Under the pieces are notes generated by a model. It worked only from the letters and a program-made list of their open reading frames with translations, ran no database searches and was not told the DNA's origin. Shown here piece after piece: positions 1 through 64,000 of a stretch of 64,000 nt of DNA. The position numbers and the translations under genes were made by a program. Positions within the stretch are counted from its first letter, which is position 1. The number at the start of each line of letters is the position of its first letter. The stretch covers positions 86,874 to 150,873 of the forward strand of contig JACOXU010000002.1 of NCBI GenBank assembly GCA_016182185.1. The letters run 5' to 3'. The stretch is from Candidatus Levyibacteriota bacterium. GTDB taxonomy: Bacteria > Patescibacteriota > Microgenomatia > Levybacterales > UBA12049.

Positions 1-78
1 GAAGCAAATATCGATACGAAGAGAAAAGAGATGATTATTAAGAAAAATGCAGAGAATAATTTAGCCCCGAAGCCTATT

Positions 79-246
79 TTAATCACCTAATCCCATATCA
101 TCTATACAACCTTTGGTAATTGTTATTTCGGCAGTTACTCCGCAGCGAGTACATACTATTTCTTTATCATCAATTTTTTTACCACAAATCTTACCGTCAT
201 GGTCATGTCCTGATTTTGTACATATGCATATTGCTATAATTTTCAC
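79..246 (-). CDS. hypothetical small Cys-rich protein (55 aa, GTG start); low confidence
   Basis: Minus-strand ORF not in the track (<60 aa). It has a CxC...CxxC...C cysteine pattern and starts 5 nt after the stop of the upstream small ORF. It is antisense to track ORF 113..304. Confidence 0.2.
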   Translation of the reverse strand: MKIIAICICTKSGHDHDGKICGKKIDDKEIVCTRCGVTAEITITKGCIDDMGLGD

Positions 247-250
247 ATCC

Positions 251-415
251 TTAATGGAGTTTTACATCTGTAATTTCATATTTATCGGTAGAGAGCGTGA
301 ATAGTCTCTCATCTCGATTAAAAGCAAGTTCATAATTAACTAATTTAGCTAACTCTTTCAAAGATCCTACATATTCATCGTTAGATCTATTTTTTATTTT
401 AAATGTAATAGTCAT
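251..415 (-). CDS. hypothetical small protein (54 aa)
   Basis: The track ORF 251..439 is trimmed to the ATG at 413-415, which sits 7 nt downstream of an AAGGAGG Shine-Dalgarno (rc of 423-429). No recognisable domain. Confidence 0.35.
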   Translation of the reverse strand: MTITFKIKNRSNDEYVGSLKELAKLVNYELAFNRDERLFTLSTDKYEITDVKLH

Positions 416-486
416 AATCTTACCTCCTTTCATAACCATAAATATATATCAAATCTTGAATTTGTCAAGCATACCTATTTGAGCTA

Positions 487-515
487 TTGACACTTAAATT
501 TTCCTGTGTTAAGAT
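487..515 (+). promoter_or_regulatory. sigma70-like promoter (TTGACA-17nt-TAAGAT) upstream of the tRNA-Ala/23S/5S unit
   Basis: TTGACA lies at 487-492 and TAAGAT at 510-515 with a 17-nt spacer. A second possible -10 (TATAAT, 645-650) lies nearer the tRNA. Confidence 0.4.
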
Positions 516-695
516 GAAGATCGTGAACAATTATCATCCCGCTCGGCGGGAGATAAGAGGTAAACGAAAAGATATGACATCAAACAAAATATTTCTTTTG
601 ACCCATTACGGGTTTTTGCTGTCTTCTTAACTTTTCCCTCTTAGTATAATTTTTCAAAGTACTTTAATTTGAATCAAGTGGAATCTTGAGTAGTC

Positions 696-768
696 GGGCC
701 CGAAGTTTACCCGGTTGAACGCCTCGTTTGCAACGAGGAGGCAAGGGGTTCGATTCCCCTCGGGTCCA
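696..768 (+). tRNA. tRNA-Ala (anticodon UGC)
   Basis: Cloverleaf folded by hand. The acceptor stem is gggcccg/cgggtcc and carries the G3:U70 wobble that is the Ala identity element. The anticodon arm is cctcg-tttgcaa-cgagg (anticodon TGC), the T-arm is agggg-ttcgatt-cccct, and the discriminator is A. CCA is not encoded. Confidence 0.85.
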
Positions 769-1108
769 CAGAGATCATCCCGCCTTGGTGGGATCAGGTC
801 CACAATTGTTATCTGGTGCGTAGCGTCTGCTCCGATTAGATCGCGAGCCGCTACACACCAGATAATAAATGAGTAAAATTTGGCGGTGCGGAGCAATTCG
901 CCCTTTGGGCGAGGCTCTTTTCCACCACATCTTACTTCAAGTTTTTTAGAACTATTCGTTCACGACTTGAAGAGCGATTGTTGGCGGATGCATCGCAATC
1001 CATAGCCCTTTTGGGCGACGGATTGCTCTTTGAAAAGTGAAGAGAATCCCCGTTTAATCTGGGGTCACTCTGTTGACAGAGATTTGAACGGGGTAAAAAT
1101 GTTTTAAA

Positions 1109-1125
1109 CCCCGCCTTTGGCGGGG
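1109..1125 (+). repeat. 17-nt hairpin ccccgcctttggcgggg, copy 1 (23S 5' flank)
   Basis: Perfect 7-bp stem with a 3-nt loop. The identical 17-mer recurs at 1256-1272 and 2474-2490. Confidence 0.6.
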
Positions 1126-1255
1126 TAAATCTACTCATAATGCCGATAATGGATGCCTTGGAGGCTTTGGCCGAGGAAGGACGTATATGACGGCGATACT
1201 CGTCGGGGAGGTGTCATAAACCTTCGATCCGGCGGTTTCCGAATGGGGGAACCCC

Positions 1256-1272
1256 CCCCGCCTTTGGCGGGG
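1256..1272 (+). repeat. 17-nt hairpin ccccgcctttggcgggg, copy 2 (inside 23S domain I variable loop)
   Basis: Identical 17-mer to 1109-1125. Confidence 0.6.
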
Positions 1273-1621
1273 AGCCAAATATGAAGTTATAGCCGTAAGG
1301 CTGTATATTAGTGTTTGGCTGGGCACGGTGTGAACTGAAACATCTAAGTAACACCAGGAAAATAAATCAAATGAGATTCCCTAAGTAGCGGCGAGCGAAA
1401 TGGGAATAGTCTAAACTTCGGAGCAATCCGGAGGGTTGCAGGGCAGACAATATTCGATGTATTTTTTGTAGCAGAAGAACCCGGAATGGTTCTCCAAAGA
1501 GAGTGAAAGGCTCGTATGCGAAACAAAAGATACCGATAGTTTGTACCTAAGTACCATGGGGTACGGTGAAACCCTGTGGGAATCTGGGACGTCCACGTTC
1601 CAAGACTAAATACCAAAGTCT

Positions 1622-1660
<39 letters not shown>

Positions 1661-1736
1661 CACCCCGGAAGGGGAATGAAATAGATCTGAAATTGTCGGC
1701 TAACAAGCAGAGAAAGCTTGTCCTTTGGACAAGGCT

Positions 1737-1767
1737 AAATTTCTAATTTCTAATTTCTAATTTCTAA
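1737..1767 (+). repeat. tandem heptamer repeat (tttctaa)x4 inside the 23S expansion segment
   Basis: aaatttctaatttctaatttctaatttctaaac. It belongs to a ~100-nt AT-rich insertion in 23S that also contains aattag-type repeats. Confidence 0.7.
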
Positions 1768-2357
1768 ACAAATTCCAATTTTGAAAAATCCAAAAGTTTA
1801 GATCAATTAGTAATTAGTTCAATTAGGTTAATTTATCCTCGCCCAGAGGGCGAGTGATCTCGTGCCTATTGAAGAATGAACCGGTGAGTTATTGATTGCA
1901 GCATAGTTTAACCAAGTAAGACTTGGGAAGACGTAGTGAAAGCATGGCCTAATTGGCCGATTAGTTGCAGTCAGTAGACCCGAAACCGGGTGAGCTAACC
2001 TTGGGCAGGGTGAACCCCATCGAAAGTTGGGGGGAGGCCCGAACCCGTATCTGTAGCAATAGGTTGGGATGACCTGAGGTTAGGGGCAATATGCCTAACG
2101 AACCCGGAGATAGCTGGTTCTCCCCGAAATATATCTAGGTATAGCGGGATATTACATCAACCTGGGGGTAGAGCACTGAATGGCCTTCGGCGGGGCAACC
2201 TGTCGAGTCCAATCAAACTCCGAATACCAGAAATTGTTGATATCCTAGTCAGACTGTTCGGGCTAAGCTGATCAGTCGAAAGGGAAACAGCCCAGACTCT
2301 CATCTAAGGTCTCTAAATAAAGACTAAGTTTTGAAGGAAGTCAAGTTCCATAGACAA

Positions 2358-2388
<31 letters not shown>

Positions 2389-2473
2389 TAAAGATAGCGT
2401 AACAGCTCACTGGAGGATGGTACTTGGCGCCGAAAATTTATCGAGGATTAAGTCTTTTACCGAAGATAGAGAT

Positions 2474-2490
2474 CCCCGCCTTTGGCGGGG
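2474..2490 (+). repeat. 17-nt hairpin ccccgcctttggcgggg, copy 3 (inside 23S)
   Basis: Identical 17-mer. It occupies a helix tip that is variable in E. coli. Confidence 0.6.
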
Positions 2491-3692
2491 GTGGTAGGGG
2501 AGCGTTCTGTTTGTAGCGAAGCTGTGCTGTAAGGCATGGTGGAACGGACAGAAGTGAGAATGCCGGTATGAGTAGCGAAATGCCGATGAGAAGTCGGCAC
2601 GCCGAATACCCAAGGTTTCCTCCGCAATGTAAGTCAGCGGAGGGTTAGTCGGCCCTAAGGGTGTCCCGTGAATAATTGCGGGGTAGCCCGATGGACAAGT
2701 CGTTGAAATTCGACTACATGGGGAAATGCGTTATTACTCAAGGATCGACCGGACTGGAAAAAAGATGCCCTGCCTCGGCGGGGTCTAAGCCATAAAGCAG
2801 TTTTGATTGGTAAATCCGTCTAAACGTTTTAACTGAGTGGCGATGGTGAAGATTCTAGATTCTAGAATTTAAGATTTTCTTTTTCAGTTTGCAAGAAATG
2901 ATTCGTGAGGAGTGTTTTTCTATGCCGTACCGCAAACCGACACAGGTGGGTTGGTCGAGAAGACTAAGGCGATCGGGAGAAGGATGGTCAAGGAACTCGG
3001 CAAAAAAGCTGGGCGTAACCTTTGGGAGATGCCCTGCCCGGTTAATCCGGGCTACAACAAAAGATTGCTTAGCGACTGTTTATCTAAAACACAGGCCTCT
3101 GCAAAACCGAAAGGTAAAGTATAGGGGCTGACGCCTGCCCAGTGCTGGCAAGTCAAATATCGAGAATGAAGTTCGCAAGAATCAGTTTTTGATATAAGCT
3201 CCAGTAAACGGCAGCAGTAACTATAACTGTTCTATGGTAGCGAAGTTCCTTGTCGGGCGAGTTCCGACCCGCACGAAAGGCAGAACGACTGAGCAACTGT
3301 CTTGATCATCTACCCGGCGAAATTGAGATGGCCGTGAAGACGCGGCCTAGTTGTCCTTAGCCCCCTCTTTCTGTGTTTGAGTCTAGACTAATAATCTTTG
3401 GTTCGAACCTAGAAAGAGGGGGCATAAGTGAAATACCTCTCTTTGAATTGAGTAATCATCACCTCTTTGCCGCATAAAAATCCGGCAGAGGGACAGTGTC
3501 TGGTGGGCAGTTTAACTGGGGAGGTTGACTCCTAAAGAGCAACGGAGTTGCACAAAGGTTGGCTATCCGCCGAAAGAAATGGCGGAGATAGTGTAAAGGC
3601 ATAAGCCAGCTTGACTGCGAGACCTACAAGTCGAGCAGATGCGAAAGCAGGTCTTAGTGATCCTCCGTAGCGTAGTGGTACGCTCGGAGCTT

Positions 3693-3725
<33 letters not shown>

Positions 3726-3801
3726 GATCGCATCCAAGCGTCCACAGCGACGATGCGGTTTGGCACCTCGATGTCGGCTCATCCTATCCTGGGGCTGAAG
3801 A

Positions 3802-3834
<33 letters not shown>

Positions 3835-4005
3835 AGGGTACGCGAGCTGGGTTAAGAACGTCGTGAGACAGTTCGGACTCTATCCAGGACAACCGTTTGA
3901 GATTTGAGGAGATCCGTTCCTAGTACGAGAGGACTGGAATGGGGGAATCCCTGGTGTGCCAGTTGTTCCTTATAAGGGCAGCGCTGGGTAGCTATATTCC
4001 CAACT

Positions 4006-4036
<31 letters not shown>

Positions 4037-4385
4037 AGCCTCCAAGATAAGATCTCGTTTTTCCCGCCCTCGGGTGGGATTAGACCCCTTGTAGACTACA
4101 AGGTTGATAGGCGGGCGGTGGAAGTGCCGTAAGGTATTGAGCCTACCCGTACTAATGGTCGAGAGTAGATTAAACCCTACACATCTTACCATTCGTCTTA
4201 GTTCATTTGAACTGCGACTTATGGAGCGATTGTTGAGGGGCAAAGCATTTTCTCTTCACTTTTGAGCGAGTCGATTGACGAGCGAAACCCGCCATGAATC
4301 GCAGTATGAGGCGTGAATGAATAATTCTGGAAAGCCGAATGCTAAGATGAGGAGGGTCGAGTACTTTAACTTTTGAAGAAAGAAA

Positions 4386-4501
4386 TTCCTTGGTGATTGG
4401 AGCGATGTGGCAACACCTTTTCCCATTCCGAACAGAGAAGTGAAACGCATCAGCGCCCACGATACTATCTTTTTGATGGGACAATGGGTCATTGCCAGGG
4501 G
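4386..4501 (+). rRNA. rrf: 5S rRNA
   Basis: ccgaacagagaagtgaaacgcatcagcgcc matches the conserved 5S loop B/helix III (E. coli: ccgaactcagaagtgaaacgccgtagcgcc). The terminal helix is ccttgg...ccaggg, followed by a T-run (gatttttttcttc) that is a likely terminator. Confidence 0.8.
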
Positions 4502-4569
4502 ATTTTTTTCTTCAAAACCCCAAATTCAACTTTATTGCTTTATTCAAATAAGATTGTTACTATTCATTC

Positions 4570-5232
4570 ATGGTCATTTCGCATAGAGGAAAAGGGACTG
4601 GGGAGAAGGAGAATTCGATTGCGGCTTTTGAAAAGGCTCTGAAGATGGGAGCTGGAGGAATCGAATGCGATGCAAGAGTAGCCTTTAATAATCAAGTTGT
4701 AATTACCCACGATAAAGTTTCAAAAAACGAAAAAAATTTGCTTACCCTTCGAGAATTTTTGACATTTGCAAAGAAAACAAAAGCCTCTTTTTTTATTGAG
4801 CTTAAGAATTCTTCTCCAATTTTGGCCGAAAAAATCACAGAAGAAATCCAAAAAGAAAATCTTTGGGACAAAGTCCACTTGATTGGTTTTTCAATTATGA
4901 TTAAATCAGCCTTAAAACTTCAGAATAAATATCCAAAACTCAGAGTTATTCCATTCGTGAACGTTCCAATTCTTTCTTTTATAAAAATTCCATCCAGGAG
5001 CTACGGCCTTTTTTTAGGATGGATAGAGCAGTGGCGGGGAAGCAGGTTCCTATTTCAAAATTTAATAAGACCGGGAATTTTGAAAAAATTAAGACGGCGT
5101 TATGAAGAAAACGGATTCAAAGTTATAGCAGGGGTAATAAACGATAAGAAAGGTTTACAATATTTCAAAAATGCAGGAATTACAGATATCGTAACCGACG
5201 AACTAAAACTCGCCTCAAGAATCCTGAAATAA
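4570..5232 (+). CDS. glycerophosphodiester phosphodiesterase (GDPD/UgpQ family)
   Basis: N-terminal HRG motif and ENSIAAFEKAL...G..IECD...V.THD, typical of the GDPD family. Confidence 0.6.
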   Translation: MVISHRGKGTGEKENSIAAFEKALKMGAGGIECDARVAFNNQVVITHDKVSKNEKNLLTLREFLTFAKKTKASFFIELKNSSPILAEKITEEIQKENLWDKVHLIGFSIMIKSALKLQNKYPKLRVIPFVNVPILSFIKIPSRSYGLFLGWIEQWRGSRFLFQNLIRPGILKKLRRRYEENGFKVIAGVINDKKGLQYFKNAGITDIVTDELKLASRILK

Positions 5233-5237
5233 TTGCG

Positions 5238-6158
5238 CTAAGATGTCTCCCTGTAGTGGTCCATAAGTGCTTTTAGTATTTTATTATATTGGATCATTTC
5301 GGCAAGATTGGCAACGTTACCATCGGAGTTTAAGATTGAATAATCTTCTTCTAAATAATCTATCGTTTCGCCTTCAATCTCAAGCTTTAATGAATACAAT
5401 GGTCCAAGACTTCCTCCAGCGGAGTATCTTGTTGCCCATACAATTATTTTTTTTCCTTTTAATGTGAGGGGTACGCGACTGGATTCATCATACGCATATT
5501 CATTTTTGACTTCCGTACCTTTTTTGGCATCTTCGATTTCAAAAATTTTCCTGAACTGTTCTTCAAGTCTGTCTTGTTCTTTGTATAGTTCTTCCAGATA
5601 ATGTTTGTCCGCTCGAATAATTGCATTGCGTAGGGCTTGGGCAAGCCTTTCCTGATTTGAATTTGCTTGTTTTGATCCTCTAGGTTTTCTTGATTCTGCG
5701 GAATAATAATCATGAAGAGAATTCAAAATTTCCATGTACTCTCGAAACTCTTCATTATTTGCCGATTCTTCGTTCGCATTATGAATATGAGATTCAGTAC
5801 TGCTGAAATAGTCTAATGGTTCGCCCCATGTGCCAATTTTTAAACTTAATTCAGGAGCGTATGGGCCAAATTCGTATTCTTGTCCGGAATATTCGACAGT
5901 ATGCGCGTCTGGAGAATAAGACCATTGCATCCAAACACTTAAGTTCCCGTTATTTGTTTTTATTTTAACAGGGTTGGTTTTTAACACCTGTTTTCCATCT
6001 TCAGCTACAGCAGTCGTTATTCCTTTTATTTCGAAGATTTTTATACAAAGAGGCAAGAACTCTGTTTGTCTTTCTCTACTTCTCTCATCATAGGAAATAG
6101 CTTTATAGTCCGCGACATCTTGGAGCGCCGAGGTAAGTATTTCTTTACTCATGTCCAA
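5238..6158 (-). CDS. hypothetical protein (306 aa)
   Basis: Long intact ORF with no motif I can name. Confidence 0.45.
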   Translation of the reverse strand: MDMSKEILTSALQDVADYKAISYDERSRERQTEFLPLCIKIFEIKGITTAVAEDGKQVLKTNPVKIKTNNGNLSVWMQWSYSPDAHTVEYSGQEYEFGPYAPELSLKIGTWGEPLDYFSSTESHIHNANEESANNEEFREYMEILNSLHDYYSAESRKPRGSKQANSNQERLAQALRNAIIRADKHYLEELYKEQDRLEEQFRKIFEIEDAKKGTEVKNEYAYDESSRVPLTLKGKKIIVWATRYSAGGSLGPLYSLKLEIEGETIDYLEEDYSILNSDGNVANLAEMIQYNKILKALMDHYRETS

Positions 6159-6195
6159 ATATTATAGGCTTTATTGTAGGGAAAGTCAAGGAAGA

Positions 6196-6843
6196 TTACT
6201 TATTTTTGTCGATAACAAACCTCTTGATAATAAAATACCCGGTTCCGAGGAAAAATAAAGCTCCTACTGCAATGATCACAGATTTACCAAAGACTGTCCT
6301 GAAAAGCTGTTCGCCAAAATAAAAGATAGCAATATCAGGAAGAGAGGCAAGAAGAGTTGCGAGAAAAAATTTGGGAAAACTTATTCTTGTCAACCCGGCT
6401 GCATAGCTTGAAAAATCCATTACGGGTACTGTAAAAAGCCTTATGGCAAGAATTGCTGCAAATCTTTTTCGTTCTGAAAGCTCGCCTTCAAGTTTGTGTA
6501 ATTTTTTAAGAGGAACGAACTTGGCAACTAATGGTTCTTTGAATCTTCTGGCCAGCCAAAAACTGATTGAAGTGCCAATCAAAATTCCAGTTAGTGTATA
6601 AAGATAGGTTTTGAGCCAGCCAAATACGGGAACTACAGCAAAAGAAACAACCCCTGCCGGAACAGCAGGAACTATAATTCCTATTACTCTCCAAACTATA
6701 AGAAGGACAGGTCCAATAAAAGGATTGTTTTCAATAATTTTTACCAGGTTATCAATATAATTATTTGACAGAATATAGATAATAAAAACTATTAAAATAA
6801 ACGATATTGAAATTGCAAAAATAGGAATATGCGTTTTTCCCAT
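6196..6843 (-). CDS. DedA/TVP38/TMEM64-family membrane protein
   Basis: Multi-TM protein with a VPAVPAGVVSFAVVPVFG glycine-rich DedA-type motif. Confidence 0.55.
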   Translation of the reverse strand: MGKTHIPIFAISISFILIVFIIYILSNNYIDNLVKIIENNPFIGPVLLIVWRVIGIIVPAVPAGVVSFAVVPVFGWLKTYLYTLTGILIGTSISFWLARRFKEPLVAKFVPLKKLHKLEGELSERKRFAAILAIRLFTVPVMDFSSYAAGLTRISFPKFFLATLLASLPDIAIFYFGEQLFRTVFGKSVIIAVGALFFLGTGYFIIKRFVIDKNK

Positions 6844-7047
6844 AAATTTACTTAATTATATCATTTAATCTAGCGCAGAAATGTATATTTGTATTGACTA
6901 AATCTTTTATAAATAGGTCAATACTATATTTAATGAATAAATTAAATGAACATTCATAAATTCCCCTAAAAGTACTTAAATTCTAATTGTTCTGGTTTTT
7001 ATTTTGTGATAGAATGGTCTTATCTTGAATTAAGGGGGAATAAATGA

Positions 7048-8235
7048 GTGGCAGTCAAAAATCAAAAATCTCAAACATCATCAAGTAAACCTCGGACCCG
7101 TTCGGTAAACACAGGTCATTCGAATCTGAGGGAAGAGCCCTCAGGCTCAGACTCGAAGAGGTCAATAACAATGGCAGAGCTCTTGGCAGCTCAAAAAACT
7201 TCGTTTGTTTCTGTAGCTAAAGGCGCAATTATTCCTGGTGTAATTACTAAGCTTACTCCATCTGAAATTCTGGTGGACATAAATACCAAGGCAGAAGCAG
7301 TTGTTCTTGAAAAGGATAAAAAGATTTTAAATGCGCTTTTATCATCTCTTTCTGTTGGAGACAGGGTAACAGTTCAAATTTTAAATCCGGAATCAGAGAT
7401 GGGTTTTCCGGTTGTTTCTCTTCGCAGATTTTTGGATGATAAGCTTTGGAAAAAAATAATTGAGTATAAAGAAAAAAAAGAAGTTTTGGAGATTACGGTT
7501 AACGATGTAGTAAGGGGAGGTTTTTTGGTTTCAACAAGTGACGGCATATCTGGTTTTCTTCCTAATTCCCAAGTCTCTTTTGCATCGCAAATTCCTGAGG
7601 CAGGAGAAGATTCTAGGAATTTAATTGGCCAAAATTTGAAGGCGATAATACTCGAAACCGACCGCACTAGTCACAAAATTATTTTTTCCCAAAGCCATGC
7701 AATTGAATCAAAAGATTTTGATAGAACAATCAGGAATTTGAAACGTGGGCAAAAAATCGAAGGGATGGTTACCAATGTTTCTCAATTTGGATTATTTATT
7801 TTGGTGCCGGTAGACGAAAATCAAATCGATGGATTTGTCCATATATCTGATGTGTCGTGGAACAAAATCTCAGACCTTGAGTCTATGTATAAAAGTGGAG
7901 ACTCAATTGAAGCTTCGATAACGGGAATAGACAAAGAGGCAAGGAGAATAAATCTTTCCATAAAGGTACTTGAAGAGGATCCATTCAAAAAACAGGTAAG
8001 CGGCTTTTCGGTTGACAAAAAAATTAAAGCTAGAATCGAAAAAATTTCAGCAACTGGATTAGTTTTGGATCTCGGAGATGATATTAAGGGAATAATCAGA
8101 AAAGACAAAATTCCACCCAATGTAAGCTACAGAGAAGGAGAAGAAATTGATGCTGTGGTGTCATTAATAGATGAAGGAAAGCGTCGAATTATTCTCGTAC
8201 CTGCTTTAAAAGAAAAGCCAATCGGATACAGATAA
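7048..8235 (+). CDS. rpsA: 30S ribosomal protein S1 (four S1 domains)
   Basis: Repeated S1 OB-fold signatures (G..V.G.V..V..FG.F...). The true start may be an internal Met near 7162. Confidence 0.8.
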   Translation: MAVKNQKSQTSSSKPRTRSVNTGHSNLREEPSGSDSKRSITMAELLAAQKTSFVSVAKGAIIPGVITKLTPSEILVDINTKAEAVVLEKDKKILNALLSSLSVGDRVTVQILNPESEMGFPVVSLRRFLDDKLWKKIIEYKEKKEVLEITVNDVVRGGFLVSTSDGISGFLPNSQVSFASQIPEAGEDSRNLIGQNLKAIILETDRTSHKIIFSQSHAIESKDFDRTIRNLKRGQKIEGMVTNVSQFGLFILVPVDENQIDGFVHISDVSWNKISDLESMYKSGDSIEASITGIDKEARRINLSIKVLEEDPFKKQVSGFSVDKKIKARIEKISATGLVLDLGDDIKGIIRKDKIPPNVSYREGEEIDAVVSLIDEGKRRIILVPALKEKPIGYR

Positions 8236-8248
8236 CAATTTAATATTT

Positions 8249-9556
8249 ATGAAATTATCGACCTCATTTGTCTGTCAGGAATGCGGATATGAGTCGCCCA
8301 AATTTTTAGGGAAATGTCCTGAGTGCGGAGAATGGAACAGTCTTCGGGAAATAAAAATTGAAAGCAAAGCTTTAAAAATATCAGGCAGAAAAGAAAGCGC
8401 ATCTGTTAAAAAACTTTCAGAAATTAAACTCGAAGAAAAACAAAGACTTCTGACTGGATTTTCTGAAATGGACGGTGTATTGGGCGGAGGAATAGTTAAG
8501 GGCAGCGTGATTCTTTTGGCCGGAGATCCTGGGATTGGAAAATCAACACTTCTTCTTCAGGTGAGTTTAAATTTAGCCAAGAAAAGTAAAATTTTATATA
8601 TATCCGGTGAAGAATCAGAGGGGCAAATAAAACTTCGAGCAAAAAGAATTACAAAAGAAACGAATCAGGCTGATTTTTTTCTCGTTTCAGAAACTAATAC
8701 GGATTCCATTTCTTCAATTGTGCAGCAACTTGAACCAGCTTTGATAATTGTCGATTCAATACAGACGATGGAATCTGAGAATCTCTCCGGTCTTTCAGGA
8801 AGCGTAGGACAGGTAAGGTATGCCGCTTCTCAGTTTATCAAAATAGCCAAAAATCTGAATATTCCAATTATTATCGTTGGTCATGTGACTAAAGAGGGAA
8901 TGGTGGCAGGACCCATGGTCTTGTCTCATATGGTTGATACTGTTTTGTTTCTTGAAGGGGAGAAATTTACTTCAACCAGAATTTTAAGGAGTCTTAAAAA
9001 TAGATTCGGTCCGGTAGATGAAGTTGGAATCTTTGCAATGGAGGAGAAAGGGTTGGCAGAAGTAAGAAATCCCGAGCAATATTTCTTGGGCAAAAAAGAT
9101 GAAAACTCACCCGGGTCAGTATTGGTAGCCACTCTTGAGGGATCAAGGCCTTTCTTGGTTGAAATACAGGCCCTGGTGGTGTTCTCAAAACTTCCGATGC
9201 CAAGAAGAGTAACGTCTGGGATTGACTACAAGAGACTCGAACTTCTTTTGGCGGTTCTTCAGAAACATTGCCGGCTTCCTTTGGATACCATGGATGTTTT
9301 TGTAAATGTGGCAGGAGGACTAAAATTGGCAGACAGAGCAGCAGATCTTGGAATTTGTCTTGCAATATTTTCAAGCTTCAAGAATATTCCGCTTCCCAAA
9401 ACAGTGGGAATTGCAGAAGTAGGTTTATTGGGCGAGCTTCGAACTGTTCCATTTCTTGAAAAGAGGGTAAAAGAGGCAAAAAAACTCGGATTCAAAAATA
9501 TCTTCAGTAGCAGCGAAAAATCACTTTTGAATGTACTAAATTTTATAAGCAAATAA
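8249..9556 (+). CDS. radA: DNA repair protein RadA/Sms
   Basis: N-terminal C4 zinc finger (CQECGYESPKFLGKCPECGEWNS), RecA-like Walker A (GDPGIGKSTLLLQ), and a C-terminal Lon-protease-like domain. Confidence 0.9.
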   Translation: MKLSTSFVCQECGYESPKFLGKCPECGEWNSLREIKIESKALKISGRKESASVKKLSEIKLEEKQRLLTGFSEMDGVLGGGIVKGSVILLAGDPGIGKSTLLLQVSLNLAKKSKILYISGEESEGQIKLRAKRITKETNQADFFLVSETNTDSISSIVQQLEPALIIVDSIQTMESENLSGLSGSVGQVRYAASQFIKIAKNLNIPIIIVGHVTKEGMVAGPMVLSHMVDTVLFLEGEKFTSTRILRSLKNRFGPVDEVGIFAMEEKGLAEVRNPEQYFLGKKDENSPGSVLVATLEGSRPFLVEIQALVVFSKLPMPRRVTSGIDYKRLELLLAVLQKHCRLPLDTMDVFVNVAGGLKLADRAADLGICLAIFSSFKNIPLPKTVGIAEVGLLGELRTVPFLEKRVKEAKKLGFKNIFSSSEKSLLNVLNFISK

Positions 9557-9559
9557 AAT

Positions 9560-10333
9560 ATGGCAAAGAAAAAGATTGTTAAAAAGAAAGAAAAAGATAT
9601 AGAAAGACATCTATCTCCTTTTTCCCCGAAGGTTGTTGGTCTTATTGCAGATGAGGTGGCAAAAACAGTAGTAAGACGACTCACTCCATTTAGACGCACA
9701 AAGAAGAGAAAAAAGACCAAAAAGATCGAAAACGCAATGTTTCTCGACACTTCGGCAATAATAGACGGAAGAATATTTGATGTGATAAGTCTTGGTCTTT
9801 TTTATGGAACATTCGTAATTCTTGAAAGCATACTTCTTGAGCTTAAGCATATTGCTGATTCCCAAGATACGGTAAGAAGGGAAAGGGGAAGAAAGGGGCT
9901 CGAACTTTTGGACAAAGCCAAGAAGGCAAAAAAAATAAAATTTGTCATTATGCCGGATGAAAAGAGTGAACTTAAAGAAAGAAATCTCAAAGAGGTTGAT
10001 GAAAGACTTATTCATGCAGCCCGCGTCAATAAGGGGAAAATAATCACCTGTGATTACAATTTGGAGAAAAAAGCAAATATCAGCGGAATCTCTGCTATCA
10101 ATATGAATACTTTAGCTTCCTCGCTTAAAGTTCGTGCGGTCCCAGGAGAAGCCCTTCACATCAAAATTTTGCATACGGGAAAAGAATCAACACAAGGAGT
10201 GGGTTATTTGGATGATGGAACAATGATTGTAGTTGAAAATGCAAGTTCTGAGTTAGGGAAGGCGATAGACGTTCTGGTAGCAAGAGTTATTCAGACGACC
10301 GCTGGAAGAATCTTATTTGCGAAGAAAATTTAA
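9560..10333 (+). CDS. yacL: PIN/TRAM-domain protein (YacL-like)
   Basis: A PIN domain (LDTSAIIDGRI) plus a C-terminal TRAM domain (GEALHIKILHTGKESTQGVGYLDDGTMIVVENA...). It sits in the conserved radA-yacL/disA neighbourhood. Confidence 0.7.
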   Translation: MAKKKIVKKKEKDIERHLSPFSPKVVGLIADEVAKTVVRRLTPFRRTKKRKKTKKIENAMFLDTSAIIDGRIFDVISLGLFYGTFVILESILLELKHIADSQDTVRRERGRKGLELLDKAKKAKKIKFVIMPDEKSELKERNLKEVDERLIHAARVNKGKIITCDYNLEKKANISGISAINMNTLASSLKVRAVPGEALHIKILHTGKESTQGVGYLDDGTMIVVENASSELGKAIDVLVARVIQTTAGRILFAKKI

Positions 10334-10340
10334 TTTTAGA

Positions 10341-10385
10341 AGAGGTAGGAATCCCTGCCCAAGACTCCTACCTCGTCTAAAATTT
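10341..10385 (+). terminator. putative intrinsic terminator after the yacL-like gene
   Basis: 9-bp stem gaggtagga/tcctacctc followed by a weak T-tract (gtctaaaatttg). Confidence 0.3.
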
Positions 10386-10930
10386 GTAAATATACGAATT
10401 TTTTTTCTTAAAATATCAAACTATATCAAGAAAAACTCTAATTTTTAGCTTCATCAATTTTCCTTGACAATTTTTTTTATTTTTGATAATAACTTAATAA
10501 GGCAAATAGTTTTATTTCCTGCCTAGGAACTAGTTGCCGTTTTTCGCAAGAGCATTGCTTATCGTACCTGAAATTATCATTGTGTGTAACGAAAGCGATG
10601 CTCTTTTTTCGCTATACTTACAAAAGTGCAATTGGTACTGAAAGCCCTCTTTTAAGAAGAGCCTTAAACTGCTCCCTGCCCTGTTTTACGAGCAATTCCT
10701 GTTTGTAATCCATTACCTGCTTATTTACAGTTCTCCTTTTTAATTTTAAAAAATTAAGGCTCATATCTAAAAGTATTTTATCACACCTTGTCAAGTCCTG
10801 TCAATCCTATAGCCTAAAATAAGACCAAATATTTCTAGTCTCATAGTAAAATATAGATAGATTAGATTGATTTTACAGCCCTTTGTATTTTCCATGGAAA
10901 AATGTGGATAACTTGTTGGAAACTTTATGC

Positions 10931-11713
10931 TTAGAGAGTTCTTATAAAAGGAGCAAAAAATGAACGGAATGGGGAACTGTAGCTATAGAAAGCCTTAGAT
11001 TTAAGAAAAAGTTTGATAAATGAAACAGGATTTTTCCTAAGATCGCTGAAATATGTTCCTGGATGATTTCTGTGATAATGGAGATAGTCATCCAAGTTTA
11101 CCACCTTGCCGTATGGAAGAACCTTAAGAAATACATCGCTATAGATGAAAGTTTTGGACTTGGTATTGAATTTAAGAACATCTTTGGGCAGGAGATTTCT
11201 GTTGATCATGATGGTTTCAAATTGCATGGATACTCCATGAAGAGGAGACTGATATATATCTTGATTGTGTCTTGGGAAATTGCTTTTGCCTATTCTCTTA
11301 TTTCTACCCTCAATAAAAACGCATTGCGTTCCTACCGCGACTACATCGATATTTTTTTCAAGAAAATTTACTTGTTTTTTAATTCTATCCTTAAGACTTA
11401 CATCTTCTGCGTCCATAAAAGCAACAAAGCTTCCTTTTGTGCGTCTTAGGAGTCTATTTAATGTGATCGAGGGACCATATCGTTTGATATTGCGAAGCCC
11501 ACGGATTCTTTTATCTTTTCGTGCAAAAGTACGTAGAATTTTGTATGAACTATCATAAGAATTATCATCAATAGCTATAATTTCAATATTTTTGTGAGTT
11601 TGTCTCAAAAGACTTGATAAACAGTCCGAAAGAAACTCTCCTGAATTATGAATGGGCAAGATAATAGAAACTAATGGCTTATTTTTTGTCATGGATTTAA
11701 GTGCTTGGGGCAA
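10931..11713 (-). CDS. family 2 glycosyltransferase (GT-A fold)
   Basis: VSIILPIHNSGEFLSDCLSSLLRQTHKNIEIIAIDDNSYDSS followed by a D.ED motif (FMDAEDV). Confidence 0.7.
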   Translation of the reverse strand: MPQALKSMTKNKPLVSIILPIHNSGEFLSDCLSSLLRQTHKNIEIIAIDDNSYDSSYKILRTFARKDKRIRGLRNIKRYGPSITLNRLLRRTKGSFVAFMDAEDVSLKDRIKKQVNFLEKNIDVVAVGTQCVFIEGRNKRIGKSNFPRHNQDIYQSPLHGVSMQFETIMINRNLLPKDVLKFNTKSKTFIYSDVFLKVLPYGKVVNLDDYLHYHRNHPGTYFSDLRKNPVSFIKLFLKSKAFYSYSSPFRSFFAPFIRTL

Positions 11714-11715
11714 TT

Positions 11716-14700
11716 TTATTGATTCATGAAGGCAGAAGTTTTAGATAAATTGAGTTTACCAAAATTAATATTTTGTGTCAACCTAAAGAGAAGAAAAATA
11801 AAAGTTAATATGCTCAAAGATATGCCTAGATATTCTAGATATTGAGGAAGATAAAGGATGATAATTGACGATTGACCGATTTTCCAACCATTCTGCCAGT
11901 TGTTGACTTTAACATGATCTTTAATTTCTTTGCCAAAGAAGAAAGGAAAAGTGGCTGTCAACAGACTTTTGACCTTTGAGTTTTGAGTTTTGAGTTCTAC
12001 TTCGTATGCTTTCCAACCTTCATCGTAAGCCTGGGATAGTACCAAATAGGATCCTTTATCTGGGGGATTAAATCTGTAGAGAGAAGGATTTAATTTTTTG
12101 TAATCAAGCGGAACTGTTTCGGTATTTTTTGCAATTGTCGGAGTATCCGGATTTATAAAAATCTTCATATTTCTGATTGTTTTTTCAGGGAAAGGATATA
12201 AAGCGACTTTGGATATCTCTGCCTTTGCCTTTTCAACCCCAACCGATTTGACTACAAAATGAAATCCGTATCCGCTAAATACCTCTTCAGTTTTAGGAAC
12301 AATAAATACATTTTTTCCTTTTTTTGTTGAAAGTTTTGTTTCAAGCTCAGGCCGTTTTTCGAAAGTGTTGTCCATATAAAAACTTACAGGAAGACCGGAT
12401 TCGTGCTTACTGTCAACAATCAGAATGTACGATGCCTGATGAAAAAGATTATCTCTTGAAAATGCCATTTCAGCGGATGAATTTCCCGCTGCTTCAAAAG
12501 TTACTTTGTCTTTTCCCCGAACCATTTTTGAAAACACTTTATCAGGGTATAATTCAAATCCGCCAACATTTCTTCTAAGGTCATAATTTTCAGAGATTAT
12601 ATTATCAAAACCAAATGGGCCCTTAATTTTTTTTACTACAATTCTTAAATTATCAATTCTCTCTTCTTTTATAGGCATTAAAAATGTATAAATATTGATA
12701 TTTCTTGTATCGATCATGAAAGACTCTCCCCGTGTTCCGTCACCGACCCTTATGGTATTTGGATAATTGTTTAAAAGATATGACTTGACAATGCCGTTCC
12801 TAAATGGAACAGAATAATTTATATCCTCAAAGGTTATATGAGATATACTGCCAAGACTGGTTTCAATAACAGTTGGGTTTTCAACAATTTCTATTTCCCC
12901 CCCGTTTATATAAATAGTTGGGTAGATTAGATTTATGCTAATTTTTGCTCCTGAAGCTTTAACTTCAACTGGAATAAAAAATTCATTTGAATAAAGAGAA
13001 GGAATCTCAAGAACTGAATTTTTCCCCAAGGTTTTAGAATAAGGCTTTTTAGAAATAAATGTAATTGCATCTTTATCTTCCTTTATATCGAATTCTAAAT
13101 TTTCCTGCAGTTTACCTGAGAAGAGAGATGGCATTAGGTATGAAATCTTCGCAGAGTTTTCATCGACAATATAATTCCCCAAATTGTTGTAAATAACATC
13201 TTCTTTTTGAAATTTTGAAGAGGCATATATTTTCTCGGCTTTATCGATTGAAAATATCGGTGACGTATTTCCGTTGAATTCATAAATTATAAGCTTACCA
13301 AATATATTTTTCTTCACCAGAAGTTCACTTTTCTCGATGAATTCCCTAAGGCTGTTATAATTTATTGCGTAACGAGTCAGTGAATTTAAAACAGAAGTGT
13401 CAAGAAGAATATACTTGACGTTATATTTAAGAAGGGCATCTTTAAATAAGTTTTGGTCTCTCGTATCGACGGCATTTGCCATTTCATTATAGAACTGTTC
13501 ATTATAAGTACTCCATGGATCAAATGCACGCTCCATAAGAGGCTGGGGGATACCATACCAGAAAAAACCTGATCCTCTGTTGCCCCAATCTCTATACTGC
13601 CAGTTCCAGAACGAATACATGGGAAATACGGCAACTCTTCCGTTGTCATTTTGGTCTTTGAAGTAGGAAAAAGCCTCTTTATAATTTGATGGAACCTCGA
13701 GTCTTAGAAGCGGGCTGATAAAGTGACCCCTAAAGGCTGGAAGAGAAAGATAGAAAATAATAAAGATAAAAATTATCCCGAGAACAAAGCTTACCCTTCT
13801 TTTGTTAATCCAAGCAAGAATTGAATATAGCCCGAAAATAAGAAATAGGGAGAAGCAAAAGGCAAAAAGAATTATAAATTTGGTGAAGGGGAATCTGAAC
13901 GCTTCTCCAAGAACAGGGATAAATGTTCGAAAGAGATCATTAACCTGCGCAAAGAAAATAGTATTATTCGCAAGAAAAACAAAGGTAATCAACATCGAAA
14001 CTGCATAGGGAAGAAGGTTCCAGTTTTTTCTGACAAAAGTAATTATAATGCCAATTAGAGTAACGACGAGAATTAACAGAAAGCCAATCTGATAGGGAAG
14101 TGATTTATAATTCTGATACCAGCGAAGCATAAAAAGCACATCTGCCCCGAATGCCTGATCGTACTCAATGCTGTTTAACATGAATCCTTTAAGCGTCAGA
14201 ACGCTTTTTATATCTCCGTGAGCTTTATTTCTGTAGAAGATTTCCTCAGAGGAAAACTGATTAATTCTCGTGTTTCTTATCTCTGATTGGGTTTTAACTG
14301 CGCTGTAAGTATAAGGAAGAAGCCAGAATGCATTTGCCAAAAGTACGGTTAGAATTACCATAAGCCCTACTTTGATTTGTCCGGTTTTTATGATATGAAA
14401 AAGAGAAATTGTTCCCAAAAGAATAAGGAATACCAAAAATACCGTAGGGACAAATCCTTGAGGGCTGGCAAGAAGGGAAGCAAGAAAAAGTATCAAGTAA
14501 TTCTTGGGAGCTGGTTTTCTTAGGGCTTTTGTGATGAAAAGCGCAAGCCAGGGAAGTGCTGCAAAATGAAAAGCAAAGACTTCAAGAGGAGCAAAATACA
14601 TTTGAATAACTCCGAGGTTTAACATATAAAATAAGGCTCCCACAAAACAGAAGATTTTATTTTTGGTCTTCTCAATCTCGTTTTTGAAAATATAGCTTGA

Positions 14701-15012
14701 AAATATGAAGAAGCCTATACCTCCGACAAGATGAGTAAGCATGATAAAAGTAAAGCGCAAGAGATCTTGTGGCAGAATAAGAGACAGCAAAAAAATATAA
14801 ATAGTATGGAAAAGATTTGCAGCCTGAGCCATTCCATCAAGTACCCCTAAGCCTCTGTAATCTTGCCAGACACCGAAGAGTGACCGCTCAAGATTAAGTC
14901 CAAGATTGAATTCAGGCATTATATTGTCCCAGCCAATCAGATAGCGCCCGGGCGAATAATTTGTAATAAATAAAATGATCTCCAAAAGTATAAGGGCGGC
15001 TATGTAAATCAT
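11716..15012 (-). CDS. large polytopic membrane protein, putative GT-C-type glycosyltransferase (YfhO/AftD-like)
   Basis: 1098 aa, with about 12 N-terminal TM helices and then a large soluble domain. It is flanked by GT2 genes. The family assignment is an inference from architecture only. It carries an in-frame heptamer repeat (ELKTQNSKVKS). Confidence 0.4.
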   Translation of the reverse strand: MIYIAALILLEIILFITNYSPGRYLIGWDNIMPEFNLGLNLERSLFGVWQDYRGLGVLDGMAQAANLFHTIYIFLLSLILPQDLLRFTFIMLTHLVGGIGFFIFSSYIFKNEIEKTKNKIFCFVGALFYMLNLGVIQMYFAPLEVFAFHFAALPWLALFITKALRKPAPKNYLILFLASLLASPQGFVPTVFLVFLILLGTISLFHIIKTGQIKVGLMVILTVLLANAFWLLPYTYSAVKTQSEIRNTRINQFSSEEIFYRNKAHGDIKSVLTLKGFMLNSIEYDQAFGADVLFMLRWYQNYKSLPYQIGFLLILVVTLIGIIITFVRKNWNLLPYAVSMLITFVFLANNTIFFAQVNDLFRTFIPVLGEAFRFPFTKFIILFAFCFSLFLIFGLYSILAWINKRRVSFVLGIIFIFIIFYLSLPAFRGHFISPLLRLEVPSNYKEAFSYFKDQNDNGRVAVFPMYSFWNWQYRDWGNRGSGFFWYGIPQPLMERAFDPWSTYNEQFYNEMANAVDTRDQNLFKDALLKYNVKYILLDTSVLNSLTRYAINYNSLREFIEKSELLVKKNIFGKLIIYEFNGNTSPIFSIDKAEKIYASSKFQKEDVIYNNLGNYIVDENSAKISYLMPSLFSGKLQENLEFDIKEDKDAITFISKKPYSKTLGKNSVLEIPSLYSNEFFIPVEVKASGAKISINLIYPTIYINGGEIEIVENPTVIETSLGSISHITFEDINYSVPFRNGIVKSYLLNNYPNTIRVGDGTRGESFMIDTRNINIYTFLMPIKEERIDNLRIVVKKIKGPFGFDNIISENYDLRRNVGGFELYPDKVFSKMVRGKDKVTFEAAGNSSAEMAFSRDNLFHQASYILIVDSKHESGLPVSFYMDNTFEKRPELETKLSTKKGKNVFIVPKTEEVFSGYGFHFVVKSVGVEKAKAEISKVALYPFPEKTIRNMKIFINPDTPTIAKNTETVPLDYKKLNPSLYRFNPPDKGSYLVLSQAYDEGWKAYEVELKTQNSKVKSLLTATFPFFFGKEIKDHVKVNNWQNGWKIGQSSIIILYLPQYLEYLGISLSILTFIFLLFRLTQNINFGKLNLSKTSAFMNQ
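11974..11997. repeat. heptamer tandem repeat (ttttgag)x3, in-frame in the 1098-aa gene
   Basis: ctttgagttttgagttttgagttct. On the coding strand it reads caaaactcaaaactcaaag and encodes TQNSKVK. Confidence 0.7.
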
Positions 15013-15014
15013 GA

Positions 15015-15932
15015 TTAATTAACAGAAAAGGGAATAAATCTTTGCAAAGGAAGTATTAGATCTTTTATTTTTATGATGCCTTTTGAGATCAAATATAAAT
15101 CTTTCGTGACGCGCTCAGGCAAGGCAAAAAGCAGTACAGATTGAATAAAACTTATCAGTACATCTTTGGGTGTAGGTTTGTAGTTATAATGCATGAACAT
15201 CCTAAGCCTTATCTTTAAAGTATTCATGAATTTATTTTTTATATTCACAAATGTATCATTCGTACTATGAATCCTATAATAGACAAGTTTTTCCTCAAGA
15301 TTTGCAAATTTGAAACCCGTACAGATGAGTTTGAAGAAAGTATGATAGTCATTGTTGGCACTATATTTAATTTGATAATAAAATCTTTTAGCCGAAATTA
15401 AACGTCTTAACATGATACTCGGATGAATAATCGGGTGAAATCTTGCATACGATTTGTAAATGTCGTTGTTGGTCAGAGGCTCAAGTTTCTCGCCGATAAT
15501 AATTCCTCTCGTATTTATTACATGAGCATTAGACCCTACCATAAAGATATCAGGATTTTTTTCCAGGAATTCAACCTGCTTTTCGAGGCGGTCAATTCCT
15601 GAAATATCGTCGGCATCCATACGAGCGATATATTTTCCCCGGGCATATTTTAAGGCAATATTGGCACAAGAATCGCCGCCCTTATTTAAATTCTTTTTAA
15701 GCCTGATTGTTTTTATTATAGACGGATATTTTTTTTGGTAACTCTTGATTATTTTCCACGATTCATCCGTTGAGCAGTCGTCGACAATAATAAATTCAAT
15801 GTTTTTGTAAGTTTGATGAAGTATACTTTCGATTGCATCAGTCAAGAAACTTCCTGCATTGAAAACAGGCATGATAACAGAAACCAAAGGTTTGGTTTCT
15901 GTAATTTTGAATTTTGAATTTTGAATTTTCAT
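15015..15932 (-). CDS. family 2 glycosyltransferase
   Basis: VSVIMPVFNAGSFLTDAIESILHQTYKNIEFIIVDDCSTDES and MDADDIS. The N-terminus MKIQNSKFKI is encoded by an aaaattc heptamer repeat. Confidence 0.7.
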   Translation of the reverse strand: MKIQNSKFKITETKPLVSVIMPVFNAGSFLTDAIESILHQTYKNIEFIIVDDCSTDESWKIIKSYQKKYPSIIKTIRLKKNLNKGGDSCANIALKYARGKYIARMDADDISGIDRLEKQVEFLEKNPDIFMVGSNAHVINTRGIIIGEKLEPLTNNDIYKSYARFHPIIHPSIMLRRLISAKRFYYQIKYSANNDYHTFFKLICTGFKFANLEEKLVYYRIHSTNDTFVNIKNKFMNTLKIRLRMFMHYNYKPTPKDVLISFIQSVLLFALPERVTKDLYLISKGIIKIKDLILPLQRFIPFSVN

Positions 15933-15957
15933 TGAAAATTTTAAATTTTAAATTCCC
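15903..15957. repeat. heptamer tandem repeat (attttga)x4 plus (aaatttt)-type repeats at the GT2 start and upstream
   Basis: gtaattttgaattttgaattttgaattttcattgaaaattttaaattttaaattcc. Confidence 0.7.
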
Positions 15958-16367
15958 TTTTGAATCCGCAAGTTTACTTATGAACTCAAAAGGGAAGGTA
16001 TGCAGAAGCGTAAAGATCAAATTGATCAGTCTTGTTATCACCGCAATTGGTGAAGCAAGATTGAATCAACGATCCAAACACTACGCCTAAGCGCTTGTTG
16101 TGCCTTCCCAGGCTGTGTCTCGCCAAATGGCTGGACTTGAGAAACCCCCGGAAGGGGGAGCTGATAACGGAGCTACCCGTCTCAATACGCTGGCTGCGTA
16201 TCTTGCCTCATCTGCCCGCTCTTCAGATGAGTTTAAAAGATATATGCAGTGGGGAAGGAGGTAATACCCACTGCCGAATTGTCCCCGAAGGGGAAGACAT
16301 TTCTAGGTGGACTCCTAACGAGGGGTCGAAGACTCCACTATGTCCTCAGAAATTGTCGACCGACGAC

Positions 16368-17690
16368 TTAACGCCCAGCAGGGTTAGGGTTGGCGGCGTA
16401 TTCCGCTTCTGCTGCCTGTTGGCAGTTAGCCGGCCATGAATGGCTGTCTCCACCACCTTGGAAGTTTGGCTCCTCACCGGGCCAGAGCAGGAACTTGGTC
16501 ACCTTGGTTTGGTCGAATCCAGGCCAATTGCTCCACAGGTTTACAACCCGGAAGCTGTCTGTCGGACCAGGACTCCAGTTGGTGCCCGGTATAGGCTTGA
16601 AATCCTCGCGGATTCCGTCGGGACAGCTGGCCGCAGGAGCCGGTGCTGGCTGAGCCTGTTGAATAGACTGCTGTTGCGCTGGCGCTTGGGCCTGCGGTGC
16701 CGGTGCGGGAACGTTCGAACTGGTCGAAGCTGTTCCGGGTTGGAACTGCTGTCCGTCCCTCTGCATCGCAGCGTAGTCCTGTGCGAGTAGCGCGGCGATC
16801 GCGTCCTGGCTCATGTTGACGACGTTGGCTACCACCTTGGGAGGTGATGTGCGCAGGTCGACCACAAGGCCGGAGTGATCGCTGTCGAGCCGAGCCCGAG
16901 CGTATGCAGTCGCGTCAGCGACGTAGTCATACGTACAGCCAGGCGGGTTCCATTCCCAGAGGCTGCCGTAGCCGAAGGCAATGCTCGGAACGCCATCCGG
17001 ATTGGCAATCGGGTCCACGATGAAGCTGACGGCCTTGACCCCCACTTGTGGGTAGAAGTCAAAGTGCTGACCGCCGTGTCCGCCCATTTCGATGCGGTAA
17101 GGCGGAATAGGGTTCTGAATTGAACCCTCGCTCCATGTCCCCACCTTGTCACCGGGCTGGCACGGACCGGAATAGGTCGTGCTACCGTTGCCGCTGGTGG
17201 TGACTGTCGTGTTGCCGTTGCCGTTCCCGTTGCTGCCAGGGTAGCTGGTCGCGTCGTTCGGGTCGGTGCCGTTGGCGCTCTCGACCACGTCGGAGTATCC
17301 GTCGCCGTCTGAGTCGGACGTCTGCACGATCGCCTTGCCGTTCCCGCCGTCATCGATCAGGTCATCGTCCAAAAGGCCGACGTCCTCACCGAAGAACAGG
17401 AGAAAACCGAGGAGCGCAGCAGCACCCAGAACGAGTCCACCGACATAGCGCTTAAGCCATGGTCGTGCCGCAGGCGCTGTAGGCGTCCATCCTGCCGCGG
17501 TTGCCGCTGCCGCCGGAATCGCAGCTGTCATATCCGGCTGCATACCGATGTGTACCCGGAGCGCGTTACGGACATCGTCGATCGTTGCTCCGGCAACGAT
17601 AGGTAGGCCGAAGGTGACACGTACCGCATCAAGTTCCGCCTGTGTTCGCGCTGGATCATTGACCCAGTTTAAGAGCTGAGCCCAAGTCAT
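16368..17690 (-). CDS. membrane-anchored extracellular protein with Asp-rich calcium-binding (thrombospondin type 3-like) repeats
   Basis: Start moved to MTWAQLLNW, 7 nt after a GGAGGT site. One TM segment (VGGLVLGAAALLGFLLFF), then DDDLIDDGGNG and DSDGDGYSDVVESANGTDPND repeats, and a Gln/Pro/Ala-rich linker. Confidence 0.45.
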   Translation of the reverse strand: MTWAQLLNWVNDPARTQAELDAVRVTFGLPIVAGATIDDVRNALRVHIGMQPDMTAAIPAAAATAAGWTPTAPAARPWLKRYVGGLVLGAAALLGFLLFFGEDVGLLDDDLIDDGGNGKAIVQTSDSDGDGYSDVVESANGTDPNDATSYPGSNGNGNGNTTVTTSGNGSTTYSGPCQPGDKVGTWSEGSIQNPIPPYRIEMGGHGGQHFDFYPQVGVKAVSFIVDPIANPDGVPSIAFGYGSLWEWNPPGCTYDYVADATAYARARLDSDHSGLVVDLRTSPPKVVANVVNMSQDAIAALLAQDYAAMQRDGQQFQPGTASTSSNVPAPAPQAQAPAQQQSIQQAQPAPAPAASCPDGIREDFKPIPGTNWSPGPTDSFRVVNLWSNWPGFDQTKVTKFLLWPGEEPNFQGGGDSHSWPANCQQAAEAEYAANPNPAGR

Positions 17691-17835
17691 GTTTTTACCT
17701 CCATGACTATTCTTCACGGCTTTTGACCATGAAGTCTAAACGGGATTGATAATTGGTCCCAAACCCTCCCTAAGGGCTATAAGGTTTTACCTCCTATTTT
17801 TCTCTTTACAGTTAGCTGTAAAGGCTAGGCTTTCG

Positions 17836-17991
17836 TTAGGAGGTCGTTGAGGCCTCCATGTTGATTGTGACAGGACTCGGTTCACTTCCTGTGCCGCTTG
17901 AGCTATCCAGATCTCCGCCGAGGAGACCGGTGCACAGTGCGCCCAGAAGGATGAGGACTGCCAAAATCGCGATGATCATCACGTACCGCAT
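17836..17991 (-). CDS. small membrane peptide (51 aa)
   Basis: AAGGAGG lies 6 nt upstream of the ATG at 17989-17991. An N-terminal TM segment (MRYVMIIAILAVLILLGALCTGLL) is followed by a Ser/Thr-rich tail. It lies just downstream of the dockerin gene's stop. Confidence 0.4.
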   Translation of the reverse strand: MRYVMIIAILAVLILLGALCTGLLGGDLDSSSGTGSEPSPVTINMEASTTS

Positions 17992-18002
17992 GTTCTGCCT
18001 CC

Positions 18003-18749
18003 TTACGTCCATGCCCAGCAACCGCCCCATCCGTACGCATTGACGCCGGCATTCACCCAGTAGCTCTGGACTGTGCCGATGATCGGTACGGAGAACTTGA
18101 ACCGCGCTGAACTCCAGCTCTGGCCCCAGGTGCCGTAGTTGTACGGTCCAGAGGTGCTGAGATTGTCGACATCCCAGCCGAGCATAGAGCCGGCAGTTCG
18201 GAAAGGCGTGAACATGGTCATTACGCGCGAGCCGTCGTACAGAAACGACTGGTTGTGCTTGAGCCAAGCCACCTTCTGGCCGAAGATATTCTTGGCTGCA
18301 ATTTCACTCCAGCACGACCTGTAGTACGAGGCAGCCGCTGTTGGGCCTGATCCCTCGCCTGCGATCCCCACCAGAGAGCCTATTGTCTTCCCATTGGGAT
18401 CGACGAGAGCTTGGGTCGAGATCACGGCCTCTGGATCATCTGCCGGAACAGTATTGCCAGGAGCACAAAGTGCTTTCCCGGGCATTCCGGCCACGAAGCG
18501 CAGGATGCTGAGAGCGTCCACGGTATCGATGTCGACGTCGCAGTCTACATCAGCAAGCGAGAGGCAATCGCTGTAGTCCACAAGTCCTGCGGAGAACCGC
18601 AAGGCCAAGGACGCATCGACTGCACTCACACTGCTGTCGCAGTTAGCATCGCCGAGAACCGGCTGGTAGGGAGCCGCTTGAGCTTCGGCAATCATGAAAA
18701 AGCCGATCAGCCCGAGCAAGCTCGCCAGGATCAGTACTAGGTTTCTCAA
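18003..18749 (-). CDS. secreted dockerin-domain protein
   Basis: Signal peptide MRNLVLILASLLGLIGFFMIAEAQA. Two dockerin-type Ca-binding repeats (GDANCDSSVSAVDASLALRFSAG and DVDCDVDIDTVDALSILRFVAG). TTG start, with GAGG 7 nt upstream. Confidence 0.55.
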   Translation of the reverse strand: MRNLVLILASLLGLIGFFMIAEAQAAPYQPVLGDANCDSSVSAVDASLALRFSAGLVDYSDCLSLADVDCDVDIDTVDALSILRFVAGMPGKALCAPGNTVPADDPEAVISTQALVDPNGKTIGSLVGIAGEGSGPTAAASYYRSCWSEIAAKNIFGQKVAWLKHNQSFLYDGSRVMTMFTPFRTAGSMLGWDVDNLSTSGPYNYGTWGQSWSSARFKFSVPIIGTVQSYWVNAGVNAYGWGGCWAWT

Positions 18750-18971
18750 GATGGAACCTCGCTTTCCTTGCTAGGATTGTTTAGTTCCATCACTGATTGC
18801 CCCCGGTATTCAGTTGTGTTGTCTTGGAACTACCACCTCCTTTGCGGTAGATTTGTCGCTAGATGTCGGCGTTCCCGTCGTCCTGCTGAGCTATCGGGCC
18901 AAGCCAATCACTGAATAAGAATCCAGCAAGGAAACCAAGCGCGAACACACCTACATAGATGAGCCACTTCA

Positions 18972-19892
18972 TCAGTGTTTCCTCCGCTCGTACCTTGCCC
19001 ATACCCAAATTGCCGCCGTAATGATGAGCCCAAGACCCATTACTGCAGTAGGCCATTCAAGAGAACTTTCCCTTTCGGGATCGCCTCCTGTGGGCGGGAA
19101 GCAGCAGGGTGTAGGCGCCGGCGATCCCGTCGGTGTCGGGTATGGTGTACTCGACCACGGCGGAATAAGCGTAGGCGTTATGGTTGGGCTCGGCGCTGGT
19201 GTCCGTGTTGGCGTCTCAGTCGGCGTAGGCGTCACTGTAGGTGTCGCTGTAGCCGTAGGAGTCGCTGTCGGAGTTTCCGTCGGACTCGAACTCGGAGTCG
19301 CCGTAGCAGGCACCGTTGTTGTCGGCGTCGGTGTGCTGACAGGCGTCCGGGTAGGTGTCGCCGTAACAGTTGGCGTTTCCGTCGGGCTTGGTGTAGCCGT
19401 CGGAGTAGGCGTTGCCGTGGGTGTTGGCGTCACTGTGGGTGTCGCTGTCACCGTAGGCGTTGCCGTCGGCGTTTCCGTTGGTGTGGCCGTTGGCGTAGGA
19501 CTAGGCGTTTGGGTAGGCGTTACGGTCGGCGTCGCAGTAGGTGTACTAGTGGGTGTGCCACCAGCACAATGAGAAAGTTGAAGATGATTGCGATCATCCC
19601 CAGTCCCTACGTATGTCACGAACGCGACTGTTGAGCTTGTGATCGAACCGATTGAATCGGCTGACCACGAACCTTGGCCGCTCTGTGACATGGTGTACTG
19701 CGTACCATCGACCGTGAGAGTGGCTGACTCAACTCCAAAGGAGGGAGCCAGAACCCAGTGTCCTCCGTTTGCGCACGGAAGATTCTCTGAACCGTTGCCA
19801 GTCCAGGGAATCGTACCATCCGCATCGGCCTGTCCTGTGATCGCTACGACCGCGAAAACCATCGCTACAAGAGCGATGAAAATCTTAGTCAT
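18972..19892 (-). CDS. cell-surface protein with a ~170-aa Thr-Pro repeat linker and a C-terminal sortase-type sorting signal
   Basis: Signal peptide, a ~90-aa globular domain, then a (TPTATPTV)n linker. The C-terminus has FPPTGG, a TM helix and a basic tail (RYERRKH). AGAGG lies 6 nt upstream. Track ORFs 18975..19634 and 19021..19572 are antisense artefacts of the repeat. Confidence 0.6.
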
Positions 19893-20226
19893 TCCTGACC
19901 TCTTTCTTTCTCCGACAGCTGTCAGCTGTAGGGTAGGCTTGACAATAGTTTCGGGTCGCCGTTAGAATGAGTATCGCTTTACGCGTCCTATCGGGGGCGA
20001 AGGTTGGCACGGCGCTTGTTTGGGCGCTTAGCCTTCTTTCGCTTGTGTCCGGGTCCCCAACTCAAATTAAGCCTCCTTAGGCTTGACGATGGATTGTTGC
20101 TTTTGCCTCCTTTGGTCGGATTAGAGATCGCGAACGATCTCGCATATTGTTACCGTTGGTGTGGCGTCTGCGCAACTTCCCATTATTCGGTTGTTTGACG
20201 GGTTTCTTTTTCCCGGTCACATCCGA

Positions 20227-20394
20227 TATTCCTCCTTGTGTCTGTCTTTGAACTGGATTGTGTCATCATTGATGTCGTTATAGCCTCCGCCTCCGTTACG
20301 ATCCTCTCGTCTCCGCCTCATCGTCGCTCGCCGATCCGCTTGTTTGCGGTTCTGCTTTTCGTGCTTACGCTTGTTGCGGGACATGATGCTCCTT
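20227..20394 (-). CDS. small highly basic protein (55 aa)
   Basis: AAGGAG lies 4 nt upstream of the ATG at 20392-20394. Sequence MSRNKRKHEKQNRKQADRRATMRRRREDRNGGGGYND..., Arg/Lys-rich. Confidence 0.35.
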
Positions 20395-20576
20395 TACGGC
20401 TCGAGGTTTACTTCATCTGTTTGTGCGCGTGTCTCGTCCACCTCGCGGGTGAAGTTGACTTGAACGAACACAAGCTTGAGCAATTCCCAGTAGGCGCTGA
20501 AAAGGCTTTTCAAGCTCACCACCTTTCACCAAGTAAATAGTTGATTATTCGGTTGTGTCTGGTCGAGGGAAGGTTG

Positions 20577-20690
20577 CTACTTGTGCATCCTTCCGGATTT
20601 TCTCGGCCGTTTGGCGTCCTTTTTGTGTTCACGCCTCTCAGCCTTGGTCTGCCCGTTTTTCTTAGGCCTCTTGTGCATCCGTGATGCCAT
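20577..20690 (-). CDS. small highly basic protein (37 aa)
   Basis: GGGGGA lies 5 nt upstream of the ATG at 20688-20690. Sequence MASRMHKRPKKNGQTKAERREHKKDAKRPRKSGRMHK. Confidence 0.3.
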   Translation of the reverse strand: MASRMHKRPKKNGQTKAERREHKKDAKRPRKSGRMHK

Positions 20691-20999
20691 AAAATCCCCC
20701 TTTAGCCGAATACGCCTAAAAAGGCGAGTAGTGAGAACGAGATGAAAGCTGCACAGATCAGAAGCATCAGAAAGAGAACTTCACCGTCGCTCATCTCTTG
20801 TCCTTTCCCGCCAATTTTGGCGAAGCTAGCTTGAATTGACTTGTGTGCGCATCTTGTCAGCTTCATTTTCACGTCAAACGTGACTTTGCTGAAGCTAGAC
20901 TTGAGCGAACATAAGTTTCCTCCAAGCACCGGATGGATATGAGCATCACCTCCTCTCAGAGGTCTCTTCGCTTGCCGCGTTTGACGCGATTTGCGAAGG

Positions 21000-21167
21000 C
21001 TAGGTTGAGCTCGCCTGTGCGGCGAATGCTCCAGCTAGGATTAATAGGGCGGTAGCCATGAAGCAAACACCAGCGGATCCGTAGAACCTGCCGGCCAAAG
21101 CTGAGCCTGCGGCTGCGCCCGAAATGAAAGCACCGATGCCTACTATTGCAACTATCACGAAGTCCAT
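21000..21167 (-). CDS. small hydrophobic peptide (55 aa)
   Basis: GGAGGA lies 4 nt upstream of the ATG at 21165-21167. Sequence MDFVIVAIVGIGAFISGAAAGSALAGRFYGSAGVCFMATALLILAGAFAAQASST, predicted as two TM helices. Confidence 0.35.
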   Translation of the reverse strand: MDFVIVAIVGIGAFISGAAAGSALAGRFYGSAGVCFMATALLILAGAFAAQASST

Positions 21168-21796
21168 AACTTCCTCCGTATTCTTCGCTTGCGCGAAGCT
21201 AAATCCAGGTTGGTTATTCGGTTTTAGCCTGAGATCAGTGCTAGTACGAAGAGGGCGATTAGGATCAAGGTAGCCAAGGAATATACGAGTCCAGCCATAT
21301 GCGTTAGAATCGTAGCCTCGCTGTCAAGATCGTTATACCACTCGTACAAAGCACAACAGGTCTTAACATGTTTAACCCCCTTTAGGTTAATTAATTAGGG
21401 TTGATTTATCCGCCTGACTTTACCCTTCGGCCTTATCTCGCCAATTGGCGGATTCGGCTCAGGGAGCAGTCTTTGGCGGATTTCGTCACGCATAAATGCG
21501 TAACTTTATCTGCATACCTTGTTAAAGTGCGTCTCATAAAGAGAGTGGTCCTTGCGGATCAAACTCCTTAAGAGCGTACTGTTTCGCATCCGCCTCCGCT
21601 AAAGCTTCGGCGAGACAAACAAAATACCCGCAAAATGGGTACAAGGCGAAAAAGTTCAAGAATTCTATCAAATATTATAGGCTTTGTCAACTTAAATGAG
21701 TTCAAATCCCATTTTATTTTCTTATAGGATTTATTAGTGAAATTTATTTAAGATAGTTGTAAAAGTTAGGTAAAAGATTTAAGATTTAAGAAGTAT

Positions 21797-21868
21797 AAAT
21801 TTAAATTCTAAATTCGAAATTCTAAACTCTAAATAAATTACAAATTCAAAATCTTAAAATAATAAACA
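21797..21868. repeat. degenerate heptamer repeat array (aaattct/aaattca-type) upstream of the T4CP-like gene
   Basis: taaattctaaattcgaaattctaaactctaaataaattacaaattcaaaatcttaaaat. Confidence 0.65.
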
Positions 21869-21883
21869 AATTATAATTTAACC

Positions 21884-24052
21884 ATGAAGAATCAATTTGA
21901 TCGGGTTTTATTGGAAATCAAAACTTCAAGGACAGGGGAGGAAACTCCTGAGGCAATGGTCCAGTTTCTCTCAAGTCTTATCGGGCTTAAGAAACGTTAT
22001 TTAAATCTTATTTCATTTGCAATTCCGATCACACTTGAAATCGGAGTAATTGATCAGACAATTCATTTTTATATCTCTGCCCCAGCCACTCTTGCTACTT
22101 TTATAGAATCCCAGCTTGTTTCCCAGTATCCCAAGGCCTTGATAACCAAAACCCGTGATCCCTTGCCGGAAATGTTGTCAAATTCTTCATTGCTTGCGCT
22201 GGCTCAAATGAAACTTTCCTCAGGATTTATTTATCCAATCAAAACCTACAAAGATTTTAAAGATGTTGATCCGATGTCCTCAATCCTTTCTGTCCTTTCA
22301 AAAGCTCAGAAAGAAGACAAGGCTTGGATTCAACTAGTTCTTGTTCCGGTAGGGAATTCCTGGCAGGGAAAAGGCGAAAGAATAGCAACTGTCAAGAACA
22401 AAGACTCAGCCGGAGTAACTCACACCAATCCATATTCGAAGGTAATTATGGAAAAGATTAGCCTGAATGGCTTCAAAACTGCCATAAGGCTTGCTGTTTC
22501 TTCACATTCCAAAGAGAGAAGACTGCAGCTTCTTTACGAAATGGCCAATAGCTTCTCGTCCTTTAATAATCCTTCCGGAAACAGCCTTGGTTTCAGGCGT
22601 GTGCTTCTTTGGCAAAGAAGTAGGCTTATAAATGGAATGATCAAGAGAAATAAAAGATTTATTCCCTCCAGCCAAATTCTAAATGTAGGAGAGATCGCCA
22701 CTTTTTTCCATTTTCCGACTCAAAAATTCGCAACTCTTCATAATATTTCCTGGCACAAAACCATACTTTCCGAGCCTCCGCAAAATCTTCCGGTTGCAGA
22801 ATACTTGAGTCCTGAAGAGAAGGAAGAAACCAATTTTTTTGCGGCAACAGAATTCAAAAATAAAATTACAAATTTCGGAATAAAAACGACAGACCGAAGA
22901 AAGCATTTTTATATCATCGGAAAGACCGGAACCGGAAAATCGACTCTTATCGCGAATATGGGAATAAATGATATAAGAAATAAAAAGGGAGTTTGTATTA
23001 TAGATCCGCATGGAGATTTATGCGAGATTATCTTAAACTATATCCCATCCTACAGAGTGAATGATGTAGTTTATCTTGATCCGGCTGATGCTGCTCATCC
23101 TTTTTCATTAAATCCTCTTACGGTTGATAACCCCGAACAAAAGGAGCTGGTTGTCTCAGGAATTGTTGCCATCTTTCATAAACTTTATGGTCACACTTGG
23201 GGTCCGAGACTTGAGTATATCTTAAGAAACGCCCTTTTGTCAGTCATTAGTCTTCCTGATGCCACACTTCTTATGGTCCAGGATATTTTGACAGATGATG
23301 CTTTCAGAAGAAGAGTGATTGAAAGACTGACAGACAGGGTTCTTCGAAACTATTGGGTGAATGAATTCGAGAACATGCATCCTAGGATAAAAAGCGAATC
23401 AATTTCTCCGATCTTAAACAAAGTCGGGCAGTTTACTTCATCGCGTCTTATGCGAAATATTATTAAAAATCCACGGTCTACTGTAAATCTTGAGAAAATA
23501 ATGAACGAGGGGAAAATCGTGATTATGAATTTGTCCCAAGGAAGAATAGGGGAGGATAATGCCGCACTTTTGGGTGCCATGACAATCACCAAAATTCAGC
23601 TTGCGGCCATGAATAGAGTTTCAATGCCTGAGGCAGAGAGGAAGGATTTTTACCTCTACGTAGATGAGTTTCAAAATTTTGCCACAACCAGCTTTATTAA
23701 AATATTATCTGAAGCCCGCAAATACCGGCTTAACTTAATTCTGGCCAATCAGTATATATCTCAAGTGCCTGAAGATGTCAGAGCCGCAATATTTGGAAAT
23801 GTGGGAACGATGATGTCTTTTATAATCGGCGCTCAGGACAGTACCTATGTGGGTAAAGAATTTGGAGAAAGATTCAAAGCAGAAGATCTATTGCTGCTTA
23901 ATAACTATCAGGCAATTATCAAGCTTTCAATTGACGGAATCACCCAATCGCCGTTTTTGTGCAATACATTACCACTTCCCAAAAGTATTACTCAAAATAG
24001 GGAAAAGGTTATAAGATTATCTAGGGAGAAGTACACGAAACCCGTAGGGTAA
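21884..24052 (+). CDS. VirD4/TraG-family (type IV coupling protein-like) P-loop ATPase, orphan
   Basis: Walker A HFYIIGKTGTGKST is followed by IDPHGDL (matching the DPKGE/D motif of TraG/VirD4). Walker B is FYLYVDEFQNF. A ~330-aa N-terminal domain has no recognisable function. No other T4SS genes were seen in the window. Confidence 0.55.
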   Translation: MKNQFDRVLLEIKTSRTGEETPEAMVQFLSSLIGLKKRYLNLISFAIPITLEIGVIDQTIHFYISAPATLATFIESQLVSQYPKALITKTRDPLPEMLSNSSLLALAQMKLSSGFIYPIKTYKDFKDVDPMSSILSVLSKAQKEDKAWIQLVLVPVGNSWQGKGERIATVKNKDSAGVTHTNPYSKVIMEKISLNGFKTAIRLAVSSHSKERRLQLLYEMANSFSSFNNPSGNSLGFRRVLLWQRSRLINGMIKRNKRFIPSSQILNVGEIATFFHFPTQKFATLHNISWHKTILSEPPQNLPVAEYLSPEEKEETNFFAATEFKNKITNFGIKTTDRRKHFYIIGKTGTGKSTLIANMGINDIRNKKGVCIIDPHGDLCEIILNYIPSYRVNDVVYLDPADAAHPFSLNPLTVDNPEQKELVVSGIVAIFHKLYGHTWGPRLEYILRNALLSVISLPDATLLMVQDILTDDAFRRRVIERLTDRVLRNYWVNEFENMHPRIKSESISPILNKVGQFTSSRLMRNIIKNPRSTVNLEKIMNEGKIVIMNLSQGRIGEDNAALLGAMTITKIQLAAMNRVSMPEAERKDFYLYVDEFQNFATTSFIKILSEARKYRLNLILANQYISQVPEDVRAAIFGNVGTMMSFIIGAQDSTYVGKEFGERFKAEDLLLLNNYQAIIKLSIDGITQSPFLCNTLPLPKSITQNREKVIRLSREKYTKPVG

Positions 24053-24114
24053 ATTACAAATCTAAAATTACAAATTCCAAGCCTTTAGAATTTTGTATTT
24101 TGATTTTTGAATTT
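24051..24114. repeat. heptamer repeat array arranged as an imperfect inverted repeat, downstream of the T4CP-like gene
   Basis: aaattacaaatctaaaattacaaattcc...gaattttgtattttgatttttgaattt. The two arms are near reverse complements, which could form a long hairpin or terminator. Confidence 0.6.
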
Positions 24115-24144
24115 ATTCGGAGCTTGAGATTTTGAAATTGGTGC

Positions 24145-24828
24145 TTACTTTGAAGCTCTCTTTCTGAGGTAAAATCCTAATGCTCCTGATGGGATAAGTC
24201 CCAAGAGCCCAAGCATCTCAGGTCCGGTTGCCGGAGCCTTAGTTACCGGCTGAGATGGAAAGACTTTTAATCCTCCCTTGGTAGTAACTTCTCCGAGAAC
24301 AGGCTTTTCAATACAAAATTGAGCATTGTCAGAGCTTTCCTGACCGTTATTATTTGCAGTTGATTGATTTACAACGCAAGTTATTCCTTGAGAAAATTTG
24401 TCTTGGGTCTGAGTCTTACCAACAACTGTAAATGTTCTTGATTCTCCGGCTTTTAAGTCTCCAACCTCAAAAGTAAGAGTTTTGGAATTTGAGTCAAAAT
24501 TTCCCGTTCCTGAAACAAAATCAACAAATTGAGGAAGAATATCTTTTACTGTAACTTTTGAAATAGTATTTCCTCCATTGTTGGTGACAGTAATTTGGAA
24601 GGTTACATTTGACGAAGGAGAGTGTTTTGGATCATTTACTCCAAGATTGTCGACAAATGATCCTGTCTGGGGATTTTGGACTGTTTTGTTAATAAAGACA
24701 TTGCCAACCTGAATACAGGTTTCTCCACCACCATAAATTGGCTGACACGATACATCAGCATTTGCTGAAACACTCATTGCCATAAATAGCACTGAAGACA
24801 AAAATAAAGATGAAATGATTTTCTTCAT
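24145..24828 (-). CDS. secreted surface protein (DUF11/CARDB-like beta domain) with a C-terminal sortase-type sorting signal
   Basis: Signal peptide. NVTFQITVTNNGGNTISKVTVKDILP is a DUF11-like repeat. The C-terminus has APATGPE, a TM helix (MLGLLGLIPSGALGFYL) and RKRASK. Confidence 0.5.
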   Translation of the reverse strand: MKKIISSLFLSSVLFMAMSVSANADVSCQPIYGGGETCIQVGNVFINKTVQNPQTGSFVDNLGVNDPKHSPSSNVTFQITVTNNGGNTISKVTVKDILPQFVDFVSGTGNFDSNSKTLTFEVGDLKAGESRTFTVVGKTQTQDKFSQGITCVVNQSTANNNGQESSDNAQFCIEKPVLGEVTTKGGLKVFPSQPVTKAPATGPEMLGLLGLIPSGALGFYLRKRASK

Positions 24829-25051
24829 ATTTCGACTTTGCTCAATATCCAGATATTAAAAATGATACTGAAAACTTTATCAAGTTGGGCAGTATCATTA
24901 AGATAGCCCGAAGAATATCATATATTATAGGTTATGTCAAGTGTCCCATTTTTAGTTCTTGACCCCACATCATTTTCCTTTCGCCTTTTCAATTCTTTTC
25001 GAATACGGCTCAAGGGGCATAAGATCGAGGGGTCTGCGAGGCAAGTGCCTC

Positions 25052-25080
25052 TTGACAAAGGAATAGGGATGTGGTGTAAT
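25052..25080 (+). promoter_or_regulatory. sigma70-like promoter (TTGACA-17-TGTAAT) in the long rho leader
   Basis: TTGACA at 25052-25057 and TGTAAT at 25075-25080. A ~140-nt leader precedes rho, as is typical for rho autoregulatory leaders. Confidence 0.4.
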
Positions 25081-25222
25081 ACACTTGGTTTAAATATTTC
25101 CTTCTTGGAAAGAATCCCGCTTAAGAATAACTTTCACGGATCCATGTTTAAGAGTCTTATTTAGCATCACGCTTATACAATTATTAAATTAATCTCTTTC
25201 TCTTTCCAAGCATTTTAAAGAT

Positions 25223-26476
25223 ATGCCAGTCAGAAAATCTACAATTTCCAAAAAGCCTACGGTTACTGATATTGTCGGTGAACCGGAGCTAACCAAAGTA
25301 AAAGCTCAGACAATTGAGGAGCCTCAGTCTGTCGAACCAGCTGTGCCTCAGATTAGAGTCGAACCTTCCGTACAGACCCAAGAAGTCTCAGGAATTTTAG
25401 ATATTCAGCCTGAAGGACACGGATTTTTACGTCCGAAGTTTATCCCATCAACGCGGGACGTGTATATTTCCCAATCTCAGATTAGAAGATTTCTTTTGCG
25501 ACCGGGTGATTTAGTCGAAGGAGTCGGCCGGCCTCCCAAGGATACAGAAAGATATTTTGGGCTTTTGAAAGTTGAGAAAGTGAACAACGTCCCCGCTGAC
25601 GATTCTATGAGGAGACCTTATTTTGATGACCTTACTCCGATTTATCCTAAGAAACAGGTTGTCTTAACGACAGGAAAAACCCCTCTCTCGACAAGGATCA
25701 TAGATTTGGTAGCTCCAATCGGATTTGGGCAAAGAGGAATGATCGTCTCGCCCCCTAAGGCGGGAAAAACAACAATTCTCAAGGAATTAGCAGCCGGAAT
25801 TTCCCAGAATTTTCCCAAGGCACACCTTATGGCAGCTCTCATCGGAGAAAGACCAGAGGAGGTAACTGACATAAGCACTTCAGTTAAGGGAGATGTAGTT
25901 GCTTCAAACTTTGATGAACCGCCTGAAAAACAGACGAAGGTGGCAGAAATAACTTTGGATCGGGCAAAGCGTTTGGTTGAACAAGGAATTGATGTAATCA
26001 TCCTTCTTGATTCAATTACCCGTTTGGCTCGAGCATATAATCTTTCAGTTGCGCCGTCCGGAAGAACTTTGTCCGGTGGTTTTGATCCTGCGGCTCTTTG
26101 GCCCGCCAAACGTTTCTTCGGCGCAGCAAGAAGCTGTAAAGAAGGAGGATCCCTAACTATTATAGGAACTGCACTCGTTGATACAGGTTCACGCATGGAC
26201 GATTTAATTTATGAAGAATTTAAAGGTACCGGAAACATGGAGCTGCACCTCGACAGAAAACTCTCAGACAGAAGAATTTTCCCAAGCATAGATGTAGAGC
26301 GTTCTGGGACAAGACAGGAAGAGCTTATTCTCCCTGAGATAGAGCTTAAGAAGGTTGTTACCATGCGAAGAATGCTTGATATGTTATCTCCTGAGGAAAG
26401 AACGAGTGCCTTAATTGATCGCTTGGCAAAAACAGAAACCAACGAAGCCTTCCTCTTATCTCTAGGAAAGGGATAA
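25223..26476 (+). CDS. rho: transcription termination factor Rho
   Basis: The N-terminal extension is followed by an RNA-binding domain (GFGFLR-like GHGFLRP) and a RecA-like ATPase (PPKAGKTTILKELA). The C-terminal Rho signature is LDRKLSDRRIFPSIDVERSGTR. Confidence 0.9.
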   Translation: MPVRKSTISKKPTVTDIVGEPELTKVKAQTIEEPQSVEPAVPQIRVEPSVQTQEVSGILDIQPEGHGFLRPKFIPSTRDVYISQSQIRRFLLRPGDLVEGVGRPPKDTERYFGLLKVEKVNNVPADDSMRRPYFDDLTPIYPKKQVVLTTGKTPLSTRIIDLVAPIGFGQRGMIVSPPKAGKTTILKELAAGISQNFPKAHLMAALIGERPEEVTDISTSVKGDVVASNFDEPPEKQTKVAEITLDRAKRLVEQGIDVIILLDSITRLARAYNLSVAPSGRTLSGGFDPAALWPAKRFFGAARSCKEGGSLTIIGTALVDTGSRMDDLIYEEFKGTGNMELHLDRKLSDRRIFPSIDVERSGTRQEELILPEIELKKVVTMRRMLDMLSPEERTSALIDRLAKTETNEAFLLSLGKG

Positions 26477-26694
26477 AACGCCTTGGGTTGACAGATCAGT
26501 TTTAATCTGTTAACCTTTTTATTTGAGCTATGCGCAAGAACCGTCTTTCGTACTTTTTTTGGACATTTTTCCCTCAATTCATATCTGAATTTATCATTTT
26601 CTTCCGCTTTCTACTCTCTTATCTTAAGAAAAAAATTATTACTTGGTACATTTTCTTTGAAAGGAACAAGAATATTCTGGTTAAGTTTTTTACA

Positions 26695-27648
26695 ATGAAA
26701 AGAGGCCGTTACAATCGGTCTTTTTTGCATTTTTCAGCCGCCGGTGTATTGGGCATTGGAATAATTTTGGCTCCCTTTCTGGCGAGTACCTATCCGGTTT
26801 TTTCGACCAATGCATCAGTCAAAATAGATTCCCCGTCAACAAGTCAATCAATTATAGTTGGGGAGAACTCGCTTCAGACTGAAATTTCTGAGAAGCCAAG
26901 AGATAAGATTATAATTTACACTGTTCAAAAGGGAGATACCGTATCGACAATTGCCCAGAAATTCGGAATATCAGCCAATACTGTACGTTGGGAAAATGGT
27001 CTTTCAAATGACAATCTTTCTGTCGGAGATGAATTAAGGATACTGCCAGTAACAGGAATTGCTCACAAGGTAGTAAAAGGTGATACAGTTTATTCTATTG
27101 CGAAGAAGTTTGATACAGAAGCCCAGAGGATCGCAGACTTTCCCTTTAATGATTTTGCCAATCCTGAAACTTTCTCACTCGTCGCAGGGCAGATTCTTAT
27201 CGTTCCTGATGGTGTAAAGCCCTCTGAACAGCCATACATTAAACGACAAGTATATATTGCCCAAGGTCCTGTATCTGTGTCTTCAGCCGGATTCACATGG
27301 CCGGTCCGCGGAGTTGTCAGTCAGTTTGCCACATGGTATCACATGGCAATCGATATCTTGTCTCCCATTGGAACGCCAATTGTTGCCGCACAAGACGGGG
27401 TAGTTTCAAGAACAAGTGTAGGCACTTGGGATGGAGGGTATGGAACAAGTGTTTATATCTCAGGCGACACATATGGATCTCATTACGCACACATGAGCGC
27501 TGTAAATGTATCTGCCGGGGATAAAGTTGCGGCAGGAAAGACAGTTATTGGTTGGATAGGAATGACTGGAAGAACAACCGGTGCTCATGTACATTTCGAG
27601 ATCTCCCGAAACGGAACTTTGATCAATCCTCTTCCGTTCCTTCAGTAG
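26695..27648 (+). CDS. LysM-domain M23 family peptidase (cell-wall endopeptidase)
   Basis: Two LysM repeats (YTVQKGDTVSTIAQKFGIS... and HKVVKGDTVYSIAKKF...). C-terminal M23 motifs (HYAHMS...GMTGRTTGAHVHFEI). Start chosen at MKRGRYN, followed by a TM segment. The track ORF begins at 26530 with an implausible N-terminal extension. Confidence 0.7.
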   Translation: MKRGRYNRSFLHFSAAGVLGIGIILAPFLASTYPVFSTNASVKIDSPSTSQSIIVGENSLQTEISEKPRDKIIIYTVQKGDTVSTIAQKFGISANTVRWENGLSNDNLSVGDELRILPVTGIAHKVVKGDTVYSIAKKFDTEAQRIADFPFNDFANPETFSLVAGQILIVPDGVKPSEQPYIKRQVYIAQGPVSVSSAGFTWPVRGVVSQFATWYHMAIDILSPIGTPIVAAQDGVVSRTSVGTWDGGYGTSVYISGDTYGSHYAHMSAVNVSAGDKVAAGKTVIGWIGMTGRTTGAHVHFEISRNGTLINPLPFLQ

Positions 27649-28342
27649 GCAATCTTTGATTTTGGCCAATAAGTTGATCAATCGTTGTTCGATCGTCGAT
27701 ATGAAATGAACTTCTTATTCTCTGCAAGAAACTTATTAAATCGTTTCTTGACTCTCTATGACCTGAGCTTGTTCTTTCCAAATTGGACAATATAGAGCTG
27801 AGGGTTTCAAGATTGTCGACGAAATTCCTTTTCCGAACTTGAGGATTAAAACTTGTTATTAATTCGTAGTAAGGATCAAGGTCAGTTAAGTAAATTTTAT
27901 CCGCAGGATCTTTCTTGGTATGTCCATAGGAAAAATCATCGTCATTTAAATCATATATAAGGAATCCGCCATTTTCGAAGATATCTGTATGATATTCAAG
28001 GAGAAGAGAGAAGAATTTCCTTGCTTCTTTTTCTTCAATACTTGCTTCGCTCAAGCATTTGCCTTCGACCTTTTCAGCAATTGTAAATGCTGAAATCTGT
28101 CCGTTCTCATCTAATCCGACAACAGCACTAAAAGGTACGACTGCAATTCCGTAATCGTTTTCAAGATTTTGGAACAAGGCCATTGCAATATCAATTTCAT
28201 ACAGCGGATAACCTTTTATAGTTTCAAATGGTCCTTTTCTAACGACAAAACTTCTGTTATTACCGAATGTATAGAGAGTTTCGGAATCGGAGAAGGGTAT
28301 TAAAGATTCTTTAAATGGAGTCTGTCCAGCAATTTCTTTCAT
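27623..28342 (-). CDS. hypothetical protein
   Basis: Track ORF 27623..28432 is trimmed to Met MKEIAGQ, because the upstream 90 nt overlap tRNA-Ala(GGC). Confidence 0.4.
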   Translation of the reverse strand: MKEIAGQTPFKESLIPFSDSETLYTFGNNRSFVVRKGPFETIKGYPLYEIDIAMALFQNLENDYGIAVVPFSAVVGLDENGQISAFTIAEKVEGKCLSEASIEEKEARKFFSLLLEYHTDIFENGGFLIYDLNDDDFSYGHTKKDPADKIYLTDLDPYYELITSFNPQVRKRNFVDNLETLSSILSNLERTSSGHRESRNDLISFLQRIRSSFHIDDRTTIDQLIGQNQRLPTEGTEED

Positions 28343-28395
28343 GGAGGAGATATTATACAAAAGCAGGGGAGAAGTATCAACTATAGGACAATTTG

Positions 28396-28467
28396 TGGAC
28401 CGGAAGAGATTCGAACTCTCAACCCCCTCCATGCCATGGAGGTGCGCTACCGTTACGCTACCGGCCC
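28396..28467 (-). tRNA. tRNA-Ala (anticodon GGC)
   Basis: Reverse complement is gggccggtagcgtaacggtagcgcacctccatggcatggagggggttgagagttcgaatctcttccggtcca. G3:U70 is present, the anticodon loop is atGGCat, and the T-loop is ttcgaat. Confidence 0.8.
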
Positions 28468-28470
28468 TTG

Positions 28471-28541
28471 TGGACTTGCCGAGAATCGAACTCGGAACTC
28501 GGTCATGCGAAGACCACGGTATACCATTTACCTACAAGCCC
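28471..28541 (-). tRNA. tRNA-Ala (anticodon CGC)
   Basis: Reverse complement is gggcttgtaggtaaatggtataccgtggtcttcgcatgaccgagttccgagttcgattctcggcaagtcca. G3:U70 is present and the anticodon loop is ttCGCat. It sits 3 nt from the previous tRNA. Confidence 0.8.
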
Positions 28542-28775
28542 GTTCATGCTTATCATTTTAACAGAAAACGTTGTCTATGAAAATACTTCTACTTGCTATT
28601 TTGCCTTTGACCATCTATAATCAGGGAAGTTGAGACAGTCTTCACTTCTCTCTGAAGTTTAGCGGGAGAAAATAGAAATTGCTCACAGAGAAAATAAATG
28701 AAAATAGATTTTCAGAGAGGAGGTGACCACTAATTCCAGTTCAAGCTTATGATAAAGCTTGAATAAGAAACTTAA

Positions 28776-29060
28776 ATGGCCTTTCAAGATCAAACATTAA
28801 CTTGTAAAGATTGCGGTAAAGAATTTGTCTGGACTGCTTCTGAGCAAGAATTTTATCAGCAAAAAGGATTTGAAAATGCTCCAGTCAGGTGCCCTGAATG
28901 CCGAAGTTTGAAAAAAGCAAGAATGGGGGGAGGACGAGGAGGACAGAGACAACTTTTTGAAATTACCTGTTCACAATGTGGAAGAAAAGATACAGTTCCT
29001 TTTCAACCAAGAGGAGACAGACCGGTACTTTGTAGAGATTGTTTTCGAAAGAAGCAATAA
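28776..29060 (+). CDS. small zinc-ribbon protein (two CxxC...CxxC modules)
   Basis: CKDCG...CPEC and CSQCG...CRDC. A TTGCTA-17-TATAAT promoter at about 28592-28620 lies upstream. Confidence 0.5.
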   Translation: MAFQDQTLTCKDCGKEFVWTASEQEFYQQKGFENAPVRCPECRSLKKARMGGGRGGQRQLFEITCSQCGRKDTVPFQPRGDRPVLCRDCFRKKQ

Positions 29061-29136
29061 ACTCCTTCTTAAATAAATCCCATATAACTTAGAAATTATA
29101 TTAGTAATTAATTATCTTTCTATTGTTTTAAAGGCT

Positions 29137-31287
29137 CTATTTTGTCTTAGAGGATTTTGTTGCGTCTTCTGTGGGCGGAGGAATCTTAACCGGAGGATTT
29201 TGAGGCGGCAATTGAGACTCCGGAGCATTAATATTTAACCCTTGCTGGACAGACTCAGTAGAAGTTGTAGCTTCCGTTGGAGCTGCCCCTGTTTGAAGGC
29301 GTTTCTCCAAGGCGGCAATTTCCTGGTTTATTCTATCTAAATTAACCTTATCATTAGCGACCAATCTTTGTACAATTTGGTATTGAGACAAAGCATCTGC
29401 AAGACTTCCTTTTTGCTCAAGCGCATGCCCGAGGTTATAGTATGCATTGGCATAATCCGGCTTTAAGGATGCAGCGATTTGAAATTGCCTGATAGCATTA
29501 TCCCATTGTCCCAGCTGGTAATAAATTCCACCAAGATTAATATATTCTGTCGGGTTATTTGGGTCAAGAACAATTGCCTGTTGATTGCTAAGTATCGCAA
29601 AGGAATCTGCATTTTGCCCAAATCCAATTAAACTTCTATAAATTGAAGCAAGATTCTGCCAATTAAGAGCTGTTTGCGGAGAATAAGTAGCGGCTGAACG
29701 CCCAGCGTTAATTGACTGCTGGATTAATGTTAATATTGTTTGTTGTGTTTCCTGGTTTGGCGTCTGACCTTGTGGCTGCTGAGACGCAAGGGAATTGGCA
29801 AGAGCAAAATTTGTCTGAGAGAAAATTCTATAGTACGCGTCCCTATATGGAAAAACCTGGATGGCATTGGCCTGCTTGATGTAGGTTAGAGTTCCGTTAT
29901 TTTGAGAGGCTGCCACGAGAGATTGTTGGAATACCACATCAGATACAAGATATTTAACACTAAAAAATCCAATAGTTCCAGCTATCAAGGCAATTATAAT
30001 AAAGCTTATGATCGACAAGATTGCGTTCTTTTCTCTACTTGGGTTATCAAAAGATATCAAGCCTTGTCGAAGAGCCACAATTTGAAGCTCTATGTCAAAA
30101 TATCCTTCAGAAACAGCATTGTTCTTAAGTCCTTGCATGGCCGATGCAATTGCAAGCACAATGAAGAATAGAGCAATTATTACGAAGGAAAAGGGGAGTA
30201 CGAAACTCGCCAATATTCCTAAAAGAGTGATGGTCAATATTGTTCTTTTTCTAATTATTTTAAATAGAATAAACAGGAAAGATAATAAGCCTGCTACACC
30301 TGTGGTTGCCAAAAGTTCCAAGATAAAGCTTGATGATCTGAAGAAAGTCAGAAGCCAAAGATCTTGACTCTGGTTGAAGGCAATCTGTTTAAATCTGGTA
30401 AAATCTGTGGCAAACGTGCCAAAACCGCTGCCAAAAAGCAATCCCAAAACAACTCTTCCTGCATCCTGAGAAATTGCGGCAAAGGCAGTTTGAAATCCTG
30501 TTTCGAATGGCAAAATTAGGAATCCGCCTGATTGCTTGCTGAAGGTGAATAACTCAAAAACAGATAAAATAAATCCTACAAAAATTAAAATAAATCCTAC
30601 TCCAAAGGCAATTTCATTCACTGTAATCTTTTGCCGTCTTGCATGTTCATGGTGCTCGCTAGCCTGATCTGCAAGCGGAGTTTCATCTTTTGATCTTTTA
30701 ACAAAATGAGAAAAGAGAGGCCAAACAAAATAAAGAGCAAGAGGAAGGGAAATAAATAAATAAAGAGCTTGATCTAAAATTGAACCTGTCGTGCTGAAAG
30801 CTTGTACTCGGGTAAATTCAAAAGGCAGGATATATACTTTAAGAAATGTCAGAATCCCAATTATTGCAAGAAGAGCAGCGCCTCCAATAAGAGAAATTGC
30901 CATAAAAAGAACTGAATTTTTTTCTCTTGAATTATTTACAATAATGAAGAAGAGTAACACGACCAGCAATAGAGGTACGACTGAAATTATAGAATCAGCT
31001 TTATTTACAGCAAAAAACGAAGATACAAGAGCAACCGCCGCAAAAATAATCACCGGCAAGTCAAAGGGGGTTCTTCGTATAACAACATGCCCGCTCGCAA
31101 TAATTTTTATACCGAAGAATATAAGAGAAAGAAGGGCAACGCCCACCAGGAGAACTTGCTTGGGGAGGATAAATGGATCGGTAGTAGCTGTAGTTATTAC
31201 AAGAGGGAATAATAACAGCATTATTCCCAGAAGGAAAACTGTTGCGTTTTCAAGATATGAGATAATTTCGTTTTTCGACTGGGCCAT
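29137..31287 (-). CDS. O-antigen ligase/Wzy-like polytopic membrane protein with C-terminal TPR repeats
   Basis: About 12 TM helices with a large periplasmic loop, in a Wzy_C-like arrangement. Several C-terminal TPR units (YANAYYNLGHALEQKGSLADALSQYQ), then a Pro-rich tail. Confidence 0.45.
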   Translation of the reverse strand: MAQSKNEIISYLENATVFLLGIMLLLFPLVITTATTDPFILPKQVLLVGVALLSLIFFGIKIIASGHVVIRRTPFDLPVIIFAAVALVSSFFAVNKADSIISVVPLLLVVLLFFIIVNNSREKNSVLFMAISLIGGAALLAIIGILTFLKVYILPFEFTRVQAFSTTGSILDQALYLFISLPLALYFVWPLFSHFVKRSKDETPLADQASEHHEHARRQKITVNEIAFGVGFILIFVGFILSVFELFTFSKQSGGFLILPFETGFQTAFAAISQDAGRVVLGLLFGSGFGTFATDFTRFKQIAFNQSQDLWLLTFFRSSSFILELLATTGVAGLLSFLFILFKIIRKRTILTITLLGILASFVLPFSFVIIALFFIVLAIASAMQGLKNNAVSEGYFDIELQIVALRQGLISFDNPSREKNAILSIISFIIIALIAGTIGFFSVKYLVSDVVFQQSLVAASQNNGTLTYIKQANAIQVFPYRDAYYRIFSQTNFALANSLASQQPQGQTPNQETQQTILTLIQQSINAGRSAATYSPQTALNWQNLASIYRSLIGFGQNADSFAILSNQQAIVLDPNNPTEYINLGGIYYQLGQWDNAIRQFQIAASLKPDYANAYYNLGHALEQKGSLADALSQYQIVQRLVANDKVNLDRINQEIAALEKRLQTGAAPTEATTSTESVQQGLNINAPESQLPPQNPPVKIPPPTEDATKSSKTK

Positions 31288-31358
31288 AGTATTAATCTAT
31301 CAACATAAATATTCCTTGTCAACAATAAATTACCGATATTTAATGTATCAATTGCCTT

Positions 31359-34300
31359 TTAATTTAAGATGAACCAATTAAAAGGAATGTCCTTATATAA
31401 TGGTGTATTTATTCCTACGGTGAATGAAACATTTGGCACTTGCCTTATCAAATAAAGCACCAGATTATAGGTATCTACGGTAGGAGTAATGTAGATTAAA
31501 GATTTATCGGTAATTGATTTATTAAATATGGTAATCTCTTTCTGACCGCTCTTTATAGTTGCGATACCCGCTGATCCGGTTGCAAGAGCCTGAGTTTCAG
31601 AGATTGCCAAAGCAGGCTGAACCAGGGAGAAATTTAATTTGGAAAAGGTTCCGCTTCCCGATGATATGATATCCCCAAGTTCATTTACAGAAAGAACGGC
31701 CGAATTACTTGAGTTTCTGATCTGAAATGAGGGACTATTATAGTTCTCACTCGATTTGAGAGCAAAAACCAAATCTTGATCCGGAATTGGAGCAATTATA
31801 TTGGCAGATATTGTACCTCTAACCTTTAGATCTTTTGCAAATTCAGCGTTTCCTGAGACTTTTAAATTACCCTCCGTATCAATATATACCAATCCACTCA
31901 AAAGGGAAATTCCGCCTTGTCTTAAAGGCTGAAGCTCAAGATCGCTTCCCAAGACATTTATTGACCTGTTGGCAAGGATTAAGTTTGAGTCGACAGATAA
32001 TTCTCCTACTATAGATACATTGGATAGAGAGGAGGGACCAAGAGATATAAATCCCTGTTCAAAATAAGCAGTTGATGCTTTCAGCTCATCTATGTATGCC
32101 AATTGAGCTGAAAAGGTAGCAAGGTTTAAAATTTCAGATAAGTCTTTGGGATTAATCTGAGATAGTGTTGTCCTGCCAGAATCATTCGGTTGTAAATCAG
32201 ATTCCTCTGAGGCAAATTTTGCTTCCAGCGATTCAATTTGATCTGCTATTATTTTATTAACCCTTAAGATCCCGCTGATTGATGCATTATCGGAATTAAG
32301 ATTTTTCGCTTCTACGTCTTGAGCCGTTAATTTTCCACTGATTGATGCATCCCCGTTACTATTTATAGTAGCCACATCCTGATTTTGCGAATTTTTTATC
32401 ACTAAGGCAGTGTTCTGACCGGCTGAGCCTGAAGCAAGCTTAATTACAAGATTACTGTCTTTTGATAGGGGGCTTATAATATTTGCATATAAGCGGTCGG
32501 TTTTAACCACTGGGGAAATGATTTCATTACTTAAGTTTTCCGCAATAATATCTTTAACGTAATCCTTAAGACTCTGCCCGTTTATAAACACAGAATTAGT
32601 AGCAACTGTCAAAGAATCAGTTGATATTTCACGAGCCTTAATAATTCCTGCCTCTAAATTTTCAACTACTGCCTGAGCCAGAAATTGAGCCGCAGATAAG
32701 GTTTCGTCAATCGCTTGGATTGGGAAAGGATTGGGATTTTGATAACCAATGCCAAGAAGTAGCAAAATCTCTCCCTTGCAGTTTGAATTTTCAATTAAAC
32801 CAAAATTATCACTCGGTGCTTGAACGTTGAGGCAAGAGGCAGGATTGAATGACTGAAGAGCCCTTCCAACAACCATGCCTTCTTTGGTTGCTTTCATGGC
32901 ATAGCCAGGAATTTCTGATGACGTGAGCAGATCTCCCTCATTGATAGGACCATTAATACTGGAAACTTTGGTAGAAACAATTCCCACAAGACCAACAGGT
33001 ATTGATTTTTCTCCAAGATTTTCACCACCTAAGAAACTCGGGTTTCTTGAAGCTACACCAACGATCCTTTCATTCTGTTTACAGGGGGTTGCAAAACCTT
33101 TTTCGTCAAGACACAATATTTCTCCATAATCAATCTTTTGATTCTCATCTTTCCTTAGATATTCGGCAAAATCAGCAATTCCGTTTGTTTGATACTGTAT
33201 TCCTGTTGATCCATTTCCCCTTATCATACCGACTGTTCCCATTCCATCCTGTTCAAAATTGACCCATTTGTTTGAAGTTTGTGTATTGACCGAATTATTA
33301 CCAAGCCTTATTATTAGACCGCTTGCGTCATTTGAGGTACTACTATTATATATACGCGCCGCAGCGGTTGCTGCTTGAGCTTCCTGGACATCCAGACGGT
33401 AAGACGGATCATTTGTTCCAACCGCAACATTTCCTGCAAAGCTTGATTCAACCGATGAGTCATAAACTCTCAATGATCCGGAGATCTCAAGATCACCTTC
33501 AGAAGAAAATGTATTGGCGGTTGAGAAAAAATTTATATTTCCGCTTGAAAAGGATTGGAGCGTTAATCCTCCTTTACCTTTTGAGCTTAGAAAAAGGCCA
33601 GTATCATTAGTAGTAGTTATCTCAGAACTTAATCCGGAAAGGAATAAGTCGCCTGCAATTGTTGTATTTCCACTATTATCCACGGTAAATTTAGCAATTC
33701 TGCTTGCCGATGCGCTAATGAGTGGTCCTAAGTCGTTTTGATTGATGGTAAGGGCCGATTGAGCACTTGAGGTAGCAAGAATTGCAAACAAATCATCTAC
33801 TTCTACTGCTCCAGGTACGTCTGATAGGTTGTTATTGTTTGTGCTATTTTGTAATGGTTTCTGTAGATCAATTTTTCCCAACCCGTCAGGGGATAGCTGA
33901 ACATCTGAATTACTACCGAAAATTGTAGATAAGTATAATATATTTCCCGAAAGACTTAATTTACTATTTACAGCCTGGATAATATGGGGAATTTCGCCGC
34001 CTATCGAGAGATTTCCCGAAGAATCAAGCGCAAGAATTGCATTTGAATCAAGGGGTTCTTTTCCTGAGTTCGTAATAAGTTTAAGACCTTCAATTGATTT
34101 TGCATCCGAGGAAAGAGCAGTATTGGCAATCTGCTGACGAGGGATTAATTCATCTTTGTCTTCAATTGTTATACCAAGCCAGAGTGAAGAATTTTGCATG
34201 AAGATAGATTGAGGTATTTCGTTTTTCTCCCCTAGGCTTATCGTATATTCCCCGTTTTCATTTGGCCTAACCTGATCTAATTCTTCCCAAAGTAACGCTG

Positions 34301-35618
34301 ATCCTGATGCCTTATGATCATTATAAAGCGCAAAACGCAGATTTGTAGGCAATGTGACAGGATTACCTAAAGAGTCGGTGAGCTTTTGCCTGAAGGAGAG
34401 AACCTTTGTTTGATTAAATGGAGACTCTGCTTTAGCAAATTGTTTTCTGTCCAGTGTATTTCGAAAAAGCGATTGATATAATCCAAAACCCAAAGCAGAT
34501 GTGAAGATTATAAGTAAAGCAAAATGTAAATAATGAGATATTGGAAAAGAATGATATGCTTTGTACCATTTTGGTCTTTTATGCAATACATAATGGCTTA
34601 ATTTCTTATGTAGCGTAAGGTATTTTATTGATATAGGAGCGTAGAACGCTTTATTAATATTTGTAACTTGAGGGCCCAGGTTAATATCAGGTTTTTCTAT
34701 AAGTCGTCCTTTTTTGGTAAAAATTGATACTGAAGCAAAAATGGGTTTCTTTTTGAATCGCCAGATTAGATATTGAGTTTCATCCATAGCGCTTATGATC
34801 GGGTTTACCAGCGTATAGTCGAAGACTTTATCAAAGACCCGTATAATTTTTTGTCCTACTCTTACCGGAGGTATTTTTGAATATGAGGCGTAAAGAGGCT
34901 CAGGTCTAATAAGATCTGCCTTTTGATCAGATATGTTTGATCGTAGAGGTTTTTTTAAATCGATCGGACTAATTGATTCCAGTTCTTCCTTAGGGGTGTT
35001 TATTAAACCTGCTTCATGGCACCAGCTCAAATATTTTCTAATAGAAGAAAGCTTACGATTTACACTTGAGGGAGAGAAGTTGCTTTGTATTAGACGAGTT
35101 TTATACTCTTCAACTAAGCTACTGTTCAATTTTTCATAAATATTATCTTTTTTTACAATCCAAGCCTCTTTTGCTTCGGTAACCTTGTCAGCCCATAAAA
35201 GGAACTGCTTGATGTCATTTAAATAGTTTTTTATGGTAATCGATGATGATCCATTTGTATATAGATAGTTCTTGAAATTCCTGAAATTAAATTTATCTGA
35301 ATCCCTACCGTTGCCTTTAATCGATACTTCGAATGGATTAATTTGGATGTTTTTTTGGATTGTCAGAAAAGAGAAAAACTTTCGTAGTGAAGATAGGTAG
35401 CGCAAAACAGAATTTATTGACTGAGTGTTAGAAAGTTCTTTATTAAAAATATTAATTATTTCGGGAGTGATTAGAGAGGGAGTAAAACTAGTTTCAAAAG
35501 TATGTTCATACCAGTTGATAAATTTTTTAATATCAGCAGAATAATTTTTAACCGTTAATTTTGACGGAGGAGTTTGTTGTGAAAATAAATAATCCCTAAA
35601 TTGGACAATAAATTCCAT
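31359..35618 (-). CDS. giant (1419 aa) membrane-anchored surface protein with three N-terminal integrase-type SAM-like (core-binding) domains
   Basis: Three tandem ~70-aa repeats (LTVKNYSADIKKFINWYEHTF, ITIKNYLNDIKQFLLWADKV, SVNRKLSSIRKYLSWCHEAGLI) resemble the phage-integrase N-terminal SAM-like domain, but no catalytic domain follows. A single TM helix lies near aa 365-385. A ~1000-aa Ser/Thr/Asn/Gly-rich, beta-rich extracellular region follows. Confidence 0.5.
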   Translation of the reverse strand: MEFIVQFRDYLFSQQTPPSKLTVKNYSADIKKFINWYEHTFETSFTPSLITPEIINIFNKELSNTQSINSVLRYLSSLRKFFSFLTIQKNIQINPFEVSIKGNGRDSDKFNFRNFKNYLYTNGSSSITIKNYLNDIKQFLLWADKVTEAKEAWIVKKDNIYEKLNSSLVEEYKTRLIQSNFSPSSVNRKLSSIRKYLSWCHEAGLINTPKEELESISPIDLKKPLRSNISDQKADLIRPEPLYASYSKIPPVRVGQKIIRVFDKVFDYTLVNPIISAMDETQYLIWRFKKKPIFASVSIFTKKGRLIEKPDINLGPQVTNINKAFYAPISIKYLTLHKKLSHYVLHKRPKWYKAYHSFPISHYLHFALLIIFTSALGFGLYQSLFRNTLDRKQFAKAESPFNQTKVLSFRQKLTDSLGNPVTLPTNLRFALYNDHKASGSALLWEELDQVRPNENGEYTISLGEKNEIPQSIFMQNSSLWLGITIEDKDELIPRQQIANTALSSDAKSIEGLKLITNSGKEPLDSNAILALDSSGNLSIGGEIPHIIQAVNSKLSLSGNILYLSTIFGSNSDVQLSPDGLGKIDLQKPLQNSTNNNNLSDVPGAVEVDDLFAILATSSAQSALTINQNDLGPLISASASRIAKFTVDNSGNTTIAGDLFLSGLSSEITTTNDTGLFLSSKGKGGLTLQSFSSGNINFFSTANTFSSEGDLEISGSLRVYDSSVESSFAGNVAVGTNDPSYRLDVQEAQAATAAARIYNSSTSNDASGLIIRLGNNSVNTQTSNKWVNFEQDGMGTVGMIRGNGSTGIQYQTNGIADFAEYLRKDENQKIDYGEILCLDEKGFATPCKQNERIVGVASRNPSFLGGENLGEKSIPVGLVGIVSTKVSSINGPINEGDLLTSSEIPGYAMKATKEGMVVGRALQSFNPASCLNVQAPSDNFGLIENSNCKGEILLLLGIGYQNPNPFPIQAIDETLSAAQFLAQAVVENLEAGIIKAREISTDSLTVATNSVFINGQSLKDYVKDIIAENLSNEIISPVVKTDRLYANIISPLSKDSNLVIKLASGSAGQNTALVIKNSQNQDVATINSNGDASISGKLTAQDVEAKNLNSDNASISGILRVNKIIADQIESLEAKFASEESDLQPNDSGRTTLSQINPKDLSEILNLATFSAQLAYIDELKASTAYFEQGFISLGPSSLSNVSIVGELSVDSNLILANRSINVLGSDLELQPLRQGGISLLSGLVYIDTEGNLKVSGNAEFAKDLKVRGTISANIIAPIPDQDLVFALKSSENYNSPSFQIRNSSNSAVLSVNELGDIISSGSGTFSKLNFSLVQPALAISETQALATGSAGIATIKSGQKEITIFNKSITDKSLIYITPTVDTYNLVLYLIRQVPNVSFTVGINTPLYKDIPFNWFILN

Positions 35619-36175
35619 AAAATATTATTGAGATAATGATGTGAAAATTTACTACATAGCCTCAAAATTATACTAATTATACGGATTATCTTAGATAAAA
35701 CTGATAATTTTATCTAGAATAAGTTATATAATATTTTATGTCAAGAACCTAGAGTAATTTGCTTAGTTTAATTCGATATATATTGATGTACTTTATTGCT
35801 AAAATTTTATATGTGAAAAAATATGAATCAGCCGTGAAATAGTAAGGTAGCATTATTATTCTGTTAATTTTCGTATTTAATCTATTTTTTACTATATATA
35901 AATCTATATATTTTAATATCAAAATCTTATTTTTTGCAAATGATTGATTTTGATGTATTTAATTGAAAATTTAGAGTTGAAGATGGGTGCTTGTTAAATT
36001 TGGGTCGATTTTGTGGATTTATTTTGAGGCTAACAGCCATAACTATAGTCCTATATTTGGCGCTTTCCGACTTCAAGTGATAAATTATTGTAAGTAGCTA
36101 TTTAGATTGGTTTGACAGTTAATGTTTTTTAAAGCGGGTAATTATTGACTCAATTTTCTTCTCTTTTTTTGATTA

Positions 36176-37180
36176 CTATCTATTTTTTAATTTTCGTGCC
36201 ACTTTTTTGGCTAAAGTTAATGTAGCAAATAAACCGATCAAGACAATAATAGCATATTTAACAGGAAAAGCAATAAACGAGAGCGATTTACTAATGGTCG
36301 GGCTGTTATCGGATAGAGAGATATTAAGCTCAGCAGTATAATATCCAAGTATAAATCGCTTTGGCAAGTAAATCTTTGTTTCATTACTTCTACTTGATGA
36401 ATTAAAAATTTTGTTTTCCTGCTCATTGTAATTTGACATCAATCTTGATGAATTTGATAATATATTAACTGAATCAAGTTTAATCCTGCCTACAGTTTTA
36501 CCAAAGATGTTTTTTATCGTTATGTTTCCCTGGGGAGAAATAAATGAGCTACCCTTATTTGTAATTTCCAGATCAAATTCAATAGGCGAGTCATTAAAAA
36601 AAGTTTTTGAATCAAACCTAGAGATTTCAGCTTGAATTTTATTATTTCTAACAATAGATAAAAGCACGTTGCTTGCTATTCCTTGAGAAATCTGTGAGTG
36701 ACTAAATTTAGAATCATTTTTTGGTAGGGATAGAAAGATAATTGAAAAGTAAAGATCTAAAGATGTATAATTTTCCGGTATATTTACTCTCAGGTTAAGT
36801 TTTTTCTTCTGTTTGGGAGCAAGGATAATGTTTCCTTCCAAGGCTTTTTCTCCATCATATATTCTTATCTTATTTAGAAGCTCTGTCTTTTCTATGCTTA
36901 GTTGATTTGATTCAACGGACTCGACCTCTCCGTTTTTCTTATCTGTTGCTGTAAATGGCCTTAAAATTATTTGGATTTCAACTGGTTCTTTCTCAAGATT
37001 ATTTATCCAAAATTGGGCTGATACATCAGCAGGGGGAATAGCACTGATCGCGATAACTGGTGGAGAAATAGAGAGCGATTGCGGAGCCGCCATGGTCTCA
37101 AGCGATAAGAGCAAAAAAATCACACCAAAAAATGCGAAGGCAACAATCTTATTTTTCATCTTAGAAATTTGGCAAAGCAA
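36176..37180 (-). CDS. hypothetical secreted/membrane-anchored protein
   Basis: N-terminal signal/TM segment and a C-terminal TM helix plus basic tail. Confidence 0.4.
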   Translation of the reverse strand: MLCQISKMKNKIVAFAFFGVIFLLLSLETMAAPQSLSISPPVIAISAIPPADVSAQFWINNLEKEPVEIQIILRPFTATDKKNGEVESVESNQLSIEKTELLNKIRIYDGEKALEGNIILAPKQKKKLNLRVNIPENYTSLDLYFSIIFLSLPKNDSKFSHSQISQGIASNVLLSIVRNNKIQAEISRFDSKTFFNDSPIEFDLEITNKGSSFISPQGNITIKNIFGKTVGRIKLDSVNILSNSSRLMSNYNEQENKIFNSSSRSNETKIYLPKRFILGYYTAELNISLSDNSPTISKSLSFIAFPVKYAIIVLIGLFATLTLAKKVARKLKNR

Positions 37181-37892
37181 TATATGTAAGTGTATTGATA
37201 TATTTTGTTATCTTTTGAGCATTTGAGATATTGACCTTATAGGTTATTTTTGCCTGTTTTTTCTTGTCTTCTGAATGGCCGCTTAGGACTTTTTCCCATG
37301 CTTCTTCTTTGGATAAATCAGGGAGTTGTTTAAATAACTGATCAGCCTCAAAATCTATACAGTCATTTCCGATCAGTTTATCGCATCTATAGCCGAATCC
37401 GTAAACGGTTGCTTCTTTCCAAACGGCAGGAATTGTTTGAGTGCAGCTTCCATTGTCGCAGGTTGTATCAGGAATTGGGATGTTTTCAGAAGATTTAAGC
37501 TCTTGATTTTCGCTTGCAAGAACAATATAGCCAGTTGAATTAGAGTAAATTGTCAGCAAATTTGTTCTCGTAACGGGATTGTTGGGTGATAAAATTCCAA
37601 AATCAATTAGGTCAGATGACAAGGAGAAGGAAAAATTTGAATTTTGCTTCTCGAAACCATATTTCACTTTAAAATTTTTTCCAATATAAATATCAGATGG
37701 AGAATCAGTTAGGCGAGGTTTTTCTTTTTTTGGCATGCTTATTGTTTCTGTAGGAACAATTGGTTCAGATTGTAGATTAATTTTATCTCCTGACATAACC
37801 TGGGCATTTAATACTTTGATATATTTTGATCCAGTAAAGAAAATTGAAATGAGCATGGAAAAGATGAAGAAAACTACAGGAGGTCGTGTCAT
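37161..37892 (-). CDS. hypothetical secreted protein
   Basis: N-terminal TM/signal. Overlaps the downstream gene by 20 nt, suggesting an operon. Confidence 0.4.
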   Translation of the reverse strand: MTRPPVVFFIFSMLISIFFTGSKYIKVLNAQVMSGDKINLQSEPIVPTETISMPKKEKPRLTDSPSDIYIGKNFKVKYGFEKQNSNFSFSLSSDLIDFGILSPNNPVTRTNLLTIYSNSTGYIVLASENQELKSSENIPIPDTTCDNGSCTQTIPAVWKEATVYGFGYRCDKLIGNDCIDFEADQLFKQLPDLSKEEAWEKVLSGHSEDKKKQAKITYKVNISNAQKITKYINTLTYIALPNF

Positions 37893-37893
37893 A

Positions 37894-38514
37894 TCAACTT
37901 ATTTCGTCTCTAATTTTCTCAGCATCTGAGACAATATTTTTAAGCTCGATAATTTCTTCAGGACTTCTAGGGGTTTCTTTTTCAAGTAAATCTTTGCTTG
38001 TATCTTCGATCTCATCTACATAACCCTCTACTTTTTCTTTCTCGAGATGATCATCCGAATCGGCACCTTTTTGATACTCTCTTCCAAACAGGAATGCAAT
38101 AGGAGAAACCAAGAGTAATGAACCGAGTCTTATAAAATTTCCGGTGACATCGTCTTTTAGAGCATCCGGAAGAAAGACCATGATGACACTTGCGCAAAAA
38201 ACAGCGATCGTAATCGGATCAAATACAAAAACCAAAGCAAATACGACAAAATATAGAAGAAAGAAGAAACTTGATGCAATACTGCCGGTTGAGAAGATAA
38301 AAAGAAGAATGATTGTGTTTAGTATAAATACTGAGAGGGGACCTCCTAAAAATATCATTTTTATTTTCTTTGTTCCAGCGAATGTACTTACTACATATAT
38401 AAAGATCAAAAAACCGATAATCTGAATTGTGTAATTCGCAAGAGGACTTTGTTGCCATATAAATACCAGGATAAAAGATAAAAGCAATAGGAGAGATTGA
38501 AGGAGTATTTTCAT
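37894..38514 (-). CDS. hypothetical polytopic membrane protein
   Basis: 4-5 TM helices, then an acidic C-terminal tail. Confidence 0.4.
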   Translation of the reverse strand: MKILLQSLLLLLSFILVFIWQQSPLANYTIQIIGFLIFIYVVSTFAGTKKIKMIFLGGPLSVFILNTIILLFIFSTGSIASSFFFLLYFVVFALVFVFDPITIAVFCASVIMVFLPDALKDDVTGNFIRLGSLLLVSPIAFLFGREYQKGADSDDHLEKEKVEGYVDEIEDTSKDLLEKETPRSPEEIIELKNIVSDAEKIRDEIS

Positions 38515-38649
38515 ACTTCGAATTCCTCAGCATGATCCTGAGTTTGTCGAATGGTCATAATCCAATCGTATAGAATTGCGCCTCAAAAAGCAAGATATAA
38601 ATTAATTTTTAATATGGATAGGTTAATTTTCTTGTGATATACTTCGTTT

Positions 38650-41238
38650 ATGGCTAAATCTAGCTCAAAAAAAGAAATTCCAAAGTATAATCCTACAGAA
38701 GTTGAGCCTAAATGGCAAAAATATTGGCTTGAAAATAAAATTTACCAGCCGGATATGGATAAGGCCAAAAAGCCCTTTTATAATCTCATGATGTTTCCAT
38801 ATCCATCAGCCGAAGGTATGCATGTGGGCAATATGTATGCTTTTACGGGCTCAGATGTTTATGGGCGATTTAAAAGGATGCAAGGACACGATGTTTTTGA
38901 ACCGATCGGACTTGATGGATTTGGAATTCACAGCGAAAATTATGCTTTAAAAGTTGGTAAACATCCTAAAGAACAGGCAAAGGTAAGCCAGGAAAATTTT
39001 TACAGACAGCTTCGAGTAACCGGAAATAGCTTTGCCTGGGATAATAAACTCGAAACCTATGACCCAGATTATTACAGATGGACACAATGGATATTTATCA
39101 AGCTTTTCAAAAAAGGATTAGCCTACCGCAAGAAAGCATCAGTTAATTTCTGCCCATCCTGCAAGACAGTTCTTGCAGATGAACAGGTGATTGCCGGAAA
39201 GTGTGAGCGCTGCGGTACCGAGGTTGTCAAAAAAGAGCTTGAGCAATGGTTTTTTAAGATCACCGACTATGCCGAAAGGCTCCTTAATAACATTGATGGG
39301 CTGGATTGGACAGAAAAAGTCAAAATCGCCCAAAGACAATGGATAGGGCGATCAGAGGGAGCGTTAATAAAATTCAAAATTCAAAATTCAAAATTCAAAA
39401 TGAAGACGATAGAAGTATTTACGACTCGGCCTGATACTCTTTATGGTGCAACCTTTATGGTTTTGGCTCCTGAGCATTCTCTTTCAAGAGAGATTGCAAG
39501 AGGCAATAACGAAATTGCGAAATATATCAAGGAATCTCAAAGCAAAACAGATCAGGATAGAATTGCAGAAGGCAGGGATAAGACAGGCATCGACTCAGGC
39601 TTGAGGGCCATAAATCCGGTAAGCAAAGAGGAAATTCCCGTATGGATTGCTGACTACGTGCTTATGGGCTATGGAACAGGTGCAATAATGGCAGTTCCTG
39701 CTCATGATGAGCGCGATTTTGAGTTCGCCCAAAAGTATAATCTTAGTATAAAATTTGTTATCAAGCCGATAGAAAATGATTTAGATACCAGAAAAGCTTA
39801 TTTGGGAGCAGGACAAGTAATCAATTCCGGGAAAGATTGGAATGATTATTTTGTGCCTGATGCAATCCCACGGATGATTGATGATCTTGAAAAGTGGGGA
39901 ATGGGAAAAAGACAAATCCAATATCACCTTCGGGATTGGCTTATCTCGAGGCAAAGATACTGGGGGCCGCCGATTCCCATGATTGATTGTCCAAAGTGTG
40001 GGTGGCAGGCAGTTGCTGAGAAAGATTTACCGGTACTTCTTCCCGATATTAAGGATTGGAAGCCTACAGGAGCTGGTAAATCACCGCTTGCTACGGTTGA
40101 GAGCTTTGTAAATACAAACTGTCCCGTATGCGGAGGACCTGCCAAACGAGAAACCGATGTATCTGACACATTTCTTGACAGCGCATGGTACTTCTTTCGT
40201 TACATAGCTACAGATTTTAAAGATGTTCCATTCCCTTCTAGTGCGTTTCATGATGATGCTGAGGTTGCTTCCAACAATTTTCGTCTTCACAAAGCGGGTA
40301 AATCTTCTGATTCATCCCGGAATGTCAGTGACGCAAATGTTCAGAGCGAAAATTTTAAAAGCTCCCCGCACCAAAGTCAAAACCGAACTGAAAAATGGCT
40401 TCCGGTGAACATGTATATAGGAGGAGCAGAACATTCGGTCTTACATCTGCTTTATTCAAGGTTTCTGACAATGGTTTTTAAGGATTTAGACTTGATATCT
40501 TTCGAAGAGCCATATTCTAAATTCAGAGCGCATGGGTTGCTCGTAAAGGAAGGGGCTAAAATGAGCAAGAGCAAGGGGAATGTAGTCATTCCGGATGAAT
40601 ACATTAAAAAATTTGGAGCAGATACCTTAAGGCTTTACTTAATGTTCCTCGGACCTTTTACTCAAGGAGGAGACTTTTACGATACGGGAATTGAAGGTAT
40701 GTATAGATTCGTCAGAAGAATCTGGACTCTAATTCATACAGTTAATTTCTCAACTCAATCCACAGGTGAAGGATTAAAAATAATGAACAAGACTATTAAA
40801 AAGGTAACAGAAGACTTGGAGGCTCTCAGGTACAACACAGCTATTGCAACGCTAATGGAATATTACAATTTTTTGTCAAAGGAACAAACTATATCAAAAG
40901 AGCAGATCGAAATATTAATTATTTTAACTTCACCCTTCGCTCCGCACATTTCTGAAGAAATTTGGGAGTTCTTAGGTCATAAAAATTCCATAAGCCAAAC
41001 AAATTGGCCCAGGTTTTCAGATAAATTTCTCGTCGAAAAAAATACGATAATCGTATTACAAGTGAATGGCAAAATTAGGGACACTTTCATGGTAGAAAAA
41101 TCTGAAATTGACAATAAGCAGACAATTGAAAAGATTGCTAGACAAAGTAAAAGAGCCAAAAAATACTTTGAAAACAAGCAAATCAGAAATGTCGTTTACG
41201 TAAAGGGAAAAATAATTAACTTTGTAATTGACAATTAG
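38650..41238 (+). CDS. leuS: leucyl-tRNA synthetase
   Basis: HVGNMYAF matches the HIGH motif (HMGH-type in LeuS). Also FTTRPDTLYGATF, WISRQRYWG and KMSKSKGN. It contains a ~43-aa in-frame insertion at 40258-40378 and an in-frame heptamer repeat at 39368-39400. Confidence 0.9.
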   Translation: MAKSSSKKEIPKYNPTEVEPKWQKYWLENKIYQPDMDKAKKPFYNLMMFPYPSAEGMHVGNMYAFTGSDVYGRFKRMQGHDVFEPIGLDGFGIHSENYALKVGKHPKEQAKVSQENFYRQLRVTGNSFAWDNKLETYDPDYYRWTQWIFIKLFKKGLAYRKKASVNFCPSCKTVLADEQVIAGKCERCGTEVVKKELEQWFFKITDYAERLLNNIDGLDWTEKVKIAQRQWIGRSEGALIKFKIQNSKFKMKTIEVFTTRPDTLYGATFMVLAPEHSLSREIARGNNEIAKYIKESQSKTDQDRIAEGRDKTGIDSGLRAINPVSKEEIPVWIADYVLMGYGTGAIMAVPAHDERDFEFAQKYNLSIKFVIKPIENDLDTRKAYLGAGQVINSGKDWNDYFVPDAIPRMIDDLEKWGMGKRQIQYHLRDWLISRQRYWGPPIPMIDCPKCGWQAVAEKDLPVLLPDIKDWKPTGAGKSPLATVESFVNTNCPVCGGPAKRETDVSDTFLDSAWYFFRYIATDFKDVPFPSSAFHDDAEVASNNFRLHKAGKSSDSSRNVSDANVQSENFKSSPHQSQNRTEKWLPVNMYIGGAEHSVLHLLYSRFLTMVFKDLDLISFEEPYSKFRAHGLLVKEGAKMSKSKGNVVIPDEYIKKFGADTLRLYLMFLGPFTQGGDFYDTGIEGMYRFVRRIWTLIHTVNFSTQSTGEGLKIMNKTIKKVTEDLEALRYNTAIATLMEYYNFLSKEQTISKEQIEILIILTSPFAPHISEEIWEFLGHKNSISQTNWPRFSDKFLVEKNTIIVLQVNGKIRDTFMVEKSEIDNKQTIEKIARQSKRAKKYFENKQIRNVVYVKGKIINFVIDN
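39368..39400 (+). repeat. heptamer tandem repeat (aaaattc)x4.5, in-frame in leuS
   Basis: taaaattcaaaattcaaaattcaaaattcaaaatg, encoding IKFKIQNSKFKM in a variable loop just before the FTTRPDT motif. Confidence 0.75.
40258..40378 (+). mobile_element. RPE-like ~120-bp palindromic element inserted in-frame within leuS
   Basis: About 75% identical to the intergenic copy at 57833-57936 (shared gctgaggt, caaaatttt, gcgggyarat, cagygacgcaaatg, gctccccgc). Its termini are inverted (aattttcg...cgaaaatt). It sits where E. coli LeuS has 20 aa between the ARY and WLPV motifs and this gene has 63 aa. Confidence 0.5.
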
Positions 41239-41253
41239 CTTCAATTTTTAGTC

Positions 41254-41880
41254 ATGGAGAGACAAGAAATTATCGACAAGTATTCGTCTTTTTTTAAAAA
41301 AAATTGGATTGCTGTTGTTCCGGGAATAATTGGGTTGATATTGTTAGGTTATGGTTTGATAGGGTTACTGACTTCGTCTAATGACCCAAATGATATCTCA
41401 TTTACAAAGAGAGGCGAAGCCGAAACTTCACAATTAGAAAATAATAATAAACGAGAAATAATGGTAGATGTAGAAGGAGCTGTTCTTTCTCCGGGTGTTT
41501 ATAACTTGTCCCAAAATGCAAGAATAAAAGATGCACTTATTGCCGCTGGCGGATTATCAGGTAGCGCAGACAGAGATTGGATTGCCAAAAATCTAAACCT
41601 AGCCGCAAAATTATCTGATGCGGCTAAGCTCTACATTCCATTCAAAGGAGAGGCGGGTATTCAAAGTTATAATTCGGGAGGAATTAATTTAATATCAAGC
41701 TCAATCAATATAAATTCAGCAAGCATGAAAGAATTAGACAGTCTTTCTGGAATAGGCCCAGTTACAGCCCAAAAAATTATCGACGGGAGACCTTATCAGG
41801 CAGTAGATGAATTAATTTCAAAGAAAATAATCGGGAATAGTGTTTTTGAGAAGATAAAGGATAGAATAACCGCTTATTAA
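41254..41880 (+). CDS. comEA: competence protein ComEA (SLBB domain plus helix-hairpin-helix DNA-binding)
   Basis: N-terminal TM, then the C-terminal HhH motif INSASMKELDSLSGIGPVTAQKIIDGRPY. Confidence 0.75.
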   Translation: MERQEIIDKYSSFFKKNWIAVVPGIIGLILLGYGLIGLLTSSNDPNDISFTKRGEAETSQLENNNKREIMVDVEGAVLSPGVYNLSQNARIKDALIAAGGLSGSADRDWIAKNLNLAAKLSDAAKLYIPFKGEAGIQSYNSGGINLISSSININSASMKELDSLSGIGPVTAQKIIDGRPYQAVDELISKKIIGNSVFEKIKDRITAY

Positions 41881-41883
41881 TCA

Positions 41884-43122
41884 ATGAGGCTTCTTATTAT
41901 CGGAGTAACACTTCTGGGTCTACTGTTCTTTCGCTTTTTTCTATTTTATGATAAATCAGATTTACCTCAGGATGGAGAGCAGATAAGTTTTCGTTCAACA
42001 CTATTCTCAGAGCCGAAGATTTACCAGAGCTATCAGCGAATAGAAGTAGATTATCAGGGTAAAGAAAAGATTTTTGTATTTGCAAATATTTATCCCGAAT
42101 ATCATTACGGCGATTCATTAAGTATATCTGGCAGAGTAAAATACAGATTGCTAAATAATGGCGATAACTTTATCTCCATGAGTTACCCCAAAATTGAAGC
42201 CGTGAAAACTAGTGAAAATTATTTTTTAGCATTTATATCATTGGTTCGCCAAAAAATAATCTCACTTTTTCAAAAATCAATGCCTGTAAAATCTGCCAGT
42301 CTTTTGCTTGGAATTGTCTTTGGAATAAAGGAAACGATGCCCAAAGATTTCTCAGATAATTTGAAAAATGCTGGCGTTATGCATGTAATTGCAGCATCAG
42401 GAATGAACGTTACGCTTGTCGGAGGCTTTATCAGCAGTATAATGGTTTTCTTTGTCAAGCGCAGGTTAGCACTTTTTATAAGCATTTTTGGTATCTTGTT
42501 TTATGCGATTTTGTCTGGACTTGAGTCATCGATTATCCGCGCTGCGATAATGGGAATATTAACCTTTTCAGCTCAAATTTTAGGAAGACAGAGACTTGCT
42601 GCTTTTGCATTATTGCTTACAGGTTACGGTATGCTTTTTTTCCGTCCTAATCTTTTGTTTGATATAGGTTTTCAATTATCTTTTGTCTCAACAGCAGGAA
42701 TTTTATACATAAAACCCATAATTGAAATTAATAAAGGAATTAAAATGATTTTGAATAAATCGATAATAGGCGAGGAAGCAGTTACTACAATATCAGCTCA
42801 AGCGGCAGCCTTGCCAATTCTTATTGCTAATTTTGGTACATATTCCCTTTGGTCAGTCTTAGTAAACATTTTGGTGATTTGGACAATTCCTATTCTTATG
42901 ATTTTAGGAGGAGTAGGGGCAATCTTGGGAATATTAATAATTCCCATAGGAAAGATATTTTTATTCTTCAGTGTACCACTTTTGATATATTTTGAGATGG
43001 TAGTTAATTTCTTTGCAGAGCAGGGAGTAGTAAAAATCGAGAGTATTTCGTGGCCATTTATTCTTGGTTATTACTGTATTTTGTTTTCATTAATTTATAT
43101 GATTAAAAGAAATAGCGAATGA
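41884..43122 (+). CDS. comEC: ComEC/Rec2 competence channel, N-terminal (DUF4131 plus competence domain) part
   Basis: Polytopic membrane protein containing the ComEC competence-domain block MHVIAASGMNVTLVGGFI... Confidence 0.7.
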   Translation: MRLLIIGVTLLGLLFFRFFLFYDKSDLPQDGEQISFRSTLFSEPKIYQSYQRIEVDYQGKEKIFVFANIYPEYHYGDSLSISGRVKYRLLNNGDNFISMSYPKIEAVKTSENYFLAFISLVRQKIISLFQKSMPVKSASLLLGIVFGIKETMPKDFSDNLKNAGVMHVIAASGMNVTLVGGFISSIMVFFVKRRLALFISIFGILFYAILSGLESSIIRAAIMGILTFSAQILGRQRLAAFALLLTGYGMLFFRPNLLFDIGFQLSFVSTAGILYIKPIIEINKGIKMILNKSIIGEEAVTTISAQAAALPILIANFGTYSLWSVLVNILVIWTIPILMILGGVGAILGILIIPIGKIFLFFSVPLLIYFEMVVNFFAEQGVVKIESISWPFILGYYCILFSLIYMIKRNSE

Positions 43123-43982
43123 AAAAATCTATCAGTATGTCCATACTAATCATATTGCTGACTGCTGGAACGGTTCTTTTCCAATATTTCAGGTACAATG
43201 ATGGGCGTTTGCATCTAATTTTTTGCGATGTTGGGCAGGGAGACGCAATACTTATCAGAACCCCGAAGAATAAGAATATTTTGATCGATGCAGGGCCGGG
43301 AGATAAAGTTTTATCATGCCTGTCTAATCATATTCCATTTTGGGAACGGAAAATCTCTCTTGCAATATTAACACATCCTCACAATGATCATTTTGCCGGC
43401 TTTAGCGAGGTTTTAAAAAGATATGAAGTTCGGGCTTTCGGAATGGAAGAGCTTGAAAATAAAACATTAGGATATAAAAAACTAACTCAAGATATAAATA
43501 AAAATAAGATAAATGTTAATTATCTGGTTGAAGGCGACTCATTTAATACTCAGGATGGTGTAAAACTTTATGTGCTTGCGCCATCTGACGAGTTTCTCCA
43601 AAGAACAAGTCCGAATAAAATGATCGGCGAGACAAATGAATTCAGCTCTCTAATTATTCACGTATCTTACGGAGCCTTTGATGCTATATTAACTGGAGAC
43701 AGTCAGGTAGATCAACTTAAAGAAGCTCTAAGCATTTATGGTGGAACATCAGTCGATATATTCCAAATTCCACACCATGGTTCAAAAACCGGAATAGATA
43801 GAGAAATTTTGGAAGATTTGAAACCTGGGGCAGCTATTATATCAGTAGGAAAGAATCGGTATGGTCATCCCACTTCATATGTTTTGGATCTATTAAAATC
43901 AATGGAAATTTCGGTTTTTCGAACTGACTTAATGGAAGATGTCGAAATAGCGGCAGATAAAAACAGTTGGGCTATAAAATAA
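43119..43982 (+). CDS. comEC: ComEC C-terminal metallo-beta-lactamase domain, encoded as a separate overlapping ORF
   Basis: MBL motifs HLIFCDVGQGDAILI, THPHNDH and IPHHGS. Its ATG overlaps the upstream stop (ATGA). Confidence 0.7.
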   Translation: MKKSISMSILIILLTAGTVLFQYFRYNDGRLHLIFCDVGQGDAILIRTPKNKNILIDAGPGDKVLSCLSNHIPFWERKISLAILTHPHNDHFAGFSEVLKRYEVRAFGMEELENKTLGYKKLTQDINKNKINVNYLVEGDSFNTQDGVKLYVLAPSDEFLQRTSPNKMIGETNEFSSLIIHVSYGAFDAILTGDSQVDQLKEALSIYGGTSVDIFQIPHHGSKTGIDREILEDLKPGAAIISVGKNRYGHPTSYVLDLLKSMEISVFRTDLMEDVEIAADKNSWAIK

Positions 43983-45722
43983 TTAAACTTGAATTGGCTG
44001 TGGTTGGATTGGAGGTTGGGACTCATGAATTTGCGAGCCCTGGTGATTAACAGTATTTTCTTGAGTAGGTAGAACGAAAGAAATTGTCGTTCCATGTCCT
44101 TCCTCAGATTCGACTTCGATAGTTCCTCCATGCGCCTCAACTATTCGTTTTACGATGTAGAGTCCCAGACCAGTGCTATCTGGTGAATTTTTAGTCTGGT
44201 TTTTTTCAACTTGATGAAATTTTACAAAGATATCCTTTTGTTTCTCTTTCGGTATTCCAATTCCGGTATCTGAAACAGATATTTTAACCCCTTGGGACCC
44301 ATTTATCATTCTAGTTAAGATAGTAATCTTTCCGTTTTCAGGTGTAAATTTAAGACTATTTGAAAGAAGATTGTTGATCACCTGAGCAACTCTAATCTTG
44401 TCGGCCGTTACCAGAGGAAGTTCATGTTCAAGATCTGAGGAAAGTGCAATATGCTTTTTTTCAGCTTGAGGCTGAAAGATCTTAACCCGCTCGTTTATAA
44501 TTTCTTCAAGGTTTATCGGTTTTTTATTAAGCACCAAGCTTCCTGAATCAAGTTTCGCCGCATCAAGAATAGATCCAACCTGATCCAAAAGCACTCTTGA
44601 CTGCTTGTTGATTATTTCTAAAAATTGATGTCTTTCCTGTTCTCCAAGGTTAATTTTCTCAGAGAGCAAAAGCTCTGTTGAGTCTTTTATGGCAGTAAGA
44701 GGGGAGCGTAATTCATGGACCATCATATTTGTAAAGTTCTCTTTTATTTGTTCCAGATTTTTTTCTATAGTAATATCATGGAGCATTACAGAGACTCCTA
44801 GTGGTTGATCATGTTGATTTGTTCGGTTTCCTGAACTTATAGAAACAGGAGTGATAAACAATTCAAATGATTGACCCTCTATAACCAAGTCTTTTTCCTC
44901 AACAACTTTATTTTGTTTGATTGATTCATTTATTTTTGCCATTAAATCATAGGTTTTAGGAAAAGAGGCAAGAATATCTTGAAATATTGGGTCCTCGGCG
45001 CCGACTTTAAGAAAATGTTTTGCAGCATCATTTATGATTAGCAGCTGATTTTTAGAATCGATCATAAATACTCCGTCTGCCAAGCTCGAAATAGTTGCCA
45101 TAAGCTTCTCTTTTTCTGTTTTAAGTACTTTCTCGAAATTCGAAAGGGCATTGGATACTTGTTCAACAATTTGGTAGAGAAGTATCATCTCCTTTTCTTT
45201 ATAAAGATTTGGCTTTGTAGAGGAAACATTAATTACGCCCTGCGCCTTGCCATTTATAAAAAGAGGAATATGAAAAAAAGAAGCCAGATTCTGTTCATGT
45301 GAGTCATCAAGAGGCAGTCCATAAAAGCTTTCTTCAACCTTGGTTGGAATGCTTCCTAGGATGGCTGCAAGAGAGGCGAGCATACTCTCTTTGACCTCAC
45401 CTAAGAACTTGCGGCTTACGGGTTCATTGATGCTACTTTTAAAAATTAAATGGTTGTCTTTAAGAACGAGGGAGGAAACACTGGAGTAGGGGAAAAGATT
45501 TTTAAGACTGCCGTTTATCACATCAATAACTTTTTCAATATCCAAAGAATATCCAATTCTGTCCTGTATCTCTTTAAGAATTGATATTTCATACAATCTA
45601 TGTTTTTCCAAATTTTCCCTATCAAGAATTGATTTTTTAGCCCTCTCCTCACGGATAGAAAATATTATAGTCATGATTCCAAAAATGACTGCTGTAGCAA
45701 TTGAAGCAATTAAAGAGAGCAT
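43983..45722 (-). CDS. sensor histidine kinase (TM, GAF/PAS-like, HisKA, HATPase_c)
   Basis: The H-box is HELRSPLTAI. N, G1 and G2 boxes are present (SNSLKFTPENGKI, DTGIGIP, GLGLYIVKRIVEAHGG). Confidence 0.8.
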   Translation of the reverse strand: MLSLIASIATAVIFGIMTIIFSIREERAKKSILDRENLEKHRLYEISILKEIQDRIGYSLDIEKVIDVINGSLKNLFPYSSVSSLVLKDNHLIFKSSINEPVSRKFLGEVKESMLASLAAILGSIPTKVEESFYGLPLDDSHEQNLASFFHIPLFINGKAQGVINVSSTKPNLYKEKEMILLYQIVEQVSNALSNFEKVLKTEKEKLMATISSLADGVFMIDSKNQLLIINDAAKHFLKVGAEDPIFQDILASFPKTYDLMAKINESIKQNKVVEEKDLVIEGQSFELFITPVSISSGNRTNQHDQPLGVSVMLHDITIEKNLEQIKENFTNMMVHELRSPLTAIKDSTELLLSEKINLGEQERHQFLEIINKQSRVLLDQVGSILDAAKLDSGSLVLNKKPINLEEIINERVKIFQPQAEKKHIALSSDLEHELPLVTADKIRVAQVINNLLSNSLKFTPENGKITILTRMINGSQGVKISVSDTGIGIPKEKQKDIFVKFHQVEKNQTKNSPDSTGLGLYIVKRIVEAHGGTIEVESEEGHGTTISFVLPTQENTVNHQGSQIHESQPPIQPQPIQV

Positions 45723-45724
45723 GG

Positions 45725-46057
45725 TTAATTAACTAAAGATTCAAGATTATCCCCTGTTTTTTTACTGCCGATTACGATCGTATAAGTGCCAAGTAAAAAT
45801 AATATTTCCTTTACAGCAATGAAGAACGGGCTATAGCTTAGATTAAATATTGTTTGGAAGTATACCTGAAATGCATCAAATATTATCCCAATTGCGATTA
45901 ATCCAATTCCTAGGGCAACTGTCTTAAATCCTGAAGCAAGTATGCCCGTTCCGAATCTCTTATTAATCCTAAGCATAATTATGGCTGCGGCTATTCCAGC
46001 AAACACTGAAATGAAAGAAACTGCCTCTATCAATATGAATAAATAATTATTAACCAT
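45725..46057 (-). CDS. hypothetical small membrane protein
   Basis: Three predicted TM helices. It lies between the kinase and the receiver genes. Confidence 0.35.
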   Translation of the reverse strand: MVNNYLFILIEAVSFISVFAGIAAAIIMLRINKRFGTGILASGFKTVALGIGLIAIGIIFDAFQVYFQTIFNLSYSPFFIAVKEILFLLGTYTIVIGSKKTGDNLESLVN

Positions 46058-46067
46058 TTTACTATTT

Positions 46068-46388
46068 CTAAGAGCCCGCTCCGGGATTGGAAGGACCGGT
46101 TTCTATAGAGTTTGATATTTTTCGATTCTCCTTTAGATGATAATTTGCTAAGAGAGGCTCCATAGTTTTTTCAACAATTTGACCGGAGAGTTGAACAAAC
46201 TGATTAATAAGCTCTTGAATTAATTCTTGAGGATTGCCTGACATCTGAGAAACTGTGCCGTCATTTTCGATCGTAAGCCCCTTTACATTCCTTGCTTTGG
46301 TAAGAGTAATATCCGGGCCTAAAACAACAATCTGTTTTTTTATTACCTCTGTGAGAAGTTTTTTATAATCTGTGTTTTCCTCTTGCAT
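46068..46388 (-). CDS. hypothetical protein
   Basis: 106 aa with no recognisable motif. Confidence 0.35.
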   Translation of the reverse strand: MQEENTDYKKLLTEVIKKQIVVLGPDITLTKARNVKGLTIENDGTVSQMSGNPQELIQELINQFVQLSGQIVEKTMEPLLANYHLKENRKISNSIETGPSNPGAGS

Positions 46389-46395
46389 AATTTAG

Positions 46396-46779
46396 CTACG
46401 TCTGCGGCGGACTTGCCGCTTTTAATACATCTTTTACCTTATTTACAATATCCTGCGTTTCTACGCTGTATTTATAAATGTAATCGACTGCACCTTTTTC
46501 CATAGCCTGTTTGACAAGCGCTTCGTGGCCGAAGTTTGAGATCATAAGAACCGGGATATCATGAGTCAAATAATCAGCCTTGAGTTGCGCCAACACATCA
46601 TTACCGGTTATGTCAGTAAGCATTTGGTCAAGAAGAACAAGATCCGGTTTTTCACCTTTGGCCTTATCGATTCCTTCCCGCCCATTTTTTGCCACAATCA
46701 CATTTATCCCCTCTTTTTCAAAGGCAGCGGTAATAATCTGTCTAAAATTCTCCTCATCGTCCACAAGAAGAACTTTCAT
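46396..46779 (-). CDS. stand-alone response regulator receiver (CheY-like) protein, paralog 1
   Basis: REC signature LLVDDE...D(57)-like LLDQMLTDITGNDVL...K. No output domain. Confidence 0.8.
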   Translation of the reverse strand: MKVLLVDDEENFRQIITAAFEKEGINVIVAKNGREGIDKAKGEKPDLVLLDQMLTDITGNDVLAQLKADYLTHDIPVLMISNFGHEALVKQAMEKGAVDYIYKYSVETQDIVNKVKDVLKAASPPQT

Positions 46780-46822
46780 TCTAATTTAAAGCTATCAGGA
46801 ATAAAATTTATTGTCAAGATAA

Positions 46823-47212
46823 TCACTGATCAAGCGGAGGAAGACTTGTGGGACTTAGAATTTTTTTTACCTTGTCTACGATATCTTGCATTTGTACTTG
46901 ATACTTAAAGACATAATCGACTGCACCTTTTTCTATAGCCTGCTTGACAAGCATCTCGTGGCCGAAGTTTGAGATCATAAGTATTGGTATGTTTTTAATT
47001 TCAAAGTCCGCTTTTATTTGGCCAAGAACATCATTGCCTGTTATGTCAGTTAGTACTTGGTCAAGAAGAATAAGATCCGGTTTTTCCTGCTTGGCCTTAT
47101 TGATTCCCTCACTTCCGCTTTTGGCGATACTTATATTGACTCCTTCTTTTTCAAAAGCGGCTGTTGCGACCTGAATAAAATTGTCGTCATCATCAACCAA
47201 AAGGATCTTCAT
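46823..47212 (-). CDS. stand-alone response regulator receiver protein, paralog 2
   Basis: About 70% identical to the neighbours, with the same REC signature. Confidence 0.8.
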   Translation of the reverse strand: MKILLVDDDDNFIQVATAAFEKEGVNISIAKSGSEGINKAKQEKPDLILLDQVLTDITGNDVLGQIKADFEIKNIPILMISNFGHEMLVKQAIEKGAVDYVFKYQVQMQDIVDKVKKILSPTSLPPLDQ

Positions 47213-47254
47213 GTTAATTAGACAGTATCAGGAAGAGAAAAAGTTGTCAAGAAA

Positions 47255-47647
47255 TCAGACTTGGGGAGGCGCTTGCTGTGCCGGGGTTTTCAAAACGTTT
47301 TTTACTTTGTCGACAATATCCTGCATTTCTACCTGATATTTGAAGACATAGTCAATTGCGCCCCGATCAATTGCCTGCTTTACAAGTTCTTCCTGGCCAA
47401 AATTTGAGAGCATCATAACCGGTATACTTTTGGTATTAAGATCTGCCTTGAGCTGCTGGAGAACATCATTTCCTGATATGTCCGGAAGTACCTGGTCAAG
47501 AAGAATAAGGTCGGGTTTTTGTTCCTTGGCAGTATTCAGGCCGCTTCTGCCGTCTTTTGAAACTATCACGTCAAAACCTTCTTTTTGAATAGCGGTTGAA
47601 AAAACCAAACCTAGTGCCTCATCATCGTCCACAAGAAGAACTTTCAT
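47255..47647 (-). CDS. stand-alone response regulator receiver protein, paralog 3
   Basis: About 65% identical to paralogs 1 and 2. The upstream intergenic sequences are also similar, which indicates tandem duplication. Confidence 0.8.
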   Translation of the reverse strand: MKVLLVDDDEALGLVFSTAIQKEGFDVIVSKDGRSGLNTAKEQKPDLILLDQVLPDISGNDVLQQLKADLNTKSIPVMMLSNFGQEELVKQAIDRGAIDYVFKYQVEMQDIVDKVKNVLKTPAQQAPPQV

Positions 47648-47702
47648 TCTATCTTAAACGTTATCAGGAATAAAATTTATTGTCAAGACTTCAGATTTTA
47701 AT

Positions 47703-48617
47703 TTATTTACCTTTCTTCCAAATAAGAGCTGAAACTGGAAAAGGTTGGTGACGTCTTTTAATGGTAACTTTTCCAGGCTTAACCTGTTTTTCATCTCCAT
47801 CAAGATTTATCCCTGCTGTTTCCTCTAAGCTTTCTATTTCCCCAGAAAAAGATGTACTCACCTCTGTTTTTACCAATTGTTTTGGTGCTTTTACTTTCAT
47901 CTGCCAAAAACAGGAAGCCACAGCACCTCTTAAAAAAGGCCAGTAATAGCTTTTTTTATCGACTTCAACAAGACCTAATTTATCGCCAGAAAGACTTAGC
48001 TCATTTTCTCCAAAAACCCTGAATGGTCCAAGATACTGGCTTGTTACATATGCACGAAGCAACGGTTCGTGAGAAGACATTGCGGACAAGAAATTTTGCG
48101 CAAAAGCTACAAGTCCGGCAGCATATGCTCTTGTCCTATGAGGAATCCTTGAATTTCTTACCTCTTCAAAGGCACGAGTAAAATCTTTTTCAAAGTCTCC
48201 CAATCCGGCCGAAATTACCCAAAAATCTTTTTCTCCGTCTTCATGCTCAATAACCGCAGGTTTGTAATCAATCGCTACGTGATTGTCTCTTTTTACAGCT
48301 TGAACTGGAGTTTTTGCTCCTTCTTGGATTAACGCAGTCTTGAAAGTATTGGTGCTTCCGCCGCCTGCGATAAGAAGCTGTGGATACTCATCGTGAGTTG
48401 CCAGCCAGGAAACCGCGGTTCGAATAGTCCCATCTCCTCCGATAATCACAACCGTAGGCGGAATATTTTTAATATTTCCATTCTCAAGATCTACAAGATT
48501 GAAACTTTGGGTTTCCTGGAATGTTTCAGAGACGACTCTCAACACACGATTTCTCTCCTGTTTATCACCGGCTTTTGAATTGATAATAACGCCTGTTTCT
48601 CTTTCTTTTCTTCCCAT
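47703..48617 (-). CDS. DAGK_cat-domain lipid kinase (YegS/BmrU-like)
   Basis: VVIIGGDGTIRT carries the GGDGT signature of the diacylglycerol-kinase catalytic domain. Confidence 0.55.
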   Translation of the reverse strand: MGRKERETGVIINSKAGDKQERNRVLRVVSETFQETQSFNLVDLENGNIKNIPPTVVIIGGDGTIRTAVSWLATHDEYPQLLIAGGGSTNTFKTALIQEGAKTPVQAVKRDNHVAIDYKPAVIEHEDGEKDFWVISAGLGDFEKDFTRAFEEVRNSRIPHRTRAYAAGLVAFAQNFLSAMSSHEPLLRAYVTSQYLGPFRVFGENELSLSGDKLGLVEVDKKSYYWPFLRGAVASCFWQMKVKAPKQLVKTEVSTSFSGEIESLEETAGINLDGDEKQVKPGKVTIKRRHQPFPVSALIWKKGK

Positions 48618-48652
48618 GCTTTTCTTAAAAATGAAGTATCTGAGGCAGTGGA

Positions 48653-48991
48653 TCAGCTTCTTTTTAGGATCGGTTCTTTATGATCCTGTTTTTTAATCAT
48701 GACTATGGCGCAAGATATTATAAGGGTCAAGATCAAAGCCCACCAGATTGTGTCTTCAATAGCCACACCCAGAAGTCGTATTTCCAAGATTTTGTCTGTT
48801 GAATAGGACCACGCCTTAACTCGCAAGGCAACGGTCATCATTATCGAACCATAAATAGTCAGTAGTATGACCAATAGAGATATGAGTTTTATCGCCTTTT
48901 TAAGAATTGGCCAATAATAAAACCATGTGATGATGATCAAGGGGAGAGTAATGGACAACGTATAAAATAAATAAGTAAATTTACCAAACAT
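48653..48991 (-). CDS. lycopene-cyclase-domain membrane protein (CrtYd-like), trimmed start
   Basis: Start moved to MFGKFTY, avoiding a 200-nt out-of-frame overlap. Has hydrophobic helices and a ...EDTIWWALIL motif. Confidence 0.35.
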   Translation of the reverse strand: MFGKFTYLFYTLSITLPLIIITWFYYWPILKKAIKLISLLVILLTIYGSIMMTVALRVKAWSYSTDKILEIRLLGVAIEDTIWWALILTLIISCAIVMIKKQDHKEPILKRS

Positions 48992-49313
48992 ATTTTTTAA
49001 AATATTGCCATCCAATAATAACAACAGTCGTAATAAAAAATGGCCATAGAAAATTAAAAAATATGAATTCTTCAAGAGGAAGACCTGTGGATGGATTACC
49101 GAAAAACCAAATACCCAAAGTCCCTGAAGTATTGTAATTCCATAGTCCGCTTCTAACCGATAAGAGATCCCAGGGAGTTCCAAAAAGAAAAGTTGGAATT
49201 ATGGTAAATAAATAAATTTTTATGTATGGTAAAAGCATTTTCCAAAAGAAGAACCAAAGTAAAATAAGCGGAATTACAAAAAATATAAGTTGTAGATTCA
49301 GGTACACAAACAT
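48981..49313 (-). CDS. lycopene-cyclase-domain membrane protein (CrtYc-like)
   Basis: About 110 aa with three TM helices. GLPLEEFIFFNFLW resembles the PxEE(x)xFF signature of the lycopene cyclase domain family. Confidence 0.4.
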   Translation of the reverse strand: MFVYLNLQLIFFVIPLILLWFFFWKMLLPYIKIYLFTIIPTFLFGTPWDLLSVRSGLWNYNTSGTLGIWFFGNPSTGLPLEEFIFFNFLWPFFITTVVIIGWQYFKKYVW

Positions 49314-49389
49314 AGTTATCTATTTTAATGAATTTTGGAGTAGAACACAATATTTTAAAACAAGTAAATTTGACGATTATAGGCCCAAA

Positions 49390-50283
49390 ATGTTATTATC
49401 CGTTGTTATGCACGAAAAATTACATTCGATTGTTCATAACGGACGGATATTTGTTGATGCAGCCTGGGGAGCTGCTACAAGAAGAAGTATCTTAAGATCA
49501 GGTCTTGAAACATATCTTAAAAAGGTAAATCGGAAGCCTGAATCATCTTATAATCCGGATGATGAAATTATACTGCGTGAATTTTTTCCGAGAATATCTC
49601 AGGCAGTCAAAGAAAAAAATCATTCAAGACAAAGCCTACTTACACTTCCTTGGAGTACTCAAAAAATTGAGCTCCATCGTTTGGCCAAGGCCATTATTGC
49701 ATTTTCAGACGATCATGGTAAAGAAACTGTGCCCGAGTTTTTTCCAGTTGAAGAAATGTTTCAATTTCTAAATGAAGTAAGATGTCAGTTTCAGCAGACA
49801 GGAAAGCAGTTGACTTTAATAAATCAACTTGATATTGCCTTGCGTCAAACAGACAATCATCCCACTGCTGCAGCAATTCTGACAAGTGTTTCTTACAGAG
49901 CGTTACGTAATTGTGACAGAAGAATTGACCCGAGACTTTCTTTTGCAATAGATTCAGACACAGAATCAATTACCATGATGGATATTGCCAGAAGCACGGC
50001 TGATTTTGCTATGGCAGATAAAAGAGATCCTTTAGGTAATACATACCATTGGAGGTCACAGTTTTCTTTTGTAATGACTTCGCCCTTATTCAAAACTGAT
50101 TCCCCAACGCAGGTAAATGCATATAACACCGCATTTCATTTTGGGCCGGAATTAACACGAGGTATAAGAAATAAGCTTTTGGGCATGCCGCTTGCAGCTG
50201 GAGATCATAAAGATGTTGACAGACAAGGCATGCGTATAGGAAGAGGAATAGGAAGCCTAGTCATTAGTAGACTCTGCAAATAA
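49390..50283 (+). CDS. hypothetical protein
   Basis: Track ORF 49222..50283 is trimmed to MLLSVVMHEK, because the N-terminal part is antisense-overlapped by the divergent gene. Confidence 0.4.
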   Translation: MLLSVVMHEKLHSIVHNGRIFVDAAWGAATRRSILRSGLETYLKKVNRKPESSYNPDDEIILREFFPRISQAVKEKNHSRQSLLTLPWSTQKIELHRLAKAIIAFSDDHGKETVPEFFPVEEMFQFLNEVRCQFQQTGKQLTLINQLDIALRQTDNHPTAAAILTSVSYRALRNCDRRIDPRLSFAIDSDTESITMMDIARSTADFAMADKRDPLGNTYHWRSQFSFVMTSPLFKTDSPTQVNAYNTAFHFGPELTRGIRNKLLGMPLAAGDHKDVDRQGMRIGRGIGSLVISRLCK

Positions 50284-50331
50284 AATTAGTAGTCAAACTT
50301 CAAACTGCGACTTCTGTGGTACAATAGGTTT

Positions 50332-52035
50332 ATGCAGAATGTTGAAAAAGAAATTGCTGATGCGCTTAAAAAAATATTAAAAGAAGAAATTGGAGAAGAT
50401 GTAAAAATAGAGATTTCTCGTCCTCAAGATTCTTCTCATGGAGACTACTCAACCAACATTATACTTCGGATTTTTCACAAATTAGCCCAAAAATACCAAA
50501 ACCCCCATGATCTTGCAGAATTTATAGTAAATCAGCTTCAAAAAAAATTACCCAATATAGAGAAAATTCAAGCTTTTCCGCCCGGATTTATAAATTTTTG
50601 GTTGTCAGGAAAATATCTTTTTGAAAAACTGGATCATATTACAACACAACAAGATAATTTTGGAAAAGAGGCACAATTGAGAAATAAAAAAATAATGCTA
50701 GAATTTGCTGATCCAAATCCTTTCAAAGAATTTCATATCGGCCATTTAAGAAATATAACGCTGGGAGAGTCATATGCAAGACTTCTAGAGTTTCAGGGAG
50801 CGGATGTCTGGCGGGTGAATTATCAGGGAGATGTCGGGATGCATGTGGCAAAAGCCCTATGGGGAGTTCAAAATTCAAAAGTCAAAATGCAAAATTTAAA
50901 GTCAAAAGATGAAAGGTCAAAGTTTTTAGGAGAGGCATATGCATTAGGCGCTAAGGCATACGATGAAGATGAAAAAGCCAAAAAAGAAATAGAGGAGATA
51001 AATCTTAAAATTTATCAAAAGAGCGATCAGAGTCTTAATAAACTTTGGGAGAAGGGAAGAAAATGGAGCCTCGATCACTTTGAAGAAATTTATAAAAGAC
51101 TCAGGACAAGATACAAAAGATATTACTTTGAAAGCCAAACTGCAGAACCTGGACGTGAGATAGTTTTGAAAAATATTGAAAATAAAATATTTGAGAAACA
51201 CGACGGCGCTGTAGTTTTTAGAGGAACGCACACGAGAGTTTTTGTTACCAGCGAGAATTACGCAACTTATGAGGCAAAAGATCTTGCCTTGGCCAAAATC
51301 AAATTTGAAGATTTTAAATACGATAGGTCGATAATCATCACTGCCAATGAACAGATAGAATACTTCAAAGTTGTTTTAGAGGCGATGAAAAAAGTTTCGC
51401 TTGAGCTTGCTAATAAAACTATCCATGAATCTTTTGGATTTGTAAAACTTAAAGAAGGTAAAATGTCATCAAGAAAAGGAAGTGTGATAACAGGGGAATG
51501 GCTTCTGGATGAGGCGAAGAATAGATTAAAGTCGCAATTTCCCAAAATGGATGGGGAAACACTGGAGAAAGTCGCCGTTGGAGCCGTAAAGTATTCCATG
51601 CTGAAATTTTCCCGTAAATCCGATATTACCTTCAGCTTCGATGAGTCGATCAGTCTTGAGGGCAATTCAGGACCGTACCTGCAGTACTCCTATGCTCGTA
51701 CGCAAAGCGTGCTGGCGAAAATCCCAAATCCCAAATCCAAAATCCCAAATAATTCTAAACTTCAAAATATAAAACTGGAAAGAGAAGAGGAATTACTACT
51801 CAGGTTATTAATCCATTTTCCGGAGGTTGTCAAGGATTCTTCTGAGAATTTTGCACCGAATATTCTCTGCAATTTCCTTTTCGAGCTTGCCCAGAGTTTT
51901 AATAATTTCTATCAAAAGCACAAGATTATCGGAAGTAAAACTGAAGAATTTAGATTAAATCTAACCTTAGCAGTCGGCCAGATCCTCAAAAACGGCCTCT
52001 TTCTTTTGGGTATTGAGGCGCCTGAGAAGATGTGA
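50332..52035 (+). CDS. argS: arginyl-tRNA synthetase
   Basis: Class I HIGH motif (PFKEFHIGHLRN) and KMSSRKG (the KMSKS equivalent). Contains two in-frame heptamer-repeat tracts. Confidence 0.9.
   Translation: MQNVEKEIADALKKILKEEIGEDVKIEISRPQDSSHGDYSTNIILRIFHKLAQKYQNPHDLAEFIVNQLQKKLPNIEKIQAFPPGFINFWLSGKYLFEKLDHITTQQDNFGKEAQLRNKKIMLEFADPNPFKEFHIGHLRNITLGESYARLLEFQGADVWRVNYQGDVGMHVAKALWGVQNSKVKMQNLKSKDERSKFLGEAYALGAKAYDEDEKAKKEIEEINLKIYQKSDQSLNKLWEKGRKWSLDHFEEIYKRLRTRYKRYYFESQTAEPGREIVLKNIENKIFEKHDGAVVFRGTHTRVFVTSENYATYEAKDLALAKIKFEDFKYDRSIIITANEQIEYFKVVLEAMKKVSLELANKTIHESFGFVKLKEGKMSSRKGSVITGEWLLDEAKNRLKSQFPKMDGETLEKVAVGAVKYSMLKFSRKSDITFSFDESISLEGNSGPYLQYSYARTQSVLAKIPNPKSKIPNNSKLQNIKLEREEELLLRLLIHFPEVVKDSSENFAPNILCNFLFELAQSFNNFYQKHKIIGSKTEEFRLNLTLAVGQILKNGLFLLGIEAPEKM
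50867..50909 (+). repeat. degenerate heptamer repeat (caaaatt-type), in-frame in argS
   Basis: ttcaaaattcaaaagtcaaaatgcaaaatttaaagtcaaaag, encoding VQNSKVKMQNLKSK. Confidence 0.65.
51717..51750 (+). repeat. heptamer repeat (aaatccc)x4, in-frame in argS
   Basis: gaaaatcccaaatcccaaatccaaaatcccaaat, encoding KIPNPKSKIPN. Confidence 0.7.
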
Positions 52036-52089
52036 TATCATGACAGAATCGATCAGCTTCAAGTCTGATCTTTTTTATCTTCAAACCTT

Positions 52090-53367
52090 ATGAATTACCA
52101 AAGAACAGTTCTTTCAAACGGCCTTAGTGTTTTGACTATCCCTATGCCTTCCTTCAAGAGCGTGACCGCAATGGTGATGGTGGGCGCCGGCAGTCGTTAT
52201 GAAACAAAAAAGAATAGCGGAATCTCTCACTTTTTAGAACACATGGCATTTAAGGGAACTAAAAAACGGCCCTCCGCGCTTGATATCTCAAATTTAATTG
52301 ATGGAATTGGCGGAGAATTTAATGCTTTTACAGGAAAAGAGGCAACCGGTTACTATATCAAATCATCTGCAAACCATACAGAGCTTTGTCTTGATGTTCT
52401 TTCTGACATGCTTCAGAACTCCCTCTTCGATGAAAATGAAATAGGTAAAGAGAAAGGTGTAATTTTGGAAGAAATTAATCTTTACGAGGATACACCGGTT
52501 CGAAAGATAGGAGATATATTTGAAAGATTGGTTTACGGAGATACGCCCATGGGATGGGACATAGCAGGAGTAAAAGATGTCATAAAGAGCGTTCAAAGGA
52601 AGGATTTTATTTCATACATGGATAGTTTATATAGCGCAGATAATATTACCGTTGTACTCGCGGGAGGCATCACAAGTAAAAGAGCCAATGAGTTAGTAGA
52701 AAAATATTTTGGAAAAATGAAGAAGTTTGATATATTACGATATAATAAAGTAGTAGAGACCCAAAAGGAACCCGGTCTTCTTATAAAGCAGAAGAAAACA
52801 GAGCAAGTCCATGTTGCTCTTGGGGTTAGGACAGTTCCCCTTAATCATAAAGACCGCTATTCACTTTCTGTCCTGTCAGCTATATTGGGCGGCGGAATGA
52901 GTTCAAGACTATTTCATGAAGTTCGTGAAAGAAGAGGACTTGCTTACTATGTCAGAACCAGCTCCGACCACTATCAGGATTGTGGGAATCTTGTCTCAAC
53001 AGCCGGAGTGGATCCCAAGAGAGTGGGTGAGGCAATCGAAGTTATGATTTCTGAGTATCATAAAATTAAAAGCGAAAAAAATGGCATTAGTAGCAAAGAG
53101 CTTAAGAAAGCAAAAGAATACTTAAAAGGACACTTAATCTTGGAGCTTGAAGATTCAAGATCAGTTGCAGGTTTCTATGCGCATCAGGAGCTTCTTGAGA
53201 AGAAAATCGATAATCCTTCAGAAACAATTGTCAAGATAAACAAGGTAACCGCAGATGAGGTTCAGAAAACTGCTCGTAAATACTTAAACGAGCAGGGATT
53301 AAACCTGGCAATAATCGGTAATTTTCCCAATGGACAAGAGTTTAAGAAACTATTAAAATTAACCTAA
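52090..53367 (+). CDS. M16-family zinc peptidase (insulinase-like)
   Basis: Inverted zincin motif HFLEHMAFKGT (HxxEH), with a downstream E. An M16 C-terminal domain follows. Confidence 0.8.
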   Translation: MNYQRTVLSNGLSVLTIPMPSFKSVTAMVMVGAGSRYETKKNSGISHFLEHMAFKGTKKRPSALDISNLIDGIGGEFNAFTGKEATGYYIKSSANHTELCLDVLSDMLQNSLFDENEIGKEKGVILEEINLYEDTPVRKIGDIFERLVYGDTPMGWDIAGVKDVIKSVQRKDFISYMDSLYSADNITVVLAGGITSKRANELVEKYFGKMKKFDILRYNKVVETQKEPGLLIKQKKTEQVHVALGVRTVPLNHKDRYSLSVLSAILGGGMSSRLFHEVRERRGLAYYVRTSSDHYQDCGNLVSTAGVDPKRVGEAIEVMISEYHKIKSEKNGISSKELKKAKEYLKGHLILELEDSRSVAGFYAHQELLEKKIDNPSETIVKINKVTADEVQKTARKYLNEQGLNLAIIGNFPNGQEFKKLLKLT

Positions 53368-53440
53368 TTAACCTAATTGACCTAATTAATCTAATTGATC
53401 TAAAATAGATTTAGTAATTAGAAATTAGAATTTAGAAATT
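53357..53440 (+). repeat. tandem 9-mer/7-mer AT-rich repeats (acctaatta, attagaa) in the M16-ndk intergenic region
   Basis: aattaacctaattaacctaattgacctaattaatctaattgatc...taattagaaattagaatttagaaatt. The array starts within the last codons of the peptidase gene. Confidence 0.7.
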
Positions 53441-53448
53441 TTCAGGAT

Positions 53449-54021
53449 ATGGAACAGACAGTGGTATTATTTAAACCGGACGCAGTCAAAAGAGGACTGG
53501 TTGGAGAAATACTTAAAAGACTTGAAAGAACAGGACTTAAAATTGTTGCAATGAAAATGGTGACAGCATCCGATGAACTTCTTCTCAAGCACTACCAAAG
53601 CGACAATCCTGCAACTCTTAAAAGATGGGGAGAGAAAACCCTTAAGACATACACTCAATATGGAAAAAATGCCAAAAAAGAATTAGGAACTGATGATCCT
53701 ATGGAGCTTGGGAAAATGGTCAACAAATGGCTCTTTGACTACGTAAAATCAGGACCGATTATTGCCATACTTTTGGAAGGAAAACATGCAGTTGAGAACG
53801 TAATTGCTCTTGCCGGCCCGACTATGCCGGTTCAATCTCCGGCAGGAACTATAAGGGGTGATTTCTCAACCGATTCGGCCGCTTATGCCAATGATGAGAA
53901 AAGGGGAGTAATGAACCTTATTCATGTTTCAGCAAGTATTGAGGAGGCAAATCTTGAAAAAACCCTTTGGTTTACGCCTTCTGAAATTCACGATTACAAA
54001 AGAGTAGAGGAGTATATTTAA
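53449..54021 (+). CDS. ndk: nucleoside diphosphate kinase with a ~35-aa insertion
   Basis: VVLFKPDAVKRGLVGEILKRLERTGLKIVAMK and NLIHVSASIEEANLEKTLWF (the His active-site region). At 190 aa it is longer than the usual ~140-150 aa, because of an insertion after the HYQ motif. Confidence 0.8.
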   Translation: MEQTVVLFKPDAVKRGLVGEILKRLERTGLKIVAMKMVTASDELLLKHYQSDNPATLKRWGEKTLKTYTQYGKNAKKELGTDDPMELGKMVNKWLFDYVKSGPIIAILLEGKHAVENVIALAGPTMPVQSPAGTIRGDFSTDSAAYANDEKRGVMNLIHVSASIEEANLEKTLWFTPSEIHDYKRVEEYI

Positions 54022-54211
54022 AACTTTTTTCTTGTTCTTTTTCCGCAAAAGAACCAAAACTCCCGTCAAGCCTTGTCTCATGCTCTCAAAGTTTCGCTCA
54101 TTTGTCGGGTGATAACACCCCCTCCGAATTCACGGGTTCCCCCTGACGCACTCACTTAACTTCTCGTGCATTCGACATGCGGATTGGCGAAAAGTATTCC
54201 TCCTTCCTCGC

Positions 54212-54239
54212 TTGACTTTTGGTTTTTTGGGTTTATAAT
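54212..54239 (+). promoter_or_regulatory. strong sigma70-like promoter (TTGACT-16-TATAAT)
   Basis: TTGACT at 54212-54217 and TATAAT at 54234-54239. The predicted transcription start lies ~8 nt before the ATG at 54249. Confidence 0.4.
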
Positions 54240-54248
54240 ATTCCTATT

Positions 54249-54590
54249 ATGTCGGGAATAGAATCAAGGACCCGAAATCAATCAGTAGACGTAGAAATAA
54301 GAAGAGGACTTTTTGGTTTAAGAAAAAGAGTTGTTCACATGGAAGCGGGAGATGGAGTTCCTATTGGTAAAGGATTACATGTCGAAAATGGAGGTTCCTA
54401 TTTTTGGATAGCTGAAAAAGGATTAGAAGGAAGAAATGTCTCAGTTAGGCGAGCGCTAAAAGTTAGTAGGAGACGAGAGGAACCATTCATGCACAAAGCT
54501 AAAAGTAATTTTTTCCCCTATCACATTCCCGAGGGATTTGAAATAAAAATAAAAACACCTTCGATGCGAGTAAAAGTGAGTAGAGGATAA
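54249..54590 (+). CDS. hypothetical protein (113 aa); low confidence, possibly a gene remnant
   Basis: In-frame Met of track ORF 54219..54590, directly downstream of the promoter and near-leaderless. Composition is unusual. It is followed by a start-less ORF in another frame. Confidence 0.2.
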   Translation: MSGIESRTRNQSVDVEIRRGLFGLRKRVVHMEAGDGVPIGKGLHVENGGSYFWIAEKGLEGRNVSVRRALKVSRRREEPFMHKAKSNFFPYHIPEGFEIKIKTPSMRVKVSRG

Positions 54591-54929
54591 TTATGCCGGA
54601 GATTGATTTTAACAAACGAAAAGAATAGAGAAATTTTTAACTTGGAGACACGGAAAGTTTGCGTTTGGCGAAGCAAAGACAAGAGGTGAAGGTGAACTTT
54701 ATGATAGTGGCGAATATCTTTATGCAGATTTAATTAACGGAGAGCCAGTAAACACTTTCGCAGAAACTAGAACTACTAGTGTATTACCAGAAGCACTTAT
54801 TAGAGCTGATGTCAGTGAGAAACATGCAGAACAACTCAAAAAGCGCGGGGTAATTTTTGATTCTAAGGAAGGCCCTCGACAACCCGAACCTAGAATCTCT
54901 ATAGAGCAGAGATCTATGGGTGAATGGAT

Positions 54930-55406
54930 TTAACTACTCTTAGCTTCTTCTTTTTTTTTCCCCTTTTTAAACAGCGAGTAGCTTAGGAAGAAAATTGATA
55001 GATTGATAATTTCTGAAAGTACGCAATACTGACAAAAATTCTTAAGAATAGCCAGTTGTATATAAAAAAGTAGAATTGAGGCAATAACACCCGTTGCTGC
55101 AATAAAAAATATTGCATTTGAAAAAATCTTTCTTGAATTGTGATAAAACATCAGGCAGACTGCAATAATTGATACGTAAAATAAACTTCCTAAGAGAGCT
55201 ATCGGCACGCCGAATATGGTTGCGAATTGACTCGTTAAGACTGTTTCGCATCCTTTAGTTATGGTACAGGGAGGAAAAGCATTTTTATAATGCAGAATTG
55301 TTAAATATGTTGCATCAAGGAATCCCAAAAAAGCTAAAAAGCCAATTAGAGGAAGAATATATTTATTTTTTATCAATTTCATTTTGGACGAGTTGTTTAA
55401 AATCAT
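54930..55406 (-). CDS. vitamin K epoxide reductase (VKOR) family membrane oxidoreductase
   Basis: Loop Cys pair PPCTITKGCETVL, FGVPIALLG, and active-site CQYC in the last TM helix. Confidence 0.6.
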   Translation of the reverse strand: MILNNSSKMKLIKNKYILPLIGFLAFLGFLDATYLTILHYKNAFPPCTITKGCETVLTSQFATIFGVPIALLGSLFYVSIIAVCLMFYHNSRKIFSNAIFFIAATGVIASILLFYIQLAILKNFCQYCVLSEIINLSIFFLSYSLFKKGKKKEEAKSS

Positions 55407-56091
55407 TATATGATCTTGGATTCTGAATCTTCACTCCATTGAGAAAAAAGGTAGGAGTGGAATTAACACCAATTGAAAGACCCTGGCTATATTGTTCGTT
55501 AATGATCTTCTTGCCCTCATCAGATTCTAGATCAGCTTGGAATTTTTCCATATCAAGTTTAAGCTTGCTGGCATAATCTATAAAAATTTCTTTTGCATTT
55601 GAAGCATTTTCCCAGGATTTTTGATCTGTATAGAGCAAATTATCCATTTCCCAAAATTTACCCTGCTTATGAGCTGCAAATCCTGCCTGCGCAGAGATCA
55701 TTGCGTTTTTGTGAGTTTGAATGAGGGGAAAAAATCGGTACACGAAATAAATGTTATCTTTAAAATCTATTATCAGCTGGTTCACGAAGGGTTGATAGGC
55801 TGCGCAGGCAGGGCACTGAAAATCAGCGTATTCGACCAATACTGCCTTGGCTTTCGGGTTCCCAATTGCTATGTCTGAACTTGTGATTGGTGGAAGCTTA
55901 ACAAGCTCGGGGTTTGTTTGAGGAGAGTTTGCAATTTGAATAAGTCCCCAGACCGATACGATCAAGATAAATACTGCACCTGCCCAAACTGCTATCTGTT
56001 TGAGCATTTTGCTCCTTTTTTCTTTATTAAGCTTTTCTTCCCATTCCTGTTTTTTAAGTTCTTTCCTTTCTTTTTTAGTCAATTTTTCCAT
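55363..56091 (-). CDS. DsbA-like thioredoxin-fold thiol:disulfide oxidoreductase (membrane-anchored)
   Basis: N-terminal TM, then the active site CPAC in YADFQCPACAAY. It overlaps and is co-oriented with the VKOR gene, so they form a probable redox pair. Confidence 0.7.
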   Translation of the reverse strand: MEKLTKKERKELKKQEWEEKLNKEKRSKMLKQIAVWAGAVFILIVSVWGLIQIANSPQTNPELVKLPPITSSDIAIGNPKAKAVLVEYADFQCPACAAYQPFVNQLIIDFKDNIYFVYRFFPLIQTHKNAMISAQAGFAAHKQGKFWEMDNLLYTDQKSWENASNAKEIFIDYASKLKLDMEKFQADLESDEGKKIINEQYSQGLSIGVNSTPTFFLNGVKIQNPRSYNDFKQLVQNEIDKK

Positions 56092-56165
56092 TTTGTAATC
56101 ATGACATAAATTATTTCTAATTTCAATATGGTTGAAGTTTTAATTTTTATGTTAATATATATATT

Positions 56166-56465
56166 ATGTTACATCCTCATAAAGAAATGAAACATGGCGG
56201 AAATTTGTTCCACCGTATCTTGACCGGAATAGTAATGGTAGTCGCGACTCTAAGCCCTCTTATTACAGCTCCTCAACTCATAAATATTTATATAAGCAGA
56301 AATGTGAGCGGTGTTTCTCAAGTAACATGGCTGGCTTATGTTTTTACTGCGTCCATGTGGTTTTCTTATGGAGTTATTCATAGAGAGAGGGTTCTTATTA
56401 TAAACGGAGCATTGGGGGTAATTCTGGGATCCTTGATTTCGCTTGGAATCGTACTCTACCGCTAG
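56166..56465 (+). CDS. SemiSWEET/PQ-loop family transporter
   Basis: About 99 aa with three TM helices and the PQ motif (LITAPQLINIY). Confidence 0.5.
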   Translation: MLHPHKEMKHGGNLFHRILTGIVMVVATLSPLITAPQLINIYISRNVSGVSQVTWLAYVFTASMWFSYGVIHRERVLIINGALGVILGSLISLGIVLYR

Positions 56466-56536
56466 CCTGCGTAAACTATATCTTCCTCGGCACCTTGATT
56501 TATGACTAGATTTTGTTTGGGGTTTGGGGGTTAAGT

Positions 56537-56875
56537 TTAGTCAAGTCGTCTAGTTGCTCTGGGTTCCCATTTTGATTTAATATATTCTTCTACAGAACGA
56601 CCTTTTGTTTCATCGGCGCCAGTTACATGTCCTCTCACAATATGGTACGCATATAGATCTGGATTAGTCTCTTGGTTTCTGCCCTCTTCATGAACAAGAT
56701 AAACTAATACTGAATCATTTGGATTATTGTTGTTGGGAATTGCCCAATGCCCTTCATACCTTAACTTATATGGATAATCTGCGGAAATATTTTCAGGTTT
56801 GTAGCCTGGCTCAACGGACGCATACTCATAATATAAGTATTCATTTATTCCTTTTCTGGTTTTTGGCGTATCCAT
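56537..56875 (-). CDS. hypothetical protein
   Basis: 112 aa with no motif I can name. Confidence 0.4.
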   Translation of the reverse strand: MDTPKTRKGINEYLYYEYASVEPGYKPENISADYPYKLRYEGHWAIPNNNNPNDSVLVYLVHEEGRNQETNPDLYAYHIVRGHVTGADETKGRSVEEYIKSKWEPRATRRLD

Positions 56876-56900
56876 TATAAAATTATAGCAAAATTTCTTG

Positions 56901-56972
56901 TCGGGGTAGCCCGATTTGAACGGGCGACCTCACCGTCCCGAACGGTGCGCGCTACCACTGCGCCATACCCCG
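56901..56972 (-). tRNA. tRNA-Pro (anticodon CGG)
   Basis: Reverse complement is cggggtatggcgcagtggtagcgcgcaccgttcgggacggtgaggtcgcccgttcaaatcgggctaccccga. The anticodon loop is ttCGGga and the T-loop is ttcaaat. Confidence 0.8.
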
Positions 56973-57025
56973 TAGATTTTTTTTCATTTTAAATCTTTCT
57001 ATGCTAAAATACAAATGATCTGATT

Positions 57026-57098
57026 GTCCTCGTAGCTCAATGGATAGAGCAGTCCCGTCCTAAGGGAAAGATTGGAGGTTCGACTCCTCTCGAGGACG
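57026..57098 (+). tRNA. tRNA-Arg (anticodon CCU)
   Basis: gtcctcgtagctcaatggatagagcagtcccgtcctaagggaaagattggaggttcgactcctctcgaggacg. Acceptor stem is gtcctcg/cgaggac, anticodon loop is gtCCTaa, T-loop is ttcgact. Confidence 0.8.
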
Positions 57099-57099
57099 C

Positions 57100-57810
57100 A
57101 TGTCCAAAACTGAAATTATCCGTTTCCTAATTCTTCGGACTATCGGGAATTTTTTGGTTCTTTTTGCCGTCTTCGGGGTAGTTGCAACCTTCGGACCGTC
57201 GCTTTACTATGAGGTTTCATTCCGTATTGTACAGGCAAGAGGAGTCAAATATGTAGTTGCGGATGAAACCTCACCGCTCGGAGAGATTCTAAAAAAGCAG
57301 AATGTTCAAACCGAAGGCCTAAGTGGAGGATTTGCAAGTGTATTGGCCGGATCCAAGGAGCAAATATTGATGCCAAAAGATACAGATTTTAGTATTTTGA
57401 TACCAAAGCTTGGTATTTCTTCGAAGGTTTTTGCCAATATCAATCCAGCCAGCGAAAATGAGTTTTTGCCCATTTTGCAGCAAGGAGTAGCTCATGCAAA
57501 AGGAACAGTTTTTCCTGGAATACCAGGAAATATTTATTTATTTGCTCACTCAACGGATAATTTTTGGAATGTCGGTCGATATAATGCAGTATTTTATTTA
57601 CTTAAAGATCTTGTACCCGGGGACGACGTGATTATATTCTTCGAGAATCAAAGACATAATTACATCGTTACTGAGACTAAGATTCTTGATGGAGATGACA
57701 CATCATTTCTGACCAATTCGCAGACTGGAAAGGAAGTATTAATTCTTCAGACATGCTGGCCGCCAGGGACCACATGGAAACGTTTATTAGTTTTTGCAAA
57801 GCCAAAGTAA
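57100..57810 (+). CDS. sortase-family transpeptidase
   Basis: N-terminal TM anchor. Catalytic Cys in VLILQTCWPPG (a TLxTC-like motif), His in IYLFAHS, and Arg in KRLLVFA. The window contains several proteins with xPxTG, TM and basic tail, which are candidate substrates. Confidence 0.55.
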   Translation: MSKTEIIRFLILRTIGNFLVLFAVFGVVATFGPSLYYEVSFRIVQARGVKYVVADETSPLGEILKKQNVQTEGLSGGFASVLAGSKEQILMPKDTDFSILIPKLGISSKVFANINPASENEFLPILQQGVAHAKGTVFPGIPGNIYLFAHSTDNFWNVGRYNAVFYLLKDLVPGDDVIIFFENQRHNYIVTETKILDGDDTSFLTNSQTGKEVLILQTCWPPGTTWKRLLVFAKPK

Positions 57811-57832
57811 GTTAGATTTTACGCTGAGGTCG

Positions 57833-57936
57833 CTCACAAAATTTTTCTGTTCGCAACGCGGGCAGATTATTTCCAAAAGAAGGTTCAGCGACGCAAATGC
57901 TTACATCAAAATTTTGCAAGCTCCCCGCGCAGGGTT
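57833..57936 (+). mobile_element. RPE-like palindromic element, intergenic copy
   Basis: gctgaggtcgctcacaaaatttttctgttcgcaacgcgggcagatt...cagcgacgcaaatgcttacatcaaaattttgcaagctccccgcgcagggtt. Homologous to leuS 40258-40378, with inverted-repeat termini. It lies between convergent genes. Confidence 0.5.
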
Positions 57937-57955
57937 TTAATATTTGAACTTATAT

Positions 57956-59149
57956 TTATTTTAATCCTATTGTGTAAAGATTAGGGGCGGTGTCTGTGTT
58001 GCCGAGGTTAGTTAAAATTACTATTTTTGTACCGTCAGGCCAGGGGAAAACGAAGCTATCTACAAAAGGACCGGCATAAATCTTAGTCGTATTTTTTCCG
58101 TCATATTCCATTATTTCCACTTTTTGATCGTGAACAAAAATAATGTGTTTTGAATCAGCCAACCAGTTCAAAGATTTTTCGAATCCAGCTTTATAATCAA
58201 GAATTTTATAATTTCTGTCTTCTTTTAGATCGTAAACATAAATCTCTCCGGGCTTTAATAATCTTTGCTCGGGTGTAGAATTAACTCCAATAAGCGGTGG
58301 CTTAATGATTATAGGCAAGGTCGACTGTTTTGAAACCCGATATAAAATTTTTAATTCATCAGGAGACCAAGCAATGATCTCGAAGTTGTTTTCGGCAAAT
58401 TTTCTTAATTCTCTTGGCAGGGAATCAATTTGAGATCTATGTTTTTCAAGTGTTTGTCTTTGCCAAGTAAGACTTGTAGTGGAGATTGTTTCTGTAATAT
58501 CTGAAGGATTCTGGTTTAAGCCGTCCCCCTTAAGTAGATAAGTGGTATTTAAATTTAGCGCAGAGATAGTTGCTATGATGGACGATCCATCAGGAGTCCA
58601 AGACAGCTTTGTCCTAGAAAAGGAATTTAAAGTATCTTCTACAATCTGGATCGATAGTCCTTGGAGCGTAATAATGGGCTTTGCGGTCATATCGAGCACA
58701 TATATTCCGTTTTTCTTAGCAGATTGCGAAGAGACTGTATAGGCAAGTTTTGTCTGTGAAGGATCCATAACCGCAACATTCACGCCGGTATTTGTGATAC
58801 TTTCAAGCTTAGGCGCGGTAGGGAAAAGAAGCGCCTCTGCCTTTGTAACCACGCCTTTTTCAATTTTTAGATGTTTTTCCCAAGAAAAGTATCCCTGTTT
58901 GAAGATCTTAATGTCGTACTCACCCGGGGTTAGATTAATCGTATTGTTCGTAGCAGTCGTCAAGTGATCATTTACAAAAACTTGTGCTCCATCAGGTGAA
59001 CTTGTTGCGACCAAAAGCCCTGTGCCTGATACGTCCGGTTTTATGCCGTCGAAGAATATTCGATATCCCCTTCCGAAAAGAATTACGACAACGGTTATAG
59101 ATATTAATGTCAAAAGGATTCCTAGGGAGATTATTAGTTTTTTCACCAC
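57956..59149 (-). CDS. membrane-anchored PEGA-domain / beta-propeller (TolB-like) protein
   Basis: N-terminal TM. A PEGA-like block (GAQVFVNDHLTTATNNTINLTPGEYDIKIFKQGY) is followed by repeats resembling WD40/TolB-type blades. The assignment is tentative. Confidence 0.4.
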   Translation of the reverse strand: MVKKLIISLGILLTLISITVVVILFGRGYRIFFDGIKPDVSGTGLLVATSSPDGAQVFVNDHLTTATNNTINLTPGEYDIKIFKQGYFSWEKHLKIEKGVVTKAEALLFPTAPKLESITNTGVNVAVMDPSQTKLAYTVSSQSAKKNGIYVLDMTAKPIITLQGLSIQIVEDTLNSFSRTKLSWTPDGSSIIATISALNLNTTYLLKGDGLNQNPSDITETISTTSLTWQRQTLEKHRSQIDSLPRELRKFAENNFEIIAWSPDELKILYRVSKQSTLPIIIKPPLIGVNSTPEQRLLKPGEIYVYDLKEDRNYKILDYKAGFEKSLNWLADSKHIIFVHDQKVEIMEYDGKNTTKIYAGPFVDSFVFPWPDGTKIVILTNLGNTDTAPNLYTIGLK

Positions 59150-59299
59150 AGAAATTATACAAGTTAATAATCACTCTTGCAAGACGTCCTTATCAAGGAT
59201 ATAATCATTAGACGAGGCTAAAAATATTTTTGATAGATTTAAATAATAGTTTGATATAGATTTTAACCTCGCTTCACTTATCTAATATTTGGTTATCAA

Positions 59300-60326
59300 A
59301 TTTAATCTTATGTTTTCAAAAAGAATCGGAATTGACTTAGGTACGGCAAATACTCTTGTTTATCTGGCAGGACAAGGAATAGTTTTAAATGAACCCACAG
59401 TAGTTGCGGTGACTGCAGAAGAAAATAGAGTAGTAGCTGTTGGTCGTGAGGCAAAAGATATGCTTGGAAGAACTCCTGGGAATATAGTTGCTATGAGACC
59501 TTTGCGAGACGGAGTGATTGCTGATTACACAATTACAGAGGCAATGCTTTCTTATTTTATTGACAAGGCAGCTGGGCGTTCCCGCTTTTTTAAACCAGAA
59601 GTTATGATATGTATTCCATCAGGCGTAACTCAGGTTGAAAGAAGAGCCGTTCTTGATGCCACAATGGCAGCAGGAGCAAAAACTGCCTACTTAATTGAAG
59701 AACCCCTCGCAGCCGCGATCGGAGCCAAAATCCCAATTGCTCAAGCCGCAGGACACATGGTGGTTGATATTGGCGGAGGCTCAACTGAATGTGCGGTAAT
59801 TTCACTGGGCGGCGTTGTCGTTCATAATTCTGTTAGAGCAGGAGGGAATAAAATCGATGAAGCAATTGCAAATTATACAAAAAGGAAATTTAATCTTCTC
59901 ATCGGAGAAAGGACCGCCGAAGAAATAAAAATAGCAATCGGGAATGCACTCATCGAAGAGAATTTAAAATCAAATGCAAAAAAACTAGAAATAAGAGGAA
60001 GAGACAGTATATCAGGATTACCTCGAACAGTTGAACTGACCGAAACTCAAATAAATGAAGCAATCACCCCTGTTCTTATGGAAATAATTTCAGCAGTTAA
60101 AGGAGTGCTGGAGCAAACACCTCCTGAGCTTGCAAGTGATATTATAGATAAAGGAGTTGTTATGAGCGGCGGAACGTCCCTCTTAAACAATTTTGACAAA
60201 TTAATTACGAAGATTACTGGTGTGCCTTGTCACGTTGCGGAAGATTCTCTTCTTTGTGTCGTAAGAGGGACGGGAGTAGCGCTTGAGAATATAGAATTGT
60301 ATAAAAGAAGCATCGCCCGTAAATGA
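59300..60326 (+). CDS. mreB: rod shape-determining protein MreB
   Basis: MFSKRIGIDLGTANTLVY, the actin-fold phosphate motifs, and VDIGGGSTE. Start placed at MFSKR rather than the track's 59289. Confidence 0.9.
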
Positions 60327-60581
60327 TTCCTCTATATGATATAAATATCCTATAATTTTTAGAAGATTATCATGAGTCCAGATAATAATATAGGAGAGAA
60401 ACAATATTTTTCACAATATAATAGATTTATAGTAATTATATTATTATGACAATAAAAATATATTATTTTGCATCGGCTCAAGCAAGAATTAAATTTGGTA
60501 AATTTGAGTATAATAATTACCCAAACGGGTGATATTTAGAGATAAGAATATTCTCTAAATTAATCTTATAGTATAATTGAT

Positions 60582-61307
60582 ATGTTTGAGAAAAAAAATA
60601 TCCTTGGAGTAGGTCTTAATAGGGACTCTAAGAAATTAATCCTAGAGTATATAGTAAAAAGTATTGAAAAATCATCGGAAAAGTACTATATAGTGACACC
60701 AAACCCTGAGTTATTAGTAATTGCCTCAAGAGACTCGAGGTACAAAAAAACCCTAAATGATGCAAAATTAGCTTTGCCCGACGGAATGGGTGTTATTCTA
60801 GCAAGTAAGTTACTCAAAAAAGGTATCACTACCCGAATTACTGGTGTTGGCTTGGTAAATAGCCTCTGTGAAACAGTTGCAGAAAAGCCTATAACAGTGG
60901 GGTTTTTGGGAGGTAAACCTGGTGTAGCAGACAAAACGTCCGAATGCTTACGCGAAAAGTACCCCAGTTTAAAGGTAGTCTTTGCCGAAAGCGGAAACCC
61001 GGATGAACAAACTTTAAAATTAATAAAGCAAAAAATTGATATTCTCTTTGTTGCTTTTGGTTCTCCAAAACAAGAAATTTGGATCAGTAAACACTTGAAA
61101 AATTTACCGGTAAAAATTGCAATTGGCGTAGGAGGAGCATTTGATTTTATAAGTGGAGAAGTAAAAAGAGCTCCTTTTTGGGTTAGAAATATTGGACTTG
61201 AATGGTTATTTAGACTAATTATCCAGCCCTGGAGAATAAAGCGACAATTTTCTCTTCTTGTTTTTCTTTTGCTCATCTTAAAAGAAAAATTTTTAGATTT
61301 TCAGTGA
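60582..61307 (+). CDS. WecB/TagA/CpsF-family (GT26) glycosyltransferase
   Basis: Characteristic GT26 blocks: YYIVTPNPELLV, LALPDGMGVILASK, LKVVFAESGNP, LFVAFGSPKQE. Confidence 0.75.
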   Translation: MFEKKNILGVGLNRDSKKLILEYIVKSIEKSSEKYYIVTPNPELLVIASRDSRYKKTLNDAKLALPDGMGVILASKLLKKGITTRITGVGLVNSLCETVAEKPITVGFLGGKPGVADKTSECLREKYPSLKVVFAESGNPDEQTLKLIKQKIDILFVAFGSPKQEIWISKHLKNLPVKIAIGVGGAFDFISGEVKRAPFWVRNIGLEWLFRLIIQPWRIKRQFSLLVFLLLILKEKFLDFQ

Positions 61308-61323
61308 TGGTATAATATAATTC

Positions 61324-62544
61324 ATGAGAATTCTTTATCTTCAAACTTTTCCTTTATATGGTTCTGGATCAGGAACTTATTCCAGAGATTTAGCTAGAGA
61401 AGTTGCCAAAATTCACAAGGTAGCAATGGTTGTTCCTGATAAGCGAAGTGTCAAAAACGTAAAAATGTATAAGGTTGATCTTCCAGTTAAGATTTCTTTT
61501 ACGGGTCATCCTGAGTGGCCCGACTCACTTCTTTATACTAAAGTATCCGGTCAAGAACTCTCAAGTAATTATCTTGCTTATTTTAAAGCCATTGTCCATG
61601 CAGTCAATGAATTTAAGCCTGATATCATCCACGTCCATCACATAATGCCTTTGACCTGGATAGCAAGATTTATAAAAATAGCTTACAACCTGAATTTTAT
61701 AGTCACGGTTCATGGATCAGAACTTCCCACAATTGAAGATGACAAGAGATATACTTATCTTACAGAAGAAGCACTCACTCGCGCAAAAAGAATCGCAGCA
61801 AACAGTTTTTGGACCAGAGAATGGATTCAAAAGATCTACGGTAATAAATTTCAGGATCAAATAAGAGTTATTCCGGGCGGAGTAAATATTTCAGATTTCC
61901 CAGAAGATATGGACACGCGGGAAATTGACAGTAAATATAGATTAGGCGGTCAAAAATTGATTCTTTTTTCAGGCAAGCTTACAAAATACAAAGGCGTAAG
62001 GTACCTAATACAGGCCGCAAGAAATATAAATGCTGTTGTGGGAGTTGCAGGAGACGGGCCTGAAATGGAAAATTTAAAAAAAATGGTTAAAAAATTAAAG
62101 TTAGACAATGTCAAATTTTTTGGTTTTATTGACAACCATGATTTGATTAAACTTTATTACAGGGCAGATATTTGTGTTGTTCCAAGCGTCTGGGATGAAC
62201 CTTTGGGGCTGGTCGTGCTTGAGGCAATGGCGACCAAGACTCCAGTTGTAGTGACCAGAAAAGGTGGTATTCCTTTGGCCGTTAAGGATGGGATAAACGG
62301 AGTTTTTATAAGACCTCGGAACGCAAAAGAGATAGCTGAGAAGGTAAATATTCTGTTGGCAGATGATGAATTGAGGCAAAAAATTGGGGAGAGAGCAAGA
62401 AAAACAATCCTTGAAAGATTCACTTGGGATAAAATCGCCCATAGGTATGAAAGAATATACCAAGAATTCAGAAAAACAGCTGATTTAAGAGATGCCGGAC
62501 CTTTAGATAAATGGGTTAATAAGGTTCTGAAAAAACCATCATAA
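61324..62544 (+). CDS. family 4 (GT-B) glycosyltransferase
   Basis: The E..G....EAMA.G.PVV motif (EPLGLVVLEAMATKTPVVVT) is typical of GT4. Confidence 0.75.
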   Translation: MRILYLQTFPLYGSGSGTYSRDLAREVAKIHKVAMVVPDKRSVKNVKMYKVDLPVKISFTGHPEWPDSLLYTKVSGQELSSNYLAYFKAIVHAVNEFKPDIIHVHHIMPLTWIARFIKIAYNLNFIVTVHGSELPTIEDDKRYTYLTEEALTRAKRIAANSFWTREWIQKIYGNKFQDQIRVIPGGVNISDFPEDMDTREIDSKYRLGGQKLILFSGKLTKYKGVRYLIQAARNINAVVGVAGDGPEMENLKKMVKKLKLDNVKFFGFIDNHDLIKLYYRADICVVPSVWDEPLGLVVLEAMATKTPVVVTRKGGIPLAVKDGINGVFIRPRNAKEIAEKVNILLADDELRQKIGERARKTILERFTWDKIAHRYERIYQEFRKTADLRDAGPLDKWVNKVLKKPS

Positions 62545-62546
62545 TT

Positions 62547-63617
62547 ATGAGGATAGCAATTTTGGGTTCTATAGCTCTTCCGGTTCCTCCTCCTTTTCAA
62601 GGCGGGACAGAATGGATTGCATATTATCAAGCAAAGGGACTCTCGGAGAAGGGGCATAAAGTTCTTCTTTTTGCGCCCGGAGAAAGCAGAAGTTATTTAA
62701 AGAATTTAAGTGTTGATTTTATCGAAGTTGGCGAAGGGAATTTAGCCTTAGGGAGCAATCTGGAAAAAAAAATTGATCCAAGATATACAGAAGCATCCAG
62801 AAAACTTCGACTTGAGGCGGTCGGATTATCTGAGGTTATCAAAGAACTGATAGAAAGAAAAGATGAATATGATTTAATTCTAAACAATATTAGGGGCGAA
62901 GCAGTTTTTGTTCCGATTGCAAAGTATTTAAATAAGAAATTTGTGAATGTCATGCATCTTAACATTTTTGATGAATTAGCAGATTTATTTAAACATTTTT
63001 CTACAAATATAATAACCATCAGCAATTCACAGAGAAAAAATTACCCTCAACTTTCTTATCTTGATACCGTTTATAACGGGGTGGATACCAATATATTTTC
63101 TTTTAGTTCTGATCCTCATGGTTATTTTCTGATGATGGGATCAATCGGAAGGCATAAAAATCAAAAAATAGCTATAAAAATTGCCAAGAGGCTTAAAATA
63201 AAACTCATCATTGCCGGAAAAATCAGAGACAATGATTATTTTGAAGAAATCAAAAGGGATATTGATGGAGAGATGATTAAATGGATCGGCGAAATAGATC
63301 TTAAGGATAAAGTGAAACTTTATCAAGGCGCAAAAGCGCTTCTTTTTCCAATCCTTTGGGAAGAGCCCTTTGGACTGGTTATGATTGAGGCAATGAGTTG
63401 CGGAACGCCAGTCATCGCTTTCAATAACGGCGCCGTTTCTGAGGTATTAATTAACAATAAAACTGGTTTTGTTATAGAAAGTGATAGTCAGATGATTGAG
63501 GCAATTCATAAAATTGATTCAATTAACCGCGTTGATTGCAGAAAACATGTTGAGGATAAATTTACCATTGAAAAGATGGTTGATAATTATGAGAAATCAC
63601 TTCTTAAGCTGGATTAA
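62547..63617 (+). CDS. family 4 (GT-B) glycosyltransferase
   Basis: EEPFGLVMIEAMSCGTPVIAF. It starts 3 nt after the previous gene. Confidence 0.75.
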   Translation: MRIAILGSIALPVPPPFQGGTEWIAYYQAKGLSEKGHKVLLFAPGESRSYLKNLSVDFIEVGEGNLALGSNLEKKIDPRYTEASRKLRLEAVGLSEVIKELIERKDEYDLILNNIRGEAVFVPIAKYLNKKFVNVMHLNIFDELADLFKHFSTNIITISNSQRKNYPQLSYLDTVYNGVDTNIFSFSSDPHGYFLMMGSIGRHKNQKIAIKIAKRLKIKLIIAGKIRDNDYFEEIKRDIDGEMIKWIGEIDLKDKVKLYQGAKALLFPILWEEPFGLVMIEAMSCGTPVIAFNNGAVSEVLINNKTGFVIESDSQMIEAIHKIDSINRVDCRKHVEDKFTIEKMVDNYEKSLLKLD

Positions 63618-63642
63618 TTTTGTGTTATTATTAAATTAATCT

Positions 63643-64000
63643 ATGAAGATTGCACAGCTTGCTCCGCCTTGGCTGTCCGTTCCTCCTTCCGGATATGGGG
63701 GAACCGAACTTATAGTTTACTATCTAACCCAAGGATTGGTAAAAAGAGGTCACGATGTAACTCTTTTTGCTTCAGGAGACTCAAAAACGGATGCTAAGCT
63801 TTTCTCAATCTACCCAAAGTCTATAGGCAACAACGGAGAACTTAAAAATCAGCCGCTTAGCCCCATGCTTCATTACATTGAGTGTTTTGAAAGAGCATCG
63901 GAATTCGACATTATCCACAACCATGCCCAATATTATGCCATGTTTCTGGCTGATTTGGTAAAAACTCCTGTAGTTCATACCATTCACGGTTCTTTTAGCA
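63643..64000 (+). CDS. family 4 glycosyltransferase, N-terminal part (runs off the window end)
   Basis: MKIAQLAPPWLSVPPSGYGGTELIVYYLTQGLVKRGHDVTLFASGDS is a GT4 N-terminal (Glyco_trans_4-like) domain. No stop codon occurs within the window. Confidence 0.6.
   Translation, partial: MKIAQLAPPWLSVPPSGYGGTELIVYYLTQGLVKRGHDVTLFASGDSKTDAKLFSIYPKSIGNNGELKNQPLSPMLHYIECFERASEFDIIHNHAQYYAMFLADLVKTPVVHTIHGSFS

Follow-up and report, generated by a model that had tools for sequence, protein, structure and literature searches.

A GC-rich locus of predicted exported surface proteins at a conserved chromosomal site in Levybacteria

Flexible genomic islands, such as O-antigen and capsule loci and marine 'metagenomic islands', occupy a fixed position between conserved flanks, vary in content among close relatives in conflict with the phylogeny of those flanks, and encode surface products beside glycosyltransferases in DNA of atypical composition. 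Among CPR bacteria, an essential envelope protein with a dockerin domain is known in a cultivated Saccharibacterium (PMC10633639), and loss of the anti-Shine-Dalgarno (anti-SD) sequence has been reported in a Parcubacteria subgroup, Microgenomates not being among such CPR groups (PMC9297842). Here we describe an island in a 64,000-nt stretch of a Candidatus Levyibacteriota genome (the window) that shares the above features of flexible genomic islands. A sequence-only reading had interpreted it as either a recent horizontal acquisition or an assembly chimera, an interpretation that was partly supported overall. We consider it probable that the island is a resident, long-standing operon of exported surface proteins of the Levybacteria clade, strongly promoted and subject to swapping of its cassettes.

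Composition and gene content of the island

The island (16050-21640) has a GC content of 0.552 compared with 0.369 for the remaining window (rRNA left out), its left part (16050-19900) being at 0.576 and its right part (19901-21640) at 0.498. The GC jump noted in the sequence-only reading is real (from ~37% to a mean of 55%; z=11.4 relative to 85 windows of 5.6 kb elsewhere with mean 0.371, sd 0.016 and maximum 0.405), but the 60-65% given there is reached only in 200-nt peaks. Both borders proved as sharp as described; at 100-nt resolution GC steps from 0.25-0.38 to 0.50-0.58 at ~16050 and from 0.51 to 0.27-0.16 at ~21640. The tetranucleotide L1 distance between island and rest is 0.646 versus 0.137 +/- 0.019 for other windows, so k-mer composition is not uniform. 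Codon usage agrees, GC3 being 0.52-0.68 in island genes versus 0.27-0.41 in all other window ORFs of >=100 aa, which indicates that the shift in composition is more than an amino-acid effect; the leader and 3' region of the island, both non-coding, are likewise GC-rich. All convincing island genes are encoded by the minus strand, each with a GGAGG/AAGGAGG/GAGGT-type motif 3-12 nt ahead of its start codon, whereas an SD-type motif precedes the first start codon in essentially 1 of ~45 window ORFs outside the island, which bears out the earlier observation of strong SD sites unlike those of the surroundings. This SD enrichment is seen again in the homologous islands of other lineages. The 3' end of the 16S gene, where an anti-SD would be encoded, falls outside the window.

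Sharp borders, with low-complexity AT-rich repeats at both that could cause mis-joins, are what one would expect of a GC-rich foreign fragment joined into an AT-rich contig during assembly or binning. Such a chimera is very unlikely here, because a Logan contig (SRR12113420) identical to window positions 15908-27109 (100%) crosses both junctions, the left by ~140 bp only, and because at least eight other datasets, processed with different assemblers, independently yielded the same arrangement of conserved promoter, repeat and hairpin at this site.

The domain calls previously made for the three large island proteins were essentially right (Table 1). The 306-aa protein comprises a signal peptide, a small N-terminal domain, a Thr/Pro linker of ~170 aa, the motif CCFPPTGG, a TM helix and a basic tail (RYERRKH). 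In L029 and L008, the C-terminal sorting motif of the homologue is CCLPPTGG or CCLPVTGG, which contain the canonical LPPTG and LPVTG. The 306-aa protein is a plausible, putative substrate of the genome's own sortase, as had been suggested; that sortase, whose identity Pfam confirms, is the likely enzyme for the island sorting signal. The 248-aa protein has a signal peptide, a dockerin-type double Ca-binding module (residues ~30-95) and a C-terminal beta-rich domain with no recognisable relative and no assignable fold (structure model pLDDT 34). Pfam Dockerin_1 matches the protein itself at only E=0.079, but matches four of six members of its family (best 9e-6), and a profile of the family has matches to solved dockerins. 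The 440-aa protein, from a family of 236 cluster representatives, carries a cytoplasmic SAP/HeH-like three-helix domain, a TM helix, one TSP3 Ca-binding repeat (TSP3_bac, E=2e-7) and two conserved extracellular domains. Islands of other lineages carry Band_7 and He_PIG cassettes.

Table 1. Features of the island, its frame and its flanks (window coordinates)
Feature	Position	Strand	Basis or remark
1098-aa polytopic membrane protein	11716-15012	-	AT-rich, conserved, beyond GT2
GT2 glycosyltransferase	15015-15932	-	directly downstream of island, AT-rich, conserved; start codon 15932
Long hairpin between left repeat copy and GT2 start codon	15953..15996	-	inverted-repeat search, RNAalifold
Inverted repeat, left copy, AAGGTATGCAGA inward = TCTGCATACCTT on island-sense strand	15995..16006	+	12-mer search
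Weak terminator-like hairpin CCCCC-TTCC-GGGGG then TTTCT, island operon end	16140..16158	-	read from sequence
440-aa membrane protein, SAP-TM-TSP3	16368..17690	-	domain and family searches
51-aa single-TM protein gene	17836..17991	-	directly 3' of dockerin-module gene, conserved (L005, L008)
248-aa predicted secreted protein, dockerin-type module	18003..18749	-	profile and family searches
37-aa single-TM protein gene	18859..18972	-	ORF analysis
306-aa predicted secreted protein with Thr/Pro linker and sorting motif	18972..19892	-	sequence features, homologues
47-aa basic protein gene	20077..20220	-	homologues L020 (73%), L029 (52%)
55-aa Arg/Lys-rich protein gene	20217..20384	-	SD motif; homologues L029 (58% identity), L005
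42-aa small protein gene	20394..20522	-	conserved in L029, L008
37-aa highly basic protein gene	20577..20690	-	conserved in L005
30-aa small hydrophobic protein gene, tentative	20702..20794	-	AAGGA upstream
55-aa small membrane protein gene	21000..21167	-	GGAGG 5 nt upstream
Second leader module	21394..21508	-	conserved only with L005 and L064
Inverted repeat, right copy, AAGGTATGCAGA read inward	21509..21520	-	12-mer search
GC-rich 5' leader, two to three conserved hairpins	21521..21655	-	alignments and RNAalifold
Near-consensus sigma-70 promoter reading into island	21662..21690	-	TTGACA-17 nt-TAGAAT with TG extension; 11/12 matches
DUF87/TrwB/TraG-type ATPase (coupling-protein-like)	21884-24052	+	conserved AT-rich right flank
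DUF11/CLIPPER surface protein, APATGP-TM-RKRASK tail	24145-24828	-	conserved AT-rich right flank
Sortase gene, outside island	57100..57810	+	Pfam Sortase, E=3.7e-18

Conservation, age and exchange of the island

A GC-rich block is present at the same chromosomal site in all nine related Levybacteria lineages examined, that of the window and eight others from other datasets (L005/6, L020, L025-28, L029, L061, L062, L063 and L064-73), with a weaker GC step in L061 (~0.49). Homologous loci were mostly found via island proteins, making this a biased sample, and one lineage (L064) was found via the flanking GT2 alone. In these eight other lineages the block lies between CLIPPER, with or without the coupling-protein-like ATPase (L025, L062 and L063 lack it here), and GT2 with the large membrane protein, the synteny of the latter pair (11716..15932) being kept in L025, L029, L062, L063 and L064. 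Island orientation is identical in the nine lineages and all cross-locus matches are collinear. No island-free relative was seen, so that an insertion event, which may have taken place at this site in the past, has no date. Values of dS between island orthologues range from 0.5 to >3, near or at saturation, with GC3 still at 0.62-0.72; at this locus, high GC and the use of SD sites are both stable. Substitutions in island genes, polarised by parsimony, favour GC-to-AT over AT-to-GC (56:25, 63:47 and 101:62). This could reflect a slow decay of GC-richness, but flanking genes have a mirror-image excess and the island excess may therefore be a known parsimony artefact.

The recent acquisition suggested earlier, of what might be part of a cellulosome-like module from a donor that is GC-rich and uses SD sites (Gram-positive or Chloroflexi), would fit the marked differences in composition, codons and SD sites and the matches to the dockerin module in Clostridia and in one Dehalococcoidia MAG. 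Given the block at the same site in nine of nine lineages and dS values near or at saturation, we regard this as very unlikely. All full-length homologues whose contig continues past the island, which applies to all except L008 and some short contigs, are in AT-rich CPR genomes, and none in protein sets of 5.8 billion and 1.84 billion sequences is named or within a GC-rich genome. The Clostridia and Dehalococcoidia matches are confined to the ~60-aa dockerin module, a domain-level similarity rather than evidence of a donor, and neither cohesin nor glycoside hydrolase was found within the window. A search of the junctions for tRNA or direct repeats found a short inverted repeat instead, and no integrase. 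Integration of a small virus, plasmid or satellite would fit the one-strand layout and gene sizes, which resemble those of small filamentous or pleomorphic viruses, as well as the small hydrophobic and very basic proteins and the large anchored 'spike-like' protein; the small basic proteins and SAP/HeH domain also suggest nucleic-acid binding. This origin is highly improbable as the island has a fixed chromosomal position, a host-type promoter and no replication, packaging or integration gene, and has no match in 50,697 phage records, 72,556 plasmids or IMG/VR, the single PHROG match being to the low-complexity Thr/Pro linker of the 306-aa protein.

Cassettes have been replaced or exchanged inside a fixed frame, because gene content varies between lineages and conflicts with flank phylogeny. 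The ATPase of the window is 90% identical to that of L020 and 80% to that of L005, whereas the 248-aa protein is 33% identical to its L020 and 73% to its L005 counterpart. A block of 155 bp is 100% identical in L005 and L020, whose ATPase genes are ~73% identical at the DNA level, and ends a few bases beyond the right-hand repeat; inter-lineage similarity falls exactly at this repeat copy, from 0.57-0.86 to 0.16-0.35.

The promoter, leader and repeats framing the island

The fixed frame consists of promoter, leader and repeat on one side and repeat, hairpin and GT2 on the other. The promoter is conserved nearly base for base in L005, L020, L029 and L064, and the predicted start of transcription roughly coincides with the onset of the GC-rich zone. 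The leader has GNRA/UUCG-type hairpin loops, an invariant 3' end (TTAACAAGGTATGCAG) and few compensatory pairs, from four distinct sequences only; no Rfam family was matched by it. Within the 64 kb, the repeat 12-mer has exactly two occurrences, inverted relative to each other, and its pairing is maintained with compensatory core changes in all seven lineages with both ends recovered. The perfect core is 10-12 bp (GTATGCAG/CTGCATAC, GTATACAG/CTGTATAC and GTATATAG/CTATATAC across lineages), with conserved outer positions and two central positions that vary but always match between the copies of one locus, both changes being transitions (G-C to A-U and C-G to U-A). Adjoining the left copy and 10-20 nt ahead of the GT2 start codon, the long hairpin has 15 predicted pairs, 10 with compensatory double changes (RNAalifold, seven lineages). 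The terminator-like hairpin is kept in L029, L064, L005 and L025 but was not called by a terminator scan.

The repeat can be read in two ways. In the first, which is possible if on balance doubtful, the repeat acts in RNA. Leader AAGGUAUGCAGA would pair, in a read-through transcript, with the UCUGCAUACCUU that shortly precedes the GT2 hairpin. This pairing could form a stem that encloses the island mRNA and serves its processing or stability, comparable to rRNA operon stalks; alternatively, the leader could act on the GT2 5' region and so couple expression of the glycosylation genes to that of the surface proteins. The type of the compensatory changes, the covarying hairpin beside the left copy and the onset of the GC-rich zone are consistent with this, as is extra flanking complementarity in some loci; the L063 duplex reaches -36.6 kcal/mol versus -15.5 +/- 2.9 for shuffles, and the advantage over shuffles is ~1 to 4 sd in other loci, with L062 at only ~1 sd. 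Against it, a loop of 2.5-5.5 kb would have to be closed by the short perfect core, complementarity of the flanks is not consistent from locus to locus, and the terminator-like hairpin separates the left copy from the last island gene.

In the second, which we consider unlikely, the inward-facing repeats are sites at which a recombinase encoded elsewhere swaps or occasionally inverts the cassette, perhaps after DNA uptake, as a natural analogue of recombinase-mediated cassette exchange. The varying but matched centre behaves like recombinase crossover regions, the similarity drop and the end of the 155-bp block fall at the right-hand copy, the competence genes ComEA and ComEC are within the window, and a gene ~10 kb away encodes a conserved protein of 1419 aa that has two SAM-like domains of integrase type. 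However, no recombinase with a catalytic domain was found near any locus, no inversion was seen among the collinear loci, an RNA helix would also give both transitions via G-U intermediates, and ordinary homologous recombination in the conserved flanks would produce much the same drop. Site-specific exchange concerns variation of the locus and is compatible with a resident surface-protein operon.

Proposed function and comparison with known systems

In the resident operon that we favour, transcription would start at the right-border promoter and run through the structured leader across the minus-strand genes, whose GC-rich and hence more structured mRNAs may need SD sites. The dockerin-module protein would be secreted, the Thr/Pro-linker protein attached to the wall by the genome's sortase and the SAP-TM-TSP3 protein retained in the membrane, the remaining products being several predicted small membrane and basic proteins. 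The Thr/Pro linker could be O-glycosylated by GT2 and the membrane protein encoded next to the island. If expressed and surface-located as predicted, the products may help the bacterium attach to a host cell or substrate and may be subject to diversifying selection.

Flexible genomic islands usually fall below genome GC and encode mostly sugar-pathway enzymes, whereas the Levybacteria island is ~18 points above and encodes predicted secreted or anchored proteins; unlike them, it also uses SD sites in a genome that rarely does and lies within a frame of conserved promoter, leader and covarying inverted repeat. With integron arrays and shufflons or invertible segments it shares an outside promoter, co-oriented varying cassettes and short boundary repeats with a matched variable core, but it has no integrase beside the array and no attC between cassettes, its only two sites are inverted around the whole array, and no inverted variant was seen. 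Saccharibacterium SEML1_0315 (PMC10633639) and other non-cellulosomal dockerin proteins resemble the 248-aa protein, a predicted secreted CPR protein, in their double Ca-binding module of dockerin type; compared with these, the 248-aa protein has no identified cohesin partner or carbohydrate-active domain, and its C-terminal domain stands apart. Sortase-anchored Pro/Thr-linker proteins of Gram-positives have the same signal peptide, linker, (L/F)PxTG, hydrophobic helix, basic tail and genomic sortase, the window copy differing in its FPPTG after a conserved Cys-Cys, a putative cleavage site, and the neighbouring native CLIPPER protein having APATG instead. Unlike Gram-positive S-layer and major surface-protein operons, which have one dominant gene, the island has several cassettes and no detected S-layer or SLH domain. 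What it shares with them, as predicted here from sequence, is that the promoter is very strong, the 5' leader long and structured and the ribosome-binding sites strong, and that signal peptides, wall anchoring and nearby glycosylation genes are present.

Composition of the island and its recurrence at one site

The GC-rich block of the window is a genuine island of unusual composition, and the evidence points away from both explanations offered by the sequence-only reading, a recent horizontal acquisition and an assembly chimera. Its GC content is 0.552 as against 0.369 for the rest of the window (z=11.4 against 85 further windows of 5.6 kb) and its borders are sharp to within 100 nt; the compositional step described from the sequence thus stands, but the 60-65% GC quoted for it applies to peaks only. 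The proposed comparison of tetranucleotides and codon usage likewise sets the island apart, with a tetranucleotide distance to the rest of 0.646 (0.137 +/- 0.019 for other windows) and a GC3 of 0.52-0.68 in its genes versus 0.27-0.41 in all remaining window ORFs that reach 100 aa. High GC also marks the non-coding leader and 3' region, indicating that the shift is regional and not merely an amino-acid effect. Sites of the GGAGG, AAGGAGG or GAGGT type precede ten minus-strand island genes and are almost lacking among the ~45 ORFs elsewhere in the window, a contrast noticed from the outset and repeated in the homologous loci. Loss of the anti-SD motif has been reported only in part of the Parcubacteria (PMC9297842), so the host ribosome is probably able to use these SD sites. 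Such sites may be a requirement of GC-rich structured mRNAs in a genome whose other genes depend on AT-rich leaders.

The window belongs to the ordinary core chromosome, with 23S and 5S rRNA genes, tRNAs and genes for S1, a RadA-like ATPase, Rho, LysM-M23, LeuRS, ArgRS, ComEA/ComEC, MreB, NDK and sortase. The match to the 2925-position 23S rRNA model extends over 3046 nt, and the gene may hold a small insertion, a feature for which CPR rRNA genes are known. Logan contig SRR12113420_194100 (11,202 bp) is identical (100%) to window positions 15908-27109 and so spans the two junctions, reaching only ~140 bp beyond that on the left. We rate as more telling that the same architecture recurs in independent assemblies, a GC-rich block (GC 0.5-0.68 in a 0.31-0.42 background) being present at the same chromosomal site in nine of nine lineages, with no empty site among them. 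These homologous loci of related Levybacteria-like lineages comprise L005/L006 (GCA_040960375 and GCA_040960175), L020 (JGI Ga0210057), L025-28 (GCA_964360265, Hainich and two SRA runs), L029, L062, L063, L064-73 (Rifle RIFCSPLOWO2_02_FULL_37 and others) and, more weakly, L061 (GC ~0.49). One lineage, represented by L064, was sampled solely through the flanking GT2 glycosyltransferase, hence without bias from searching with island proteins, and it carries the block as well. Together these observations contradict an assembly or binning chimera, to which we give practically no credence. L061 has other flanking genes; in all remaining loci the block is bordered on one side by the CLIPPER surface-protein gene, with or without the ATPase gene, and on the other by the pair encoding GT2 and a large membrane protein. 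The ATPase gene has host composition and is absent from this position in three homologous loci, indicating that it is not part of the island. Apparent strain-level variants of the island among the Rifle contigs were due to gene calling (L064 and L066 align collinearly with 98.2% identity). L063, a distant lineage, shows a second, short stretch of raised GC (~0.51); it covers a 155-aa ORF that lies upstream of the CLIPPER gene.

Age and origin

In composition and codon use unlike those of the host (GC, GC3, tetranucleotides), the island resembles a genomic island, which speaks for a recent import from elsewhere. Against this stand its presence at one site in every lineage examined and the divergence of its genes: dS between island orthologues is 0.5 for L005 and L008, ~1.0 for the window and L005, and 1.6 to >3 for other pairs, while GC3 stays at 0.62-0.72 in every lineage. 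Flanking genes are saturated in dS, with GC3 ~0.3. We infer that a neutral import predating the lineage splits should have shed most of its GC excess. Parsimony-polarised counts, used as a gauge of amelioration, give more GC-to-AT than AT-to-GC changes in island genes and the opposite in the flanks, and may reflect the parsimony artefact to be expected. The suggested search of the junctions returned no tRNA within 6 kb and no flanking direct repeats at the borders, and domain searches found no integrase or transposase. The Gram-positive or Chloroflexi-like donor that had been envisaged fared no better, as similarity to proteins of Clostridia and Dehalococcoidia is confined to the dockerin module. 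GTDB species representatives gave dockerin-module matches only, the metagenome scan added one Levybacteria locus, and neither these nor a profile search revealed a donor lineage with close homologues. Full-length homologues number 6 for the 248-aa dockerin-module protein and 16 for the 440-aa protein (236 profile matches, metagenome proteins), and all those on contigs extending past the island lie in AT-rich CPR DNA; the two window proteins are themselves identical to HYT08_03955 and HYT08_03950, respectively, on a 164-kb contig of a 'Candidatus Levybacteria bacterium' MAG. A recent import is therefore very unlikely, and the locus is a counter-example to a common inference, being a sharp island with 'foreign' translation signals that is neither recent nor demonstrably foreign. 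A block of 3-5.5 kb that keeps a lead of ~18 GC points over its neighbours while divergence saturates poses a question about how mutation, recombination and selection act in small genomes.

A virus or plasmid remnant is most unlikely, given that blastn with the island and tblastn with the 440-aa protein found no matches in phage and plasmid collections, that a PHROG scan was negative, and that neither the protein profile nor the repeat motif gave a match in IMG/VR. A 16-mer scan gave 31 matches, which we judged to be chance. No replication, packaging, structural or transfer gene of a prophage, ICE or plasmid was found in the island, nor any resemblance to known elements. Avd-like genes beside three loci raised the possibility of a DGR, which was rejected as neither a reverse transcriptase nor a template/variable repeat pair was seen. 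These genes encode small four-helix-bundle proteins of the 23S_rRNA_IVP family, which includes DGR Avd proteins; in L020, L029 and L061 they precede the island at a distance of ~130-2,000 bp.

Predicted surface proteins and cassette turnover

The dockerin calcium-binding repeats reported for the 248-aa protein are borne out at the family level, Dockerin_1 being matched by 4 of 6 family members (best 9e-6) and the family profile matching solved dockerins at E=1e-4 to 0.05; the window sequence alone reaches only E=0.079. The 306-aa protein carries the Thr/Pro linker, FPPTGG motif, TM helix and basic tail as originally read, with LPPTGG and LPVTGG in homologues. Each of the 248-aa and 306-aa proteins starts with a Sec-type signal peptide, whose last residues are AQA in the former and ADA in the latter. 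The native sortase gene was also correctly recognised (Pfam Sortase, E=3.7e-18), and in L061 a sortase gene adjoins the island. The proposal that the FPPTGG protein could be a sortase substrate agrees with its signal peptide, its sorting signal and the presence of this sortase; it is predicted from sequence to be a textbook substrate. For the 440-aa protein a TSP3-type repeat is present, but as one repeat instead of the several first described. Its residues 1-50 form a SAP/HeH-like three-helix domain, unexpected on a surface-protein scaffold; this fold is usually tied to DNA or RNA binding. A run of very basic, Arg/Lys-rich proteins of 25-55 aa follows the linker protein in the coordinates; homologues of four of the five were found in other islands, but none of the 25-aa ORF, and the proteins may bind nucleic acid. 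The two scanned against PHROGs (47 and 55 aa) had no match, nor did the 55-aa ORF in Pfam. Outside the island, GT2 and its 1098-aa polytopic neighbour resemble, by position only, pairs of lipid-sugar synthase and membrane glycosyltransferase, which in Gram-positives glycosylate Thr/Pro-rich proteins.

The gene content of the islands is a mosaic among lineages, L029 being nearest to the window in overall layout. The window, L005, L008 and L020 carry the dockerin-module gene together with a 51-aa TM gene, and the window shares its Thr/Pro sortase substrate with L029 and L008. Members of the 440-aa C-terminal family occur in the window, L025, L029, L061, L062 and L063, with a further one where the L008 contig ends. 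Small basic proteins are encoded in the window as well as in L005, L020 and L029, Band_7 in L008 and L026-28, and He_PIG in L062. The ATPases of the window and L020 are 90% identical and those of the window and L005 80%, but for the dockerin-module protein the order is reversed (33% and 73%). We consider it probable, with some reservation, that the island is a surface-protein operon which occurs throughout the clade and swaps cassettes within a fixed frame. An attached life on other cells is generally assumed for CPR bacteria, and to our knowledge their surface molecules are almost unknown. The locus marks a set of proteins predicted to be exported, anchored and probably fast-changing, and its fixed, easily recognised position across the whole clade makes it a practical entry point to attachment and strain-level diversity.

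The frame and its inverted repeat

Features of the island, its frame and neighbourhood (window positions unless a locus is named)
Feature	Position	Strand	Remark
GC-rich island	16050-21640	-	
440-aa SAP-TM-TSP3 protein	16368-17690	-	
248-aa dockerin-module protein	18003-18749	-	
306-aa Thr/Pro-linker protein	18972-19892	-	
Small basic proteins	19988-20690	-	25-aa ORF at 19988-20065
Second promoter	19939-19968	+	TTGACA-18-TAGAAT, near-consensus
Inverted repeat, left copy	15995-16006	+	12-mer AAGGTATGCAGA, reads inward
Inverted repeat, right copy	21509-21520	-	12-mer AAGGTATGCAGA, reads inward
Leader	21521-21655	-	GC-rich; conserved hairpins, GNRA/UUCG-type loops; ends in TTAACAAGGTATGCAG
Frame promoter	21690-21662	-	TTGACA-17-TAGAAT with TG, near-consensus
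GT2 hairpin	15953-15996	-	long, loop AAAC; between left copy and GT2 start codon
AT-rich AAATTC/TTTGAA-type repeats	15904-15955, 21790-21861		just outside both borders, roughly inverted
1098-aa polytopic membrane protein	11716-15012		
GT2 glycosyltransferase	15015-15932		
TraD/VirD4/HerA-like ATPase	21884-24052	+	DUF8128-DUF87-TraG-D_C
1419-aa protein	31359-35618	-	syntenic in L025 1-1545
Sortase	57100-57810		
23S rRNA match	1128-4173		
155-bp identical block	L005 4316-4470, L020 3949-4103		-35 element to a few bases past the repeat
23S_rRNA_IVP-family gene	L020 3444-3818, L029 1896-2288, L061 2443-2808		124 aa in L020
GC-rich patch	L063 7001-7600		

The frame promoter is nearly identical in L005, L020, L029 and L064, and the hairpins of the leader are predicted from 4 distinct sequences. 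The 12-mer has exactly two copies in the 64-kb window, and a matched pair is present at every locus recovered with both ends; L020, whose contig ends inside the island, and L061 show the leader-side copy only. The repeat is 10-12 bp long, and its two central positions vary (GC, AC, AT) while remaining complementary between the copies of one locus, giving the pairs GTATGCAG/CTGCATAC (window, L005, L029, L064), GTATACAG/CTGTATAC (L025, L063) and GTATATAG/CTATATAC (L062). These types track flank and promoter types, indicating that the repeat belongs to the locus and not to the cassettes. Similarity between lineages is 0.57-0.86 upstream of the right copy and 0.16-0.35 downstream. The 155-bp block is 100% identical between L005 and L020, and the adjacent ATPase genes share ~73% DNA identity. 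On the GT2 side, the hairpin shows compensatory double changes in 10 of 15 pairs across seven lineages and is followed after 10-20 nt by the GT2 start codon; it could be an attenuator, terminator or translational element for the GT2 operon. Leader, 3' region and hairpin had no Rfam match at gathering thresholds and none credible at E<=5. The covarying repeat, conserved leader and hairpin are candidate new regulatory or recombination elements. Of the AT-rich border repeats, in which Logan contigs break, the left set encodes the GT2 N-terminus. The second promoter sits within the island but faces the other way and, judging by its position, would yield RNA antisense to the small-protein region.

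Two roles for the inverted repeat are compatible with the surface-operon reading. That it acts as an RNA pairing element is a tentative possibility; that it is a recombination site seems somewhat doubtful. Reading of the repeat-site sequences revealed no adjoining target-site duplications. The sole recombinase candidate near the island is the 1419-aa protein, ~10 kb away, whose N-terminal part holds two SAM-like domains of the tyrosine-recombinase type; a Peptidase_G2 segment is present as well, but no catalytic recombinase domain was recognised in it. A further reading, which we hold to be improbable, is that promoter, leader and the two inward, covarying repeats form a dedicated expression slot where GC-rich, SD-equipped surface-protein cassettes swap between cells via an unrecognised site-specific mechanism without an adjacent integrase, the cassette pool keeping its own base composition for long enough that synonymous sites become saturated. 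If so, the genome would hold a small compartment under different compositional rules from its surroundings.

Integrons carry intI and attI beside their array and attC between cassettes, whereas the island showed neither an integrase nor repeated palindromic sites in its intergenic stretches. The suggestion that it is a piece of a cellulosome-like module is not upheld, as the dockerin module is common to both but no large ORF of the 64-kb window matches Cohesin, no scaffoldin or other cohesin-bearing partner thus being found in the window, and the dockerin protein carries no recognisable carbohydrate-active module, its C-terminal 150 aa having no relative in Pfam, NCBIfam or PDB. Invertible DNA segments occur in both orientations with a dedicated recombinase nearby, whereas the island loci contain no such recombinase and, as assembled, lie in one orientation in all nine lineages with collinear inter-locus matches; what the island shares with these segments is the pair of inverted repeats that bounds it.

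What the first reader, a model, noticed from the sequence alone, without database searches (positions are those of the whole stretch)
31359..35618. Giant surface protein with three tandem integrase-type SAM-like DNA-binding domains but no catalytic domain
The 1419-aa ORF begins with three repeats (~aa 10-80, 110-180 and 160-215) that resemble the N-terminal core-binding SAM-like domain of tyrosine recombinases (..TVKNYSADIKKFINWYE..; ..TIKNYLNDIKQFLLWAD..; ..SVNRKLSSIRKYLSWCHEAGLI). A single TM helix follows at about aa 365-385, then about 1000 residues of Ser/Thr/Asn/Gly-rich, beta-strand-like repeats typical of fibre or adhesin proteins. A tail-fibre-like block appears near aa 820-900 (IVGVASRNPSFLGGE...GLVGIVSTKVSS). 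A cytoplasmic tandem DNA-binding module fused through one TM helix to a huge extracellular domain would be an unusual one-component transmembrane signalling or DNA-tethering architecture. A 560-bp AT-rich non-coding region (35620-36175) precedes it.
Basis: partly seen in the sequence, partly recalled or inferred. Interest (0 to 1): 0.65.

Follow-up and report, generated by a model that had tools for sequence, protein, structure and literature searches.

The report
Surface fibre tethered to DNA-binding domains
A 1419-residue protein of an uncultured Levybacteria (CPR) bacterium joins two integrase-type DNA-binding domains inside the cell, through one membrane helix, to a phage-tail-fibre-like filament outside; databases call it an "integrase", which it is not, and it may couple the cell surface directly to DNA.

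Summary
The ORF (31359-35618, minus strand, 1419 aa) is real. It carries two, not three, XerC/D-type core-binding (SAM-like) domains and no recombinase catalytic domain. A basic juxtamembrane segment and one TM helix (aa 359-386) follow, with charge signals indicating N-in/C-out. The ~1030 extracellular residues are phage-fibre-like. They include a phi29 gp12-type (Peptidase G2) auto-processing domain that keeps the DFAEY cleavage motif. The protein matches an NCBI entry annotated "site-specific integrase [Candidatus Levybacteria]".

It belongs to a family of at least 220 clusters at 50% identity. 214 of 229 sampled members have exactly two CB domains. A ~660-aa base and a ~450-aa C-terminal module are conserved; the middle varies, giving proteins up to 6048 aa.

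Homologous Woesebacteria fibres carry two MerR-type HTH domains instead of CB domains, so DNA binding appears to be the selected property.

An array of three 9-bp-phased (G)TATAAT heptads lies between a conserved promoter and the start codon. It is found before CB-type genes (67/86 loci) and not before MerR-type genes (0/5).

Upstream neighbours include a Pam-type pilin.

Best reading: a membrane-tethered surface fibre whose cytoplasmic CB pairs bind DNA, probably its own operator. DNA binding, trimerisation and cleavage are inferred, not shown.

The parts
31359..35618 (-). Whole gene, 1419 aa: tandem-CB / TM / fibre protein. Identical to an NCBI protein annotated 'site-specific integrase [Candidatus Levybacteria bacterium]'.
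35355..35609 (-). Core-binding (SAM-like) domain 1, aa 4-88. Four-helix bundle, pLDDT >90.
   Evidence: Pfam PF02899 E 1.5e-17; AF2 model; Foldseek top hits are XerD/XerA/lambda Int/IntI CB domains.
35013..35279 (-). Core-binding (SAM-like) domain 2, aa 114-202. Invariant K130 N131 Y132 D135 N187 R188 K189.
   Evidence: Pfam PF13495 E 3e-9 and NCBIfam XerC E 2.5e-20, N-terminal part only; invariant columns.
34752..34871 (-). Long cytoplasmic helix, aa 250-289 (conserved YSxFPPxRLxQK...D...P...W). Moderately hydrophobic; not a TM helix in this protein.
   Evidence: AF2. Median of 3 charged residues and basic flanks on both sides across 120 homologs.
34545..34661 (-). Conserved basic, His/aromatic-rich juxtamembrane segment, aa 320-358 (NIxKSFYAP..IST...HKK..H.L.H.RPxWYKxYHSY).
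   Evidence: Invariant P349 W351 Y352 Y355; 50% mean identity, against 11-22% for the linkers.
34461..34544 (-). Single transmembrane helix, aa 359-386, N-in/C-out.
   Evidence: Hydropathy and positive-inside statistics; AF2 helix 359-386.
33639..34409 (-). Conserved extracellular base: beta-sandwich EX1 (aa 404-500) plus conserved stalk (aa 501-660).
   Evidence: pLDDT 83-91 for EX1; 46-53% identity. This is the limit of the part shared by all homologs, ~46-50% query coverage.
32799..33428 (-). phi29 gp12-type (Peptidase G2) intramolecular-chaperone / auto-processing domain, aa 731-940.
   Evidence: Pfam PF11962 E 3e-7, above cut-off. Foldseek 3gqh E 6e-5 and 3suc E 1.4e-4. BFVD 'preneck appendage protein' rmsd 2.7 A over 147 columns.
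33159..33173 (-). DFAEY (aa 816-820): predicted autocleavage site A815|D816.
   Evidence: Aligns to residue 1 of the gp12 C-terminal fragment (3gqh, DFAEYFES...). Mature gp12* ends at residue 691 (PMC6542822). D, A and E are >=90% conserved in the family.
31362..32798 (-). Conserved post-chaperone C-terminal module, aa 941-1419, ending in a confident beta-sandwich (aa 1340-1419, ...FNWFILN).
   Evidence: Present at the very C-terminus of 200/228 family members of 1.3-6.0 kaa; pLDDT ~90 for the last 80 aa.
35657..35690 (-). Gene-specific repeat array GATAATccGTATAATtaGTATAATtttGAGGCTA: three heptads with a 9-bp period. Candidate operator.
   Evidence: Exact GTATAATNNGTATAAT occurs once per locus in 67/86 loci, always just upstream of this gene, and nowhere else in ~960 kb or in the window. 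Absent upstream of MerR-type fibre genes. No RNA structure or Rfam family.
35716..35756 (-). Conserved sigma-70-like promoter TACTCTAGGttcTTGACA-17-TATTCT.
   Evidence: TTGAC present in 66/67 loci with a TAttCT-like hexamer 17-18 nt downstream.
37161..37892 (-). Upstream neighbour, 243 aa, signal peptide: Pam-type (PamT-like) pilin.
   Evidence: NCBIfam CPR_Pam_pilin_C E 2.8e-6, below cut-off. 20/22 orthologs hit it and 13/22 hit PamT, best E 6e-17. Upstream and same strand in 55/84 loci.
36176..37180 (-). Upstream neighbour, 334 aa: signal peptide plus C-terminal TM anchor. Candidate membrane-anchored pilus chaperone or anchor (PamC/D/R-like by layout only).
   Evidence: Hydropathy; weak WxLIP_PGBD hit; upstream in 68/84 loci. 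No Pam model hit.
37894..38514 (-). Upstream neighbour, 206 aa, polytopic membrane protein of unknown function.
   Evidence: found in 28/84 loci.
29137..31287 (-). Downstream neighbour, 716 aa: ~10 TM segments plus C-terminal TPR. Follows the fibre gene in Levybacteria and in Woesebacteria.

Best explanation
The gene encodes a bitopic envelope protein, not a recombinase.

Shown from sequence and profiles:
- Two XerC/D-type core-binding four-helix domains lie in tandem, with no catalytic domain.
- A conserved basic juxtamembrane segment and one TM helix follow. Charge signals indicate N-in/C-out.
- The ~1030-residue ectodomain is built like a phage tail fibre or tailspike. It contains a phi29-gp12-type auto-processing chaperone domain with the DxxE cleavage motif intact.
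- A conserved ~480-aa C-terminal module follows that domain.

Inferred:
- The ectodomain trimerises, as all such chaperone-containing fibres do, and is displayed on the cell surface. It sits next to Pam-type pilus genes and probably acts as a contact or attachment structure of this episymbiotic-type (CPR) bacterium.
- The cytoplasmic CB pairs (six per trimer) bind double-stranded DNA.
- The most likely target is the array of three 9-bp-phased (G)TATAAT heptads between the gene's own conserved promoter and its start codon.
- The protein would then be a membrane-tethered (auto)regulator. It would couple the amount or state of a surface fibre to transcription, like ToxR/CadC in logic, with parts reminiscent of MYRF.
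For: Domain identity:
- Pfam and NCBIfam hits.
- AF2 model with pLDDT >90 for both CB domains.
- Foldseek top 13 hits are almost all tyrosine-recombinase CB domains: XerD rmsd 2.1 A, 3nrw TMt 0.77.

Topology.

Fibre nature:
- PF11962, gp12 structures, alignment of DFAEY to the gp12 post-cleavage N-terminus.
- 139 phage-protein structural matches at E<=1e-3.

Selection on the CB domains:
- They are 44-49% identical across 55 orthologs, against 11-22% for the linkers. This equals the folded ectodomains.
- The invariant residues are polar or basic and lie in helices B and D. In XerH-difH the CB four-helix bundle inserts into the major groove and supplies most base-specific contacts (PMC5241119).

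DNA binding as the selected property:
- Homologous TM-fibres in Woesebacteria, and a neighbouring paralog-like giant in L003, carry two MerR/HTH_17 domains in place of the two CB domains.

Operator candidate:
- The exact 16-mer is present once, immediately upstream, in 67/86 species-level loci whose proteins are only 31-46% identical. It is absent elsewhere in ~1 Mb.
- It is also present before the divergent Woesebacteria CB-type genes and absent before 5/5 MerR-type fibre genes.
- It lies 21-53 nt downstream of a conserved TTGACA-17-TAttCT promoter.
- There is no conserved RNA fold.
- The heptad contains the xATAA pentamer of dif inner arms, which Xer CB domains read.
Against: - No experiment or structure shows DNA binding, trimerisation or cleavage for any member.
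- (G)TATAAT is also the sigma-70 -10 consensus. The array could be tandem -10 boxes, or the site of another regulator or sigma factor. Its resemblance to dif arms is cheap in AT-rich DNA.
- The spacing between promoter and array is not fixed (21-53 nt).
- The covariation test rests on only 5 MerR-type loci, two of them near-identical, and 4 Woesebacteria CB-type loci.
- A signal would be hard to carry along a >1000-residue fibre and a single TM helix.
- In about a quarter of homologs a second segment (aa ~259-281) reaches TM-like hydrophobicity. This leaves a small chance of another topology in those members.
- The auto-processing domain sits mid-protein and is followed by a conserved 480-aa module. 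My model does not explain this.
Confidence: 0.45

Rival explanations
1. DNA or nucleoid tether rather than regulator. The CB pairs bind chromosomal DNA, at the heptad array or non-specifically. This physically anchors the chromosome or this locus to the envelope site where the fibre sits, for example for polarity, segregation or co-transcriptional insertion, with no regulatory output.
For: Same evidence for DNA binding as the main explanation. The DBD is permanently membrane-bound. Cells of this group are tiny, so DNA is always near the membrane (general knowledge of CPR cells, not tested here).
Against: The conserved array sits between promoter and start codon of the protein's own gene. That is the classic place for an operator. 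A tether would not need to be there, and no other sites are known.
Confidence: 0.18
2. A purely structural surface fibre or adhesin. The CB pair has lost DNA binding and serves as a cytoplasmic anchor, oligomerisation platform or docking site for another protein. The upstream heptads are just a strong, conserved promoter or leader.
For: TATAAT is the -10 consensus. The fibre, the Pam-type pilin neighbour and the TPR membrane protein point to an envelope-appendage role. In Woesebacteria CB2 is split between two polypeptides. The domain can therefore serve as a protein-protein docking device.
Against: Replacement of CB pairs by MerR-HTH pairs on homologous fibres is hard to explain unless DNA binding is the shared function. 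The invariant polar and basic residues lie in the DNA-contacting helices. The array is gene-specific and more conserved than the protein, and it is absent from MerR-type genes.
Confidence: 0.2
3. A proteolytically released transcription factor. Contact or load on the fibre, or fibre shedding at the G2 site, triggers cleavage in or near the membrane (Notch- or anti-sigma-like regulated intramembrane proteolysis, or MYRF-like logic). The CB pair is freed to act on DNA.
For: The protein combines a DBD, a TM helix and a phage auto-processing domain, the same parts as MYRF (PMC3742443, PMC3742440). It has a conserved Gly-containing TM helix and a highly conserved juxtamembrane segment.
Against: The auto-processing domain is on the extracellular side, ~430 residues from the TM. 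Its cleavage would release the C-terminal part, not the DBD. No protease site or partner protease was identified.
Confidence: 0.1
4. Part of DNA uptake or transfer. The membrane-proximal CB pairs handle incoming or outgoing DNA near the competence machinery.
For: The fibre genes lie next to comEA-comEC-MBL-leuS. This holds in Levybacteria and, for both CB-type and MerR-type genes, in Woesebacteria-like contigs.
Against: The adjacency may be inherited synteny and the genes are divergently or convergently arranged. ComEC delivers single-stranded DNA, whereas CB and MerR domains bind duplex DNA sequence-specifically (established knowledge). No transfer genes are linked in most loci.
Confidence: 0.05
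5. A true integrase or mobile-element gene, a prophage tail-fibre gene, or an assembly or gene-fusion artefact.
For: NCBI and JGI annotate members as 'site-specific integrase', 'XerD' or 'tail fiber domain-containing protein'.
Against: There is no catalytic domain. The same full-length architecture is found in >200 clusters from independent assemblies. Chromosomal synteny with leuS, comEA/EC, rho and rRNA is conserved and no phage genes are present. No PHROG hit and no tblastn hit in 50,697 phage genomes.
Confidence: 0.02

Closest known systems
ToxR / CadC / TcpP-type bitopic membrane-bound transcription regulators (one-component transmembrane regulators)
   Same: N-terminal cytoplasmic DNA-binding domain, single TM helix and extracytoplasmic C-terminal domain. 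The regulator stays in the membrane while binding promoter DNA. A candidate operator lies at its own promoter.
   Different: The DBD is a tandem pair of recombinase core-binding domains, or MerR HTHs in relatives, not an OmpR-type winged helix. The outside part is a ~1000-5600-residue phage-fibre-like filament, not a small sensor domain. Regulation is not demonstrated.
MYRF (myelin regulatory factor) and relatives: eukaryotic membrane-bound transcription factors with a phage tailspike ICA domain (PMC3742443, PMC3742440, PMC5436001)
   Same: It combines a DNA-binding domain, a TM helix and a phage intramolecular-chaperone auto-processing domain that drives trimerisation. In MYRF, trimerisation is what confers DNA binding.
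   Different: In MYRF the order is DBD-ICA(S74)-TM, and cleavage on the cytoplasmic side frees the DBD. Here the order is DBD-TM-fibre-IMC(G2 or S74)-C-module, so cleavage would occur outside the cell and would not free the DBD. The DBD folds are unrelated.
Bdellovibrio MAT (mosaic adhesive trimer) fibres and phage tail fibres/tailspikes with S74 or G2 chaperones (PMC10769870; phi29 gp12, PDB 3gqh/3suc)
   Same: A chromosomally encoded, phage-fibre-like surface filament of a bacterium that lives on other cells. It has a conserved cell-proximal beta-rich domain, mosaic variable parts and an S74 or non-S74 chaperone. The structural matches include Bd2133 and gp12.
   Different: MAT fibres and phage fibres have a signal peptide or virion-attachment domain, not a TM helix with cytoplasmic DNA-binding domains. 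Their variable part is the C-terminal tip and the chaperone is terminal. Here the middle varies, and the chaperone is followed by a conserved ~450-aa module.
XerC/XerD and other tyrosine recombinases (core-binding domain)
   Same: The two N-terminal domains are bona fide CB four-helix bundles, closest to XerC/XerD profiles. The conserved motifs lie in the DNA-contacting helices.
   Different: There is no catalytic domain (no RHRY fold), the CB domain is duplicated, and the protein is membrane-anchored. It cannot recombine DNA.
Pam pilus system of CPR bacteria (Troman et al., bioRxiv 10.64898/2026.03.03.709456)
   Same: The upstream neighbour is a PamT-like pilin, next to a signal-peptide/C-terminal-TM protein laid out like the Pam chaperones or anchor. 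That paper notes that 'a tail fibre-like protein' consistently co-localises with pam operons and ATP-synthase genes. The Woesebacteria locus L211 shows exactly that neighbourhood.
   Different: The fibre protein is not a donor-strand-exchange pilin. The paper says nothing about its DNA-binding N-terminus or membrane anchor. No PamA/B rod pilins were found within +/-6 kb here.

Membership tests
Tyrosine recombinase / site-specific integrase (current database annotation) | C-terminal catalytic domain with the R-H-R-Y active site (Pfam Phage_integrase) | tested here: not met
   No Phage_integrase hit even at E<=1. XerC/XerD models match only positions ~2-111 of 290-295, at 59-73 bits against cut-offs of 330-335. 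The rest of the protein is TM plus fibre.
Tyrosine recombinase / site-specific integrase (current database annotation) | N-terminal core-binding (SAM-like) four-helix domain | tested here: met
   PF02899 and PF13495 above cut-off, twice. AF2 plus Foldseek to XerD, XerA, lambda Int and IntI.
Peptidase G2 / phi29 gp12-type intramolecular chaperone | Sequence and fold of the auto-chaperone domain | tested here: met
   PF11962 30.4 bits, cut-off 25. Foldseek 3gqh E 6e-5 and 3suc 1.4e-4. BFVD preneck appendage proteins.
Peptidase G2 / phi29 gp12-type intramolecular chaperone | Cleavage-site motif D-x-x-E at the start of the released fragment | tested here: met
   DFAEY (aa 816-820) aligns to residues 1-5 of the gp12 C-terminal fragment. 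D, A and E are >=90% conserved. The catalytic role of D and E is from my memory of the gp12 literature and was not checked here.
Peptidase G2 / phi29 gp12-type intramolecular chaperone | Domain is C-terminal (~160 aa) and is removed after trimer assembly | tested here: not met
   604 residues follow the predicted site. The last ~450 form a module conserved in 200/228 members. S74-type relatives also have the chaperone mid-protein. Actual cleavage cannot be tested with these tools.
Bitopic membrane-bound transcription regulators (ToxR/CadC-like) | Cytoplasmic N-terminal DBD + single TM + extracytoplasmic domain, N-in | tested here: met
   Layout only; the DBD fold differs from the OmpR-type wHTH.
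Bitopic membrane-bound transcription regulators (ToxR/CadC-like) | Sequence-specific binding to promoter DNA and control of transcription | not testable with these tools
   Only indirect evidence is available. There is a gene-specific heptad array downstream of a conserved promoter, and its presence tracks the CB-type DBD.
MYRF-like membrane transcription factors | ICA domain between the DBD and the TM, so that self-cleavage frees the DBD | tested here: not met
   The IMC domain lies at aa 731-940, on the other side of the TM (aa 359-386).
MAT / phage-fibre-like trimeric adhesins | Trimeric beta-helical or fibre body with mosaic modules and an S74 or alternative terminal domain | tested here: inconclusive
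   Fibre-like sequence and structural matches. Mosaic middle with G2, S74 or pectate-lyase-like modules. The monomer AF2 model has low confidence in the fibre segments. The trimer was not modelled.
MAT / phage-fibre-like trimeric adhesins | Secreted via a signal peptide, or attached to a virion | tested here: not met
   No N-terminal signal peptide. The first 358 residues are a basic, folded cytoplasmic region followed by a signal-anchor TM.
Pam pilus system (neighbouring genes) | [quoted passage not shown] | tested here: inconclusive
   The 243-aa neighbour hits CPR_Pam_pilin_C over the full profile at E 2.8e-6, but with 27.5 bits against a cut-off of 55. 20/22 orthologs hit it and 13/22 hit PamT, best E 6e-17. 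The giant protein itself hits no Pam model.

The most novel reading that the evidence does not exclude
A phage-tail-fibre-like surface filament is wired directly to the genome. As a trimer it presents three pairs of exapted Xer-type core-binding domains to a three-heptad operator in its own leader. Assembly, loss or engagement of the external fibre, for example on contact with a host cell, would then be read out as transcription without any second messenger. This would be the first case of recombinase core-binding domains serving as a transcription-factor DBD. It would also be the first transmembrane regulator whose 'sensor' is a fibre. The DBD would be modular, interchangeable with MerR HTH pairs, across Microgenomates.
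Probability: 0.25. Interest if true: 0.85.

Novelty: new variant of a known kind. Interest (0 to 1): 0.68.

Why it matters
CPR/Patescibacteria are a large and mostly uncultured part of bacterial diversity. How these tiny, host-dependent cells sense and hold on to other cells is largely unknown.

This family is present in at least ~220 sequence clusters and in most sampled Levybacteria. It is currently mislabelled as an integrase, which inflates counts of mobile elements in these genomes.

If the cytoplasmic domains bind DNA as inferred, three things follow:
- A physical one-protein link from a cell-surface fibre to the chromosome.
- A new use of the recombinase core-binding fold.
- An experimentally simple entry point, a 34-bp candidate operator and a 230-residue soluble domain, into gene regulation of organisms that cannot be grown.

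The link to the newly described Pam pilus neighbourhood gives the 'tail fibre-like protein' noted there a concrete and unexpected architecture.

Tried and rejected
- **Three-domain reading:** rejected. Two complete four-helix domains are present.
- **Second TM helix / N-out topology:** helix aa 259-281 is charged (6 charged residues here, median 3 in the family) and has basic flanks on both sides, so it is not a TM helix. 30/120 homologs do reach the hydropathy threshold there.
- **Invertible promoter (fimS-like):** a perfect 12-bp inverted repeat (35657-35668 / 36021-36032) flanks the promoter in the window. No other locus has a repeat above the shuffled background, so this is not a family feature.
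- **Leader RNA element:** no Rfam match at E<=1. RNAalifold finds 0 conserved pairs in 16 leaders.
- **Prophage or defence origin:** no PHROG hit for the ectodomain, no PADLOC hit, and no tblastn match in 50,697 phage genomes.
- **PDB by sequence:** nothing for aa 1-230. Only gp12, at E 0.065, for aa 701-960.
- **Motif in metagenomes:** 105 of 120 exact matches to the 20-nt pattern are unrelated AT-rich sites in other organisms. The short pattern alone is therefore not diagnostic. The extended ...YTYGWRGCT version together with its context is.
- **Extra EX1-only or CB-only proteins in the 86 loci:** none found.
- **Literature:** searches for a described CB-TM fusion or a CPR integrase-like surface protein found nothing relevant.
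- **Technical:** an 87-sequence full-length alignment failed, so smaller sets were used.

Full report
**Observation**

The window is a piece of a bacterial chromosome. It carries 23S and 5S rRNA, tRNAs, leuS, rho and comEA/comEC, and has 39% GC. The protein is identical to an NCBI entry annotated 'site-specific integrase [Candidatus Levybacteria bacterium]'. The organism is therefore a member of the CPR/Patescibacteria (Microgenomates).

**N-terminal domains**

- Pfam finds Phage_int_SAM_1 at aa 4-88 (E 1.5e-17) and Phage_int_SAM_4 at aa 114-199 (E 3e-9), both above the curated cut-offs.
- NCBIfam XerC, XerD and XerA models match, but only over their first ~90-110 positions. Scores are 59-73 bits against cut-offs of 330-335.
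- No catalytic-domain family appears even at E<=1.
- An AlphaFold2 model of aa 1-420, built on 42 homologs, gives two four-helix bundles (aa 2-87 and 112-202) at pLDDT >90.
- Foldseek against the PDB puts tyrosine-recombinase core-binding domains in nearly all of the top 13 places: XerD 1a0p rmsd 2.1 A over 94 columns, 3nrw TMt 0.77. E-values are weak (0.04-0.5) because the domain is a small part of the query.
Motifs 2 and 3 are helices B and D of domain 2.
- In 229 family members, 214 have exactly two domains. The exceptions are almost all N-terminally truncated gene calls.

**Topology**

- Only one segment is strongly hydrophobic, aa ~359-386.
- The preceding 358 residues have net charge +23 and the following 1030 have -36.
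- Over 120 homologs the 15 residues before the helix hold 4.1 K/R on average, against 1.2 after it.
- There is no N-terminal signal peptide.
- A second, moderately hydrophobic helix (aa 259-281) reaches TM-like hydropathy in 30/120 homologs. It carries a median of three charged residues and has basic flanks on both sides. I read it as a cytoplasmic or membrane-surface helix.
Only an experiment can settle it.

**Ectodomain**

- Pfam detects a Peptidase_G2 'IMC autoproteolytic cleavage domain' at aa 795-866.
- The AF2 model of aa 390-1419 is confident for three parts: a membrane-proximal beta-sandwich (aa ~404-500), the aa ~730-940 domain, and a C-terminal beta-sandwich (aa 1340-1419). It is poor for the fibre segments, as expected for a monomer model of a trimeric fibre.
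- The best PDB matches are the phi29 gp12 C-terminal auto-chaperone (3gqh, E 6e-5) and pre-mature gp12 (3suc). Tailspikes and a Bdellovibrio MAT fibre follow.
- In the viral library 139 proteins match at E<=1e-3, including 'preneck appendage protein' with rmsd 2.7 A.
- By sequence, DFAEYLRKD... (aa 816-) aligns to residue 1 of the crystallised gp12 C-terminal fragment, DFAEYFES.... Mature gp12* ends at residue 691 (PMC6542822). The motif therefore marks the predicted scissile bond A815|D816, and D, A and E are >=90% conserved.
- Unlike gp12, 604 residues follow the site.

**The family**

- The word-indexed search found 143 relatives. All carry the SAM domains and are annotated 'site-specific integrase', 'XerD' or 'tail fiber domain-containing protein'.
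- An exhaustive phmmer search with aa 240-640 found 220 cluster representatives at E<=1e-30. Lengths reach 6048 aa. The juxtamembrane module nearly always starts at residue ~235-290, that is, behind two CB domains.
- A GTDB-wide scan confirmed 217 loci. The 80 kept are Levybacteria wherever the record is meaningfully named.
- Conservation is bipartite. The first ~660 residues (CB1 44%, CB2 49%, juxtamembrane 50%, TM 46%, EX1 46%, stalk 53% identity) and the last ~450 residues (48-52%) are conserved. The linkers (11-22%) and the middle vary.
- The C-terminal module sits at the very end of 200/228 members, whatever their length.
- The middle contains either a G2 or an S74 chaperone, or a pectate-lyase-like beta-helix. 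The chaperone is always mid-protein.

**Is DNA binding the point?** Three observations bear on this.

1. The CB domains are as conserved as the folded ectodomains. Their invariant residues are polar or basic and lie in helices B and D: T22 K24 N25 Y26 D29, R73, K130 N131 Y132 D135, N187 R188 K189. In XerH-difH the CB four-helix bundle inserts into the major groove and supplies most base-specific contacts, to the inner 5 bp of each arm (PMC5241119).
2. The DBD is interchangeable.
   - In locus L003 the CB-type gene is followed by an 1821-aa protein with two MerR/HTH_17 domains (aa 28-74, 80-124), a TM helix (~213-235), a fibre and a Peptidase_S74 domain.
   - In Woesebacteria, fibres homologous to one another carry either the CB module or two MerR HTHs in front of the TM helix. 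P0285 and P0287 are 34% identical over ~560 residues to the CB-type P0262. P0289 and P0290 are further MerR-type examples.
   - Two unrelated duplex-DNA-binding folds, each in tandem, on the same kind of membrane-anchored fibre argue that DNA binding is what is selected.
3. There is a candidate target (next section).

**Candidate operator**

- The 557-bp upstream region is not featureless. Its proximal ~330 nt is conserved even in an ortholog with 50% protein identity.
- It contains TACTCTAGGnnnTTGACA-17-TATTCT, a good sigma-70-type promoter. TTGAC is present in 66/67 loci.
- 21-53 nt further on lies rATAAYnnGTATAATnnGTATAATyTyGwrGCTr, three heptads with a 9-bp period.
- The exact 16-mer GTATAATNNGTATAAT occurs once per locus in 67 of 86 loci, always just upstream of this gene. 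It occurs nowhere else in ~960 kb of loci or in the 64-kb window. The proteins in these loci are only 31-46% identical in the N-terminal region.
- There is no Rfam family and no conserved RNA pairing, so it is a linear recognition element.
- In a metagenome scan most exact matches to a 20-nt version are unrelated. However, 15/120 precede tandem-CB genes, including a divergent Woesebacteria lineage that lacks the Levybacteria juxtamembrane module.
- The five MerR-type fibre genes I could retrieve have a TTGAC promoter but no heptad array. The array thus follows the CB-type DBD rather than the fibre.
- The heptad contains the xATAA(T) pentamer of dif inner arms (table in PMC2731167). I treat that resemblance as a lead only, because TATAAT is also the -10 consensus.

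**Neighbourhood**

- The order leuS-comEA-comEC-MBL (opposite strand) | 206-aa membrane protein - 243-aa secreted protein - 334-aa signal/C-terminal-TM protein - gap - fibre gene - polytopic TPR protein | zf_Tbcl is kept in relatives at 75%, 73%, 50% and 37% identity.
- In 84 species-level loci, the 334-aa gene is found upstream in 68 and the 243-aa gene in 55.
- The 243-aa protein is a Pam-type pilin. It covers the whole CPR_Pam_pilin_C profile (E 2.8e-6, below the cut-off). 20/22 orthologs hit that model and 13/22 hit PamT, best E 6e-17.
- The Pam pilus was described in 2026 (bioRxiv 10.64898/2026.03.03.709456). It has donor-strand-exchange pilins, membrane-anchored chaperones with C-terminal TM helices, and a remark that 'a tail fibre-like protein' and ATP-synthase genes consistently co-localise with pam operons.
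- The Woesebacteria locus L211 shows comEA-leuS | CB-ORF1 - fibre ORF2 - TPR | ATP synthase. This family is very likely that tail fibre-like protein. The paper says nothing about its DNA-binding head or membrane anchor.

**Mechanism**

I commit to the following, at about 45% overall.

- The protein is inserted N-in. Its ectodomain trimerises with the help of the G2 chaperone domain and probably self-cleaves at A815|D816. It forms a surface fibre that works alongside Pam-type appendages.
- The six cytoplasmic CB domains bind duplex DNA. The three-heptad array in its own leader is the preferred site, making the protein a membrane-tethered (auto)regulator.
- Shown: domain identities, absence of the catalytic domain, topology signals, family-wide conservation, DBD swapping, gene-specific array and its distribution.
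- Inferred: trimer, cleavage, DNA binding, regulatory consequence.
- Unexplained: why the chaperone is followed by a conserved 450-aa module, which would be released with it. Also unexplained is what signal, if any, crosses the membrane.

Rivals are a non-regulatory DNA tether, a pure adhesin with a degenerate CB platform, a proteolytically released factor, and a role in DNA uptake. Integrase, prophage and artefact readings are excluded.

**Comparison and novelty**

- In logic the closest are ToxR/CadC-type bitopic regulators.
- In parts the closest is eukaryotic MYRF (DBD + phage ICA + TM; PMC3742443, PMC3742440). There the ICA lies on the DBD side of the membrane and frees the DBD, which is not the case here.
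- The ectodomain resembles Bdellovibrio MAT fibres (PMC10769870) and phi29 gp12.
- It fails the defining test for a tyrosine recombinase.
- I found no description of this fusion in 8 million papers and preprints.
- I rate it a new variant of known kinds, membrane-bound regulator and phage-like surface fibre. Interest is 0.68. The architecture is solid, widespread and misannotated, and it offers a simple decisive experiment. Its function is still inferred.

Noticed in passing
window 35657-35690 (-) and 35716-35756 (-); same position in L003-L086: A three-heptad (G)TATAAT array with 9-bp period lies downstream of a conserved TTGACA-17-TATTCT promoter. It is more conserved than the protein it precedes and unique to this gene in ~1 Mb examined. 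TTTTCACA copies also recur at about -220/-200 and -40 (window 35812-35819 and 35640-35647).
   Followed up: yes
window 37161-37892 (-), 36176-37180 (-), 37894-38514 (-): Three conserved upstream genes: a PamT-like Pam pilin, a signal-peptide/C-terminal-TM protein laid out like Pam chaperones or anchor, and a small polytopic membrane protein. This is a minimal Pam-like set with no rod pilins nearby. What supplies the donor strand to the tip-type pilin is unknown.
   Followed up: partly
L003:14329-19794 (+); L207-L210; proteins P0285, P0287, P0289, P0290, P0230-P0258: A parallel architecture with an unrelated DBD: two MerR/HTH_17 domains + TM + fibre (+ Peptidase_S74). Some fibres are homologous to CB-type fibres. 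Shorter members (250-690 aa) also exist in several Patescibacteria groups.
   Followed up: partly
L139 (oriented minus strand; ORF1 2458-2979, ORF2 370-2451), L141, L211:2529-6483, L212, L213:509-3498: In Woesebacteria the gene is split inside CB2. ORF1 (156-173 aa) encodes CB1 plus helices A and B of CB2. ORF2 starts with helices C and D of CB2, followed by TM and fibre. The junction is an in-frame stop or an overlap in different frames in different contigs. This looks like a genuine two-polypeptide version that would reconstitute CB2 non-covalently.
   Followed up: partly
window 31362-32798 (-), aa 941-1419: The auto-processing chaperone (G2 here, S74 in relatives) is mid-protein. It is followed by a ~450-aa module conserved at the extreme C-terminus of 200/228 members, from 1.3 to 6.0 kaa. 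The middle varies, not the tip, which is the opposite of phage receptor-binding proteins. Function unknown.
   Followed up: partly
window 35657-35668 and 36021-36032: A perfect 12-bp inverted repeat (ATTTTGAGGCTA / TAGCCTCAAAAT) brackets 352 bp that include the promoter and heptad array. It is not found in any other locus, so it is probably chance or strain-specific.
   Followed up: yes
window 34545-34661 (-), aa 320-358: The juxtamembrane segment is unusually rich in His, Tyr, Trp and Lys (LHKKLSHYVLHKRPKWYKAYHSFPISHYLHF) with invariant P349 W351 Y352 Y355. This is as conserved as the folded domains. Possible lipid-, metal- or partner-binding site.
   Followed up: no
window 38650-43982 (+); L001, L003, L005, L208, L211: Fibre genes of both DBD types recurrently lie next to leuS-comEA-comEC-MBL (DNA-uptake genes), on different sides in different lineages.
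   Followed up: no
window 16001-20000: A block of 57% GC in a 37-39% GC genome. It contains ORFs 16368-17717 (bacterial TSP3 repeat), 18003-18749 and 18972-19892 (no Pfam family). Possible foreign DNA or an assembly chimera.
   Followed up: no
window 21884-24052 (+) and 24145-24828 (-): A TraG/VirD4/TrwB-like coupling ATPase (HerA, TrwB_AAD_bind, TraG-D_C hits) lies next to a DUF11/CLIPPER surface protein. The latter is also conserved near the fibre locus in L005 and L006.
   Followed up: no
window 1128-4173 (+): The 23S rRNA spans 3046 nt against a 2925-position model, suggesting an insertion. In L003 a 23S_rRNA_IVP gene sits beside the fibre genes.
   Followed up: no
loci L008, L011, L013 etc.: Many MAG records carrying this Levybacteria-type locus are titled 'uncultured Gammaproteobacteria bacterium' (also Sulfotelmatobacter, Methylomirabilota). 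These look like placeholder or wrong taxonomic labels.
   Followed up: no

What the first reader, a model, noticed from the sequence alone, without database searches (positions are those of the whole stretch)
40258..40378. RPE-like palindromic mini-element inserted in-frame in leucyl-tRNA synthetase, with a second copy in an intergenic region
A ~120-nt segment inside leuS (40258-40378) is about 75% identical to an intergenic segment at 57833-57936. Shared blocks are gctgaggt, caaaatttt, gcgggyarat, cagygacgcaaatg and gctccccgc. Both copies have inverted termini (aattttcg...cgaaaatt; cacaaaattttt...caaaattttgcaag). In leuS the segment is translated in-frame (DDAEVASNNFRLHKAGKSSDSSRNVSDANVQSENFKSSPHQSQNRTEK). 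It sits where E. coli LeuS has 20 residues between the ARY and WLPV motifs and this gene has 63. This is the behaviour described for Rickettsia palindromic elements (small selfish repeats that enter ORFs without disrupting them). I do not know of such elements being described outside a few lineages. A more degenerate, internally palindromic relative may lie at about 10530-10700 (ttttcgcaagagcattgctt...aagcgatgctctttttt...gctccctgccctgtttt).
Basis: seen in the sequence. Interest (0 to 1): 0.8.

Follow-up and report, generated by a model that had tools for sequence, protein, structure and literature searches.

The report
Coding hairpin repeat inside leucyl-tRNA synthetase
A roughly 113-base hairpin-forming repeat sits in frame inside an essential enzyme gene and again between two genes, and the same repeat occurs in frame in at least eight other unrelated genes of related groundwater bacteria, a behaviour known mainly from Rickettsia and not found reported for this bacterial group.

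Summary
The leuS segment (40257-40371) and the intergenic segment (57822-57930) are two copies of one about 113-nt imperfect palindrome (blastn E=1e-6 within the window). A covariance model scores them at 125 and 101 bits and finds no third copy, so the tentative relative at 10530-10700 is rejected.

Public-collection scans recovered 11 more distinct copies, all from Patescibacteria or Levybacteria-like contigs. Nine unrelated host genes carry it, always in the same orientation and frame. It encodes a 37-38 aa peptide, AEVASENFRVHNAG-x10-ANAHSENFESSPR/H. Four copies are non-coding.

LeuS orthologs at 69-76% identity have an empty site; one shares the insert. In that pair, synonymous-site identity is 95% in the element arms and 51% in the rest of the gene. 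The stem shows compensatory changes. Flanks are inverted complements, not direct target duplications. The AlphaFold2 model gives pLDDT below 50 at residues 536-572, almost exactly the element peptide (537-574).

The same loop of ribose-phosphate pyrophosphokinase (Prs) holds empty sites, this family, other insert families and remnants.

It behaves like Rickettsia palindromic elements (RPEs) but is unrelated in sequence. I found no report of such elements in this phylum. The mobilisation mechanism is unknown.

The parts
38650..41238 (+). leuS (leucyl-tRNA synthetase), an intact 862-aa ORF that hosts the element
   Evidence: ORF list. 8000 LeuRS homologs with Pfam tRNA-synt_1 and Anticodon_1. 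Matches T. thermophilus and E. coli LeuRS structures. KMSKS and the WLPV..YIGG motifs are intact.
40257..40371 (+). Element copy A (family F1), in frame in leuS. Codons 40258-40371 encode AEVASNNFRLHKAGKSSDSSRNVSDANVQSENFKSSPH (residues 537-574). The terminal pair is T40257 with A40370.
   Evidence: nhmmer E=5.5e-35. Covariance model 124.8 bits over 40251-40377. Minus-strand hairpin dG -40, z -4.1. Residues 536-572 have pLDDT below 50.
40258..40296 (+). Left arm of copy A (GCTGAGGT..AATTTTCG..CACAAAGCGGG)
   Evidence: Alignment A7 columns 8-46, which pair with columns 82-119.
40297..40331 (+). Variable central loop of copy A
   Evidence: A7 columns 47-81. Sequence and length vary among copies, giving a 109 or 112 nt core. 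Amino-acid identity between the two LeuS orthologs is 9% here.
40332..40369 (+). Right arm of copy A (GACGCAAATG..GAAAATTTT..AAGCTCCCCGC)
   Evidence: A7 columns 82-119.
57822..57930 (+). Element copy B (family F1), non-coding. It has three small deletions (1 nt in the left arm, 4 nt in the loop, 1 nt in the right arm) that break the peptide frame but keep the hairpin.
   Evidence: nhmmer E=1.4e-30. Covariance model 101.3 bits. Minus-strand hairpin dG -41.8, z -3.8. Frame analysis.
57100..57810 (+). Sortase-domain gene. Its stop codon lies 12 nt upstream of copy B, and copy B is in the sense orientation relative to it.
   Evidence: ORF list. Pfam PF04203 Sortase, E=3.7e-18.
57956..59149 (-). 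Convergent PEGA-domain gene. Copy B lies in the 145-nt spacer between the two stop codons.
   Evidence: ORF list. Pfam PF08308 PEGA, E=3.4e-8.

Best explanation
The two segments are copies of a short, non-autonomous, hairpin-forming repeat, here called family F1. Its core GCTGAGGT...CTCCCCGC is 109-112 nt, or 111 or 114 nt with the terminal base pair. It has spread through genomes of Levybacteria-type Patescibacteria.

Shown:
- It is a dispersed family with copies in unrelated genes and in spacers.
- It is an imperfect palindrome whose stem is kept by compensatory changes.
- Intragenic copies are always in one orientation and one stop-free frame.
- Their lengths are multiples of three.
- Orthologs with empty sites exist.
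- The LeuS insert is a low-confidence excursion in the structure model.

Inferred:
- A copy landed in the loop of LeuS that corresponds to T. thermophilus LeuRS residues 521-525.
- It survived because the 38-aa hydrophilic peptide it adds is tolerated, so the enzyme is translated straight through it.
- Insertions in other frames, in the other orientation or at buried sites were removed by selection.
- Copy B, in a convergent spacer, is free of coding constraint. It has accumulated frame-breaking indels but remains a hairpin.

The mobilisation step is unknown. There is no direct target duplication. The flanks continue the stem as inverted complements. The better hairpin is always on the antisense strand. 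These points suggest, but do not show, a mechanism that uses a single-stranded hairpin, or template switching at a quasi-palindrome, in place of classical cut-and-paste miniature inverted-repeat transposable element (MITE) transposition.
For: Family and spread:
- Pairwise significance is E=1.4e-6.
- 13 distinct full-length copies score 74-120 bits with nhmmer and 101-142 bits with the covariance model. They come from independent NCBI, JGI and ENA assemblies.
- The host genes are LeuS, an RluA-type pseudouridine synthase, Prs, DnaX, a GT1 glycosyltransferase, a Mur-ligase/FolC-type protein, DprA and two uncharacterised ORFs. All carry the element in the same frame.
- The host proteins hit the window only through the element peptide.

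Frame and length:
- The +1 frame is open in 13 of 13 copies. Frames +2, -2 and -0 are open in 8, 7 and 4 of 13 but are never used.

Empty sites:
- P0002, P0003, P0004, P0006 and P0009 have an empty LeuS site, and P0001 is filled.

Hairpin:
- The consensus has 29 pairs. Six pairs show changes on both sides, 17 cells in all, and 97% of cells are paired. None of 500 shuffles reaches these values, and slid controls give 36-54% paired.
- Flank pairs outside the conserved core are complementary in 13, 11 and 10 of 13 copies (permutation P<0.001).

Nucleotide-level conservation:
- Between the window and L001 leuS, synonymous-site identity is 51% outside the element and 95% (19 of 20) in the arms.

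Structure:
- pLDDT is below 50 at residues 536-572, with flanks at 85-92.
- The homology to solved LeuRS breaks exactly there.

Decay series:
- The Prs loop shows full, diverged, truncated and remnant copies next to empty sites.
Against: - No transposase or autonomous partner was identified, and no presence/absence polymorphism of F1 was found between near-identical genomes. Mobility is therefore inferred from distribution, not observed.
- Copy number per genome is unknown. There are 2 copies in this 64-kb window and only one strict-pattern match in a 720-kb contig.
- A search of 1.84 billion protein-cluster representatives gave only 4 hits, so the family is small.
- The very high conservation of the arms across genomes whose proteins are only about 70% identical could mean a selected function, not selfish spread.
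- Translation of the insert is inferred from frame and length conservation. No expression data were available.
- Most copies were retrieved with a pattern that required a conserved right arm, which biases the apparent conservation. The LeuS pair and the Prs set are free of that bias.
Confidence: 0.8

Rival explanations
1. The hairpin is a functional nucleic-acid element, such as a terminator or stabiliser hairpin, an RNase target, an antisense RNA or a protein-binding DNA cruciform. On this view its recurrence and arm conservation reflect selection for that function and not selfish spread. The coding copies would be domesticated or dual-use.
For: - The arms are 95% identical at synonymous sites and the host gene is 51%.
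- The stem shows compensatory substitutions.
- There is a consistent strand asymmetry. All 13 copies fold 3-14 kcal/mol better on the minus strand. All eight transition-type mismatch cells are A-C or C-A on the plus strand, which is G-U on the minus strand.
- Copy B sits between convergent genes, where a terminator would be expected.
Against: - No Rfam family matches.
- The positions inside nine unrelated housekeeping genes share no common regulatory logic.
- Intragenic copies keep frame and multiple-of-three length, which is what translation requires and a regulatory hairpin does not.
- The Prs loop shows decay to remnants and replacement by unrelated insert families, which is the behaviour of junk and not of a conserved regulator.
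- The simple terminator scan finds only a short internal stem in copy B and no hairpin plus U-tract for the whole element.
- This rival is not exclusive of the main explanation.
Confidence: 0.12
2. It is a protein module: a 38-aa peptide motif selected for a function at the protein level, such as an interaction or localisation tag, and moved between genes by recombination. The palindromic DNA would be incidental.
For: - The peptide is conserved (AEVASENFRVHNAG...ANAHSENFESSPR) in one frame in all nine hosts.
- It is hydrophilic.
Against: - Non-coding copies exist, including window copy B with frame-breaking indels that still keeps the hairpin.
- Third codon positions in the arms are as conserved as first and second positions (85% against 89% and 93%).
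- Covariation follows base pairing, not amino-acid similarity.
- The central third of the peptide is hypervariable.
- The model gives pLDDT below 50 for the peptide.
- There is no Pfam or NCBIfam match.
Confidence: 0.04
3. It is an ordinary lineage-specific LeuS loop, and the similarity to the spacer is chance, a local duplication of a leuS fragment, or an assembly artefact.
For: - P0001 shares the insert at the same site, so part of the pattern is vertical inheritance.
- P0125 looks like an assembly chimera across the repeat.
Against: - The alignment has E=1e-6 within the window.
- The similarity ends exactly at the palindrome ends and does not extend into leuS flanks.
- The same element occurs in eight other genes and in independent assemblies from several projects.
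Confidence: 0.01

Closest known systems
Rickettsia palindromic elements (RPE-1 to RPE-10; Ogata et al. 2000 and 2002, as summarised in PMC2229807 and PMC10969869)
   Same: - Size is 105-150 bp.
- They form a long stem-loop with inverted termini.
- They occur both in spacers and in frame inside unrelated, conserved housekeeping genes.
- Each family encodes a conserved peptide in one frame.
- The inserts are judged compatible with the host protein fold.
- Several families coexist in one lineage, and copies decay with time.
- No clear target-site duplication is known, and no transposase is known.
- The hosts are reduced-genome bacteria.
   Different: - No sequence relationship was found: no NCBIfam or Pfam hit. 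That these libraries hold RPE peptide-domain models is my recollection, not checked here.
- The host phylum is Patescibacteria (Levybacteria-like), not Alphaproteobacteria.
- Far fewer copies were detected.
- Here the arms stay highly conserved at synonymous sites between diverged orthologs.
- The flanks extend the stem as inverted complements.
- The same loops of LeuS, Prs and DnaX are occupied by different insert families in different genomes. I did not find these three features described for RPEs in the papers read.
Classical bacterial MITEs with open frames (Correia/NEMIS 107-bp form, ERIC, YPAL; PMC2229807)
   Same: They are small, non-autonomous repeats that fold into long stem-loops. 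They are mostly intergenic but are sometimes fused in frame to ORFs.
   Different: Those elements have terminal TA or defined target-site duplications, and in some cases a matching IS transposase. Here direct duplications are absent: flank pairs such as GT...AC and GAAC...GTTC are inverted, not direct. No partner IS was seen. Intragenic copies dominate the sample, at 9 of 13.
REP/BIME elements mobilised by REP-associated tyrosine transposases (RAYTs), and IS200/IS605 single-strand hairpin transposition (PMC3733652 for REPs)
   Same: Recognition depends on strand-specific imperfect hairpins. There is no target duplication. The strand asymmetry and the G-T or G-U-type mismatches confined to one strand are reminiscent of this.
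   Different: REPs are 20-40 bp with GTAG or CGTC tags and are extragenic. F1 is about 113 nt, starts (C/T)GCTGAGG and is mostly intragenic. No Y1 transposase was identified. This is only a mechanistic lead.
Coding palindromes in Nematomorpha mitochondrial genes (PMC6649704)
   Same: These are long inverted repeats embedded in protein-coding sequence and maintained over evolutionary time.
   Different: Those are perfect, gene-specific repeats, not a dispersed family shared between genes, and they are in a eukaryotic organelle.

Membership tests
RPE-like protein-coding palindromic repeats (functional class) | A short (about 100-150 bp) sequence repeated at several unrelated loci | tested here: met
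   There are 2 copies in the window and 11 further distinct copies elsewhere. The core is 106-112 nt.
RPE-like protein-coding palindromic repeats (functional class) | A palindrome that folds end to end into one long stem-loop | tested here: met
   Single-sequence folds give z -3.8 and -4.1 on the minus strand. The consensus has 29 pairs, 97% of cells paired, 6 pairs with compensatory changes and 0 of 500 shuffles as good.
RPE-like protein-coding palindromic repeats (functional class) | In-frame insertion in unrelated conserved protein genes, encoding a conserved peptide | tested here: met
   Nine host gene families carry it in one frame, with peptide AEVASENFRVHNAG..ANAHSENFESSPR.
RPE-like protein-coding palindromic repeats (functional class) | Copies also occur in non-coding DNA | tested here: met
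   Non-coding copies are window 57822-57930, L049, L043/L045 and L050.
RPE-like protein-coding palindromic repeats (functional class) | Orthologs with an empty site, showing insertion and not an ancestral loop | tested here: met
   In LeuS, 5 of 6 closest orthologs are empty and 83 of 106 scored orthologs have the short 24-residue spacing. In Prs, many orthologs have the short 47-residue spacing.
RPE-like protein-coding palindromic repeats (functional class) | The insert lies at a site compatible with the host fold (surface loop) and the host stays functional | tested here: inconclusive
   In the AlphaFold2 model, pLDDT is below 50 at residues 536-572 inside a confident core. The insert maps between T. 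thermophilus LeuRS residues 521 and 525. Solvent exposure was not measured and enzyme activity cannot be tested here.
RPE-like protein-coding palindromic repeats (functional class) | High copy number within a single genome (tens of copies) | not testable with these tools
   Only a 64-kb window and loci of 12 kb or less were available. There are 2 copies per 64 kb here, 2 within 1.3 kb in L044, and 1 strict match in a 720-kb contig.
RPE families of Rickettsia (membership by descent) | Sequence similarity to the RPE-1..10 consensus or peptide domains, and occurrence in Rickettsiales | tested here: not met
   The peptide has no NCBIfam or Pfam match at E<=10. That these libraries contain RPE domain models is my recollection, not verified here. 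All hosts are Patescibacteria or Levybacteria-like.
Classical MITE | Direct target-site duplication flanking the terminal inverted repeats | tested here: not met
   Flanks are inverted complements (GT..AC, GAAC..GTTC, AAAAT..ATTTT, GGC..GCC) with a mean run of 2.8 bp against 1.1 expected, P<0.001. They are not direct repeats.
Classical MITE | A related autonomous IS with matching termini and a transposase | not tested
   No other match to the element exists in the window or in viral contigs. ORFs were not screened for transposases, and no whole genome was available.
REP/BIME (RAYT-associated) | A 20-40 bp palindrome with a GTAG or CGTC tag, extragenic, with a RAYT gene in the genome | tested here: not met
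   The element is about 113 nt, starts (C/T)GCTGAGG and is mostly intragenic. Presence of a RAYT was not tested.
Diversity-generating retroelement variable and template repeats (VR/TR pair) | Two copies that differ mainly at adenines, one at the 3' end of a target gene, next to a reverse transcriptase | tested here: not met
   There are more than two copies, in many genes. Differences include all base classes and indels. The copy is mid-gene in LeuS.

The most novel reading that the evidence does not exclude
Levybacteria carry several unrelated families of translated insert elements that repeatedly colonise the very same loops of essential enzymes. At least the F1 and F2 families are hairpins. 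F1 and F2 occupy the same sites in Prs and DnaX. F1 and an F3-like insert occupy the same site in LeuS. The stems are actively maintained through compensatory changes and 95% synonymous-site identity between orthologs. They extend into the flanks as inverted repeats, not direct repeats. This would point to a hairpin-templated or single-strand, structure-targeted insertion mechanism that homes to pre-existing palindromes. That mechanism would differ from duplication-generating MITE transposition, and it would be a systematic source of loop growth in proteins of the Candidate Phyla Radiation (CPR).
Probability: 0.3. Interest if true: 0.8.

Novelty: new member of a known kind. Interest (0 to 1): 0.65.

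Why it matters
In the literature I read, protein-coding palindromic repeats are treated as a near-unique peculiarity of Rickettsia. An independent, unrelated system in Levybacteria, a reduced-genome groundwater lineage of the Candidate Phyla Radiation, shows that the phenomenon recurs. It may be linked to small genomes with weak purifying selection.

It offers a concrete explanation for part of the well-known length variation and unexplained loops in proteins of this group. Here LeuS ranges from 758 to 1108 aa and Prs from 278 to 384 aa among close relatives.

It is a practical warning for annotation and assembly. Unrelated proteins share a 38-aa stretch, and one database protein appears to be a chimera joined across the repeat.

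The series of states in one Prs loop (empty, full, nested, remnant), together with the strand-asymmetric, flank-extending hairpin, gives a tractable system for asking how such elements move and why essential enzymes tolerate them.

Tried and rejected
- **Third copy at 10530-10700.** Not detected by blastn, nhmmer or the covariance model with filters off. It lies in a 600-nt spacer with its own hairpins, and Rfam gives nothing above threshold.
- **Rfam on the whole window.** Nothing at either copy.
- **Profile search of the 5.8-billion-protein database with the 42-aa peptide.** Only 64 candidates and 2 hits.
- **Full HMMER scan of 1.84 billion cluster representatives.** Only 4 hits. It added FolC and DprA as hosts, but it mainly shows that representatives at 50% identity usually lack the insert.
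- **Viral contigs.** 0 matches.
- **Exact look-up of the window's LeuS.** Not on record. The window's own genome is not in the searched collections, so no genome-wide census was possible.
- **Direct target-site duplications.** Looked for and not found.
- **Other insert families (F2-F4) in the window.** None by motif or blastn.
- **Orthologs of the other host genes in the window, as internal empty-site controls.** None present.
- **F3 insert in LeuS P0005 as a hairpin.** Not significant (z -0.5 and -1.2, against mononucleotide shuffles). Only imperfect inverted termini were seen by eye, and BLASTP similarity to the Prs F3 insert covers only 21 residues. I treat F3 as suggestive.
- **Alternative identities.** Intein, intron and diversity-generating retroelement readings were considered and rejected on frame, length and substitution pattern.
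- **Literature.** Three searches combining palindromic element, RPE or MITE with Candidate Phyla Radiation or Patescibacteria found nothing relevant. Ogata et al. 2002 (PMC186582) is not held in the library.
Full report
**The observation.** The window has 39% G+C and looks like a Patescibacteria (Candidate Phyla Radiation) genome. The best named LeuS and ribose-phosphate pyrophosphokinase (Prs) relatives are Candidatus Levybacteria or Levyibacteriota. leuS is an intact 862-aa ORF at 38650..41238.

blastn gives 71% over 115 nt and E=1.4e-6 for the whole window on both strands, and no other hit has E below 0.008. The exact limits are 40257-40371 and 57822-57930.

Each copy folds end to end into one long imperfect hairpin, and the fold is significant only on the minus strand:

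| Copy | Minus-strand dG (kcal/mol) | Minus-strand z | Plus-strand z |
|---|---|---|---|
| leuS copy | -40.0 | -4.1 | -0.7 |
| Spacer copy | -41.8 | -3.8 | -1.1 |

None of 200 shuffles folded as well on the minus strand.

**Is it an insertion?** Among 120 LeuS homologs, the distance from the start of AWYFFRY to WLPV could be scored in 106. It is 24 residues in 83 of them and 71 here. Of the six closest orthologs (69-76% identity), five have the short, empty form: P0002, P0003, P0004, P0006 and P0009. Only P0001 has a homologous insert of the same length at the same place, AEVASENFRVHNAGELGLENKKSSVANAHSENFESSPR.

Of the 47 extra residues, 38 are the element. About nine (PSSAFHDD) belong to an older DVPFPS...WLPV loop variant that many Levybacteria LeuS share, with variable contents.

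The DNA of the P0001 copy (locus L001) matches the window's spacer copy better (76.5%, E=2.7e-16) than the window's own leuS copy does.

**Is it a family?** One scan of GTDB species genomes with a right-arm pattern gave about 33 chance hits, close to the roughly 30 I estimated for a pattern this loose, plus two Patescibacteria loci. Both loci contain full-length copies.
- One copy is in frame in an RluA-type pseudouridine synthase (L018).
- The other is in frame in an uncharacterised 440-aa ORF (L031).

A stricter scan of metagenome contigs gave 12 loci, all real. Together with a scan of protein-cluster representatives, the hosts are:
- LeuS
- RluA-type pseudouridine synthase
- Prs
- DnaX
- a GT1 glycosyltransferase (two orthologs)
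- a Mur-ligase/FolC-type protein
- DprA
- two ORFs without Pfam hits

These make nine unrelated gene families. Four copies are non-coding: window copy B, L049, L043/L045 and L050.

Every intragenic copy is in the same orientation and frame and encodes AEVASENFRVHNAG-x(10-11)-ANAHSENFESSPR/H. The element including its terminal base pair is 111 or 114 nt long, always a multiple of three. Frame +1 is open in 13 of 13 copies. Frames +2, -2 and -0 are open in 8, 7 and 4 of 13 but are never used by a host gene. The peptides those frames would encode look more hydrophobic or cysteine-rich by eye, so selection on the peptide is one plausible cause of the frame bias.

The other host proteins hit the window only through the 38-aa stretch in LeuS.

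A covariance model built from the 13 copies finds exactly two copies in the window, at 124.8 and 101.3 bits, and the next plus-strand hit scores 10 bits. The suggested relative at 10530-10700 is therefore not a member. That region is a separate 600-nt spacer with its own promoter-like site and hairpins.

**Anatomy and constraints.** The two arms are almost invariant (alignment A7 columns 8-46 and 82-119). The central 30-35 nt vary in sequence and by 3 nt in length.

The consensus structure has 29 pairs:
- 97% of cells are paired, against 36-54% when the partners are slid.
- Six pairs show changes on both sides, 17 cells in all.
- None of 500 shuffles reaches these values.

The stem continues beyond the conserved core into sequence that differs from copy to copy but stays complementary. 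Examples are C..G or T..A in 13 of 13 copies, then GC/AT, GAAC..GTTC, AAAAT..ATTTT and CGT..ACG. The mean run is 2.8 bp against 1.1 expected (P<0.001). These flanks are inverted repeats, not direct repeats, so there is no classical target-site duplication.

All 13 copies fold 3-14 kcal/mol better on the antisense strand. All eight transition-type mismatch cells in the stem are A-C or C-A on the sense strand, which is G-U or G-T on the antisense strand.

Between the window and L001 leuS genes (77% amino-acid identity), identity at synonymous sites differs sharply:

| Region | Synonymous-site identity | Amino-acid identity |
|---|---|---|
| leuS outside the element | 51% | 77% |
| Element arms | 95% (19 of 20) | 74% |
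| Element loop | not informative | 9% |

The arms therefore do not evolve like coding sequence. Three explanations are possible, and the data do not separate them:
- The arms are under constraint at the nucleotide level.
- They are homogenised by conversion from other copies.
- They were acquired more recently than the split of the two species.

**Structural context.** An AlphaFold2 model of the window LeuS has mean pLDDT 81.8 and pTM 0.78. pLDDT is below 50 at residues 536-572 and 85-92 on both sides; the element peptide is residues 537-574. Against solved LeuRS structures the homology splits exactly there. Fifty query residues stand in for three residues, 522-524, of T. thermophilus LeuRS (1H3N/2V0C). 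This fits a tolerated excursion from a loop. Exposure and enzyme activity were not measured.

**A wider pattern.** Homologs of the Prs host show that one loop, between FAEKIKE and DTILVSPDMGG, exists in many states:
- empty, with 47-residue spacing
- full F1
- diverged or truncated F1
- F1 remnants such as AEVA..SPR
- a second palindromic family, F2 (GPVRSFLPASAP..MRAVGSPSTSATPR), whose fold has dG -40 kcal/mol
- F3-like and F4-like inserts
- nested combinations

In a rough neighbour-joining tree these states are interspersed. One near-identical pair differs by a 22-aa internal deletion (P0138 against P0141).

In two syntenic contigs, L044 has F1 in both Prs and DnaX. L047 has F2 at the same Prs site and F2 next to the right half of F1 at the same DnaX site. 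An F3-like insert also occupies the LeuS loop in P0005, though this rests on weak evidence.

So the same few loops are colonised again and again. Either they are the only permissive sites, or the elements target existing palindromes.

**Interpretation.** The best-supported reading is a small family of non-autonomous, hairpin-forming repeats. They insert, or are retained, in frame at permissive loops of housekeeping proteins, are translated as a short hydrophilic and probably disordered peptide, and then decay. This is the behaviour described for Rickettsia palindromic elements (PMC2229807, PMC10969869, PMC6649704).

Membership of the RPE families by descent is not supported. The peptide matches nothing in NCBIfam or Pfam, and the hosts belong to another phylum.

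It also fails the classical MITE test for direct target duplications, and no partner transposase was seen. The strand asymmetry and the inverted flanks are leads towards a single-strand hairpin mechanism or a template-switch mechanism. They are not evidence for one.

A functional hairpin, such as a terminator or an antisense RNA, remains a partial rival because the arms are so well conserved. The in-frame and multiple-of-three constraints and the decay series argue that translation and tolerance are the dominant forces.

**Novelty.** Three full-text searches combining palindromic element, RPE or MITE with Candidate Phyla Radiation or Patescibacteria returned nothing relevant. Rfam, Pfam and NCBIfam have no model for it. 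I rate it a new member of a known kind. The interest is moderate to high because it is an independent recurrence of a phenomenon regarded as close to unique. It may also explain part of the protein-length variation seen in this group.

**Limits.**
- The window's own genome is not in the searchable collections, so copy number per genome is unknown.
- Mobility and translation are inferred.
- The sample of copies is biased by the search pattern, except for the LeuS pair and the Prs set.

Noticed in passing
window 1128-4173 (hairpin at 3360-3423): The 23S rRNA match spans 3046 nt against a 2925-nt model. It contains a strong 21-bp inverted repeat (GCCCCCTCTTTCTGTGTTTGA / TCGAACCTAGAAAGAGGGGGC). 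This may be an rRNA expansion or insertion, which is common in this bacterial group. It is not related to the F1 element.
   Followed up: no
window 10334-10930: This is a 600-nt gene-free spacer between convergent ORFs. It has a strong minus-strand promoter-like site at 10804-10775 (11 of 12 matches, with an upstream TG). The minus strand of 10520-10770 folds with z=-2.7, and no Rfam family reaches its threshold. It may be an unannotated small RNA.
   Followed up: partly
window 10332-10384: A 22-nt inverted repeat, 91% complementary with a 9-nt loop, starts at the stop codon of the ORF 9560..10333. It is probably a terminator hairpin.
   Followed up: no
L001 5283-8408 (P0001), and P0004: The closest LeuS ortholog is 1041 aa. 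It carries an extra insertion of about 180 aa after the VIKP/VILP motif, in the region of the editing-domain junction. The window LeuS lacks it, and P0004 has a shorter insert at the same place.
   Followed up: no
P0125 (270 aa, protein database): This protein consists of the N-terminus of the RluA-type synthase, then the F1 peptide, then the C-terminus of the GT1 glycosyltransferase. It is most likely a metagenome assembly chimera joined across the repeat. It warns that these elements can mis-join contigs.
   Followed up: partly
L047 5812-5931 and 4029-4130; Prs homologs P0133, P0135, P0138, P0188: A second, G+C-rich palindromic coding element (F2, peptide GPVRSFLPASAP..MRAVGSPSTSATPR) occupies the same Prs and DnaX sites that F1 occupies in L044. 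In DnaX it sits next to the right half of an F1 copy.
   Followed up: partly
Prs homologs P0126-P0245; LeuS P0005 (L051 5152-5379): One Prs loop holds empty, full, nested and remnant states of at least four insert families. A near-identical protein pair (P0138 and P0141) differs by a 22-aa internal deletion. An F3-like insert (..AH.ENDARS..SLSE..SNDLPSSS) is seen in both Prs (P0174) and LeuS (P0005).
   Followed up: partly
L047 2116-2223 (same sequence as L040 5094-5201): A divergent, more symmetric variant of F1 sits in an intergenic spacer. It keeps the CGAAAATTTTC cores but has different outer stems (31 bits with the model; dG -39 and -43 kcal/mol).
   Followed up: partly
window 38650-41238 versus T. 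thermophilus LeuRS: The window LeuS, like its relatives, seems to lack the leucine-specific domain of T. thermophilus LeuRS. Query residues 221-224 of the fragment correspond to T. thermophilus 577-634.
   Followed up: no
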